Translations under genes and position numbers: made by a program
Notes under the pieces: generated by a model
What the model was told of the DNA's origin: nothing
Database searches by the model: none
The model's input: the letters and a program-made list of their open reading frames with translations, nothing else
Assembly (NCBI GenBank): GCA_046563655.1
Contig: CM102285.1
Location: 620,001-684,000 of the forward strand
Direction: 5' to 3'
Length of the DNA: 64,000 bases
From: Yuukianura sp. NJ FZ-2021
Taxonomy: Eukaryota
Shown here: positions 1 through 64,000 of the stretch, one piece after another
How positions within the stretch are numbered: position 1 is the stretch's first letter
Layout of the letters: each line of letters opens with the position of its first letter

Positions 1-3000
1 GCTAGGAGCAATATTTAAGAATTAGGTTTAAGAAACGATTAGGTTTATCCGTTCACTCAGAAAGTAGCCTTTGATCGGAGTACTGTTCAGAAAACGGTAC
101 ATTTTTGAAAAAAAAAATTTAGAATGGAGAAATTTTTAGTGGCAAATGTCGAGCACTGGAGAAATTTTATTCAAATTTTGGTCAATTAAAATTTGAGTTT
201 TGAATTAGATTTTTAACAAAATTTCTGTTAGTTGCACAAAAGTTAATTTTGAGTTTTGGAGGGATTGAGGATTTAGTTGTTTCTAAACAATTTGTAATTT
301 GAATTTGGAAATTTTGTTTTTGGAAAACAGTTTCATGTGAAAAGTTTTGAAGTTTTAGTTTTTTATTTTGAGAATTCTTGGATTTAAAAAAAAATGGATT
401 TGAAATTGTGCTAATATGAGAAACGGCGTTACTTCAGTGGTGCATCCACCAAGACGCAGAAGGAGTGCAATTGACGATCAACTTTTATTGTCAAAATATG
501 AACGTCGAAATGGCTACATTCCTCCATGTCGTGAAATGGCGCCAAACAATTCCATTTATTTGTAAGTTTAAAAAAAAACTCGAAATTCTGTGTTTTTAGT
601 TCAAAATGTTTATTTTTACTAACAAAATGGAGTATTTTTGGTTAGGCTAATTGCTAAACCTAACTAACCTACTTTAGGTTAATTTTGGAAGTAAGCGGAA
701 ATGACCTCATGCGTTTTTAATATTATGAGAAAAAATTAGAGAAAAAAGAAGGTCAAACGGAAATCAATTATTTTTGTGATTTGAAGCTGTCATGCACATG
801 TTCCTGCTTTTTCGAAAAAAAAATCTAAATGTTTTAATTTTTTCATTTTTTTTTCTTGAAAAGTGGCTCAAATATACCTAACTAGTGCAAATTCTATCGT
901 TTTTAGCGGAAATTTTATGCGTTTAGTTTAAATTTTGCACGTTTTTGATATAATTTTTGTGAGTTAGTGAAACAGGAGCAACGATAGTGCAGAAAAGCTG
1001 TTGATTTTTTGACTGTTATTGACAATTGGCGTGATTAATGGCCCAATGATTGCAAAAAAGGGAGAAAAAGAAGCATGAGAGGAAAAATTTGCGAAAATTT
1101 TCCGCAATTCTGCGAAATCTGATTGAAATATGATGCTTTTTTTTCGTAGTGAAATAATTAATTGATGTTTGTAGTCGGACTGGCTCTGTTTGTCTTCTAT
1201 TTATGGCAACTCTTGTCGCAGGAACTCTTTTGTTAGAAACCTCCAGATTGTATTTCACATTCAATCGAATCCGAATCACTGATTCGTGGAATCGCTGGAG
1301 CGATGACGCTGGTTGGCTAATTTTGTCTGCATTTCGTTTACTTTCACATTCACTCATTCATTTTAAGTAAAGTAAGACAAATTGAGGTGAAAAGATTGCA
1401 AAATTTAATTATGCAAGAAATTTTACCTATGCACATTTAATTTTGACATTGAGCAGTATACTACTATTTTTTCCCTTGTCTTTTGAGTTTGAATTTTACT
1501 TTTCATCAAAGTTATACACTTAAATTGAATTACAGTTATCATGTTTTCGGTTTTTTAAAAGTTGGTGACAAAAAAGGTTTCAAGTGAAAATTAAATTCTA
1601 ATTTGAACTTTGTAACTTTTTTTTTTTTTTTTTTTTTGCTTTGATCTTTACTGTTTCACTTGACCTTGACCTTAAAAAACACATTTTTGTCACTTTTTAA
1701 TTAATTTGAACTTTGTCAATAGATTTTTCCTAGAAACTTAGGAAAATGGAAGAGTTGAGTCAGGAAAAAAAAGTATAATGAATTTTGATTTTGGAGAAAG
1801 TGGATATGTGTCTCTGTAAAACACCAAAAGTTTGAAAACTGAAAAAGATTTTTGAATTTGGAGGGATTTTGGTGCCGATTTGAAGATTTGATTTCGAAGT
1901 TTGAACTGAATTTCAAGTTTTCAGAGGAAATTGGAGAAAGTTGAACTGAAAGTTGTGATTTCTTTCTTACTATTCTTCAACTTTTCACTAGATCGGTCAC
2001 AGATCACAGAAAACATTTTTGTTCAGGTTGCCTCCTATGTAAAATTTAGTAATGTATATAAAATAACATATTTTATGTAATATATAATTTATATATTCCT
2101 ATGTATTTTATATTGTCTGTCGAATGTAATATGCATGATATGTACATGTAATATGCAAGCTAAAGATTCCACGGTCATGTTCATAACATGAGACGTGTGC
2201 GTTATCACCGGACGGAAATGGACGGAATCATCTGCACCAGTTCATAACTCATAGACGGAATTCTAATATTTAAGTTAGGTTTTGTTTCGGACTAGTTTTG
2301 TGCACCGATGCATATAAATATCCGTCCATACCCGTCCTGTACCATGTTGGATCCGTCCATACCCGTCCTGCGGCATGTTGTATCCGTCCATACCTGTCCA
2401 TATGTGTCCGTCCATGGCCTTCCTAGCACTACATGTATGCAGTGCAGTAGAATGGAGCCGAGAAGAGGGGATCGATGGAGAACTTTTCCCTTTGCACAAA
2501 TGCCAAACTCTCGAGCTGGCTTTCCCTCTTTCTAAATGGAAATCCGCTTACTGTTTCCACCGCGGCGGCGGGCCGTTATGACGCCTTTCTCGGTTTTTCC
2601 ATGGGAAGTGTATAGACATACACTAAAGTTTGTTAGTTGCACGTCATTTGGAGTTTAGTGCGCATGTCTCACCGCAACCTCTGTTTGTATTTGCCTCTTA
2701 TGGCATAGGCCACGACTAGAACAGGAACAGTGCAGAGTTGTAGCTCACTCTGCTCAACCCAATCACAACTCTTTTTAGAGTCTAGTTTCAACAGTTTTTA
2801 GAAAATTTTAAAATTTTCAAAAGCTTTAGTTTGCATTCAGTTTGAAAGTTTTTGAAAGAAAAGGTGAAAGTTTTTGGACTTTGGTGGGAAAGTCCGATTT
2901 TTCAAAAATGGCGAATATAAGGCCACATTGAAGGTCAAAGAATGCAGAAAGTAGTGCTGATCAGTTTAAAAACGATTTCAGCGCCAATTTTAAGTGGACT

Positions 3001-5656
3001 TTGATTCTTGAAGGTGAGAAATATACTTGTGTGTGAATTTTGCTGTTTGGTAGAATAAAATCGGTTCAACAAATATTAACTCAACATTTTAAAAAAATTA
3101 TTTCGGCCTTGTTTAGGAAATTTAACCGAATTTTGTGTGTCTTCTGTTGAGAGTTAGGGACGGTTTGCTTGTTTTTTTTATTGAATTTTTTTAGTGTGAG
3201 AATAATTGATTTTTTTGTGCCGGTTTATTGACGAAAGATGCAAATAAAGTTTTTTCTTTGTTAAGTTTTATAGATCGTTGTTTTTATTGTATTTTTGTTT
3301 AAGTGTTTAGCAATCTCCCCTCGTCTGACACATGTTACAGGATGGAGTTTTTTTTTGTTGTGGAAGGATCAAAATTTATTTTTGCTATGCTCACATCTTC
3401 TTCTCTCTTGGATTTTTCATTAGTCAGACACAAAGGAGCAGGATGTGATCTCACCTCCAACTGAACACTCAACTTCTTCATCCATTCATCTTTTAGTTCG
3501 CTGCGCTGTTCAGAAAAAAGAAAGTTCAGTTTTCTAGAGAATTTAAACAGTTTCAGTTTTCCGGAAAAGTTTCAGCAAGTTTCAGCTGTCTGGAAAAGGT
3601 TGAGCAACTTGCAATTTTCTACCTTGCAGTTTCCGTTTTCTGGAAAGTATCAGTAATTTCCATTTTCAGAAAAAGTTTCAGCAATTTCGTGAAAAGCCGG
3701 CAATTTTCAGTGTGCTGAAGTTCCTCAACAAATTTCAGTTTTGTTGGAAAAATTTTTGGTTCAATTTTCCATCAGTTTTCAGCTAATCAGGAATAATTTC
3801 AGTTTTCTTCATCAGTTTACCAGGTTTGTTGCAAATCTTAAGGAATTTCCAGTTTTCTTGAAAATCTTAAGCAATTTCCAGTTTTCGGGAAAAGCAATTC
3901 TCACGTTTCGCAAACATTTTCAGTTACTTTCATTTTTCTGAATTTTTTTTATATCATTTGAACTCATCGTCAGTTGGAATTTTGAATTTTCTCAAAGTCG
4001 AAAGTCTTCAGCTGTTTTTTTAAGTTTTAAGTTTCAGTAATTCTGTTTTTTGAATCCAATTTTTCAGAAAATGTTTGAAAGCGAAGTTGATTTAGCATTG
4101 TAATCCGCTCTAACTTGGGTTTAGGCTAACCCTGGAGTACTATAGATTCAAGTCGGTGTGTATTTGGTAGAGACAGGTTGTGGTTGAGTAGTTGGAAGGT
4201 AGAGTGCGGTTACGAGACAGTCACTTTACAGTGTCAAAGGTCACGTTGATAGTGACTTAACATGGACATGGACATGTATAGTGGTTAGTTAGATTCTGGA
4301 CGAGTATTAATTAAGTGTAGGTTGGCCTGGCCGGCATGGCGAGCCACGCTCTTCTTAGAAATATTTCGTAACCACAAAAAAATATTTTATGATGAGCAAC
4401 TCAAAACACAAAGAAAATCCACAACTTTCGTCAAGTTGAGTGGGCAAAACTTTGCAAAAGTTGACGAATGGCGAAACTTGTTTGCAAATTTTGGAGAACA
4501 AACTTGTTTGAAGATTGGGCAGTTACTCTTTTGGCACACGCGAATTCAAAACAAGGGATTTTTTTTCTTTCTGAGAGAACAGCATTGAAGAAAGTTTTGC
4601 AAATTGTTTTTCTTTTTGGAAAAAAAGTTCATTCAAAGTTTTTTTTAAACTTGTTTAAAAAGGTTCAAGATTGAAACAATTGTTTTTCCAAAATTTCGAA
4701 AATTTGAATTCGAAATTTCAGAATTTCCCATTCTTTGGGATGAGGGATGACGTAAGAGTGACTTGTAAGATTTCCTAGAATTTTATGATACATTGCAAAA
4801 CTAAGTTGGCATTTTGAGTAACAAAAGAGAGCAAGGTGAAAATTGAATGACGTCTACAAATAAACTTGAACTATAAAAAATCTTGCAAAAATGATTTTTG
4901 AAAAATGTTTTGTTTGTTGTTGTACTTATAACTTTTTTTCAAAAAAGAGAAAGTGCTAAAAAAGTAGATCTTTCTTGCCAGATATGCCATTCGCTTGATT
5001 TCTTTTTTGCAAGGTTTGACTTTTGGGTGACGTCAAAAGTGGGGCATTTTTTTTCCTCTTAGGTTTTTCATTTTTTTTTAACTTTTTCGTTTTTTTCTTT
5101 AGTTTTGCCTATTTTTACCTTGTAGTGTCTGCGTGTTAAGGTCTAATGATCAAGGGATTTCGAAGTAAGTAGTAAAGTGGAGTGGTTCAAAAAATTGCAA
5201 AATTGGATTTGACACAAAAAATTGAATTTTACTTATTAGTTTGCTCAAAATGTAATTCCGTCAATTGCCCACTCCACACACTAAATTACTGAATTTTAAT
5301 TTTGGGAATTACGGACGAAAATTTGTGATAAAAAATTGAATTGCAGAGTTTGTACTGCCAATTTGTAGTTAAAAGCAGATTTGAAGGACAAGCTTACTAA
5401 AAAAAATTGCAAAAAAAAATTTGATGCGAGTTTTTTTTCCTGCATATTTTTTTTTACACAAGACACGCAAGTGCAACGTCTGACTGTCTCGACAACTTTG
5501 AGCTAAAATTGGAACTGACAAAACGTGAAATGTAGCACAAGCAATTCAAAACAGTTTTTTTTAAGTAGAAACTTCAAATTTTACAAAAATGTTAACTTGC
5601 AATAAAATTGAACTCTTACTATTTTTTTTTTTTTTTGAATTTGCAGACCACGGGAT

Positions 5657-8600
5657 ATGAACCGAGTTCCGATTGACGATGAAGCGTCGAAAGACCCTGG
5701 AGCTCATCACACTCACTCCACGTTCTCCGAGAAGGACTTTGAAGGTGAGTGGTCACCTTGTCATAGCGACAAGGTCACCGTGACCTGTTTTCAGACTGGA
5801 GCATGATAGCTTAGGGGTTAGAGTGCTTCCCGGATGGAAAAGGTGGGTTCGAATCCCACTCGGTCCCTTATTTTTTTTTACACTCTCGTTCTTTGTTGCT
5901 CAAGCCACGTGACCTTACTTACTGTTGTAACCTTTGATACATTTTCAGGTCACAGAGCTCACACTGTGTACGTTGGAGTACATGTGCCGGGAGTTCCGAA
6001 TCTGTCCGGAAGCCACAGACGGAAGTCACATCATAGGCGACATCGCCACCCGCCAAGAAATGGCGAAAATCGCGACGAAAAGGATGGGCGACCAGGTACT
6101 TTCCTTTGATTTTTGTGTTTTGCTGTTGGAGTTGTGCGCCACTAACTCATCAACAGCTCATTTCCTCAGCAACTAAAAAATTCAACTCCAAATACCGCCG
6201 CAAATAAAATCAAAGATTGCAAAAGAGCAATACTTACAAAATAGTCCCAAAGTTGTTGAACATTTTGCTGTTGATGGAATGACTGTTGACCTAATTGCAA
6301 TTTGTGTGGTTTGAATTAGAAACTTAATTTGAGTTTGAGTTTTAGTAAGTAGTTATGGAGTGTGGACGCAAAATTGTGCAGGATTTTTGGCTAAACTGCT
6401 AAATCGCTCAAATCTCAACAACTTTTAGCATTTAGATTTTTAATTGCTTAGTTTAGTAATTACTGCTTTAGGTAAAAATCGCTTTCAGTTCTACCGGAAG
6501 TGGGAATTTTTGAAAGGTAGAATTTTAGAAATAGTTTAGAGGAGTTTACTAGAGGCTTTTTGATTTTTAGAAAGTTGTGTCGAAATGCTGACTTTTACAC
6601 AAGGTTTGTCGAAAATCATTTACTTTTAGCATATAGTTGTGTAGAATATTTCGACTTTTAGCAAAATTATGTAGAGCATGCTCTGTATTAGTTAATTTTT
6701 GAAGAAAATGGTTGATTTTTAGCAAAGTTGTGTAGAAAAGTTTGACTTTTAGCAAAATTGTTTAGAAAATCTTGAGTTTTAGACAAGTTTGTTTAGGAAA
6801 TTGTTGACTTTTGGTAGTTTTAGGCCTTTTGATGTTTAGTAATGAGTGTATCTCATGCTGTAATGCTAATGAACTGGAATAGAACTTCATTTCTGTTAGG
6901 CTATGGAAGTTTGCACAAGAATTCAGAAGTGCTTTCGAATGGTCTAAAATGTACGATGAGAGTGAAAAAGTGGCAAGGGATTCAGCAAATGTTCCAAATC
7001 GATAAGATGTTCTAGGAGAACACCGCCGCGGTGCTAGGTCACGGTGCAGATAGAAACTTTGCAGAAAAAACTGAGGAGAAAGTGCCACCAAGGCCGCTTT
7101 CTATCTTTTTTTTTAAAGTTTGGAATCTTTTTTGCCAGTTTTCTCATCGTAAAGATTCTTCAGAGGATTTTGAAACTGAGACTCAAAATATATAGGCGTT
7201 TAGGGAGGTTTAAAATTTTTGAAAAAACAGGCGCGCTCATGTCGTGAATTTGAAATTGCACTTTCCAAGATTAACCCTATATGAAAAAAAAAAAAACTTT
7301 AAAAAAGTGCTGCAGTGATGATGAGATTAAAATCTATGTGTTTGCGCATTTTATCAATGCAAAAATTTGCTAGTGAGTGTTGGAAATTAGGTTAGTTAGG
7401 CTAAGGTTACGTTGTTAGGCTAAGGTAAGGTTGTTAGGCTAACGTTACTTCTTGAATTTGACAATTGACTCTTGAAAATAGCGGCACGAGGAGTGAAATG
7501 TGTGGGAAAATGAAACTTTTGGAAACTTCCAAGGTTGAGATAAAAAAAAAAGTTCCAATTATAGCAATTTTTGCAATGCAAACTGGAGGGGGCGGCAAAT
7601 TTTGAAATTTGAAAGCGTCACGAACTTTATGGCGGCAATTTACTATGCAAAGTGTTACGTTTTGAGGTGGGTTTAACTACGATTACATAAGGTTTAATTT
7701 TAACTATAGTTAAACTTACGTTAGTTTTTTTTGGTTAGATGCTTGGTATTTGTATTGGGATTTAGATCTGAAGGTTTTAGTTTCTGCTTTGTTGGTATTT
7801 ATTTAAAGATTTTTGGGAAAAGCGCGGTTTGTGGTGGCGGTCTTTTTTGAAAATTTGAATTTGAGGCGCCTTTTTAAGTGGCTTTGAGTTTGGTTTTGTT
7901 GGAATCGATTATTCAGCGAACAGGAGAAACGGAACTTTTATTTCCCTGAATTGAGAACGAGGTCACTAGGTTAGCTTTGTGAAAAAGTAAGAGCAGCAAA
8001 GTCCAAATTTTGACTAAGTTTTAAATTTTGAAAAAGTTGTTTCAAATTTTGAGAAAAGTTGGGTTAAATTTGAGCTTTTAAGGACGAAAAATCCGTTTTG
8101 ATCTTCCGAGTATAACAAATGAGCACTTTAGGCTTAAGTTCATAAATATACATTAGGTTTCGGTTCATGGAAAGCCCATGTCACATGTCGTAATGTCGTC
8201 ATGTCGTCAGTGGAGATTTAGACTAGTTTGACGTAGTTATTTTTGAAAGTTAGCGGTAGTCATAAAGTACTTAAACTTGCAAATTTTCTAAATTTACGAA
8301 AATGACTCTTGAATTTCAAGTAGGATTGATTGAATTGCAAAATTTAGAATTCTGGAAGGACACAAAAGGAAAAATTCTGTTTGCGGCAAAGTGTGTTACG
8401 AAATTAGTACAAATAAAATTTATTGGTGGGATTTTGAATTTTGTGTGTATGAAAATTTGTGCCAGAAAAAAACATGAGTGGAGTGGAGCAATAAATTTTA
8501 AATTTAAAAATAAATATGGTTTTTTGTGAACTTTTTTTTGTGTTTGAAAAGAGATCACTTTTTTTTTTACTTTTTCTAGTCGTTTTTTTGCGGTACTTAA

Positions 8601-11600
8601 TTTTATTACATGCGGAACACGGTGTACTTTTTATCATTTTGGAGATAAATGACTATTACTTTAACCGTTTCACCTAACTAGTTTCAACTACTGTTTTTCA
8701 AGTTTAGTTATTCCCAGGTTTTTGCAAAGTTAGGTTGAAATTCCGCAATTTTCGAAAATTTTGAGTTATTGAAATTTTGATAAACTGCAAAGTGCCAGTT
8801 GTGAAAATTTTGAATGTTAAAAAAATTTGGTGTGGTGTTTCGATTAGATGGATTCAAAATTTTACAAAGTGAAGCTGGTAGGAGTCGATCGTCGGTCACA
8901 TCAAAGTTGAAGTTTTTTGTCAAAAGCAAAAATCCAGGTTTTTGGTGAAAGGTGGAAGGAATTTTGTAGACTAAGCCGGTGAAAGGTCAAGTTCTGCACA
9001 AAAAGCAAAGAGGAGCAAAAAACGGCAAAAACTTTGACAAATTTTGCATTTCCAAATGTCGTCACACTGTAAGTCAACATCCGTCTCCCGGAAAAACTTT
9101 AGAATCAAATATTCTCACTTGGGATTAAAAATTTTAATTTCAAAGTGTTTCTAAAATCTTAAGTTTTTGGATTAGATATTATTTCGGCTAGAATAGGTTT
9201 TGTTTTTGTAATGGTAGGTAAAGGTAGGCAGAATCTGATCAGGCATTCCAATTGTAGTTTGACTTCACTGCAAAGTTAGTAGTACGTAAAAATTCAAAAT
9301 TTTGATTTTTTTTTTCAAAAACTTGGTTTTTGGATTTTTGTTTGGTGGCGTAGAGAAGCCTCGCTTGTTTACTTGTTTTTATGTGAAATTGATTTTTGCG
9401 TGGATGTTTGAAAGACGTTTCAATTTTTTATCAAAGAGGAGTTGGTGTGTTTGTTTTTTAAAAGATTCACTTTGATTTTTCAAAAAGTAGTTTTTTTTTA
9501 ACTTTAGATTGTGAAATGTGTATGAGTGGTGTATGTAAGGTATTGTTTCTTTTGTAAGCTGCGTTCCTGAGCAGTCGGAGCTGCTCACTAGGGATTCCAG
9601 TGATCACGACGACGTCACCCGGCACAAGTACTACGCTCATTTCACTTGCGTCACCAGCCACTGCGCAGACGCAGGAGTTCGGTCCTCAGTCGCCGGCCAA
9701 AGCTGTCCCTGCCTGTGAGTTTACACTCCAGTGTTACACAAATTCCAACTCAGCCACATTTTCTCCTCTTTTTCTTGTTTGTTTTCACTACTTTTCTACT
9801 TTTTCTTCCGAGAATGGTAAAATACATTAGGAAAATTACACCCCAAGGCAAACAAACCAATCTAACGTCGTTTGTTACGCTAACGTTTGCTCTAACTTTT
9901 ACACTAACGTTTGCACTTACGGTTACGTTTTCCGTTTTTACTAAAACCAAAACGTTCAAAAACTATGTTTCTAGATGAGTAAAAGGGGCAAAACCAAAGA
10001 AAAAACTGAGTTCTACTAATTTTTTTCCTGAAGATTTTGTGTATTTTAAAACACTTCGTTCTTCGTAGGAAACGAAATGAATCTTGAAAAATGTTTTGGA
10101 AATGACAATACAATCTTGGAAAACGTTTTGGAAAAGAAACAGAACGTTGGAAAACGTTTTGGAAATGAGAATAGAACGTTGGAAAACGTTTTGGAAATCA
10201 CAATTACTTCAAAACGGTTTTATGTAAGCGCGGTTTTCCAGGAAACGTTTTTGAAACGAACGGAATTATTTGAAACGTTTTAGAAAATTTGCAAAAGATT
10301 TTAAGCCGAAATGAACTGCCGAAGAGAAATGAAGCGAAACTTTTAAACTTTTTTTTCAGTTATTCAATGGAGTCTAAAAATAGAAAGTGAAATGGGGCCA
10401 GTTTTTTGACGAGGAAATTGAAAACTTTGCTAAACTACTTTTCCACGTGAACTGAAAAGTGAAAATCCAAAAAGAGATTTCATGTTGTTAGTTTTTTTAA
10501 AGCACTTTCCAATTTTTTTTTGGTCCCGGGAGTTATGCGTTTCACTGTAAATTGTAAAAGGAAAAAGTGAAATTTCAATTTCAATTTCCTGCCGTTTTTC
10601 TATGTTTATATTGAACTTTGTCAAAAAGTAAAACAAATGGTTTTTGGCAAATCGATTACTCAAAGTCAAACGATTTGTGGGTTAGTTGTTTGCCTTTCGG
10701 TGAAATTTTTTTTCCGGCAAATTTTTCTTCACAAAATCACATTTTCACTCAAAATCTTTAAATTTTCTTAATAAATTTTTAAATACTAGTATGTGAATGA
10801 AGTTTTTTCACTCTTTTTTCTTTGGAAATGTTTGTTGTATAGATGTTTTTTTCTTTTGAGATTATGATCTTAAGTGAAATTTTTGATGTTAGGATGTGGT
10901 GGGGTATTGCGTTTTTGTTGTTCCTTTTGGGAATGTGTTCTGTTGTTACGTTTAACTCTATTTCAAATTACGTTTCAGTTGGGAAGAAGTGAGATTGGTT
11001 CCAGTCGCTTGGAGATTTTTGCATTTTATGTTTCTCATGCCAGATGAAAACTATTTTACTCACTTTTTGGCCATTAGCCTCCGTGCTTCTGTGTAATAAC
11101 TTGAGATGATATTTCAGTATGCTCCCTTTATGCATTATGCTGGTCGTAAAGTGACAGGAAACTGGCCATTATTCAACGAACGACCGAAGGAAACTTCCTG
11201 ACCTCTGACCCACTTCGTTCTAAAACTCTTTTGCATTTGAAATTTGCAAAACCCTGTATAAATTTTTGATTTGCAATAATGTATTCGTTGACCAGCCCTG
11301 AAATCTAAGCCAACCTAACAGCAAAAAACTTATCCTCACATCTGCATAACCTTAAACTAACGTAATACCAAATATTAACACATTTTCGAAAAAAAGTTGT
11401 AAAAATTGTTGAGACATTTGTGGAAAAATTTAAATTTTGTGTGTTTGTACCACCGACGTTTTATGAGAAATTTTTAAGTATGGAATGTGTGACTAAAAGT
11501 TGTTCAATATCTGTGTTGAAAACGACGTTGTTTGTTGTTGTTGTTGTTGTAATTTGAAGTTACAATGTAAATGTAGTACTCCCCTTTAATTACGATGGTT

Positions 11601-14600
11601 ACTCTGTCGTAACCCTATTGATTACTGATGTAACCACGGGTTACACTATGCTAGGTAACCCTTGTAAGGTTACATGTTGTTACATTGGAATGGCTCATGG
11701 CTGCTGCTTGGGCTCCGTTGTTATGTTTGTTTTAAAGATTTTTGGCAGAAAAGAGGTTATGGCTTTCACGTGATTTTAAAATTTTGAAACTTTGTTTGAA
11801 AAATCCAGTTTGTCCGTCTTGGTTTAAAATTTTGAGACGAAATTTTTAAATTTGACTCTGATTTGCAGTTACTCCTCCGTCGCAGCGGGTCCATTTCATT
11901 TTGGGTGAAGAAGAAGACGATGGTTGCCACGAGTCGCATCCGCTCTTCTCCGAAATGGAGGAACTCGTCATCGATGGTGGGGAAATGGCCTGGAAGGAAA
12001 CAGCCAGGTACACTTTTTTCAAAATTTTGGGGAAAAAAAAGTTTTTGAATTTAATTTCTAAAATTTTGGTTTTTAGATGGGTTAAGTTTGAGGAGGACGT
12101 GGAGGAGGGTGGGAATCGGTGGTCGAAGCCGCACGTAGCTACGTTGTCTCTGCACTCGCTCTTTGAGCTGCGCAGTCTCTTGCTCAACAATATCGTGATG
12201 CTGGACATGGAGGCGTCCTCCCTGGACCAAATTGCGGATCTCCTACTAGACAATATGATCAGCTCTGGGCAGTTGGCTGAGGCGTCGAGGGACAAGGTCA
12301 GAGAGGCACTCCTGCGCAGACATCGCCATCTGCATGAGAAAAAGAACAAGGAGAACTCATCCTCCAGCAACATGTCACGCCTACCAATCATTCGATCCTT
12401 GGCAGAAATCGGCAAGAGCCACGCTTCCAGTAAAAGTAAGCAATGATTTCAGAAAAAAATCGGAAGAATTTAGGAAATTGCAAAACTGGGAGAAGAAATT
12501 AAATCACCAAAAAACGGCAATGATGTTCACAAACTATGTAGAAAGCAGCTGCCATACCGGGAGTGAGAGATAGAACGCGACGTGAATTTTCGCGATTTGC
12601 GAATTTCTTGTTAAATTTTTATAGGCACAGGCCGGTTTAGCAGTTCTCCTAACGGGAAGTGTCAAACGGAACGTGAATTTTCAGGGTACGCGAATTTTCG
12701 GAATTCGTGAATTTTTTATATCCGCTGGCCGGTATGTTTAGCACTTCTCATACCGAGAAGGGTGGGACGCGACGTGAATTTTCACGTTTCAAGAATCACA
12801 GTTGATTGGCTCCTACTGTTGACGTAGTTTGTGAACGGCGCCGAGAAAAAAGTTAGAGTGTGCGCATGAGCATGAATTTTTTTTTACATTTTGACCCCAG
12901 CGCTGGCCATAACCTTACCTTAAGATTTTCTACTTCAGCGGGATTTTTATGCTTCTATAACCTTGTATTCACGCGGAACACAAAATTTTGGTTTTGCACG
13001 CTCACTTTTCGACGTCTTTTAAAAATCAGCTGACACTTACACGCATGCTCACTTTTTTTCAAAATTTCAGTAGAAAGTAGAAACTAACAAATTTTAGGGA
13101 ACTTGTATGACTTTACTGCTGGGTGATTCCTTAGGTTTCCAAGAGAAGAAAAGCAATAATGGCGGGAGTTCTTTGAATGTGAGTGGCGGAAATGGAGGGA
13201 GTCCAGCACAGAGTGAAGGGACGAAAGGCCCTTTTCTTACAGTTCCAGGTACAAATCAAAATTTTGAAAAAGAGGACAAAGAAATTTCAAAATTCCCGCC
13301 TTGATTTGCTACAATCAGCATCGCCACCAGCAGCTCGTATTTTTAGTTTAGTCTGCTGGTAAATTGTGCTCTAAAAAGCTTTACTTCTGTCACAAATCCT
13401 ATCTGTTCTGCTTCCATCTTGTTCTAAATCTGTCCAAACATGTTTAAAAAAAATTGTTCAAACATGTTCAAAAAATGTGTTCAAACACGCTTAGCCGCTT
13501 TGATCTGGTCGAATTCGTTGGATTTTGACACCTCCAAGGACAATACAGCACGATTCCATGGAAAACGCTGAGAAATGCTGGCAGTTTCAGCAGAGGATGC
13601 TGCCAATGTGTTTGTTTTTCAGTAATTGGAGACAGTAATTGTGTCAATTAGTGGTAAATTAATTAGTTTGCTTAGGTGTAACACTGTGTGTTGGATAGAC
13701 TCCGCTTTAACTTGGGCTTTTTCAATTTTTGGTTAGTTTTTTTTGGAAAAAGTGGTGATGTGTTGCTTTTTTTGGGCTGAACCGATTAAAACAGAAACAT
13801 GTGAGAAGTAGTGTTGGGTGATGGATGTTAGGAGTTCAATTAGAAGTAATTGTAATTAGAGCTAATTTTAATTAACTTGTAATTACAGGTGCGACGAATG
13901 TGCCACAAGTGGAGAGTGCCCCGGGTGACATGGATCGAAGTCCCAGCGGAGGTTCCATTGGACGGAACCAAAGCGGTACGAACCTGGCTGAAGCCGGAGA
14001 TTCCTCTATCCATCTCTCCAAAGTAAGAATGTCCTCAAAGTAATTATGCAACAAGTAATTGCAATGAGTATTTCGTAATTACAAACTGAAATGCATTATT
14101 ACTAAGCATCATGCATGTAATTCGTATTTGTTACTATATGTATAACATTACTTTACGGTAATTGTATTGTAACGATGTAATTCATGATTGTAATTCATAA
14201 TAATATTTACAATAATTCCGAATTGCATAACTAAAATTGCGAAATACATGGAATTAAAACGTAGAGTTATATTTATGGTTAGTTAGTTACATTTATGTAA
14301 TTTTGCAATTGGAATTATGTATTTCGCCATTGTAATTACAGCTGAAATTGTATTTCGCAATTGCAATTACATGGCTGGAATTGTATTTCGCAATTGCAAT
14401 TACATGGCTGGAATTGTATTTCGCAATTTTAATTGGTGTAATTCTTGATCTTAAAAATGGGGAAATTCTGTAATTACTTGCGATTTGTTCATAGCCAATG
14501 TCCAATGTAATTAAGTAATTCGGTATTGATGTTGTGTAATTATTAATTATGTATTTCGTAATTAGTAATTCGTAATTATTTTTACTAGGGAAACACTCAC

Positions 14601-17600
14601 TTCATGCGTAAAATTCCACCAGGCTCAGAAGCATCCAATATTTTAGTAGGCGAAGTAGATTTCCTGGAGAAGCCTCTGTCCGCCTTCATTCGCCTTTCCC
14701 AGGCAGTGCTCCTGGGTGACCTCACAGAAGTTCCCGTTCCAACCAGATTCGTATTTATCCTCCTCGGACCCATGGTAAGTCATATCAAAATTTCAAAATT
14801 TCGAAAATCTAAATCCTCAACTTGTGAAATTTTGAATTTTGTAGGGTGGGATTAGCCGTTACCATGAAGTGGGTCGAGCCATGGCCACGCTCATGTCAGA
14901 CGAGGTCTTCCATGACGTTGCTTACAAAGCTAAAAACCGCGGTCACTTATTGGCTGGAGTGGACGAGTTCCTGGATGCTGTAACCGTTTTACCCCCCGGA
15001 GAGTGGGATCCCAGCATTCGTATCGAACCGCCCGCAGCCATTCCGTCACAGGTATGACTGTTCAAGTGTCGGTCCCAGAAACGGAACGGAACTTAATTCC
15101 GGTGTCGTTTCGTTTTCACATTTTTTTGGAAACGAATTCTTCCTCAAGGAAACGGTTCCATTATGCGATGGAACTGCAAGCGAAACGGAACCGGAACTGG
15201 ATGTATTTAATTTAGAACAAAGTTTGATAATTTAAATGCCGACAATGGGCAAAAGGTGTATTTAGAAATTTGTTTCTTGCTCCGTTCCGTTTCGTTTCCG
15301 TTTTCCAATTTTTAAACTAGTTCCGTTCCATTTTCAAAAAAAAATCTGTTCCAGTTCCGTTTCTGTTCCTCGTAGAAACGGAAGGGAACGTGAACAGCCC
15401 TACTCACTTGTTCCCGTTAAAATTCAAAATTCGAAAACTTTTTTCAAAAAATTTCTCACTTTTCGTGTCATCTTTGTTTCAGGATCCCCGAAAACGGCCG
15501 GATCAGCAGAAAGAGGAATGTAACGAAGAGGAGAACGAAGAGAAGCTTCGGGAGGAATCGGGATTAACCCGAACCGGACGACTGTTTGGCGGGTTAATGA
15601 ACGACATTCGGAGGAAAACACCGTGGTACTGGTCGGATTTTCGGGATGCTCTGTCGGTCCAGTGTGTTGCCAGTTGGATTTTCCTGTACTTTGCCTGCCT
15701 AACGCCCATCATTACCTTTGGAGGACTCCTGGGCAAGGAGACACATCAGTACATGGCTGCCATTGAGTCACTCGTGTCCGGTTTTGTCTGCGGAGTTGTA
15801 TATGGATTGTTCTCCGGTCAACCACTCACTATTCTCGGATCTACTGGGCCAGTACTCGTTTTCGAAAAAATTATGGTCGGATTCTGCGAGTAAGTGGAAA
15901 AAAAACTTATGAAAAGTTGAAAAACTTTGAAAAACTTGCAATTTTGAAGTTTCTGGATTTTCATAATTTTGACATTTTGAATTTTAGCGCTAACGAACTC
16001 AACTACTTGGAGTTTCGACTGTGGATTGGTTTATGGATTGGACTGATTTTGATTCTGCTGGTTGCATTTGACGCGAGTGCGTTTGTGTGTTACATTACGC
16101 GATTCACTGAAGAGAATTTTGCAACACTCATTGCATTCATCTTTATGTATGAGGTAAGCAACTTTTTTTTGAAAAACTTATTTATTTTTGGTTTTTGAAA
16201 ATATTTTTGAGAAATCGTATTTTCATAATACAAGTTTTTTTTAAGTAATTGAGTTAATGGTAGTCGTGATTTCTGGAAATTGGTTAGAAACAGGTTTTTA
16301 GAAGAATCGTGACACAATTGATTGCGTTGTTGTCGTACCGTGTCGACGTTAGACGGAATTTTGTAGTACCGGTTTGAAATTGGACGGAATTTTGTCGATT
16401 GTATGACTGTGTCGTACCGGTTTGAAGGTTTCGGTTTTTATTTGACCAAAACGTGAAACGGACTTCCGTCGATATCTACTCCCTGCATGGTGATGCGTAG
16501 GATGTACCGTCCGGGGCGGTCAACTCGGTACGATACGCCGATCGTTCCGTTCCCAAAGTTTTTGGTGTTGACCTCTGACTGACCTGGGCCTTCGATTGAC
16601 ACGTCCATATGCAGACACACGCTTCGCTCGTCGGCCGGATTCTCGATGAACAATTTGAAATTGTTTTGGGCTTCTGCGGATTCAAATGAAAATAAAAAAA
16701 TTTTTTTTCCATTTTTATCAAAATTGCGTATTTCCAAAAAAAAAATCTTTTTTTTTAAATTTTACTTGCGATGCCTTCCTTAAGGGCTCGTCCAGTTGCA
16801 GCGATCATTTTCTTAGGATATGCAGATTTTCAAACTAAAATATAGGAATTCAAAATTTGTAATTTGTTTTTTGAAATTTCTGGCCAAAATTTTGAAAGTT
16901 GAGTTCTGGACAGTCAAAGTCGTACTAACTCGTGATACTTGACATTGACAAGATTATATGTTGTGAGCAGAATAATAATTATGAAATGCCATGAATCAAA
17001 TTCAAAGATGAAAGCTCCCGCCTCTTCTCCTTGGGTTTCAAATAATGAATTATGGAGAAGATGGGCGTGGGAGTTCCAAAGTTAGTAGCAAACACGGTCC
17101 ATGCAAAACAATGCGAAATCTGAAGTTGAGAGCTGCAAAAAAAATGTTTGCAAAAAATTGATTTTGCTAATTTAAAACTTATAATCTTCTCTCCAGCATT
17201 TCCGCCTACACTTATAAAATCTAACTGCCTATTTTCTATTCCTAACTGCGTCGAACTTTTAGAACTTTTTTTTTATGATTTTGAACTTTTTTGATTTTGT
17301 GATTACTCCCGTCTCATCACGTTGGAAAGATAATGATGAAACTGAAATTTTAAACGCCTTCTGTCGGTCTCCTGTCCAATTAAAACAGTGACCTCGAACT
17401 TTTGACACAAAAGTGCTGACTAATAGACTAAATTTGACATGTTCTTGTACCTAGTAAAAAGACAGAGTTGCGGGGTGCCAAGGTGAGGAAATCCTCAAAA
17501 TCCAAGCCCTCACTCCTCAAATTCCAAAATTCAATTTCAAATTTGAACAATCATGTTTTCTATTGAACTGGATTCTTAACTATCCTTGGCAGATTTTTTC

Positions 17601-20600
17601 TGAAGTCTTTTGGATTTTTTTTTTTGCTTAAGGAAGACTAGATTTTGAGGACTTAAGTTTTTAGTACAGTTAGTTGGCTGTACTGAATTTAAAAAAAATT
17701 TTAAATTCAAAATTTAAGAAATTGATTTTCTGAGTATTTGTGGTAGTTTGAGATTTTAGGTTGAGGATTTTTGATTTTGAGTTCTTTTATATAGTATTTG
17801 AGGATTTCTTAACTTTGGATGAGTGTTGAGGATATCCTCTTTTAGATAGTGCCGATACCTATGACATAATTATATGACTTGAACAATGTTTGTTTTGTGT
17901 TGTAGGCTGTGAAGAACGTGTTGGGAATCCAGAAGAAATATCCAATGTACCCGGATCCAAGTACTCCTCAAAACCTCAACTGTTTCTGCATGGCAACGGA
18001 GAATACGACTGGATTCGGAGGCGGGAACTTTACTCTATTTGCACCAGAAGACAAGTTTTTAAGGACAGTCTCCTTCAGCCAATGTGTCAGCGTAAGGAGT
18101 CAATGACCTTGACCTCGTGACCTTGACCTTTGGGCAGAAAATGAGTCATGAAATTCCATTTGTTGATTTTTAGGTTTACAATGGAACTCTGGTTGGCGAG
18201 GGATGTAACCACTACCCCGACGTTTTCCTCATGTCGCTCCTCCTCTTTGTAGGAACTTTCCTCATCTCCGTTACTCTCAAGGACTTTAAGAACTCGGCAT
18301 TCTTCCCTACTAGTGTAAGCCTTGGAAATTTTATCAAGTTTTACAAAATTTTGAAAAATCATGATTTTGTTTTTGTTTTTCAGTTTCGTGGAATGATTAG
18401 TGATTTTGCGGTGATTATTGCCATTGTGAGCATGTCCTGTTTTGACCTATTCATGGGACTTGCTACTCCAAAATTGATCGGTGAGTTGGAGCTAACAAAG
18501 TTTAAAAAAAAAGTCGCACTTTTTTTTTTTAAAAGAATATTTTTTGAAACTTTTCAAATTTTTGAAATTTCAGTACCTGAAAAATTTGAGCCAACGAGGA
18601 AGGATGACCGTGGTTGGATAATTGACCCCTTCGGAAATAATCCGCCGTGGTCCATTTTTGCAGCGATTCTTCCAGCCCTCTTGGCAACTATCCTCATCTT
18701 CATGGATCAGCAAATCACTGCAGTCATTATTAACCGGAAGGAACATAAACTTAAGGCAAGTTAACTTAACTAATGTAATCTAGCATAAACTGACTTGATT
18801 AACCTCAAACTCAAAGTTAAGTTGAATTTGATTGTTTTTTGTGGGAATTTGCAGAAAGGCTGTGGCTATCACCTTGACTTGTTTGTGTTGGCTATTCTGG
18901 TCATGGCCTGTTCCATCCTGGGCATCCCTTGGTTCGTTGCTGCCACTGTTTTGTCCATGAATCACGTCAATTCTCTCAAAATGGAGTCGGAGTGCGCAGC
19001 TCCTGGAGAAAAACCACAGTTTCTGGGCGTGCGTGAACAAAGAGCAACGCACATCCTCATTTTCGTGCTCATCGGATTGTCCGTCACCCTAACCTCCGTT
19101 CTCAAACATATTCCAATGCCAGTACTGTTTGGTAAGTTTATGAGCATTTGATAGCATGTTATTATGTTTTACATAAATTATGTACGTACATGATTTTATG
19201 TAAAGGCATTACTTACATGATTACAGGAGTCTTCCTGTACATGGGTTTTGCATCTCTGAAGGGCATGCAATTCTTTGACCGTCTCCTCATCATGCTCATG
19301 CCCACAAAGTATCAGCCAGATTACATGTTTCTACGACAGGTACTACTTTTCAAAAAAAAAGTTTCAACTTTTTCGAAAAAACTTTTTTTGAAATCTGTTT
19401 TTTTTTTAACTTTTTATGACTTTGTATTAGGTACCGATTCTAAGAGTTCACCTTTTCACGATGATTCAACTGGCTTGTCTCGTCATGCTCTGGCTCATCA
19501 AATCGTTTCAAACTACCTCCATTCTCTTCCCTGTCATGGTCAGTTATCAATTTTCAAAATTTCAGAATTTTGTAAAGTTCGAGTTGAAATTTTTAGTTTT
19601 CCGAAATTTGTAGCTGGTCGTGATGATTGTGGTTCGAAAACTGCTGGACTACGTTTTTACGCAAAGGGAATTGAAGATTTTAGATGACATTATGCCAGAG
19701 GGCACCAAACGACGGGACGAGGAAGAGCGGATGATGAAAGAAGAAGAATTTGAAGTTGAGGTAACACATTTTCAAAAAAGAAAATTTTGAAATCGAAGTT
19801 CGTAATTTTACTGAATTTTTGAAACATGATAGGCCATCAAACGGTTTTCGGGTGACGGGGGAGAACCAGGGGTGAGTTGCGGTTTAGATTCAGCTCAGAC
19901 TGATTTTTTTTTTTCAAAATTTTGAAAATTCAGCACAGACTGACTTTTTTTTCAAAATTTCTAAATTTTTATAGAGGTTGGCAATTGGAGAATCGGGTAA
20001 CTTGCAGATTCCTTTGGCAAATGGCAATGTCATGAAGATTCCACTCAGTTCGGTCAACATAACTGAAGAAGTGAACAAAACTGGACTTTGGAAACAAGTT
20101 AACATGAACAATTCTAAAGAAGAGAAGTCACCTACAAAGGAAAAACTATCCATTGTAGACAAATTGTGAGTGAAATTTTGAAAAACTTGACATTTTTTGA
20201 TAAAATAGTTCCTGAATTTTGAAATTTTGGATTTTAGAAAAGACAAAGGAGCTAGAAAACGTGGAAGTAAGAAGGACGCTTTGAGTGACGAGGAGAGACG
20301 TCGTCTGTCGACTATGAACGAAGAAGAAGAGGAAGATGGAATCACCATCAAGGTACATCCAGCTACCTAAAAATCTCGTGTGCTCCCTTCCATCACTGTT
20401 TTTTGAATTTCAAATTTGAGTTTTCCCGCTCAACTTTTAATTTTCCCGCTCAAATTTGAGTTTTCCCGCTAATTGCATCTTCACTGGCTCTAATTTTATG
20501 TTCTCCAGGTTTTTTTTTGTATTCAGTTCTTACCCCTCCCCCAGAAACTTTGTTTTTGTGCTTCTTTTAACTTGATTTGTTATTACATTTTATTCAACTT

Positions 20601-22068
20601 TTAGTTTTATTATTATATTGTTTTATCATTATTATTATATTATTTAGGCTTTTTAGGCTTCTTTAATTTTCTGTGTTTCCGCCAACTTATTATATGTACT
20701 TCATCCCAGTACTTTTAGACATTTATAGTAATGTCACAGTTGTTTTTTTTTCTTCTGTTATTCTGTTATAGTACTTATAGTCTTCATGGTTTTAGACTTT
20801 AGTTTTAGACTTTACGGTTCTATAGTCAGTTTAATACAAGAGTGTGTTTGCACAGGAAACTACTTTAGGATTGTTAGGTTTCACTTTCAAGATTAGGTTG
20901 TAGAATACGTTTTTTTTAATGAGCCTGGAAAATTTTGGGTATTCATTTATGATTTTCTGCAGGAAACTTTTTTTTCAAAATTTTGTGGCTTTTTGGGAGC
21001 TAAAGCCACAAGTTTATTGGAGTCCATGAAATTAGAGCTATACGCCAGGAAATAGGGTAGTTTACTTTTTTTTTTTCCTTTAGGTTGTTTTCGTTTACCT
21101 AAACTTTTTGTGATGTAAAATGTACTTAAAGCTCCTATCAGTGAAATTAAAGTGTCAACATTAGTGTTATCCATCCATTTTCAAAATACAATTTCAAAAA
21201 TCAAGTTTTTGATTTCAGTTTCATTTTACTTGAAAGTATTTCCTGAGAATGAGCGCCGCACATGCGCATGAAACCTTTTTTTTACTTTTGTTTTTACAGA
21301 CACCAAAAACTGTCCAAATTTTCACCACCACGTTCAAAAACTATTAAACAATTAAAAAGAAATTTTCAAGTTCTTCGAAATTTCTCTTTCTCTCTATCTC
21401 TCTCTTTCTGTCATTTTTCGTTGCTTTCTGGTCTGTGAAAAATATATATTATTGAAATAATATATTAAAATAATATACTTTAAAATATAAAAAAATGAAG
21501 GAAATGTTATGTTAATGACTGCTTACTATGTTACAATCATCCCTTGTTACTTGATGTGTGTTGTGTAGGAGGATCATGCGCAGGAGAGCGGAAAAGTGAC
21601 GCAGTGAGCAAGAGTGACCCCGTAACGACAGCATTTTAAGGTAGTTGACCCTTGACCCACTTTTTATCAACCAATCAGATTACGATTTCAAAATGACGCT
21701 ACCAAAGTCAAAATTTTGAAAAAATTTTGAGAGCGACAGTTTATGGTGTCTTTGACATTTGACATGTTTTTGATTCATTTCCAGTCCTGTGAGGTTTAGA
21801 AGTTAACAAGAAAACTAAAGTGCGCATGAATGCTTTCGAAAGTTAGAAATTTAGTTTTGAAACGATTTTTCTAAAAGGGTTTTATATTTTGAGCAGTTTA
21901 CTAATAGAACCACTCCACCCAATTTTGATTTTGAGTTTCATTTTTTAGGTGACGGGATTCTTTGAATTTTTGAAAATTTGAAAACCGTTTGTGTCGTCCT
22001 TGTCTTTTCTCCTTTAGGTACTAGCTCCTGGCTACCGTTCCAAAAACAAGTCGGAGACTCCCGTGTAG
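5657..22068 (+). CDS. Ndae1: SLC4-family Na+-coupled bicarbonate transporter / Na+-driven anion exchanger (NDAE1, SLC4A7/8/10-like), multi-exon
   Basis: Spliced exons read by eye: 5647-5744, 5949-6095, 11869-12007, 12077-12435, 13135-13248, 13889-14022, 14589-14774, 14845-15051, 15483-15889, 15988-16153, 17906-18091, 18174-18314, 18384-18480, 18574-18755, 18855-19131, 19227-19339, 19431-19538, 19614-19760, 19833-19871, 19975-20165, 20238-20352, 22018-22068. SLC4 motifs: [105 protein letters not shown]. The true start and last exon are uncertain. Confidence 0.95.
5798..5879 (+). mobile_element. tRNA-derived short element (SINE-like or tRNA pseudogene) in an SLC4 intron
   Basis: A-box-like TAGCTTAGGGG, B-box GGTTCGAATCCC, then a T9 run. 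No intact acceptor stem is evident. A related copy lies at 58542-58625. Confidence 0.7.
14335..14430. repeat. 33-bp tandem repeat (~3 copies) within a TAATT-rich intron
   Basis: Unit gctggaattgtatttcgcaattgcaattacatg is repeated; the minus-strand ORF shows the matching period [11 protein letters not shown]. Confidence 0.85.
15054..15402. mobile_element. Degenerate MITE-like element with aacgg/ccgtt sub-repeats
   Basis: Left end tatgactgttca roughly inverts the right end tgaacagcccta. The interior is rich in gaacggaac / ttccgtt motifs in both orientations. Confidence 0.45.
16438..16808 (-). CDS. Single filamin (ABP280 Ig-like) repeat protein, 92 aa, nested antisense in an SLC4 intron
   Basis: Exon 1 16808-16766 ([14 protein letters not shown]), GT-AG intron, exon 2 16673-16438 ([12 protein letters not shown]...[54 protein letters not shown]). 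Matches filamin-repeat hallmarks (A-x-G-x-x-L, V-x-I-x-GP, G-T-x-x-V-x-Y, PG-x-Y, I-x-GSPF-x-V). Confidence 0.8.
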
Positions 22069-24665
22069 TCGGAAGTCAAAAATTTACTTCCCGCTTCGCC
22101 AAAATTCAAAAGTTTCAGAAAAAACTAAAGAGGTCAAAGGTCACACACTGCACTGCATTGGAGCAGGCTCCTGCACGCACTCTAGTCATTGCTAACGCCT
22201 AAACTTATGGAAGAAGCTGAAGCTGAGTGATGCGTCAAAGTTACGTCATACGTCATACGTCTGCGTCAGAAAACGTCAACGTCACATGGTCTTCTGTACC
22301 TGCGTCGTACTTTCTGTGGAGCCAGAACGCTGCAAACTCTTTTCCAACTCTAATCTTGTTCAGTACTTAATTGACAATAGAATTAAATTAGGAATTTAAA
22401 TATTTAGTTTTGCTGTTTAATGTTAATCAATTTTAACTCCGCCTCCAAAATTTCAAATTTGGTAGGAAAAACAAGCGTTGTCAAATCGGGCGAAGCTTTG
22501 TGAATTTTGACTCCTACTGACCTACGAAAAAAAAATTCTTTGAAGAAAAATGAAGTTTCAGCGCGGGAAATTTGAAAATTGAAGCTGGATTTCTGATCTC
22601 GGAAATTTTAGTGTGAAAGCCTAACGTTTGTTCCTGTTAAAAAATTGTTAACATTTAAATTTTAGCTTCAAAATTTCTGGCGTTAACTTTAAATTTGCAT
22701 TTACCGCGCTACTTTTCTGCGACTAAAAAGTTTAGTTTAAGATTATATGCTGACCTTAGCTTATTTATGTACAGAACAGACTGAACTGTTGACTCATGCG
22801 CAGAAGGGTAGCAAAATGTCTTAATTCATAGTTAAACTAATTAAACTAACCTTGATTCGATTAATTAGCAGTTAACTTTAAATTAAGTTAACTTTGATTA
22901 GGCTAATTAACTTTAAAGTTAGGCTAGGCTAAGTACAAAATTAATTTATTTTGGACGACTTGAGTAAGCAAGCTTTGCTTTTCGTTTTTGGTTTAAAAAG
23001 TACTATTTACTCCTTCTACTCCTCAGTGTATTTCCAAAAAATGTTGTACTTGTTCAAAATGTTCAAAATTTTGAACATTTGAATTTTGAACAAAAGTGTA
23101 AGTCCAAATTGTTGAACTAAAAACGAAGAAAGTCTCTACCTTACTCCATTTTGTTAAGTGGAGCGTAAAGGTCAAGGGGCGACACAGGCGAAATCGGGTT
23201 CACTTTGTAGTTGTACTAATTGTTGCTATTATGAGTAATGTGTAGTAAGGAATTAGGTCAAAAGGTCAAAATTTTGAAAAAGTCAAAAAGTCAAAATTTT
23301 GAAAAAGGCCGAAAAGTCAAAATTTTGAGAAAAAGTCGAAAAGGCAAGAAGACTAAAACTATGAGAAATTGTGTGATATAAGCCAATATGTCAAAATTCA
23401 AAAGTTTGTTTAAAAAGGTTTTAAATTTAAACTGGCCCGCCGCGCCCAGGGAAACTTCTTCGGCAAACAAAAAAGATGAAGGATGACTGAAATACAACAA
23501 TGTCTTCGGAAGAAAAAAATAGTTACAAATAAACGCGTCAACGTCTACGCATTAGACGTGAAATTAAAAAAAAAATCAGGTTTTTATAAAAATTTATGCA
23601 ATTTCAAAAATTTTGTCTTTTTTCCTTACAAAAGCTCAATTCCAAACGACAAAAAACTTACGCACTTTGAAAACTAAAATTTTTCGCTTTCTCTTTGTTT
23701 TTAAATAAGGAATCATTTTTCAGAGTTTAAGTCTAATTTTTTGGTCATTAGAGTTTAAAAACTGCAATTTTTTGAAGAAACGAAATGGAAACAGTTTGTG
23801 CACCAATTTTTACTGTTTTGAAAAAAAAAATTCCTGTTTGTCTCTTTTTGAAAACTGAAAAAGTTGAACCAGGGCTGAGTTGATAATGATTGTGAAAAAG
23901 ACGTCGTCGCAGATGTGACCTTTTTTTGGCACTCTACCCGAATTCGGGCATTTTCATCTTCCGCCTTGTTTCTGTACTTGTGCATAGGAAAAGCAATGCG
24001 GACGGATTTCCGTTGTGCCTCTCGCCTCGGCATTCCGAAAATGCATCCTCCCAAAACCAAAAAACTAAAAATGTACATTGTGGTTCAAAAGTTTGGTTCA
24101 AAAATTCAAAAGTCCCGAACACAACTTGCTACTTCTACAAAAATCTCAGATGGGGTAAGATGAGAAATCTTAAAAACCCGAAACTTTGTTATCTGAAACA
24201 GTGTTTTTTTTCCGCTTTCGTGAAACTTGTGAACCACGCTGTACTTTTTCGGGGATTTGTGTCCTGCCAAAGGGAAGAGTAATTGAGCTTTTCTTTCTTG
24301 TGCTGTTGAAGCGCGAGACTGAGAATTTGGCAATAGGCCATCTCCATCTGTACAGTTTTTGGGTGTGGAAAAAAAGAAGAAGGTGATGGCCCTAGACCCC
24401 GCGACTCCATCGATTTTACTCTCCCGGGAACGTGGACCTGCGCCACTTCGCTCAAATCCCAAAAACAACTTTCTCCTGCCGCCGCTCTTCACGGAGAGGT
24501 TCCCTCCCAAAGAAAATCGGACCAACTTCTCCAGAATGGACTCCGCTCTGACTCGCCTAATAAGTCATTACCACCCTTCCACCACATTCGGACTCCATGT
24601 GAACTTGTAACTCCAAAGTTCAGTGACCTCTGACCCTGAAAGTTCTGTGACCTCTGACCCCAAAC

Positions 24666-27600
24666 ATGTCAGCAACACAAGTCTTCGTGTTCCTGCTACT
24701 CATCCAACTCTCCACATCTGACCTCCCAGACAGGGGGATTTCTCGACAGCAGTAAGTTCAGAAAAATTTATTTGACTTGGAGGGAGTAACTATGTTCATC
24801 TAACATCATTTGACTTGGAGGGAGTAACTATGTTGACGCAATTTGATTTCACTGGGAAGGAGTAACTATGCTCATCTAACGTGATTTGACTTGGAGGGAG
24901 TAACTATGTTGACGCAATTTGATTTGACTTGGAGGGAGTAACTATGTTGACGCAATTTGATTTGACTCGGAAGGAGTAACTATCTTAGCATAACTTGGTT
25001 TGACTGGAGGGAGTAACTATTTTAGCTTGTTTTGACCCAAGGTTTTGACATCCAAATTGAACTTTCTTTAACACGTCAGGTAACAACTAAAGTTTTCGAA
25101 AATCAAAAAAAAAATTCTACCTTTTTTGTTTTTTTTTCTCAGTTTCTACTTCGAATTTGTCAGTTCATAAGCCCTTCTCTCTGAATTTTTTAATTTTATT
25201 ATTTTAATTTCAAGAAGAAGTATATTTTTGTTTACCAACCTTGGACTAACCATTTTGACTTAAGGGAGTAACTATTTTAGTTCGAATTGTTTTTACTTTG
25301 TAATTATTAATTATCTGAGTCTAACTTGTTCTACGTTAGTTATTGATGTAATCGATAAGCCTAACCACAGTGTAATCTGATCATAACTTTTTTTCACACC
25401 TAGGTTGGAGAACTGGGCCTCTAAGTTTGGTGGTCCACTGGCCGAGTTTGCCCGTTCTGTGACCAAGTACAATGAACTACATTTGGTAAGCAGTTTTCTA
25501 TATCTTACAGTAGTGCGGAAAATTTTAAAAAACAAGACAATTCAAAAAAAAAAAGTTGAAGATTTTTGAAACATATTTTTTTAACTTGTTCTACACAGAG
25601 ATTTCAGCAAAGTCGAGATTCCGACGTGACTCGTCTCAATCCCCAAACTATTCTGGAGTCCATAAAATCCAATATCGAGGAGCATTTCAAGGAACGCACG
25701 GCAGCACTTTATGTAAACCAAAACCAATTTCTAAAAAATTCACTTTTGAAAAAATTTTGTATTTTGAATTTTTTTTAAATGTTTAGAAATTGCAAGTGGC
25801 TATTGAAGAAAGGGCGTTGAGCTACAATTCAAAAGGCGGAAACAACGTTCCGATTCCCGCTGAAATCTTGAACTACTTTTCAGCCAAACGAATTAACAAG
25901 CCTCCTTTAGAAGAAGAAGAAGACGATCCATGGCCATATCGCACTCAACTGGACATGCGCAACTCATCTCACTTCAACGCACCAGTCAACTTCACTTCTT
26001 CTACAGTCCATGTCCCAACGTCAATCTACGAAAGAGGTCAGAGATCACATTTTTCAGAAAGAAAATGAATTTTTCAAAATTCTCAAAATTTCCTGCTCTT
26101 TTTCAGGAAAAAACGTTATCCAAGGAATCGAGTGGTCTGCCGAACTAGATGAAATTTTTATCTCCAACTTAAAAGATCATCCTACTCTAAACTGGCAGTA
26201 CTTTGGGTCTGCCACTGGCTTTCTCCGCCAGTATCCAGGAATGGAGTGGAAGAAGGACAACAGAGAAACAGGACAGGCAGACTTGTTCGACGCACGCATG
26301 CGTCCTTGGTACACGGCGGCTGCAAACAGCCCAAAGAACATCGTCATACTCCAAGATGTGAGTGGGTCAATGACCGGAAGACGCAGGGAGATTGCGCGAC
26401 ATGTCGTTTATACAATTCTGGACACACTCACGGACAACGACTATGTCAATGTCTTCAATTTCTCGAATAATACGACTCCGATTGTTCCTTGCTTCCATAA
26501 CAAGCTCGTTGAGGTAAGAGGTCATTGACATTTACTCATACTTGACATTTGATATTAATAAATCAACATAATTTTGGCATTGCAGGCGAGTTTGGAAAAT
26601 ATTCGAGAATTTAAAGTGGCCTTAGATCAAGATACGACGCACCAAATGGCGAATCAGTAAGCACGACATTTGCTAAGCAGCAATTTCCTCAACAACATTT
26701 GCCAAATAGGAATTTCCTCGACGACATTTTCTAGACGTCAATTGCTTTACGAAAAAACAGTTGAACAGTGTGGCTTTCTTCAAAACCAAAAAAAAATTGC
26801 AGGAATTGTAAAAGTTTTTGTAAAATGTTTTAATTTATACCTTTTGAATTTCAGTGAACACGCGCTACAAACTGCCTTTGAATTGCTGAACTCTGTAAGT
26901 TTTTTTTTAATAAAAATTTCGAAATTGTGCTCCCTAAACTTGAAATTTTGAAATTTTTGAAAATTTAATTCCAACTGTTTAGAAGTTGAATGACACGGAC
27001 AGTTCTGGTTGCAATCAAGCGATTATGCTAATCACTGATGGTTCTCCGTATTACTACGAAACGTTGATTGGAAATTTGCAAAACCGCGAACATCCTGTAC
27101 GGATTTTTACGTACCTCATCGGAAAAGAAGTCACGGATTTTAGAGAAGTACGGTGGATGGCTTGTAACAACAATGGTACGACAAATTTTGGAAAAAAAAA
27201 ATGACAGAATTTTGAAATTTTGAAATTGATTTTTCGAATTTTGAAATTTCAGGTTACTTTGTACATGTTTCTACATTGGGCGAAGTGCAAGAACAAGTTT
27301 TGAAATATCTGCCTATCATGTCTCGACCAATGGTAATTGTTGGGAAGCATGACGTCACGTGGACTCCCGTTTATGCCAACTTTGTTGTAAGTTTTTTCAA
27401 AATTTCGAACAATTTTTCAAAAAATGAGTTACAAATTCTTAGTTTTTAGCAAAAGTTTTTTTGTTTTGTCTTTAGAAAAGTTGTCTCTATAACCTTGTCT
27501 TTTATTTAGAAAATTATTGGATTTTTGAGAGCCTCTTTTAATGTAGGAAGTGACGAGTCCAACTCGCTCCTTTTGGTTAATCAGACGTAGTTTGGATGAG

Positions 27601-30600
27601 ACTAAGGTAGATGCATAGTTTGACAACTGCGCAACACCGTTTTCAAAAAAATGGACACGAAGTTTGAAATTTTGAATTTGAGTGTTTGGATAATTTTGCC
27701 GCCTAAAAGTAAAATTTGAACTGGCCGAGTCGTTTCTTACACAAAATTGCTACAACCAAACACTTTTTAAGTTTCCTTTCCTGTGTTTACTGCTTGCGGC
27801 TTCCTGATTGGTGGAACCAGGAAATGGTGGAATCTGATTGGGCCTGGGCTGCTGCCATTGGAGCTGAACAGCGAATTCGCTCTAAACAATTTCGGCTGAT
27901 CAACTCCTTTCCAAATCGGTCGCTAGCTCTGTCTCAACTGGACTTGGCTGCTGTGAGCTCTTTATGGTTTCCAATTGGTTCAAATTTTTGTTGTCCACTG
28001 CGCATGCGTCATTCGGCTTGGCTTTAGAGTTTTGGTTTTTTACAACACTCAAAAGTAGCATGATCTTTTTATGTTTTTTGGTATAAAATGACACGTTTTA
28101 ACCAACTATTGTGCAAACTTGAAAAGTGATGGAAAGTTTTCAAATTTTGGGTTTTTTTTTTCTTAAGGTTCCTCCACACCGAACGGCGCCGATGAGCAAC
28201 GATTTTGAATTTGTCGTGTCCGTGGCCTTGCCAGTTTTTGATTTGAGAAACACAACAATTACTGAGGATGGAAAGAAGGTAAGCATGAAGGTTTGTAAGC
28301 AAAAAGAAAATTTTTTACATATCAGGTTGTCCAATAACTCGAAGTTTTAACTAATTTTAACTAGCAAATCTGCCTTTCTATGGTAATTTTGCCTTGCAAT
28401 CTAAATGGGATTGGTGCTAAATTGGTGCTAAAAGTTGTTTGAAGCAAGATTTTTGAAAAACCTGAGTTATTGGACAACCTGTTGTAGGAAATACAATCCG
28501 ATTGCCAAGGAACCTTGGTAAGCATGCTTATAGTAAATTTCTACTGTACATGAGTGGATCATGTTTTCACGGCGCTTGCATACTGCTGGCAGCTTTTTGT
28601 AAACTTTTGAGTTGCAACATATCATTTTATGTTTAATTTTTAGAGTAATAGGAGTTCGGGAGCAAAAGACATTAAGGTATTTACACATTCGCTTTTTCGT
28701 GTGCGAACTAGGCTTTAGTTGTTTGCAAAAATAAGCTTCTGCAAAAAAAAAATATTTTGCACACATGTTTGCAAAATTTCGAGTTTTAAAATTTATTTGT
28801 TTGAACTGTACAGGAGCGAATTGCAAATTTTCTGGGCGTTGTGGGTACGGATGTACCGCTGAAAGAACTAAAACGACTCACGACGCCGTTCAAATTGGGT
28901 GTAAACGGCTACGCCTTCATTGTGACCAACAATGGGCATGTCGTGCTTCATCCCAATTGGAGACCAGCTATTAGATCAACAGTAAGTAGCTCAACTGCAA
29001 TTTGATCAACACAACAACTGTGTAACGAAACATTGTTGAACTGTTGATTTATGTCGTTCACAGCATGGTGACATTTTGAAACCGAATTACAACAGCGTTG
29101 ATTTGCTCGAACTGGAATTGGTCGATAGCAACGGAACGTATAGAAACAACGACTCCATGCTGCTTCAGGTAAAGATTACAATCGGTAATCAAATAAATGG
29201 CGTTTTATTTTTTATTTTTTTTTGAAATTTTTAATTTTTGAACGTTTTCGCGTAACCAAAACTTATTTTCCCAAAAGTCCTACTGTACAAAGTTAGAAGG
29301 TGTGATGGAGTTTTTAAAAATCAATATTTTGGAATTTTTTAAATTTCCATAAATAAGGAAAATGCACTTTAGTGAATTTGTTAGCCCAATCCTGTATTTT
29401 CCAAATGTCCTTCTGTGAAAAGTTGGAAGGTGTGATGGAGTTTTAAAAATCAATATTTTGGAATTTTTTAAATTTATATAAAAAAAAAGAAAATGCTTTT
29501 TAGTGAATTAGTTAGCCTAATCCTGCATTTTCCAAATGTCCTACTGTACAAAGTTAGAAGGTGTGATGGAGTTTTTAAAAATCAATATTTTGGAATTTTT
29601 TAAATTTCCATAAATAAGGAAAATGCACTTTAGTGAATTTGTTAGCCCAATCCTGTATTTTCCAAATGTCCTTCTGTGAAAAGTTGGAAGGTGTGATGGA
29701 GTTTTAAAAATCAATATTTTGGAATTTTTTAAATTTATATAAAAAAAAAAGAAAATGCTTTTTAGTGAATTAGTTAGCCTAATCCTGCATTTTCCAAAAG
29801 TCCTACTGTAGAAAGTTAGAAAGTTGGCGTGTGATATTATTTTCAAAAAAACATTATTTTTGAATTCTTTATTTTCTCATAAATAATGAAAACATATTGA
29901 AGTGATTTTCTCAGTCAAATCGTAACTTTTCCGAATGTCCTTCTGTGGAAAGTTAGAAGGTGTGATGGTGTTTTGAAAAATCAATATTTTGGAATTTTTT
30001 AAATTTCCATAAATAAGGAAAATGCACTTTAGTGAATTTGTTAGCCCAATCCTGTATTTTCCAAATGTCCTTCTGTGAAAAGTTGGAAGGTGTGATGGAG
30101 TTTTAAAAATCAATATTTTGGAATTTTTTAAATTTATATAAAAAAAGGAAAATGCTTTTTAGTGAATTAATTAGCCTAATCCTGCATTTTCCAAATGTCC
30201 TTCTGTGGAAAGTGAGAAGGTGTGATGTAGTTTTTAAAAATCAATATTTTGGAATTTTTTAAATTTCCATAAATAAGGAAAATGCACTTTAGTGAATTTG
30301 TTAGCCTAATCCTATATTTTCAAAAAGTCCTTCTGTGAAAAGTTAGAAGGTGTGATGGTGTTTTAAAAAAAACAATATTTTTGAATTTTTTAATTTGACA
30401 TAAATTAGGAAAATGAGGTTATGTCACAGTCTACCTCGGTCCAAATTTTCAGAATTTTTCTAACTTTCAAAATTTTTAACTCTTCACCACTCACCAACCA
30501 TTTGTATGCTAACGTACCATAACAAACTTAACAATTTATGTTCAACACTTTTTCTATCAACAGATGCGACACGAAATCGTGATGCGTGACAAGAGTTTCA

Positions 30601-33600
30601 GGAATCTCCGTCTGCGCATCCCACAACAAGATTTTGTAAGTTTCTTGCCATTATAAAACAAAGTTTTATGATAACACGCAACTCAAAAATTGCTTCTGTG
30701 CATACATTGCTAAACTTTGGTGATGTTTTAACTAAAATTGCTAAAATTTGAACAGAAACGTGTGACAATTCGAAACCAGGCGTTTGAATTCGAGGGAATC
30801 AACGAGACACCGTACACTCTGGGCATCTCTGTCCCCGAGAGAGCGAATTGGTTCCACGGTCAGATCGAAGTTATGCGGATCGGGAAGGACGAGGGGATCA
30901 ATGTCCTTCAGTACTTGGATCCAGTGTCACCTCCTGATTCTGGAGGAGGAGGAGGCGGAGGAGGAGGAGGCGGAGGAGGGAGGAGGTGGGCCATCAACCC
31001 CAACTGGCAGTACTGCCACTACATCCGGAGTGGGAGTGACAGGGGGTTCACCAGCATGGAGGAGCAGCTCATTCACTTCCTCCGGGAGATTCAGCAGAGT
31101 TCGTCAAATTGGAAATGGAAAAATACAGGCGTCGGCATCAACAAGAACGTTCGGCATTCCAACAAACGCCATCTTGAAGAAGACATCTATGAATGTACAG
31201 TACAAACAAAAATTTCAGAGAAATAATTTTCAAAAACAATTTTTCCATGAAAATTTAACTTTTTAGATTTTTGAAGACTAATTTTGAAATGCAATATTTC
31301 AGGCGATAAGGATCTGGTCCAATCTCTAATTTTTGACGCCAATGTTACCGACGTATTCACATCCTCCTCCAAAATTTGGAAAATTAACAAAAACGAATCG
31401 TAAGTGAAACATTTAAGAATATATTTATATTTTAAAAATGAAAAGAAAAACTGATATTTTGAAATGTATCTAACTAATCTATGACTCAAAATTTATGATT
31501 TGAAACAAAAAAATTTCTAAAATTGCACTTTTCTCCCGCTCTTTTTCTTGTTGCAAAATTAATTTTTACCGAAAGGTCGCTTGCATTACTGTTTGCACTG
31601 ATGCCAAGGTAAACTTCACATCTTCATGCACAAGCACTTTCAAAAATCTTACTTTTTAAATTGTCCAAAATGGAAACCAATTTTTAAAACGATTTCTTCT
31701 GACACCTTCTTATGCACCATTTTACTGCTCACTCACTCTGGAACCTTGGGATTTCTACTTGTTTTTGAAACTGAAATTTCAATGTTGTGAAATTTGAAAC
31801 TGAAATTTTGAAATGTTATATCTCTAATGCTCTTGTTTTCAAAATTTTTGTTCCAAATTTGTAGCCGAATTATTGAGATGTATGGAGCCCTCATGGCCTT
31901 CATTGCCACTCGAAGTGGACTCACTCGCTGGATAGAATTTTCCGGCTCAAGTCATCAAGGAAAGTAAGCAAACATAGTAAATTTACTTAAACGTAAACTA
32001 TTATCAACGTAAATTTTTTTATCATCATCGTAAATTTACATAAACTTATATGAACAAAAGTAGGCGTAAATTTAATTTACACCTACTAATTTCCATTTCC
32101 TAACGTAATTTTTATAATTTTCAGCGGGAACAATCACCGACCTGCAGGTCCAGCAGTTGATCCGAGTGCCACAGATTCGCTATGGTACCAGAGAGCTGTT
32201 GACCGTTATGAAGTTGACCCGAATTCCTTCGTGTACTCAGTGCCCATCAACTCCGGAGTGAACCCTAATACCCGGGTAACAGCCACCAGAGCCATCTTCG
32301 TCACCAAGCATGGGCGCAAGGCTCCAGTGGCAGTCGTCGGCATAGAATTTGACCACCAGAAGTGGTCCAAGTTTTTTCTTGACATTACCGGCACGGTAAG
32401 TAACTACAACATTCAAAAATGGCGCCAACTTTTAAAATTGGCGGGCTTTTTTTACGAATAGTGTATGGAAGGACGGGATTGTAAGAAGACTTGTGAACGT
32501 GCCGAATTCGATTGTTACGTTTTGGATGATAATGGGTACATACTCATTACGACTAGAAGGCCAGAAGATACTGGTGAGCTGTTGTACCACATGTACACTT
32601 TGAAATTTTCAAAATTTTGAAAAATTTCAATCTTCAATTTTTTTTTTGTACAGGGAAGTTTTTTGGGGAAGTGGATGGTATGGTCCTGGAAATGCTGGTG
32701 AACGCAGACGTGTACAAGCGCGTACGTGTTTACGATTTCCAAGATGCCTGTCCCCAAGTCCTCTCGCTAACGAGCCCGGCCAACTATCTCCTCACAGTAA
32801 TTTTAAGAAAATTTCAAAATTTCTAAAAAAAACAAATTTTTATTTTTTTGAAAAATTGTATTTCTCATTCCAGCCCCTCTATCACCTCAAGTGGTTCTTT
32901 TCATGGTTGCTTTCACATTTTGTCTACCTGGCAGTCAATTGGGCAACAATTGGTGCAGAGGGTAAGAAACGTCATTGATCTTTAAGAGGTCATTGACCTT
33001 TGACCTTTGCAGTTCACTTTACAGTATGTTTTGTGTAGTTTTAGAAGACATAGAGTTGAATCCACCAATGAAAGACTACCTAACAATCAACAAAACAAAG
33101 TTGAATCCGTGTGACAAGGAGTATGACCTCTTCACCTACGGCGCAGCCTACAACAGTCACAGTTTTTTCTATAGTGGCATCCTCAACAAATGTGGACACA
33201 ACTGTGACGGGTAAAGTTATGGAAAAAGTTAAGGTCAAAGGTCACTTGAGGTCATGAACTCATTTTGTGTCTAGGTACTTCAATGTCCACTACATCCCAC
33301 ATACGAATCTAATCCTAGTCGTGACCGACGGTAGATGTCAGTGCGGTCACAACGCAACAGTCATTGCTCCACGTATTGTGCCCTACCAAAACGCTGTCAA
33401 CGCCACAGAAGACCTGTGTCGAATACCCAGAGTCCCACTGGCCAGGAGGAAACCCGATGTTTGCTATCCTTCTAACCCAGAGGTAAGCAAGGTTCCTATA
33501 GCAACGAAATAGTTTTCCTTTAACAGGTTTGGCAATAAGTACTCTCTACGGAAAATACCGTCCCGAACAATTTTTTCCGCCAATTTCCCGCCAATCCCAT

Positions 33601-34120
33601 TTGATTACTTTAAACAGTGTTGGCGGATGGATAAAATATTTCTTCCGCTCCCCTCGAAAGTGGTCGATATATCCGAATTTTTTTGGTTTCTTCCTGCCAA
33701 AACTCTCAATTTCGTCCATCGGATACTGGATTTCATCCGGATTATCCATTTATCCAGTGGATATATCCTGGACGAAATGCTGAAAACGTGGTTATCCACC
33801 AACACTGCATTTAAATCATTGCCATAGAAAGGCAGGATGAAGCAAGTTTTGCTAATTTTTTAACAAAATCTAACAAGTTGTAGTTATTGTCTAACCTGTT
33901 GAAGAAAAAACTATTTTCTTTTTTACGAACCTTGGAGGTAATTACATCACCTTTGACCTTGAGAATCCCCGGGTCATTGACCTGTGCTAAACGTTGACTG
34001 AATTTGTTCTGTTTGCAGGAGGGAGATTTGATGGAAGATTGTGGTAGAGGCGGGAAACTTCAAATATCAACAACATTTCAACTATTCCTATTTTTTGTGT
34101 TGCGTTTTGTTTTGTTGTAG
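24666..34120 (+). CDS. stj: Voltage-gated calcium channel auxiliary subunit alpha2delta (CACNA2D3/4-like, straightjacket-like), multi-exon
   Basis: Signal-peptide exon MSATQVFVFLLLIQL at 24666; VWA_N region (VNFTSSTVHVPT, WQYFGSATGFLRQYPG, DARMRPWY); MIDAS DVSGS and ITDG; Cache domains (LGVNGYAFIVTNNGHVVLHPN); last exon 34019-34120 ends CGRG plus a hydrophobic tail (GPI-anchor-like). Confidence 0.95.
24771..25022. repeat. ~38-bp intronic minisatellite (~7 copies, plus a stray copy near 25254)
   Basis: Core tttgacttggagggagtaactatgtt followed by catctaac- or gacgcaatttga-type tails. Confidence 0.9.
29270..30420. repeat. ~130-bp tandem satellite (~9 units) with A/B higher-order dimers, intronic
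   Basis: Unit aaagttagaaggtgtgatggagtttttaaaaatcaatattttggaatttttt...ccaaatgtcc recurs about every 130 bp. The variants (ttccataaataagg versus ttatataaaaaaa) alternate. Confidence 0.95.
33488..33934. mobile_element. MITE with ~50-bp TIRs (caaggttc...gaaccttg) and 8-bp TSD, hAT-like; contains a nested MITE
   Basis: Left caaggttcctatagcaacgaaatagttttcctttaacaggtt inverts right aacctgttgaagaaaaaactattttcttttttacgaaccttg. Flanks are GAGGTAAG / GAGGTAAT. The same right end recurs at ~52200-52244. Confidence 0.75.
33615..33807. mobile_element. hAT-type MITE (CAGTGTTGG...CCAACACTG), copy 1
   Basis: TIRs cagtgttggcggat / atccaccaacactg. The body is similar, in reverse orientation, to 51110-51297. 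Confidence 0.8.
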
Positions 34121-34253
34121 AGTGATATACAATCCTCTCTAAAACCAATCAATGAACGTGTAATATCAATTCCTAGAATTATTATTCAAGTCTTCCATGT
34201 TTTTTCTAATGCCAATTGAGACAATAATAAACTTCTTGCAAAGACGATGTAAA

Positions 34254-35350
34254 TAAGTATCGTCAGATCAATTATAGAGAATTCCCGCGCCGGATATTGT
34301 TGACCAAGACCTCTGATATTATTAGAGGTAACTTGAGGTCACAGAGCATTCGGCATTATATTAATATTAATGCTAATATTATATTAATTAATATTATTAA
34401 TATTAATATGTATATATTAATTAATATTAATATATACAATATTAAAATTAATTAATTTTAATATATATATAATATTAATATTAATTAATATATTATTAAT
34501 AATATTAATCCTCGCGGCGTCAAAAATCCATCCCCGAATTGTGGAAAAAAAGATGAGCTTGACCTTTGACCCTGCTAGAGGCCACTCAAGCTCATCAAAA
34601 TCGGATCCCCGCATTCCCCTTCCGAGTCTGCCCATCCGTTTCCGTGATGTAAATGGAGCATAACCTTGACCTATGACACCAATAGAGGTCACTTAAGGTG
34701 AATCCAAAAACTGATGTTTAGTCGTCTGGTTTGTACATAGTTACTCATTAAAAAGCTGCAAAGTCACAAAGTTGTCGTCTCAATGCGATGAACACCTTTT
34801 GTAAGGGTAATTTTTTTGATTTCCGTGAAAAAATGTGCTTGACCTTGAGCTTTGAGCCGGAAATTGGCCACTTCCGGTCAAACCAGAGACCGATTAGTCA
34901 CCCCTGTACCATGTGAAGGTCATCTGCGAAGACAGGTTGAAAATCGGTCCTGTGGTTCCTGAGTTATAGACGCGCGTAGAATGAGCGACGCCATTTTGCA
35001 ACTTTCATCGTCTATATCTCCAGAACCGTAGGTCAAAGGTCAAGGTCACCTACAGCAAAGTTGTTCCCCTCAATAAAATGAACAACTTTTGTAGAGGCCA
35101 TTTGTCCAAATTCCGTCAATAATGTACTTGACCTTGACCTTTGACCCGGAAGTTGGCCACTTCCGGTCAAACCGAAAACGACTTGTTCACCCCTGGGCCA
35201 TGCGTAGTTGATCTGTGAAGACAGATTGAAAATCGGTCCAGCGGTTCCAGAGATATTGTAGCTAGTATACCGACGGACGGACAGACAGACGGACAGACAG
35301 ACGGACAGACGGACATTACGATCCCTATAAGTATCTGACGATACTTAATA
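34254..35350. mobile_element. DINE-1/Helentron-associated (HINE)-like non-autonomous element
   Basis: Subterminal inverted repeat taagtatcgtcagat (34254-34268) / atctgacgatactta (35333-35347), a 3' hairpin aagtatc-tgac-gatactt, a (GACA/GACG)n microsatellite at 35272-35314, an internal ~125-bp duplication (~34835 and ~35125), and an AT-only tract at 34355-34510. Confidence 0.65.
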
Positions 35351-35470
35351 AAGTCACAAACTAAATTACATACCGCGGTAAATTTGATTTTGAGCACTTT
35401 TCTAAATTCTAAGAAAACCTTCCTTCTGAATAGCTAAGGACTGTGTCTGTTGAAGATTTTGAAAAAATTG

Positions 35471-35484
35471 GTTGCCAGGGAAAC
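35471..35484. promoter_or_regulatory. RFX X-box
   Basis: GTTGCCAGGGAAAC fits GTTnCCnnGGnAAC and lies ~185 bp upstream of a ciliary-protein-like ATG. Confidence 0.6.
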
Positions 35485-35667
35485 TGGTTGAGTTTGGTTT
35501 CACTTTTAGTTGTTCAGAAAATGCATTTTGACAACAACGGACGCCTCGAGCTTTGAATTTTCATATTTTGACACAATTTTTTGAAAGTCTCCGCTTATTT
35601 TTCCTAAGGAAGCTACTTTTTAGTGGATCTTCATCAGCAGAGCTAAAGTTTGAAAGTTTTGAAAATT

Positions 35668-36272
35668 ATGGCGGCACAACCACAACGTGAGTACTTGGGA
35701 TTTGCTGATGCTGCGGACGTGGAATGGCGAGTCCAGAAGGAAGCTGATGGACGCCGGTCATGGCGTAAAAACTGGTCCGAAGACTTCATGGAAATCTACG
35801 AGTAAGGAAATGCTGGCAGCATCTCCCATAAAGCTGGCAGTATCTTCGGCTGAAAAAGTTTATAATTGTTAATGTTTTGCAGAAAGTGGATTCGGAGCGA
35901 TATCCGACGAGTTCTTCGGAAACCGAGTCATCAGGCCCTGGAATGGCTCGCATGGCAACGGAAGTTTGAGGTTCCCCAAGTGGGGGAATGGATGGCACGC
36001 CAAAATCGTGGAATCCTGATTGGTCCACAATCTTGTCCTACACAGTGCTGTAAACCGGGACCGTGGCCGGTCACAACTGCTGCAGAAGTACGCAAGTATC
36101 CTGCAGCATTCCAGGTTTTGCACATGCGCGTTCATTCCCATTGTTATACTTGCAGGTTGGATGGCTTGCGCAGCACAAAGACTGCAACCTCGAGATTTAC
36201 GACATGAAGTACAACCAGAAGCCGCCTCTGCCATGGTACATGACTAAAATCTCCGAACGTCCACTCCACTGA
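35668..36272 (+). CDS. Small ciliary microtubule inner protein-like gene (CIMIP1/C20orf85-like)
   Basis: Exons 35668-35801, 35883-36087, 36156-36272 (GT-AG). Protein has ADVEWRVQKEADGRRSWRKNW and PVTTAAEVGWLA...CNLEIY, resembling the W...E...W..NW and P-x-TT-x-x-x-(I/V)GW motifs of C20orf85/C2orf50-type proteins (family assignment from memory). Confidence 0.6.
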
Positions 36273-37185
36273 AACCTCAAATCAAAACACTACGACAAAA
36301 AAAAACATCACAATTCATAGAATGTCTTCTTTTTTTTTTTTCAAAAAATAGATTAAATCTAATATTTTGAAATATTATTCAACATATTGAACTGGAGCAG
36401 TAACAATTTGTACGGTTTATTCCCTTTGTTTTTTTAATCCTCTCCTAACCTTACACTCAAAAATCACGAAATTAAGTTTCAAATAAATTATTTAAAAATT
36501 ACAAAAGCGAGACTAAACACGGCATCAACTTCAACATTTTCTTTTGTTTTTTTGCGGTATCTGGAAATATGAAATTCATTTAGTCCTGGGAACGTCAAAA
36601 AAAAAAAATTCGTAACACCTTTTCATTGCATTTTTTGAAAATGTGTCAAGGAATTAGAACAGGGAAGCCTTCGGAAATATTGTTATTACTTTTACTTAGA
36701 ATTACGAAAATTCAGATGAAAAACTCGTTTTGGAAAAGATAGTTGCTGTATAAAATGATTTTAACGTTTCAGATGACCCCGAATACAAGTTGCTTAGTTG
36801 GTAGATGTCGCAATTGAGGTAAAATTTCTAGGTACCAGGATATGCCTATTTTTTAATAGTATGAATTCATGACGTGCATGACACATTTTCCGAATTTTAG
36901 TGTTCAACTGTTTGCAATTGAACCAACGGAAACTAGTAAATTGGTTTGAAAACCTTAACATACTTTTTTTCAATAATTTTCTGAAATTGATGTTAATGTT
37001 TTATATGTTGCCATAACTTGTCCGAAGTGTCCATTTTGATAACGTTCACCCTGGACTCAAACTGAATTTCACAATTCGTCTCCTATATAATCCTTGCCAC
37101 TATCGGCTAGAAATTGTCAAAAATCCATTTCTCATTTTTAAAAAGTATTATTTTTGAAATCCAATAACGTAAGGAATTTGAGAAG

Positions 37186-38995
37186 ATGAAGTTCTTTGTC
37201 TACCTATTATTGTTGGAAATAGCGTTGAAGTGGGCATCGGCCGTTGGGTTTGGGAGTAAAGTAGACGCAGGAATTGAGCAGGCGCTGAAGATCAAGAGCA
37301 CTGTCCACATTGTGGTGTCCTTTGAAGAGACGAATGGGGTACTTTCTACTCTTGCGCAGAAGCAAAAGAACGAACACGGTTTGGCCGCAACGCAGGTACT
37401 TTTAAAAATAAGACTACATGGTTTTAATCATCTTTTACACACTTAACTTTATTCAACCATCGCTTAAATAGAAACTGCAAGGGTGTGCTCTAGGCTAGAA
37501 TTCCTGACCTTTCAAATAATCTTTTGCCTACTCTCAATTTTTCTGATGCTGTGTGTTTTTTTTTTTCCAACAGGTACACCAGACTCTGATGTCCCACGCC
37601 AAGAGGTCACAGGCAGCCGTTCTTTCTCTGCTCACGTCTGGCAACTGGACTTCGTTCAAGGTCAAGTCCTTGTGGATTTCAAACCAACTTTACATTGAGG
37701 CTGCCGATTTTGATCTCATCGATCTGCTCTCAAATATGGATGAAGTGAAGGAAATCCATGAAGAATTAGTGGTTCCGTTGGACTATCCCATCGCAAGTGC
37801 AGGTTCTGAAGATTGGAAGGTGGGTGACGCCGTGTGGGGCATTGAGAGAATCAAAGCAAAGGAGGCTTGGGCTATTGCTGGTACTGGAGAAGGGGTGACC
37901 GTGGGAATCATTGACACTGGCGTCATGTTCAGTCATGCAGCTATCAGAGACAGTTACGGTGGTGACGAGTACTCTTGGTATGATCCGTATTCTAGGAGTC
38001 AAGACCCCTTTGACCCCGTGGGACATGGAACTCACGTCACTGGAACAATTGCTGGAGGGTACGTTGGAATGGAAGCTCCAGGGATAAGCGAACGATAGCC
38101 AATCATTTACTTTAATTTGAGTAGGTTTGGGATTGGTGTTGCTCCTGGAGTAAAGTGGATTGCATGCAGAGGGCTCAGCGAAGACGGTGGACGGGAGTCG
38201 AAATTAATTGAGTGCGGTCAATTCATGCTGTGTCCACACACATACGATGGAGCCGGAGAAGACTGTTCGAAGGCTCCACAAGTAGTGAGGTTGGGAAAAT
38301 TAACAATTTATCTTCCAAAAAAATACAAATTTGTTAAATATTGTGGAATAAATGTTATTTCACATGGAAAAAAGTATCTTCCGCATGTAACGTTAAGTAC
38401 ATCTGACCAATCTCTTTTCAATTCCAGCAACTCTTGGGGAAGACCGATTGGAGGGCAAACCTACTACGACGCCGTGATACGCGCATGGCGTACAGCAAAT
38501 ATTATTCCCATCTTTGCAGCTGGGAACGCCGGTCCGAAATGTGCAAGTATCGGGTCTCCTGCAGATTCTTCAGCTGGAGTAATCGCCGTCGCAGCCACGA
38601 CTCCAGAGGATGGAATTGCGCCTTTTAGTTCCAGAGGACCATCACATTGGGAAGGTCAACATAAACCGGACATCGCTGCTCCTGGACTCAATGTTCTCTC
38701 CGCGGGAATTCAACATGATGACTCTTACGTGGTTAAATCTGGGACGTCAATGGCTTGTCCACATGTGACTGGAGTAGTGGCCCTGCTCAAGTCCATTTGT
38801 GGTGAATCCTTGTATTACGAATTTATCCAGGAAATTTTAGCTGTCACTGCGGCACAGAACCTAACGTTTAGTTTAACCGACCCTGATTGTAGTGGTTTCG
38901 GTCAGAAAGAACACGAATTCCCTGACTATTTGTTTGGTCACGGACGGATCGATGCTTGGAAGGCCGTCCTTGAGGCATCTAAACGCTGTGCATAA
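37186..38995 (+). CDS. Secreted S8 subtilisin-family serine protease, bacillopeptidase-F-like
   Basis: Exons 37186-37395, 37574-38058, 38125-38289, 38428-38995. Signal peptide, propeptide (KSLWISNQLYI), catalytic Asp (IIDTGV), His (GHGTHVTG), oxyanion Asn (AAGNAG) and Ser (SGTSMACPHV); GIGVAPGVKWIACRG and NSWG motifs. Confidence 0.9.
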
Positions 38996-39078
38996 TTCAC
39001 AGTGATCGGACTTTAATGGTCCTTCTGTAGTAACTGAATTTAATAAACTTTCAACTGTAGAAATAAACTAAAGGAGTT

Positions 39079-39593
39079 TTAGATTGAAGCGTTGAAACGT
39101 CCAGACATGTAAGCCATCCATGGGCACCATTGATTGCCTGGTAGAAAAGCTCCTCCAGCTTCCATGTAGTGCTCTTCCAGATATTCCATGTTCGCATCAC
39201 ATACCTCAATCATGGCATCATTGAAATGAATCCTATCTGGATCTATAGAATTCAGATTCACTTTCTACCGGAATTATAAATGCGTAATGTTATTTGGGAC
39301 TCCGAACAATTTAGAAATGGTGGTATGTTACCGACGTGGAAGCTCCAGTTAGGGTTGTAGGGAGCCTTCGTTTTGCAAACGTATCCGATAAACATTTTGG
39401 GGTGTTCCGGTGTATTAAAGCCGTCTCGGATCAACTGATCTGCCTCTTTCACACGCTCAGGGTCATTGATTTTGAAAATAAAGGTCTTGTTCTTGTTACT
39501 CTCACTAGGTCGATGGTTTGTGAGAACAAACAAATTGTCGCTCACAACACTTTCGACGACGACCAATCCAATAACCAAAACCACAACCCACAT
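39079..39593 (-). CDS. Secreted BP74-like / bacterial 'calmodulin-binding protein'-like protein, ~141 aa
   Basis: Exons 39593-39332 and 39242-39079. Signal peptide [18 protein letters not shown], then FIFKINDP...[36 protein letters not shown]...[13 protein letters not shown], a motif string I recognise from the BP74 N-terminal family (bacteria, Dictyostelium). Confidence 0.75.
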
Positions 39594-40171
39594 TCTCCAA
39601 CAACAGAATCTGTCCAAAGTGCAAACAGCAGACAAGGTATCTACCAACGAAACGACCGACGTCAAAAACAACGTAGAGGTAGATGGTGTGATACGCCCTC
39701 TCAAAATGGAATTTAAACATTTCGAACTTCTATTGCGACGATTTCTCTTTTCAATCGGCCATAAAACCCGTTAAGGTCATGTCTAGTTTGAATTGTTTCC
39801 ACTACTGATCATTGATTACCGCTTCTTAACTACTAAGTCACATTGGTTATTTCTTCCTAACGCGTCTATTCATTGACTCGTAACAGAAAGCCATATGGAT
39901 TTTTTTTTACTTTTTGACGGTGCGTTTCTTTAAGGTTTTTTTTTACTCCTTTTGGCGTATTCTCTCCAGACACTACACTCAAAAAATCACAAAATTAGTT
40001 TCAAATAAATTATTTCAAAATCATTGGGACGAATTCATACACGGCATCAACTTCAATATTTTCATTGGTTGGTTGGTATTTAAGTGCAGTGGGTTCTAGA
40101 ATCTAAATTTAGCTTTTAGCTGACATGAAGGTGGTAGGTGGTATAAATTGGAAGAATACTTGCATAAGTTT

Positions 40172-42803
40172 TTAGTCGATTTTGACTGCGGCGTAGATCT
40201 TGATTAGGAAGAAGTAGGCTGCATAGAATCCAATGGTGGCTGTGAGGACCCAGAACGTAAGAACCATGATTCCAGTGTATCCAAAATAAAGTAAGCTGGG
40301 CACAAACTCCGTGATTTCCAATCTCGTTTCAAAGTAAAACACTGCGTAGACGAAGATGTACACAGCAGAACCACCGGACGAGATCAAAGTTTTCCACCAC
40401 CAGTGATAGTCCTACAAACAAAATTTTGTTTTATAAAATTAACTTCAATTATAAAAAAAAACCTCAAAATTGTTCTAAAAAAACATTCAATGTAAAAATT
40501 TTTTGTTACCTCTCCGCAAAGTTGAAAGTACACAAGAACGACGGCGATTTGCGAGACGGAAATGACCAGAATGATGAAAACGAGGAACAAAAATCCAAAC
40601 ATGTAGTAAAACCGATTTTGCCAAATCGCAGTAAAAATGAAAAAAAGTTCGATGAACATGGCTCCAAATGGAAGTATCCCGGCCATCAGTGAGCTATAAA
40701 AACAATGAGTTTAGAATACTTGCAAGTATTTTACCACTATTCTGCTCCCAAGTATGTATGATACTTGTAATTGAGAGTTTGCTGTTTGATTTCTTACCAC
40801 GGTATCATATTCATGTACCACTGTTGGGTAGGTACTTGGCGTGGGATTTGATTTGTCCTGACCGGATGTTGGTATGGCTTGCGAAATCCAAAGTACGAAC
40901 CCAAATAGACCAATGGGAGTGAAATTCCAAACCAAAGCAGGAGAAGCCAAACCATCGTTCCAAATGGTACTGCTCCGCTAGACGATTTTCCCCAAATGAA
41001 GAAATTCAGGATAAAGCAAGCTCCGAAAACCAGTCCAGGGTAAAGTGTCGCTGTCTGAAAAGTTTTGAAAATTAAAACTTCCAAATTCACTCAAAAACCA
41101 TATACGAAACTTTCAAAAATCTTAATCAACATTGAAACTTTCACACATTTCTTTCAAATACTTACCAAAAAGGCCTGTTTCTTCCATTCCTTTCCGCGAA
41201 TTGTACGGTAGAGTCGAGCTGAGTAGTAACCTGCTAAGGTTCCCATTACGACGTACAGGAAAATCATGGCCGACATTAGTGCACCACGCGTCGCTGGTGA
41301 CAGCATTCCCAACATGGCGAAGACTTAAAAAACAACAAGAAATCAGTTTGAATTTAAAAAAAAAAGTTGTCTCAATCTCTCAATTCTCAATGTCTATGCG
41401 ACTTACAGATTGTGACAATTGCCATGCCTAAGATTTGGACACCGCTGCCAACGATAGAGGCAAATAGCCGTGGATACCGCGGCGGTCGAAACACGTCTCC
41501 ATGGACAAGTTTCCAACCGGTTTCTTCTAAAGCCTCCTCAGCTGATTCGTCCAGATTGTTGTACCGAGCAATGTCACGTCGCAGGGTTCGGATAATTATC
41601 ATCGTAATGATACCTATGACGACCACATGAGATTAGTTTCATAATAAAATTTCGAAAATAATTTGCAAAATTTCAAAAAAAAAACCAATTTGAAATGGTT
41701 GCTTACCGGCGAGGAAGAATACAACGACTAGAGAGTTGATAATTGAGAACCAGTGAATATTGGCCTCGCTAACTTTTAGCAAATAGTCCCACCGACTCGC
41801 CCAGCGTATCTGAAATTAATTGTGATTGGGTATGATTGTTATCGAACAGTGGTTTAAACAAAAAAACAGTACTTTAACTCAAAACTAAAGTAAAACTGAA
41901 ACTTACATCAGATGGTTTCCACTGAAATGAGTAGCTAAAGTACAAATCCGTTGCTTCATTCTCTTTGATTTCTTGACCTTCACTGCTTGCTGGAAGTTGG
42001 CAAGTATTTCCATTGAAAGCCAACTTGTCTCGACTGATACTTTGTGGCAGAATTTCACATCCCACTACCCTGTGATTCTTGCTGAAATATGTTCAAAAGA
42101 TTAGTCAATTTAATGCTCACTTGCTGACAATGCTTGCAATGTATTCATTTTTACTGGTCTTCAGTGTGGTAATGAATGATGAAGTCCAGATGATTGAAGA
42201 TGTACGCTTTCCGTTCTTTGTTAAGAAAATATCCAAGACGATACCCAAGTTCGGTCGATTCTCCATTTGATCTCTCGTGTTTCATCACGCATGGTAAGTT
42301 ATCCACGATTCTAAAACCAAACAATCATTATTATAAGGACCAAGGTTTGTCCAGAATGATTAGCGAACTGAAGGCAATACTTACAGATGAACGTAGTACT
42401 GATCTTCAATGTCATCATACGCTGCTTTGGATTGAGCCGCTGTCCAATGAATTGGTGTATCCGGAGCATTACAGGCTAAGAGACATGATGTATCTTTCCC
42501 CAGTTGACCTTCGTACTTGGTCGTAACAATCCTGTCTCCTCGGAGAATTTCTCCAAGATTTTCAGACTTGTATTCAAGTTTGGAGGCATCTGGTTTGCAG
42601 AATGCCAAAGAATAGTAAGCATATGGGAGTTGAGTAATGCTTGACGTCATCTTAACCGCTTTAATTACAACAGGATCAGAAAGGGCGAACTCAACTGGAG
42701 CCATCCCTGGAATGTAGAAGCAGTGGCAGCTATGACAGAGGAGGATCACGTAGATGGAAATTGTTCTCCATAATGACGACTTGACATTTAGTTGTAATGA
42801 CAT
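40172..42803 (-). CDS. TM9SF4: Transmembrane 9 superfamily member 4 (nonaspanin), multi-exon
   Basis: [11 protein letters not shown]...[58 protein letters not shown] and C-terminus KIYAAVKID. Confidence 0.95.
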
Positions 42804-43593
42804 CGTAGATGCTTCGTTGTAGGCCTTCAACGTAAACGCCAATTTACAGATAGGAAACCAATGCCGCGGGAGAACTTCACATATGAAAATTATTAAATAA
42901 AGAGAAGTATTAAATGAAGACACGTTCATTAAACGTTTCAGTTACCGCCGAAAAGGAAAATCTCAAAATGAAATGGACATAACGTTTACCTGTTTTGTTT
43001 CAGCAATTAACGTTTACAAATCTTCATTCCAGAATTAAGAACATGACCTGGAGATTATAAAGTAGCTGCGTACGGGGCCAAACACTCAAAACATTGTGTA
43101 ACCTTTTTAGGCTCTGACGACGACAATGACAACGACCATAAATTCTTTTCTTCTCGGGTTCCACGTCCTCCAAGGAAGTCCGGCACAGCTCAGCTGATAA
43201 TCTGTTGATGATATTCTCGATTAATTTATTGCTTTCACAATTTTCAAAGATCTGTGTATACCCGTAAATTTCTTAATAAGTAATATGACTCACCTTCTGG
43301 TTTGATTTCAATTCTCACACCGTACTTTGTTAACTAGGAAAAGAAAAGATCTCGTTGTCTTTTTTCTGCTGTGTTTTTGACTTGAGGAGGTCCATCTTCT
43401 CTTCACCTCTCATTCATTCTCATCAGACCGAATCACAAGAATTCAAAATTGGCGCAACCTGACAACACATCTTAAAAATCGTTTAACTTTTAATGAAATT
43501 GGCAGAATTAGTCACATTCATTTGTCATAAATTTCTGAGTTAAAACATAAAAAAAAAACTTGCTAAAAATGCTAAGAGCTTTGAAAAAAAAGA

Positions 43594-43713
43594 AAGCCAA
43601 GAGCACCCGGGGTTCCCAGGCGGTCACCCATCCAAGTACTAACCGGGCCCGACGTTGCTTAACTTCAGTGATCGGACGAGAACTGGTGCTTTCAACGTGG
43701 TATGGACCTTGGC
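43594..43713 (-). rRNA. 5S ribosomal RNA
   Basis: Minus strand GCCAAGGTCCATACCACGTTGAAAGCACCAGTTCTCGTCCGATCACTGAAGTTAAGCAACGTCGGGCCCGGTTAGTACTTGGATGGGTGACCGCCTGGGAACCCCGGGTGCTCTTGGCTT, 120 nt with complementary termini and a downstream T-run terminator. Confidence 0.97.
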
Positions 43714-44042
43714 GGAAGAGTAGGGGAAATAACACAGAGATGAAACAACCAATTCAATCAAACTGCTAAATCTATTAACTTTCTTGCAAGTCTTTTACAA
43801 TTTACAAAACACCTTTGTACTATTACCTACAAATCTCGTTCTCTCTAACGCTATACTAAATTCAATTAAAGCAACTGCAATTAACCCAAATTAAAAAGTG
43901 GACTCTACAACTCCACACACCGAACCGGTTGGAACTCCCGACTCTAATTTAAAGAAGACTTTACTCGAAAATCAACATCTTTCCCTTCCCATCTCTTTAC
44001 AGACTTTTTTTAAACGTTTTTTTGCTCTTTGTAGATTGTGGT

Positions 44043-44058
44043 GGCCCTTAAAAGGGCC
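44043..44058 (-). terminator. Histone mRNA 3' stem-loop (H2B)
   Basis: GGCCCTTTTAAGGGCC followed by ACCAC and a purine-rich AAAGAG downstream element. Confidence 0.95.
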
Positions 44059-44096
44059 GTTGGTTTAAGTGGACTCTGGTGTGGTGATGTTGAGTT

Positions 44097-44471
44097 TTAC
44101 TTGGAAGAAGTGTACTTGGTCACAGCCTTCGTCCCTTCAGACACTGCGTGTTTAGCCAGTTCTCCGGGCAGCAGGAGTCGCACAGCAGTTTGAATTTCGC
44201 GGGATGTGATGGTGGTGCGCTTGTTGTAGTGCGACAGTCGTGAGGCCTCTGCTGCAATCCTTTCGAAGATGTCGTTGACGAAAGAGTTCATGATGGACAT
44301 GGCTTTGGAGGAGACGCCAGTGTCTGGATGGACTTGCTTGAGGACCTTGTAGATGTAGATGGCGTAGGACTCCTTCCGCTTCATCTTCTTCTTCTTCTTG
44401 TCGCCCTTCGAGATGTTCTTCTGCGCCTTCCCTGCCTTCTTCGCCGCTTTTCCGCTCACCTTTGGTGGCAT
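44097..44471 (-). CDS. His2B: Histone H2B (replication-dependent)
   Basis: [17 protein letters not shown]...[20 protein letters not shown]...KYTSSK; intronless; upstream TATA; 3' stem-loop. Confidence 0.98.
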
Positions 44472-45289
44472 CTTGACTTGGTTTTCGGTTGTCGAGAGAG
44501 AGAGAATCAAGAAACTTTGTGGAGTGAATGAGAGGGTTCTGTTGTGTCTCCCTTTTTATATGAAGCCGAGAGGAGTAGAATTCGAGATGATTTTACTCTT
44601 TTGGAGTTGGGGGGTGGTGAAATGGATGGGGTGGCAATGGACAAAATGCATGGAGGGACCACCCCAACTCCACCAAACCCCCGTGCCAAAAAAACACAAA
44701 AAAAATCAAAAGAGCTTCGTCATCGGCGTCTGATTTGTCCCCCTCTTTCTCCAAATTCAAATGCTTCTCCATCTCCCTTCTTCCCGGATGAAGCGTAAAA
44801 TTCCCAAAAACTTTTGAAAAAACACTTCGAAAAACGAAAGAGCAGAAAATGATGCCTATCTAAAGCTAAAAATTAAAAACAGAGCTTTTTATTATGGGTG
44901 ATTGATGACAATGTAGAATGAACATTTTAAAATTCCGTAAATGAGTTGACATAAGTTTAAAAATTTCGGTGGGAAACCAAGTTCAGAGTTCATGATTTCC
45001 TTTTGAATTTGATTGAGGTCATCAGAGTGTATGGTTCAAATTCAATTCATATTTTGAGTGGAGGTCAAAGTTTTATTTATTTTGTCATTGAGAATTTGCG
45101 ACTGAACTGAATTCGAATTGCGTAAAATGAAAAATTGAACTCTCGAAGAAGCAATAAATTTTTTTTTTAAATTGGAAGGTGAATCGTATGCTATTCTGGT
45201 TGTGGTTAGTTTTTGCTCTTTGTAAATTTTGGTGGCCCTTAAAAGGGCCGTTGGTCATAAATAAAAGTAGAGTTGATTTGTGTAGATTT

Positions 45290-45670
<381 letters not shown>

Positions 45671-46415
45671 TTATTCAAAAAGTAGAGAGAGTTCCTGACT
45701 TGTCAAAAAATGAGAGTGGAATGACTAACATCCTGCGTCGAGCTTGGTATTTATAGGGTAGGCAGAGGAGTAAGATTTCACTGTGTTTTACTCTTTTGGA
45801 GTTTCACGAAAGGGGAATTTTGGGAAGGAGGAGCGACAAAAAATAGCAGCTGCGGGAAATTCAAACTTTCAAACTTCTGGTGCGGACCGAAAGGCAAAAT
45901 AAAGAAGACGACGACGGGAACAAAACGAAAGAAAAACTGAATGACGTTAATTATGTTCAACTTTTAATCATGATTAAACTAAATACTAATTAAACTGCGT
46001 TTTTATCATCGTCTCGTCACTTCTGCACTGACACAGTTGCCTTTTTGCTGTTAAAACAACCCACACCTTTCGAAACAAACTGAATTCTTCCTAGATTTCA
46101 AAAATTCCTTTGATTTTCTTTAACTGAATATCAATTAAATAACTTTTAACGTCATTTTGCACATCATTTCTTGTAATTCATTTTACTTCATTGAACTGTA
46201 ACTTAAAACTAGCAAAACCACATCGTAGTTAGTTCAAGATTTTGAAATTAACAGACAAAAATTAAATTGGACAACAGAACTTCAATGCAAACGTCAAGTA
46301 AAAATGAAATGTCGAACTAAATTCTACGAACATATTGATTTTTGCTCTTTGTAGATTGTGGTGGCCCTTAAAAGGGCCGTTGGTTGGATGTTGATGTTGG
46401 AGAGGACTTTGATGT

Positions 46416-46823
<408 letters not shown>

Positions 46824-47898
46824 TTAACAAGGAGTGCGGACCGAGGAACTAACAAAATTCTGCCTGGATCTATACAAAGGGAGAGAAGGATGATGATGAG
46901 TTCTCACAAAAAAAAATACATCGTTGCGTCTCCCCCCTGCCATCCACCATCTCCCTCCTCCTATTGCATTGGCTTTGGAGTTGAACTCGAATGCTTAACA
47001 AAAGGAGGGAGCGCGATTTGCACACACAAAAAAAACAAGCAAAAAATGACGCTTTTAATCTTCCATTTGGAAGCCTCGCTTTTCTCGCGCCGTTTTGCTC
47101 AACGGACGCTTCCAAAATCCCGCGTTTTTAACGGTATATTCTAAATTCTATTCCATTGATGGTTTTAGCACTAAACTAATAAATTGTTATTTTTTTCCGC
47201 ATCTGCACCAGAATACTGCTTTCGCTTAATGAAACATAAGGTTAACCCGTGTTATGAGCTTATGATTAATTTGCGGTGTGATTTTTAATAATTTAATGCC
47301 GAATGTCATATCTTTTACGCTATTATAGCAGTAGGTGACCTTTGACCTCCGCCGGGTTGTAGATTTTTCAGTCGAAAACGTTTTATCTACGCATAGAAAA
47401 AGTCCGCGTTATGAGTCATCAGCGTAGCAGTGGTCACTCTCGATGTTTTCCTTAATTCCAGTAAATTTCGAAAAGGAAATGAGGTCATCAACTGCATTTA
47501 GCATTTTTCGAAAAACGTTTTCGTCATTTTGTAAAGAAAAAACGTTTTTGCTTATCATTTCGACTTGTATTTGATTTGAGTTTAACTTCAAGGAAAAACG
47601 AAACTGAAATAATTATCTTAACTTTATGAAATTATCTTGATGATAAAAACTGAAAAATAACTTTGTAGCTGTACAAACAAATCTGAAGATTTCGTTTCAG
47701 TCTGATGAGATTGGAGGTCAAAGGTTATGTCTCTTGTTAACTCAAACATCAAATGACAAAGTTGTCATTCAGTCATGTCCGTTTTTTTTTTTCTAATGTT
47801 GATAAATTCTTTTTAGTTTTCTCGAAATTTTTAGCTCTTTGTAAAATGTGGTGGCCCTTAAAAGGGCCGTTGGTTTTAAATTGTGAAGTTGAAGAAGT

Positions 47899-48327
<429 letters not shown>

Positions 48328-49135
48328 TTAGAACTTGAGTGTGAACGAAGTTGAGACTTTTTTGCAGTTCCTTCCTCTTGCACGGTCTGATGACGAATGA
48401 ACTCTGGAAAGCGGAGGAGCTGGTATTTATAGCTGTTAAGAGGAGTTACGAGTTACTCTTCTGCTCAATTCTGATTGGCTGAGAAAAGTTGCTCCAAAGA
48501 GGGTGGAAAGTGGCACTTCTCAGAATTCGGGTTATTTCCCGCCAAAACTTTCTACAACTCCCGCGTAACGAACGACAAAAAGCTAACGTTCACACGATCT
48601 TCTTAAATGACATGGTTCAAAGTTATCTTTTTGAAGAACAAACGGAAAAAAAGTTTTTGGTTTTGAATATGGTACTTCTTAGTTTTTTTTTGTCATACAG
48701 TTTACTCGTCGTATCGCGCTGCTTACATTTACATGTCGTTTGAAAAATATTATAATTTCTAAAACAGTTAATTAAAATATAGGTAATTTAAATAGTTAGT
48801 TAAAATATATAATTCATGAGTTGCGGTTTATGTCATGACATGTGATTAAAAAGCATTAAACTTTGAGTTTTAATTCGTAAGTGGACAATTAGTTTTTTAT
48901 TTTCTTTTGGAGTTGGAGGAGGGTGCGGACGTTTGAGAGAACAGAAATGCAAATGTCGCTGTCAGTCATTCAACGTTTATTTTTATCAAACAAAAAATAC
49001 GACAAAATAAATATATCCATGAATCACTTTTTTAAATCTTAAATTATGTTTTGTACTTTTTCGCTCTTTGTAAATTTTGGTGGCCCTTAAAAGGGCCTTT
49101 GGTTTAAATATGGCTAGAGATGCGAGGGAAATAAT

Positions 49136-49903
49136 TTACTTCTTTTTGGCAGGGGCTTTCTTTGCTGCTGGCTTTTTGGCGGGAGCTTTCTTGGATTTAG
49201 CAGGAGCCTTGGTGGGTTTAGCCTCAGCCTTTGGTGGGGCAGGAGAAACGGCTTTTGGTGGAGAAGCTGCCTTCTTTGGTGCAGGGGCCTTTTTCGGTGG
49301 GGCAGCTTTCTTCGGAGAGGCCTTTGGTGGGGCCTTCTTCGCTGCGGCAGGAGCCTTCTCGGGGGGAGACTTCTTTGGTGGGGAAGCAACCTTTGCTGGA
49401 GACGCTGCTTTCTTTGCTGCTGGTTTCTTAGCAACGGCGGCTTTCTTTGGAGAAGCTGCTTTCTTGGTGGCAGCAGCCTTTGGCTTGGAGGCCCCACCAG
49501 CTCCAGGAAGTTTGAAGGAACCGTTGGCACCTTTACCTTTGACCTGCACAAGAGTACCAGCAGCCACGGCGGACTTGAGGAACTTCCGGATGAAGGGAGC
49601 CAATTTCTCAGCATCCACCTTGTGATGGTCTGAAATGTACTTCTTGATGGCCTTAAGGGACGAACCACCACGCTCACCCAGGCCCTTGACAGCCTCAGTC
49701 ACCATGATGGCAGTACTCGGATGGTCGGAAGACTTCTTCACTCCTTTCTTCGGTAAGGGCGACTTCTTCTCCTTCGGCGCTGGTTTGGCCTTGGGCGTTT
49801 TCGGTTTTGCGGCTGCAGGGCGACCTCGACCTTTGCCCTTCGCAGCAGCAGCGGCTGGTGCTGGAGCAGCCTCGGCTTCAACGGCAGTTTCTGAGTCGGA
49901 CAT
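49136..49903 (-). CDS. His1: Linker histone H1 (255 aa)
   Basis: MSDSETAV start; globular domain (HPSTAIMVTEAVKGLGERGGSSLKAIKKYI...KGKGANGSFKL); K/A/P-rich tail with SPKK motifs; stem-loop at 49082-49097. Confidence 0.95.
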   Translation of the reverse strand: MSDSETAVEAEAAPAPAAAAAKGKGRGRPAAAKPKTPKAKPAPKEKKSPLPKKGVKKSSDHPSTAIMVTEAVKGLGERGGSSLKAIKKYISDHHKVDAEKLAPFIRKFLKSAVAAGTLVQVKGKGANGSFKLPGAGGASKPKAAATKKAASPKKAAVAKKPAAKKAASPAKVASPPKKSPPEKAPAAAKKAPPKASPKKAAPPKKAPAPKKAASPPKAVSPAPPKAEAKPTKAPAKSKKAPAKKPAAKKAPAKKK

Positions 49904-51109
49904 TTTCGAAATTTTAAATTTCAAAATTGAATTTGTGTAGCAGAATTTCGATTTTGCAAAATGGCGTTTGAATAAGTGGTTGAGCCGAGGCTGCTCTGGT
50001 GTTGATCCAAAGTGCGACCGTCGGAGCAGCCACTTCAAAATTTCACTCTTCCGAGCACCAAAATCCCACTCTCCCTCATCCTCTTTGTGTTTTCTTTTCA
50101 CACTTTTTCAAAATTTTCTCCATTTTGGAAAACGTTTTTTGGAAACTTTTTGAAGCCATTTGATAGCTCATACACTTAGCTATCAACTGATTTTTGTCCC
50201 ATCAAAATCCGATCGTACGTTAAAAAGTTAGGCGGGATTTGCGAGGAGCCTATCCCCCGATTTCCAAAATTTTTGACAATTTCTTCCCATTTCTAAAAAT
50301 TTTGGACAAACTTTGAAATTTCATATTTTGACTGGACATAGCGGGGTCCTTGGCCTTCGTTTTAGTTTTGATTTCATGAAATTCCGTCCATCCATTGTTT
50401 CGTAATTTTGATTTGTGTGGAGGCAGAAGACACGATTTGCTCAAGACAGAAACTGCCTATGCTCAACTTTGACCCCGAATTACTCCGTTGCTAAGCAACA
50501 CACAACAATTTGGAAAACACCGCTCGATTTCTGATCAAATTCTGAACAGAGTGTGAAATTTTTAAAATTTTAGGGCGTGGCTGAAGCGTAGTTTACTGGT
50601 GGGAAGTATTAGCATGTCCTGAGTTACAAGTTCATTTTTCATGGGAAAAGTCCATGTAGATACATAGGGAAGAGTGAGAGATTTCAACAGAACTTGAACT
50701 CGTCGCCTTCGTTCAAAACTGAATCTGATTTGCCAGTTAAACTTTTAACGTTATGAGTATGCACTTTTTTCAACTTCAGAATAGTGTTAACTAATTAATT
50801 TCTAAATTACTCATATAGGTTGACATACTGTTTTCGAAATTTTGAAAAAAGTTTCACACCAAGTAACAAACTTTCATCATGCTCCATTCGATACTTGAGA
50901 GAATTTTTACAAAACAAAAATTTCATTTTAGTTAATCCAAACTAGATAAATTTTAGTTTCATTTGGAATTTGGCGAATAATTTGTTAATTTGTAATGCTA
51001 AAGTTTAGATTTTTCCAAAACCACATGAAGGCGACACCTTTTCATGCGATAATGTTGCGTATGCTGTATATTTTGCGTATTATGGTAGTTTTTTATGTTT
51101 TGTTGTTGG

Positions 51110-51297
51110 CAGTATTGGTGGATATCCAGTTTTTTAGCATTTCGTCCAGGATATATTCACTGGATAAATGGATAAATCCGGATGAAATCCAGTTTCCGGT
51201 GGACGAAATTGAGTTTCGTCCGGAAGAAACAAAATCCGGATATATCCACCACTTTCGAAAGGAGTGGAAGAAATATTTTATCCATCCACCAACACTG
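51110..51297. mobile_element. hAT-type MITE, copy 2, perfect 8-bp TSD
   Basis: cagtattggtggat ... atccaccaacactg, flanked on both sides by gttgttgg. Confidence 0.85.
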
Positions 51298-51876
51298 GTT
51301 GTTGGTTATGCTTAGCGATGAAATGCAGTTCTTCTTCTGCTTTTATGTATTTCTCGAGGTTATTCTTTTAAAATAGGATAAATTTTGCACTTCATGTGCC
51401 AAAAACCTACTTCGTATGAAAATTAGCATTTTGAAAAAATGCAAAATAATAATAGAAAAGAATATGGCCGAAATTTGCAAACAGCGGTCCCTTCCGAAAA
51501 AAATGTTACGAACTACAAGCTTAAGTTGTCACTACTGTAAAGATTTCAGGCTTACAAAATTGTTCAAAAGTGACTAAAACGAACATTTGAAAATTTTCTG
51601 GATACAGAAAATCAGACATCTCAAAATGAGAGCGTCCCATCTGAGTACATGACTTTGCGTGTCCGTGACTCTTGTTGGACATGCGCAATGTGACTCCTTG
51701 ACTTTCTCCAATAAAGTGCTTGTGTTTTTACTGCTTTCCTTTTAATGCTTGGAAGATGCGTTGTTCGTATCGATCCGTTTTCACGGTGGCACAGGGAGCG
51801 GTCCGCTCTTTTAGGCTTTTCCCACAAATTCTAAAGCAGAGTTCCTAGAGTTGTGGTGCCAAAAGAAACGGTGGAC

Positions 51877-53990
51877 ATGGAGCGTGTGAGCGGTGTCGTG
51901 GCTCAGGTCAAGACCAAGGCCACTACTACTGACCCCGTCTGTGGCCTCTGCTCCCTCCAGGTAACATGTCAAGGTCACTGGGTCACAATTTCGTGCTTAA
52001 CTTTCTCATTTCGTCCCATTTCGGCCTTAACTTTCTCATTTTATCCCAATTTTGATCACTTTATTTGAGTTAAAAATTTGCATCCAACAACACGAATAAA
52101 AATAAATCGGAGCTTGAATCGCCATGGAAACGAGAGCTGCCGTGATATCGTTGCATTTTTTCAATTTTGGGGCAAAAACAATAAAAACCCGACTTACTGC
52201 CTAACCTGTTAAAGAAAAAACTATTTTCTTGTTTACGAACCTTGTGTCAAGGTCACTTTGTCACAATCTCGGTCTTGCTTTTTCATATTTGTCACAATTT
52301 TTAACTCATTTTCTTTGTTATAGAAAGCGACAATGGGAGTGGCCATCTTCAACCTCGTAAGATTTTACATTAAAAAATTGTGTTTTGGTAACGTTGAGAC
52401 TCAAAAGTGTCCATTTTTTACTCATAAATTTATTTGCAAACTTTTATCACCACGAGATTGGTGATTTGCAGGGTTGTCAAAAATATATGCTAAAAACCCG
52501 CGAAATATTTGCAAAAAAAAATATTTTTTACAAAATTGCCCAATTATTTAACCTATTTAACAGTAAAGGTTATGGGCAAATAAATAAATATTTAGTGACA
52601 AAAACACTGGAAATATTTTGTATTAATATTACAGACATGAAGACTAAATATGTTTGATGATGATGACTCAAAATTTGTTGAATTTTGAAATTTCGTTTCA
52701 AAATTTTCAGATTTTTGCTGGGATTTCTCTCATATATGTCATCGTTATTGCAATTTTTTTCACAAGTATGGGCGTGGCGGCTGGAAGTGCCGTTGCGGAG
52801 CAGACCGACGAAGACGGCCAACCCAGTCCAGAGAATAGGGCGGCTGGTAAAAACAAATAATATTTGGAAAAACTTTTTTAAAAGGTGAAATATTTAGTTT
52901 CGAAATTTTGAAATCGATTTTTTTTGCAAACTAGGAACGGGAATAGCCGTGTTTGCTACAATCATCAGCGTCATCATGATCGTACTATTTGCAGCTATCT
53001 TGGCTTTTGCTGTTCTGCTGTACAAGGGAGCCAAAAATGTAAGGTTTACGTCAAAAATTGGGAATCACCATTGTTCCGAAAATATTGTTTCGAATAATAA
53101 TTGTTTCGAAACACAAATTGTTTAGGGTTTAAGGCTAAGATGAGATTATTTTAGATTAGTTAGGCTATTTTAGGCTACAATTAGTTAGGTTTAGGCATAA
53201 AAATGACCGTTTCGAAACAATTCAATTAGAAACATTTGTATTCGAAGCAATTGCACTGAACCAAATAATCATTTGAAATTGACCCCCATTTTTGCGAAAG
53301 TTGATCGTGTTGATCATGGACTTGACTTTTAACCGTAGCAGGTCATATCCGCAAATCCAATAACCGCCAATCCTAAAACCGCAAATCAGTAACCGACAAT
53401 TTCAAAAACCGACAATTTCCATAATCTACAATCCTTAAACCGACAATACTAAAACCGACTATTTCAAAAACAGACAATTCCAAAACCCGACAATTTAACA
53501 TCACAGTAGAGTAACCGATTTTGGAAATTGACGGTTTTTTAAATTCTCGGTTTTAGGATTGCCGGTTATATGATTGGGGTTTTTTGAAATTGTCGGTTAT
53601 TGATTGGCGTTTATGACCTGGAACCGACTTTAACTGTTATTTCCTTTGAAATTTTAGCGGGAATATTCCAAAGTGCGCCTTTGGTTGATCGTGAGCGTTG
53701 TCTGTTCAGTTATTGTTGTGATTGATGCTCTGGCTGGATTGACTTCGTTCTTCGGCTTCATTCTGGTCGTCATCAAAGTCATCATCATCGCCTACATCTA
53801 CTGGATTGTGTACGCCTTTCTGCATGAAATTGACCCTGACACGCTGGCAGGCCGGTTGGATGGCCCAGGGGACTTCCAGGGCATCCAGGTCAACAATTCC
53901 AACGAAGTCCAGTTCTCCAAGAACCCTTATGACGGCACCCAGCAGCAACCAGCATACGCCCAACCAGACCCTTACGGCTGGGACAACTGA
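51877..53990 (+). CDS. Small four-transmembrane protein (LAPTM/DUF4728-like, uncharacterised)
   Basis: Exons 51877-51960, 52324-52356, 52711-52846, 52935-53038, 53658-53990. N-terminal CGLCSL motif, four hydrophobic helices, YKGAKNREYSKVRLWL loop, YIYWIVYAF, and a Q/P/Y-rich tail. Confidence 0.7.
53334..53626. mobile_element. Foldback-type non-autonomous element (caggtcata...tatgacctg) with inverted accgacaat arrays
   Basis: The left arm has repeated aaccgacaat/aaccgcaaat and the right arm has attgtcggtt/attgccggtt. A related degenerate copy spans ~53996-54644. Confidence 0.65.
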
Positions 53991-54108
53991 AAAAACGATA
54001 GCAGGTCATACACGACAATCCAAAAGCCCACAATTTCAAAAGCGGACAGCGGAGTGAAGGCGACAAAACTGAAAACTGGTTTTAATTTAATCAGGTTTGG
54101 TTATTTGG

Positions 54109-54493
54109 CAGTATTGCTGGAGGCTTAAACGTCCAGTGGTTTAATTGCCACTTCCACTGGACGAAATGCACCCGAAATGGATGAAACTTAGTGTATAAAA
54201 GAAATTAAGAATTTAGCGCGAAATTTAAAAAAAATCCAAGTTTAAAATTACAGAACAACATCAAAAAAAGAAGTTTCTTTCATTGTTAAAATTAATTATT
54301 TATTTAAAACTCCTACAAAAAGGATATTTTCTTCGATTTTGAACGGTATTTTGAATTGTTTAAGCTTTTTGTATTTAATTGAAACACCGCGGACAAGGCT
54401 CCGCCCCTTTCGATTCATCCATTTCGTCCATTTCTTCCACTGGATATCCAGCCGTGGACGAAATGTCGAAAAAGTGGATATCCAATAACACTG
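54109..54493. mobile_element. hAT-type MITE, related longer copy
   Basis: cagtattgctgga ... tccaataacactg; flanks ttatttgg / ttatttag (7/8 TSD); shares tggacgaaat and atcca motifs with the other copies. Confidence 0.7.
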
Positions 54494-55672
54494 TTATTTA
54501 GGTTGTGTTACGCTTGATTAACAGAATATTAGTAATGTTTGGCCACTTAAATATGAACTATGATGTAGGTTTTGATTAACTTAAAGTATAATCAGTTTTT
54601 AATTTTGTCGGCTTTGGAATTGCCGGCTCCGACATATGGAACCGAAAAAAACAATAATAACTGTTACAAAATCTAAGATTAGTCACACAACTGAATAGTT
54701 TTCTTCTTACTCTTCACTTATACTAAAACAATAAGCTGGTTAAGGGCAATTAACGGTGACCTTTGACCTCCTTGGGTCTCTGGCATGACGTTTCGTCTGA
54801 TTCGTCACAATTGTCTACAGCGCTGAAGCTTGCGTTGACTCAAAATGCCAACGTCAATTCCAATAATATGCTGAAACTGTCCTAAACAGTGGTGGTGCTT
54901 CTTAACGGCCCAAAATATTTAAACTTTAAAACTAAATTCGAAAACATTTTTTTCGTAGCCAAATTTTCAAAAATGTAATTTTTGTTTCATGCTTCTATGC
55001 GGAATTGGTGTTCAACTTTTTTTCAAATATTTTTGTCATCTCCGTTTGTTCCTCTTTTTTTTTCATGTTTCGTAGTTTGCTAGGTTTTGGTTTAATTAGT
55101 ATCATTAACTAATTGAATCAGTTTTAAAAACATGTTTAGTTAATTTTAAACCTGTTTAATTGAATAATCTCTATGATACTTAAACGAATACACTTTGTGG
55201 TTAGTTAATTGCAGACAATCATGAATCTCTTCTGTAAATGATGCAATGAATCTCATTATAAAAGTACTATGATTATGATCTTATAGTTTGATGAAAAGTT
55301 GAAGCTATTAATTGTTATTTATAGTTTATATTTCACTATTTTCTAATTCTAATTTTTCATAAAAATTACCACCAAGTTATTAATGCAATGTAATAAATCC
55401 CTTTACAGACATAGTGTCCCGAATGATTAGGAAATCTAATAAAGTTAACAGAAGGAAACTAAAACCTGAAGTTGTATTGTAAAAAGTTATATAATTAGTA
55501 ATTAATTAGCCAGTTTAGTGAAAATTCTGAAATGTTTCTGCTAATTGAAATTCAATTTTTCGTATGTGTAACAGCGTTACGAAAAAAGACGCCAACTTAA
55601 AGACTGAGGGAAAAAGAGCGGGAATCAAACAAGTTGGTTTTTGTGTTGAATTTTATATTTTTTTGAAGGCTC

Positions 55673-55843
55673 GGTTGACGTAGGGGCTACAGCTGCATGT
55701 TGTGCCCACACAGTGTAGCCACTACTTGGCGCTGCATAACTTACCGCTTTACGTCAAGTTTGCTACTTTTATGCTAAAAAATTTCAAAGAGGCTACATAA
55801 GTTGCCACCTTAATGTAGCCACAAAGTGCAGCCACGTCAGCCG
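55673..55843. mobile_element. Short palindromic MITE-like element
   Basis: cggttgacgt ... acgtcagccg ends, with inverted ggctaca / tgtagcc motifs inside. Confidence 0.4.
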
Positions 55844-56196
55844 TCAGGTGGTGCAGATGGTAAGCTACATTGTTTAGGTAACACGTCTTTCGTTGAACCT
55901 TACTTCAACCGAACTCTCATTTGTTTTCGGTTGCTTGATTGATTGACTACTCAATTACTAATCAATTAGTTAATCGTCTCAACTCTATTTTTTTATGAAT
56001 TGATATGTTACATGTTAATATCAAGTGCAATTAGTACACCAGTGATCAAGACACTACAAAGCAATAGCTTAGTTACTTAGGTAAAAGTAAAACTAGCAAA
56101 GCTACCAAAGGTAGAGCATCATTTTTACTTTACATTGTAATTTAGTACAACCTACCTTAATTGCTTTTTTCTGGTTTACGTAGCTTATGAATTGAA

Positions 56197-59077
56197 ATGG
56201 AGGATACTGTTGGCACCGTGAAACGACCGTTTCTAAGGAAAGGCACAGGATTGAAGCGGTTTTACAAAGACATTGACGTTGAGGGATACTTTAGTAGCGT
56301 AAGCCCAACGAAACCGATCACCGCCAATGGTAAACTAACTGAAAGGAATCAAGAATACGCTGAGCCTGTTACGAACTACCCGCCATTCCACCCGTTATCG
56401 GTATTGAAGTCAGCAGATAGTCCCAAGAGAAACTTGAATGTCCGGTTTTCTCATGAACCGATCAAGAAAGTTGCAGAGTATGGCAGAAGTAGACGAGCCC
56501 TGGATTTTGGAGACGCTGAGAAGTTCCGGGACAAGGAAAACCTAAACCCCAACATTGTCAATAATGTCAGTGAATTCAGCAGTAGTGACGAAGATTCTGA
56601 ATCTGAGCGCGATGATGATGAGGAAGATGCTGAAGGGGAGTGGGAAACTGAAGATCAAGAGGAAGACGATGATGATGAATCGGTGGTTCAAATCAGCGAT
56701 TCTCTTGTGGAGGAAGTATTCAAATCAATACTCAAAGCCAAGGCGGATGAATTACTTCCAAAACTAAACGGCAATGATCCAATTCTTCACCGTCAACTTC
56801 CAGATCAAGCGCCGGTGACATCGACATCTGATCGACCACTGAGCCCAAGGTCCATGGTGGAACGAGAGTTAGAAATGTTTGAAAAAATGGAACGGATGAC
56901 CACAAATCAAAGTTTTTGTTCAACTGCTTCCACTGTTCAGCGATTCGTTCATACTGAACTTCGACTTTCACCGATTGTCGACACATCTCCAAACGAACCA
57001 CCACCACCACCTCAGCAATTCCTTGGACAATTCAATCACCAACCAAATGTACAGCAACTTCTACCTCAGAAACTTCCTCCAGCATCAGCATCGCAGAATC
57101 CTAATACTTCCTCCATGCAATCTAGAAATCCAGCCACTCTTAGCCGAAAACCAGACAGCCTCAAGTACCTCCAAGGTCTAAGTCAGGTCCGCAGTTCCGC
57201 ACCGTTTCAATCGCACCAAGCAAATCAGAAACAGCATAAAGTAGCAGCAGCAGGGACAACAGTACAGCAGCAGCATCATCCTCCACACTCAACAGTACAG
57301 CAGCAGTATCCTCCACCCGCAGCAGTACAGCACCAGCATCAGCAGCATCCTCCACCCTCTACCGTTGCTAACCCAGCTATTGAAAATCGAAAACAAGAGT
57401 TAGAACAGGACGACCAGTATCTCCGAGCCCTCTTGACCATGCGAATTCATCAACTAGAGTCACAAATAGTTCTTCACCGAACAGAAAACAAAAGAATGCA
57501 GGATGTCCGGACTCAACTGGAAGTAGAATTGGCTGCACTGGAGAAGAAAAAGAAAGAATTTGAAGTTCGTCAAGCGAAAGAACTGGAAGTAATTGACGAT
57601 CTCAAGAAGCGGCTCAAGCGGGATCAAGAGAAACTGAACAAGGAGCTGACGACTACACAGAAAACGAAAACGACTGAAGAAGAAGCCGAATCGGAACTGA
57701 AACAACTTAGGCTCAAAGTGGCTGAACAAGATAAGGAACTCAAAGTGAGAAGTGGCCGTTGGGCTTCCAGTGCTCGAAACTTCAAAACAGAAATTGAGGA
57801 ACTCAAAACTGAAAATGAAAAACTACAAAAATGTATTTTGGAGTTAAAAAATGACAAGTACAAACTGAATCAGCGTTTGAGGAGACTGGCCAAACTTCCA
57901 GCTGATGACGTTGCTCAATCGTCGATTTCTAAAGATATCACTCCGCCACCACCAAAATCAGCTGACATGACAAGATCTAGACCACTGCAGCCCTTGGACA
58001 AGTCATCGTCATCGTTACGTCCACCAAACGTTGTTTCGTCGTCACATGCTCTTCCAGTGACCAGAACCTCGAATACTGCCCAAGTATCCTTGGATACTTG
58101 CCGATCAGAGCATAACAGGGAAGAAGTAGATAGTAACGGAGTGAGACGGATATTCTCGGATACTGGTGAATGTCTAGAGTAAGTTTGTCGATAACTCAAG
58201 CTTTGTTAATCAACTTAAGTTAATTAAATAATCTAAAGTCTAAGTTAACGATTAACTTAACATAACATCTATCTGAGGTTTCTTCTGTTTAGGGTTCACT
58301 ATCCCAACGGTGACATCAAGGACTTGAGAGAAGTGAATAGCACTGGAGCTAGCAAGTATTATTTCAAAGAAGCCGATAGTTGGGAAATTATCTATCCAGA
58401 TGGAACTGAAACTCTTCAATTTGGAAGGTAAAACAGAAACTAAAAGTACAAAGTTATATGTTAGTGATTTTGTTCTTAGCCGATTTTGTTATGAAAAGTT
58501 AACGGCTCACAAGGCTTGAGGTACAAAGAATGACAGTACCGAAAAAAATGAAGAACTGAGTGGGACTCGAACCCTAATCTCTTCCATATGGGAAGAGCTC
58601 TAACCATTGAGCTATCGCTATCAGGTTCCAGTAAGAAGTAATGGAATTTTTATGTATTTTTTTAGCGGCGAAGTACAGACGAAGTTTCCGAATGGAGTTC
58701 GTGAAATCAAGTACGTGACGGGAGCCGTTCGTCGGATTTTTCCAGACGGAGCCGAAGAGAGTGTTTTTCCAGATAAAACTTTAGTTAGAACCGGAAGTGA
58801 CGGAGAGCGGGAAATCCATCTTCCAAATGGACAAGTGGAACATCATAGTAAAAATTTGAAGATGAGGATATATCCAGATGGAACTGAAAAAGTACTATAC
58901 AATGATGGATCTTCTCTAACTCGATACTCTTCCGGAAGACAACGGTTTCGAAATTCGGCGGGAGAAATTGTGTACGATCGTATCGGTACCGAAACAACCA
59001 CAACCGAATCTCCCGGAAACGGAACCAGCCCATCGTCGTCATCCAGTACAACTGTTTCCAGTCGCCCCAGAATTTGA
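56197..59077 (+). CDS. Sas-4: Centriolar protein Sas-4 / CPAP (CENPJ)
   Basis: Exons 56197-58178, 58293-58427, 58666-59077. KRPFLRKGTGLKRF tubulin-binding motif, ELEMFEKME motif, central coiled coil, and C-terminal Tcp10/G-box repeats (YPNGDIK, FPDG, YPDGTEK, YSSGRQR). Confidence 0.9.
58542..58625 (-). mobile_element. tRNA-derived short element, second copy, in a Sas-4 intron
   Basis: Minus strand gatagctcaatggttagagctcttcccatatggaagagattagggttcgagtcccactcagttcttcattttttt: A-box, B-box and T7; alignable to 5798-5879. Confidence 0.7.
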
Positions 59078-59504
59078 TAAACTTTTTATGTTATTTACAT
59101 CAAGCTTTACATAATTAACTGTTCGTTTTTATCATTAATTATAAACTTGTTTTTCGGGTTTTAGATTTCCAGAGTGCGAATTTTTACTCATTTTGGGGTG
59201 GCGTTGACATGCGCACTGTCAGGCGCTTCTGCTTATTCTGTGGAATAGGCATGCGGCAGTGACAGGAAGCGAAGATTAATTAGTTTTGAGCGTTTTCTGG
59301 TATTTCCTGGTGCGAATTTTCCGTGTTTCGTTTTCCGTTGAATGAAAATGTTAAGTTTCTGGTCAATTAAGTTTAATTAATTCTAAATTCAATTAACTTT
59401 TGAGAATTAAGTGGCCTGATTGCCATTGCTTTAAAAGGTCATGACTCTATGCATTTCTGGATTTATTGTTTCCAATACTTACAGAAGTTGACCTTTGACA
59501 CAAC

Positions 59505-60300
59505 ATGGAACCGAGAACCGTTACTTCCTTGCTTGCTGTGCTGTGCGTTCTTCAGATCTCCTCGACATTTGGAGTCGACGTTGACGACACAAGTACAACT
59601 TTGAAAAAAAAATGTTTAGTAAACTTATTTTCGAAAACTCTTTTGAAAAGAATTAATTTTTGGTGTTTTTGATTTCAGCAATTTCGAAGCGCGCAGCAAA
59701 TGGAGACTTGCAAGGTACATGAAAAATAAGTCAACAAAAAAAAGATTTCGAAATTTTTAAAGTTTTCAAAATAGTGAATTTTTTTTGTTGTATATGCAGA
59801 GTACCGTGACCGAATCTTGATCAACCTAAACCAGTACCGACGTCGGCACAATTTGCCAGCATTTGAGGCTGATGCTGCCGTAAGCATTTTTCCTGTCGCA
59901 TATGCACTGTTCAAATTTTTGAAAAATTGTATCTCACTTATGTGCAGTTGAAATTTTTGCAAAACTCTTTCTCTTCTTTTAGTTAGAGAAAGGAGCACAA
60001 GGTTGGGCCGAATCCGAGATGAAAGTGATGTCGATGAGCCACAGTTGCGACTACTGTCCGGACTTTTCAGAAATTCTGGCGAAACGTCGTGCTTCACGAC
60101 CATTGCCGCAGGGCGCAGAAGCAGGAGAATGGGTGTACAAGAGTTGGTTTGGACAAGAGGACAACATCTACTCTGTCATCGTGGACAATCCGGACATTCA
60201 CAAAGTTGGATTCGGAATTGCTTATATCCGTGACCCCAGAGACAGGACATTCCACATGTACGCTGTCGGAAGATTCAGTCGACGGGCACAACGCGGATGA
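59505..60300 (+). CDS. Small secreted CAP/SCP-superfamily protein
   Basis: Four GT-AG exons: signal peptide MEPRTVTSLLAVLCVLQIS, then LNQYRRRHNLPAFEADAALEKGAQGWA, MSH, EILA, SW and HKVGFGIA, consistent with a CAP fold. Confidence 0.65.
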
Positions 60301-62335
60301 ACTTAAGTCGGAGTCACTCGGCTCAAATCGGGGACACGAATGTGCAAAAACTGCAAATTTTTCATTTCCATTTACTCCTTGTTCTTTTTACAAAAAAAAA
60401 GTTTTTTTGAAAATAAAAGTTGCAAAAAGTTATTTACAGAATTTCAACCAGAGACAAGCGAGGAAGGTGTGCAAAAATTTTGCGAAACAGAATTTGCAAA
60501 TTTTTTCCTGAATCGGCTCCTAATCAAACAAAAGTTTTCGCAGTCTTTTGAAATTGTCTGCTGCTGTTATAATTTTTTGAGACAATAGCTTCCGGCCTAG
60601 GTGTTTTTCTCAAATTGGCAAATTTTTGCACAAATCAACTTCATTGGCATTTTGGCAAAAATATTGCAAAAAAATCAACTCTGATGAAAATCTGAAACTG
60701 ACTGAAAAGTGAACGTGAACGTGCAAATATTTCAAATTCGAATGTCCCTCTGGCCAAAATTTGCAACAATTGGAACAACTTGCCAAAATTTTCGTTGTCA
60801 TCGGATGTCCAATTGTTGCAAATTTTTCATTTTTGCAAATTGACATCTAAGTCGTGACTTAAGGGGACTTCTGTGTATAATGAACGACTTTGGATGACCT
60901 TTGACCTGTCAATATGTAGGTTACTGTTTGGTAGGGTGCAATGTATAAACAGAATTTCCGATTGATCAGTTTTAGACTCGTGCACGCATGCGCGGTTTCT
61001 TTGAATTTTTTTGCAAATCACTTGAATCTGTGTGCAAATGAACTGCCGCAGGAGGCACAAGATTAATCATGTTGGCGAAGAAACGTGATTGTAGGTTACG
61101 CTTTTACACTTTAAGTACGTTCCCACCCTCTGTTCAATGTCACTATAAAGTGGAGTTAGGACAGTTTTATATATAAAATGAATAAAATAATATTAAAAAT
61201 AATTAATGTAATAATAATATAATAAGAAGCACAATATGGGATGACTGATGGGGCACTCCAAGATCAAAAGGCTCTACATAATTATCCGTTTCACTTAATC
61301 AGACAGTCTGCGCAGATTCCTATCATTTTTCTACTGCGCATGCGTCACTCTCTTTGTACTTTGGCATTGAAACGTTAATTGTTGGGTTTAAACTTTTAAA
61401 CTGGTTCAACCACTGCTACTCTCTCAGAAAGTACAAAAGGTACCAATTTTGAGAAAAAATTTGCACAAATTATGCATTTGCAAAAAATTTAAGCAGAAAA
61501 AAGTAAATGACGGTTTAATTTAAAATATTCATTTAAAAATTGAATCACGCAGCTTAAAATTTACAAGGAAATCTAAAACGTAAAAGTCACCGATTGTCGC
61601 GAATGTCAAAACATTTTGGTGTACATAAAGTCATGTATTGAGCATGCGCAGTGTGAATTTTTGTGAGTGCATTGCTGGAGGTGTTAATTTTCCTTGTTAG
61701 TAATTAAGAAAGTAATTAGTCAAAAAATACACAAGGAGTATTCAACTAATTAAAACTAATTCAACGAGTTCCGGTTACAAATTAAAAACTAACCTCAAAT
61801 TCCAAGAATTACTTTTGATGCAAAATAAAATTACTAAACATAAATTTGCTTTACTTTTTGAAATTTATTACAACTTTTAGTTCTTTGTGCATGACCTTGA
61901 AAGTTTTATTTGGGTCATGTTGGAGAAGACATTGACAAGTGAGCATCATAATAAAATGTAATCAATCCTCATGTTTTTGCTCAATTCGCAAATTTGGAAT
62001 TGGCGAATTGTTGCAAAAAATGTGCGAATTGTGAGTAGTCAGACCAAAAACGGAGGACTTAAGGGCCCTTTAACTTGTGAAGTGTTTTGGTGGTGCCTTG
62101 ACTTGGATTTGAGGGTGGAGTGGGTGTTATATAAGGTCACAAACATCACTTCTTACTAGAGCACTCTCATTTTGGCATGTCATAATCTCACATACACAAC
62201 TTCAAAAAAAAATTCAACATTTTTTTTGAATAGTTTAAAAAATTTCAGTTTAGAAATTAAAAAAAAGTCTCTTGACTAAAGTGAATCGAAATTTAGTGTA
62301 ACACCAAATGAAGTGACGGAAATAATTGGATCACT

Positions 62336-63155
62336 ATGAGGGTAAAATTGTTGCAGTTTTGTTTAAATTTTAAATTAAATTAAATTAAACCTTATTTATT
62401 ATTAAATTATAAATATATTTTAACACTTTAATAATGCTTTTAAAATTATAATAACAAATTGGAAATATGTTTTTGTTTGTGCTAAAAAAGTTTTTAGCGT
62501 TTTTTCTCATTCTGCCGTTTGTGCACTGTGTTGTGGCTGTTCCTGGGTTCGGAAACTACGGATACGATGGACGTGGACACCGTGGATACAACGCCGTCGG
62601 ACAGAAATATAAATCACATGACTACTACGTAAGTAATTTTCAAAAAATGTTAGAAAACATTTCCAACAAAATTTTTAGAAAAATTTAAAAAAATACACAG
62701 CGTTACTGTAAAGTATTACTTTTCTTTAAAGTTGAGATATTTAATAGGTTTTAGTAGAGAAAGAGATTATGAATAACTTAAAGCATTTTCAGTTCTGAAA
62801 CCCAGTAATTACATAATTACATTGCAGTAATTATCTGAAATTTCGTAATTACAGAGAATAGAGAAAGTCGAATAATTAAGTCGAATTCAAACAAATTTGG
62901 GCCTAAATTGTTAAATCAATTAATCAATTTTTAGGCGAAGCCCCAGTACGCATTTGGTTACGAAGTAGATGACTACTACACGCAACTCTCGCATGGACGC
63001 TGGGAAGTTCGTGATGGTGACGTAACACAGGTAAAACTTAAAAAAATCATGCGCGGTAAAATTCAAAATTTGTTTCGAAAAAGCGCCAATTCAAATTTGA
63101 AAATTTTCAATTGCAGGGTCAATACCGTGTACTTTTACCCGACGGACGCATACAG
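62336..63155 (+). CDS. Cuticular protein, RR-2 type chitin-binding domain (3' end not found in window)
   Basis: Two-codon first exon, a signal peptide/GY-rich exon, then PQYAFGYEVDDYYTQLSHGRWEVRDGDVTQ and GQYRVLLPDGRIQ (R&R consensus); TATA at ~62128. Confidence 0.85.
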
Positions 63156-64000
63156 GTAAGAACTAGAATTCAATTTTTTTCTTGAAGTAATTTATAATTG
63201 TAATTAGGGGCGGAGTTAATTTAGGGCTATTAAAAAATCAAGTTGGTTTAATAGAAAGTAAAATTTTAGGCAGCAAAAGAGCGCGAAAATTTAAATTGGT
63301 ACTTAAAAATTATGTAACGCCTAGTAAATTTACGCATTTTCCATTTCGTTTTGAGTTGTTCTATTTTTTGATCCGCATTTTCATCCTGTCATACACGGTT
63401 TAACAACACACAAAAAAGTGAAAGTTTTTCACACTTTGAGCTTTGTAATTAACACCCAATTTTTATTAGCAAAATTTTTTTTAAGTTTTGTTTTCCAAAA
63501 ATTAATTATCAGAGACAATCATTTTTTTTTCGTACAAAAATTGATTGATTTTGTGTTTGGAGTTTGTTGGTTCTCAGTATCTCGACAATGCATTTGCGAA
63601 ATTTTTGCACAAACAGAGCGAAAGTTGTAACAGTTTGAAATCCGAGTGCTAGGTACTAATTGGAAGAGAAAATTAATTAGTTCAACGGAGTTTAATTAAT
63701 TAGCTGACAGTTTTTAAGGAGTAGTTGCGAAATGTAACACGGCTCAGCACTGCGCAAGCGCAGTTAGGCCTAATTGCAATGCTCAAATTTTCGCTACAAT
63801 TTTCTCAATTGGTGCATTTTTTGTTCAAGTGGCGATGTTGCGTAATATTTGTTTTTATTAAAGTGGAATGAATTTGTGGAAATTCATAAAAATGTTTGAA
63901 TTCGTTTTTCTCTGACATTGTTTTTAATTTTTTTTTTTGAAAAAGATTGTGTCGTACATTGCTGACAAAGGTGGGTATCGACCCACTATTCAGTACATTA

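Follow-up and report, generated by a model that had tools for sequence, protein, structure and literature searches.

A probable stand-alone filamin-repeat gene located antisense in an SLC4 intron, and its springtail orthologues

Introduction

Can a single filamin repeat be a whole protein, encoded by a gene of its own? This question is raised by a short minus-strand open reading frame (ORF) at positions 16438..16808 of the window (the whole stretch of DNA analysed, 64 kb in length). Filamin repeats usually occur in long arrays or in multidomain proteins, i.e. filamins, TRIM-NHL proteins and POGLUT2/3. They serve there as units of extended mechanosensing scaffolds or, in multidomain enzymes, as accessory domains. 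The original prediction for this locus had described a two-exon ORF encoding exactly one such repeat, located antisense in an intron of a bicarbonate-transporter gene. The results presented here indicate that the ORF is very likely a genuine protein-coding, stand-alone filamin-repeat gene and a member of an orthologous springtail family.

Results

Gene structure and host gene

The ORF is composed of two exons and encodes a product of 92 aa (approximately 10 kDa). Its features and the surrounding host intron are listed below (window positions).

16832-16830, minus strand: in-frame TGA, 8 codons 5' of the ATG
16808-16806, minus strand: start codon ATG
16808-16766, minus strand: coding exon 1, 43 nt (14 codons plus 1 base), GC 0.535, encoding Ig-fold strand A
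16765-16674, minus strand: intron, 92 nt, GT..AG (GTAAAA...CCGCAG), phase 1, GC 0.185
16673-16441, minus strand: coding exon 2, 233 nt, GC 0.515, encoding filamin-repeat strands B-G
16440-16438, minus strand: stop TAA, immediately 3' of ...GSPFHVLVK
16154..17905, plus strand: host SLC4 intron, 1752 nt, phase 0, enclosing the entire nested gene

Coordinates, frame and Pfam match (see below) all agreed with the ORF as originally described. The TGA eight codons before the ATG, the stop directly past GSPFHVLVK and the frame-preserving intron that parts the first strand from the rest (phase 1, with exon 1 as strand A) were likewise found where they had been predicted. With tblastn, one copy was detected in the 64-kb window, and residues 1-14 of the full-length Orchesella orthologue P0085 mapped to 16808-16767 with 79% identity.

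The host gene is of the SLC4 family and lies on the plus strand, and matches to Band_3_cyto / HCO3_cotransp were obtained for all eight exon-bearing ORFs tested. The host exon preceding the intron ends with ...FIFMYE at 16153 and the next exon starts at 17906; the whole nested gene lies inside 16154-17905, in agreement with the antisense nesting that had been proposed.

Domain identity and predicted fold

Exon 2 alone (77 aa, P0001) matched the Pfam profile PF00630 (Filamin) with an E-value of 5.1e-10 and 40.5 bits over profile positions 25-93 of 93, above the cut-off of 26.9 bits. P0085 reached 51.9 bits over positions 8-93 of 93. The Pfam scan of the window protein covered exon 2, while exon 1 was assessed from the 79% identity that it shares with residues 1-14 of P0085. 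The Filamin repeat was the only Pfam domain in window exon 2 and in P0085.

AlphaFold (AF2) models of window exon 2 and of P0085 had pLDDT values of 87.6 and 86.5, respectively, and the filamin-repeat fold suggested by the original prediction was recovered for exon 2. In Foldseek comparisons of these predicted models, the Ig-like sandwich superposed on FLNA21 (TMq 0.80-0.82), FLNA17 (0.80-0.82) and FLNB16-17 (0.81), and all matches listed for P0001 and P0085 were filamin-type domains (TMq 0.62-0.85). Both models also predicted an extra helix between strands B and C (P0085 residues 27-36, P0001 residues 12-21); we know of no such B-C helix in canonical filamin repeats.

No calponin-homology actin-binding domain was present at the N-terminus of the 92-codon ORF, which is preceded by in-frame stops in 3/3 loci. 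Nor was there a tandem-repeat rod with a dimerising last repeat, as the single repeat is followed by a stop right past the last strand in 4/4 loci. The product consists solely of a complete filamin-type Ig repeat and is presumably cytosolic.

Orthologues and purifying selection

Two metagenome loci, L001 and L002, contained a 92-codon two-exon gene with conserved exon 1, the same phase-1 intron position and the same stop codon. The introns were 69 nt and 64 nt long, compared to 92 nt in the window, at equal position and phase. A third, Orchesella-like locus (L003) showed a tttcag acceptor with phase equal to that of the window intron, and the stop codon was at the identical position in all four loci.

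Orthologues were found annotated in three springtail genomes, i.e. Orchesella dallaii (92 aa), O. cincta (92 aa) and Folsomia candida (96 aa), beginning at the same Met or 4 residues before it and having the same end. The window protein was identical to the O. dallaii and O. cincta proteins at 60/92 positions each and to the F. candida protein at 54/96. The expectation that annotation pipelines would easily miss such a gene did not hold, given these three entries. The O. cincta and F. candida proteins are named 'Filamin-A' and 'filamin-A', respectively, and the O. dallaii protein is unnamed. Because the orthologues hold one repeat only, this label is a misnomer; the entries are true orthologues but not filamins.

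Values of dN/dS were 0.06-0.08 where dS was estimable, and synonymous sites had reached or approached saturation. By the Nei-Gojobori method, dN/dS was 0.081 in both full-CDS pairs with estimable dS (2/3 pairs), while the third pair was saturated (pS 0.83, pN 0.12). Fisher tests of synonymous versus non-synonymous change gave p <= 2e-16. The gene is far beyond chance, because orthologous two-exon genes occur elsewhere under purifying selection. The intron had originally been taken to argue against a retrocopy, and this argument gained strength: since all three exon-1-bearing loci share the position and phase of the intron and dN/dS is 0.06-0.08, the gene is neither a retrocopy nor a decaying fragment.

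Conserved nesting and a promoter-like block

In L001 and L002 the gene was located antisense in the same SLC4 intron, with collinear host exons on both sides. Nesting is conserved in three related genomes (window, L001 and L002), and it accompanies the low dN/dS in these relatives, the two having been proposed together as a check on the locus. In L003, no host exon was detected in the 1969 nt downstream of the stop, and the upstream flank spans only 91 nt; the nesting may therefore not extend to Entomobryomorpha.

Conserved motifs flanking the ORF were located as follows (window positions).

17067..17077, minus strand: upstream motif GGAACnCCCAC, invariant except n in the window, L001 and L002
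16924..16959, minus strand: putative core promoter, from motif conservation in the window, L001 and L002
16959-16954, minus strand: TATA-like ATATAA
16950-16939, minus strand: invariant 12-mer TGTCAATGTCAA
16928-16924, minus strand: initiator-like TTAGT
16181..16186, minus strand: AATAAA, candidate poly(A) signal, 251 nt past the stop and approximately 28 nt before the antisense host exon

The distance from the first base of the TATA-like hexamer to the A of TTAGT is 33 nt in the window, L001 and L002, and TGTCAATGTCAA was the only exact word of at least 11 nt common to the three host introns. A start predicted near 16926 would give a 5' UTR of 118 nt. L001 and L002 likewise have an AATAAA ahead of the host exon, 141 nt and 64 nt past the stop, respectively. 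From this motif conservation we infer a promoter, a transcription start and a poly(A) signal. Because the rigid block of TATA-like hexamer, TGTCAATGTCAA and TTAGT lies upstream in all three nested loci, an own promoter and independent transcription of the nested gene are suggested.

The conserved block 16925-17077 was also considered as coding sequence. It was rejected as a host exon, the host exon chain being continuous across 16153|17906, and as an upstream coding exon, the minus-strand ORF 16979-17269 being without a Pfam match.

Distinctness from ordinary filamin repeats

A search of representatives yielded 2167 matches at E-values up to 1e-3, of which the best 150 by whole-protein score were compared; single-domain relatives at roughly 57-115 bits fall outside these 150. 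On the family profile, the 11 members scored 109-161 bits. The best single repeat among the 148 long filamin-type proteins in this set scored 56.9 bits and was alike at profile positions 22-76 only, the N-terminal third being family-specific. The lead of the family over the best repeat of the 148 long proteins among the matches listed was thus more than 50 bits, a gap somewhat inflated by the fact that family members fit their own profile by construction. By this comparison, the orthologues annotated in springtails (Collembola) form an old and distinct family and are no recent filamin copies. The window accordingly most likely derives from a springtail or a near relative; a nematode origin, to which short AT-rich introns and a ttttag ahead of the ATG had pointed, was rejected because the orthologues are collembolan. 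Among the matches listed, the family has so far been seen only in springtail-like genomes.

In the ESM Atlas, Filamin was the sole Pfam family in 17/30 clusters among the matches listed. Three Filamin-only clusters had members of about 100 aa, with Mollusca, Arthropoda and Nematoda as the commonest known phylum, and another cluster of about 100 aa, with Chordata commonest, was automatically named 'Fragment'. Whether fragments or true stand-alone proteins, these clusters temper the claim of an unusual architecture.

Comparison with ligand-binding repeats

Repeats 4, 9, 12, 17, 19, 21 and 23 are listed as the subgroup A ligand-binding filamin repeats in PMC7714767. Among single-repeat PDB chains, the six that scored highest for P0085, with repeat numbers from their titles, were FLNB9 (40.6 bits), FLNB17 (36.8), FLNC17 (36.8), FLNB12 (36.6), FLNB19 (36.4) and FLNA17 (35.9), i.e. 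repeats 9, 12, 17 and 19, all of subgroup A (PMC7714767). FLNA19 as a domain reached 39-40 bits. For the window protein P0001, FLNB9 (36.1 bits) and FLNB12 (34.6 bits) were followed by several repeats at 27-28 bits, including the non-A repeat 3 (26.8 bits). P0085 is accordingly most similar to subgroup A repeats, and the preference is weaker for P0001.

In the alignment, strand D reads I/V-x-T, as in FLNa19. Strand C shares the hydrophobic L/M-x-V-x-I pattern of subgroup A repeats but carries an invariant Asp (D23 of P0001, D38 of P0085) in 11/11 family sequences, which aligns to Ala2272 of FLNa21 (L-A-I-A-V) and to a Ser of FLNa19. At the strand C interface position corresponding to FLNA 2272, the family has Asp instead of a small residue (Ala/Ser/Thr). 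An A2272D/A2274K mutant reportedly abolishes integrin binding; this was not used as evidence, and no paper on 'A2272D' was found in a literature search. Ala2272 (numbering L2271-A2272) is placed in strand C of the binding face by Lad et al. 2007 (PMC1948075), and a review counts residue 2272 among the interface residues that are critical and have diverged. Judged from the alignment, the invariant Asp may change or abolish canonical ligand binding. Because it replaces the Ala/Ser of ligand-binding repeats, a distinct ligand set would be at least as likely as the competition for filamin ligands that had been imagined.

Comparison with known systems

Pfam family and Ig-like sandwich are shared with FLNA repeats 17, 19 and 21 (2bp3, 2j3s, 2k7q, 2brq, 9lwx; TMq 0.76-0.83), and vertebrate subgroup A repeats provided the best single-repeat sequence matches as well as the I-x-T of strand D in FLNa19. 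The springtail protein differs from these repeats in the invariant Asp for Ala/Ser at FLNA 2272 and in the helix predicted between strands B and C. Compared with vertebrate filamin, it is a complete protein rather than a single unit in a rod of 24 repeats, and has no actin-binding domain, hinge or dimerisation repeat.

TRIM-NHL proteins likewise have one filamin domain per protein, with a similar fold (LIN-41 4umg, 6fq3; TRIM3 7o0b; TRIM45 2ds4; TMq 0.67-0.82). Unlike the stand-alone gene product, however, this domain sits between coiled coil and NHL repeats. TRIM-NHL chains held Foldseek ranks 33-48 among the matches listed, and they were absent from both lists of PDB chains matched by sequence (46 and 39 chains listed). 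The repeats of the Dictyostelium gelation factor ABP-120 (1wlh, 1qfh, 1ksr) are also similar in fold (TMq up to 0.85), but ABP-120 is a rod of six repeats, the last of which dimerises, and also contains an actin-binding domain, unlike the single-repeat protein.

Discussion

The conclusion that the ORF is a gene of its own depends on its being neither debris of a filamin gene nor a part of something larger. Filamin genes do hold many similar repeats that might serve as seeds, but a decaying duplicated repeat fragment, a pseudogene or a chance ORF is hardly conceivable in view of a dN/dS of 0.06-0.08 alongside saturated or nearly saturated synonymous sites, the lead of more than 50 bits over the best repeat among the 148 long filamin-type proteins listed and the Pfam Filamin match at E 5e-10. 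The frame was intact and of identical length, 92 codons, in three diverged loci (window, L001 and L002), with none of the disruption that the original prediction had named as a sign of decay; this reading is already effectively refuted. A larger gene with more coding exons up- or downstream is very unlikely as well. In the window, the sequence separating the TGA from the ATG includes an AG (cctaag|aaaATG) that would be a conceivable acceptor, but in-frame stops lie 5' of the ATG in all three loci (window, L001 and L002), the stretch between stop and ATG in L002 is without AG, and three independently annotated orthologues of 92, 92 and 96 aa start at the same Met or 4 residues earlier. Because of these three observations, no upstream coding exon, the other complication foreseen originally, is plausible. 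At the 3' end, the position of the stop codon is the same in 4/4 loci. The ORF is furthermore flanked by the TATA/initiator-like block and AATAAA, and a search for longer proteins with exon 2 gave 9 candidates, none of them significant, which is a weak point against a larger gene.

For the stand-alone protein, we tentatively propose a function as a monovalent peptide-binding module, a possible but rather doubtful reading drawn by analogy with ligand-binding filamin repeats. The beta-strand motif of a partner would dock along the strand C / strand D edge, and the invariant strand C Asp would confer a specificity of its own. Because it is without an actin-binding domain and further repeats, the single repeat could only cap, mask or compete for motifs, and would not cross-link. 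That the gene is real and the protein acts otherwise than by capture at this edge is a serious possibility, if still short of probable. It might pair by an edge strand with a filamin-type domain, as in dimerisation repeat 24, or the helix and Cys-x-His-x-Asp might form another interaction site or a metal site. Dimerisation repeats are structurally near the ligand-binding ones (3cnk, TMq 0.79; 1v05, 0.74-0.76), the residues C34, H36 and D38 of P0085 are family-specific, invariant or nearly so, and in or adjoining the predicted extra helix, and the Asp at the 2272-equivalent position speaks against canonical ligands. By sequence, however, repeat 24 chains scored low for P0085 (3cnk 20.7 and 1v05 26.6 bits, versus 36-41 bits for repeats 9, 12, 17 and 19). 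In a complex prediction with two copies of P0085, run without controls, the scores were 0.12 and 0.12, the mark being 0.32.

A further reading, which we consider improbable, is that of a previously undescribed 'mini-filamin' class. It would comprise a soluble one-domain repeat with its own specificity through the strand C Asp and the added helix, acting as a regulator that caps filamin-binding tails of membrane proteins or masks filamin repeats, and long kept in springtails within the gene of an ion transporter, with which it may be co-transcribed or whose transcription it may counteract.

No paper describing the springtail proteins of 92-96 aa was found among the papers listed in searches on filamin in Folsomia, Orchesella and Collembola, and a literature search by phrase revealed none on a single or stand-alone filamin repeat. 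The orthologues were already present in databases, and the name 'filamin-A', given automatically to springtail proteins of 92 aa, is shown here to be wrong. These existing entries, and the occurrence of the family so far in springtail-like genomes only, limit the interest of the locus. If the reading is right, the single-repeat protein would be a natural minimal filamin module. It could provide a domain small enough to serve as a tool in work on C-D-face recognition, and might also regulate filamin-type interactions endogenously. The locus also provides an example of a nested antisense gene in which position, intron and putative promoter block were kept while synonymous sites became saturated.

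Structure of the nested gene

The window carries a genuine and strongly constrained stand-alone gene for a single filamin repeat, antisense in an SLC4 intron. Of eight plus-strand ORFs tested between 11862 and 19684, all eight matched Band_3_cyto or HCO3_cotransp (Pfam), which identifies the host as a transporter gene of the SLC4 anion/bicarbonate type. The borders of two consecutive host exons define an intron within which the nested gene lies entirely, in antisense orientation.

Features of the nested gene and of the surrounding host intron

16153, plus strand: end of host exon (...FIFMYE, then gtaagc), from exon-border reading
16154-17905, plus strand: host intron, 1752 nt, phase 0, from the flanking exon borders
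17906, plus strand: start of next host exon, preceded by ttgtag, from exon-border reading
16832-16830, minus strand: in-frame TGA, eight codons 5' of the ATG, from translation
16808-16806, minus strand: ATG, from strand reading and translation
16808-16766, minus strand: exon 1, 43 nt (14 residues plus one base), from translation
16765-16674, minus strand: intron, 92 nt, GTAAAA...CCGCAG, phase 1, from strand reading
16673-16441, minus strand: exon 2, 233 nt, from translation
16440-16438, minus strand: stop TAA, immediately past ...GSPFHVLVK, from translation

Every element of the nested gene described originally (ATG, two exons, intron, stop and upstream TGA) was verified by strand reading and translation. 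The product has 92 aa, with a computed mass of about 10.1 kDa and a pI of 7.9, and no hydrophobic N-terminus was found in its computed sequence properties. The two exons have GC contents of 0.535 (exon 1) and 0.515 (exon 2) and the intron separating them one of 0.185, compared with 0.348 for the surrounding host intron. The 77-aa product of exon 2 alone (P0001) matched Pfam Filamin PF00630 at 40.5 bits (E 5.1e-10), above the cut-off of 26.9 bits, over positions 25-93 of the 93-position profile; exon 1 provides the first quarter of the domain, which this match lacks. The intron, at codon 15, falls between predicted strands A (residues 2-5) and B (16-24), in agreement with the earlier proposal that it separates the first strand from the rest.

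Putative promoter and poly(A) signal

Three elements 5' of the ATG were shared at fixed spacing by the window and two metagenome loci, L001 and L002: a hexamer resembling a TATA box (ATATAA or ATAAAT), the 12-mer TGTCAATGTCAA and TTAGT. The 12-mer occurred once each in the window, L001 and L002, no other exact word of at least 11 nt recurred in all three host introns, and the distance from the start of the hexamer to the A of TTAGT was 33 nt in all three loci. This block would fit a putative promoter composed of a TATA box and an arthropod-type initiator. The predicted 5' UTRs would be 118 nt (window), 93 nt (L001) and 50 nt (L002). About 110 nt further upstream, alignment revealed a GGAACnCCCAC motif (window 17067-17077, minus strand; L001 about 6213-6223; L002 about 690-700). 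A candidate poly(A) signal, AATAAA, was found 251, 141 and 64 nt past the stop in the window, L001 and L002, in each case ahead of the antisense host exon. These signals suggest that the nested gene is an independent transcription unit. In L001 and L002, a GGGGCG(G/T)GA-like element was also seen between GGAACnCCCAC and the TATA-like hexamer, with GAGGCGGGAG as its window counterpart.

Orthologues and conservation of nesting

A word-indexed search with exon 2 yielded five proteins of 56-85 aa with 64-82% identity, all metagenomic, and a search for longer proteins with exon 2 gave no significant match. Scanning of metagenomes yielded L001, L002 and a third locus, L003. The same gene could be assembled both from L001 and from L002, with 92 codons, an identical stop position and in-frame stops 5' of the ATG; its GT..AG intron, in phase 1, interrupts the same codon and measures 69 nt in L001 and 64 nt in L002. 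The stretch of L002 from the upstream in-frame stop to the ATG contains no AG dinucleotide and hence no acceptor that could bring in further coding sequence. The sequence of L003 begins just 91 nt ahead of exon 2, yet it showed a tttcag acceptor matching in phase, and its stop has the same position. Conserved nesting, proposed originally as a point to check, held for the window, L001 and L002; no host exon was found across 1969 nt downstream in L003, and nesting may therefore be confined to one lineage.

Cluster representatives were searched exhaustively with the exon-2 alignment (HMMER), which gave 2167 matches with E values up to 1e-3. Among the best 150 by total score, only two were short proteins, a 56-aa fragment and P0085, which was matched from end to end. 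A protein search with P0085 assembled the following springtail entries.

Springtail entries

P0085, Orchesella dallaii: 92 aa, unnamed protein
P0156, Orchesella cincta: 92 aa, 'Filamin-A'
P0157, Folsomia candida: 96 aa, 'filamin-A'

The spliced window protein shared identical residues with the Orchesella proteins at 60 of 92 positions and with the Folsomia candida protein at 54 of 96. With tblastn, P0085 was placed on both exons (residues 1-14 at 16808-16767, residues 13-92 at 16680-16441), with no other match anywhere in the 64-kb window. The same gene model is thus found independently in the annotation of three springtail genomes, and the nested gene is orthologous to springtail entries wrongly labelled 'filamin-A'. 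The window most likely derives from a springtail or a near relative. Two sequence groups were apparent: HMDVS...SYRV in the window, L001, L002 and proteins P0002-P0004 and P0006, and HLDV...NYRV in Orchesella, Folsomia, L003/P0005, P0158 and P0159. Several clusters of filamin-only proteins of about 100 aa from other phyla were present in the ESM Atlas; these could be either fragments or proteins that truly stand alone. In literature searches on filamin in springtails and on stand-alone filamin repeats, no paper describing the family was found.

Selection and distinctness of the family

Nei-Gojobori counts were made on spliced coding sequences of the window, L001 and L002.

Pairwise substitution in the full coding sequence

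Window-L002: pN 0.135, pS 0.684, dN/dS 0.081
L001-L002: pN 0.090, pS 0.595, dN/dS 0.081
Window-L001: pN 0.123, pS 0.833, dS saturated

When exon 2 was taken by itself, dS could be estimated in two of six pairs (dN/dS 0.080 and 0.060), the other four being saturated, and exon 1 alone showed the same bias, with pN at 0.08-0.16 and pS at 0.44-0.69. In Fisher tests, synonymous and non-synonymous change differed at p <= 2e-16. Window-L001 nucleotide identity was 72% in the nested coding sequence, comparable to the 69-79% of host exons. Together these results, among them the dN/dS comparison in relatives proposed originally as a check, rule out a decaying fragment. The gene might also be a recent copy of a filamin repeat. 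This was rejected with a profile built from 11 family sequences and scored against every domain of the proteins collected: family members reached 109-161 bits, partly by construction since they had built the profile, while the best single repeat in the 148 long proteins among the best 150 matches reached 56.9 bits. Long-protein repeats matched profile positions about 22-76 only, and the N-terminal third (QNNFKLF.ENP..E..VCLH) was family-specific.

Predicted fold and binding edge

AlphaFold2 models from the 11-sequence alignment were beta-sandwiches for both P0085 (pLDDT 86.5, pTM 0.75) and the window exon-2 product (pLDDT 87.6, pTM 0.69). Each model has one predicted helix separating strands B and C, at residues 27-36 in P0085 and 12-21 in the exon-2 product; such a helix is not known from canonical filamin repeats. 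All matches listed by two Foldseek searches of the PDB were filamin-type domains; the structural score TMq was 0.84-0.85 for the Dictyostelium rod, 0.81-0.82 for FLNA21 and FLNA17, 0.81 for FLNB16-17 and 0.74-0.79 for dimerisation repeat 24, with filamin domains of LIN-41, TRIM3 and TRIM45 further down. With its single repeat, the protein presents a familiar domain in a new architecture.

Subgroup A comprises filamin repeats 4, 9, 12, 17, 19, 21 and 23, which are described as sharing one mode of partner binding, through the C-D face; strand C residue 2272 is named as a critical position of this interface that has diverged (PMC7714767). Lad et al. (2007) placed L2271-A2272 in strand C and attributed specificity mainly to the hydrophobic strand D side chains 2283 and 2285 (PMC1948075). 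In the sequence comparison of P0085 with single-repeat PDB chains, the top scores went to repeats 9, 17, 17, 12, 19 and 17 (35.9-40.6 bits; numbers from PDB titles), and FLNA19 as a domain gave 39-40 bits. Window exon 2 matched FLNB9 (36.1 bits) and then FLNB12 (34.6 bits) best, and several further repeats at about 27-28 bits. Judged by these scores, the preference for subgroup A is real, yet weaker for the window protein than for P0085, because FLNA repeat 3, outside the subgroup, is among those further repeats. In the HMMER alignment, strand D of the family reads I/V-x-T, the same pattern as I-N-T in FLNa19, and one hydrophobic residue is therefore kept. At the position of FLNa21 Ala2272, which is Ser in FLNa19, the family has Asp, invariant in 11 of 11 sequences. 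A peptide-binding edge of usual geometry is plausible, and its binding specificity is probably the family's own; the protein may or may not compete simply for ordinary filamin ligands, as had been suggested, the evidence pointing neither way.

Other features of the window

Six collinear blocks of 28-62 nt with 85-100% identity were shared between window 21291-24443 and L001 347-2988, located 3' of the SLC4 coding exons, with CATGCGCAG in two of them. No consistent open frame, Rfam match or convincing hairpin was found in these blocks, which may be conserved regulatory or UTR elements. In the ORF listing, plus-strand ORFs at 25911-33512 resembled a putative von Willebrand A/calcium-channel alpha2-delta-type protein (DVSGSMTG...), and the ORF at 30732-31226 (plus) contained a run of 13 glycines. 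Three successive minus-strand ORFs at 29280-30158 contained the near-identical peptide ..FKTPSHLPTFHRRTFGKYRIGLTNSLKCIFLIYGNLKNSKILIF.., indicating a tandem DNA repeat. Two long plus-strand ORFs at 37547-38995 contained GHGTHVTGTIAG and SGTSMACPHVTG, presumably subtilisin-like motifs. The minus-strand region 43595-49102 resembles a cluster of histone genes to which a 5S gene is linked, as a 5S rRNA gene (43595-43713, 109 bits) adjoined five histone 3' stem-loops at 44018, 45210, 46338, 47827 and 49057.
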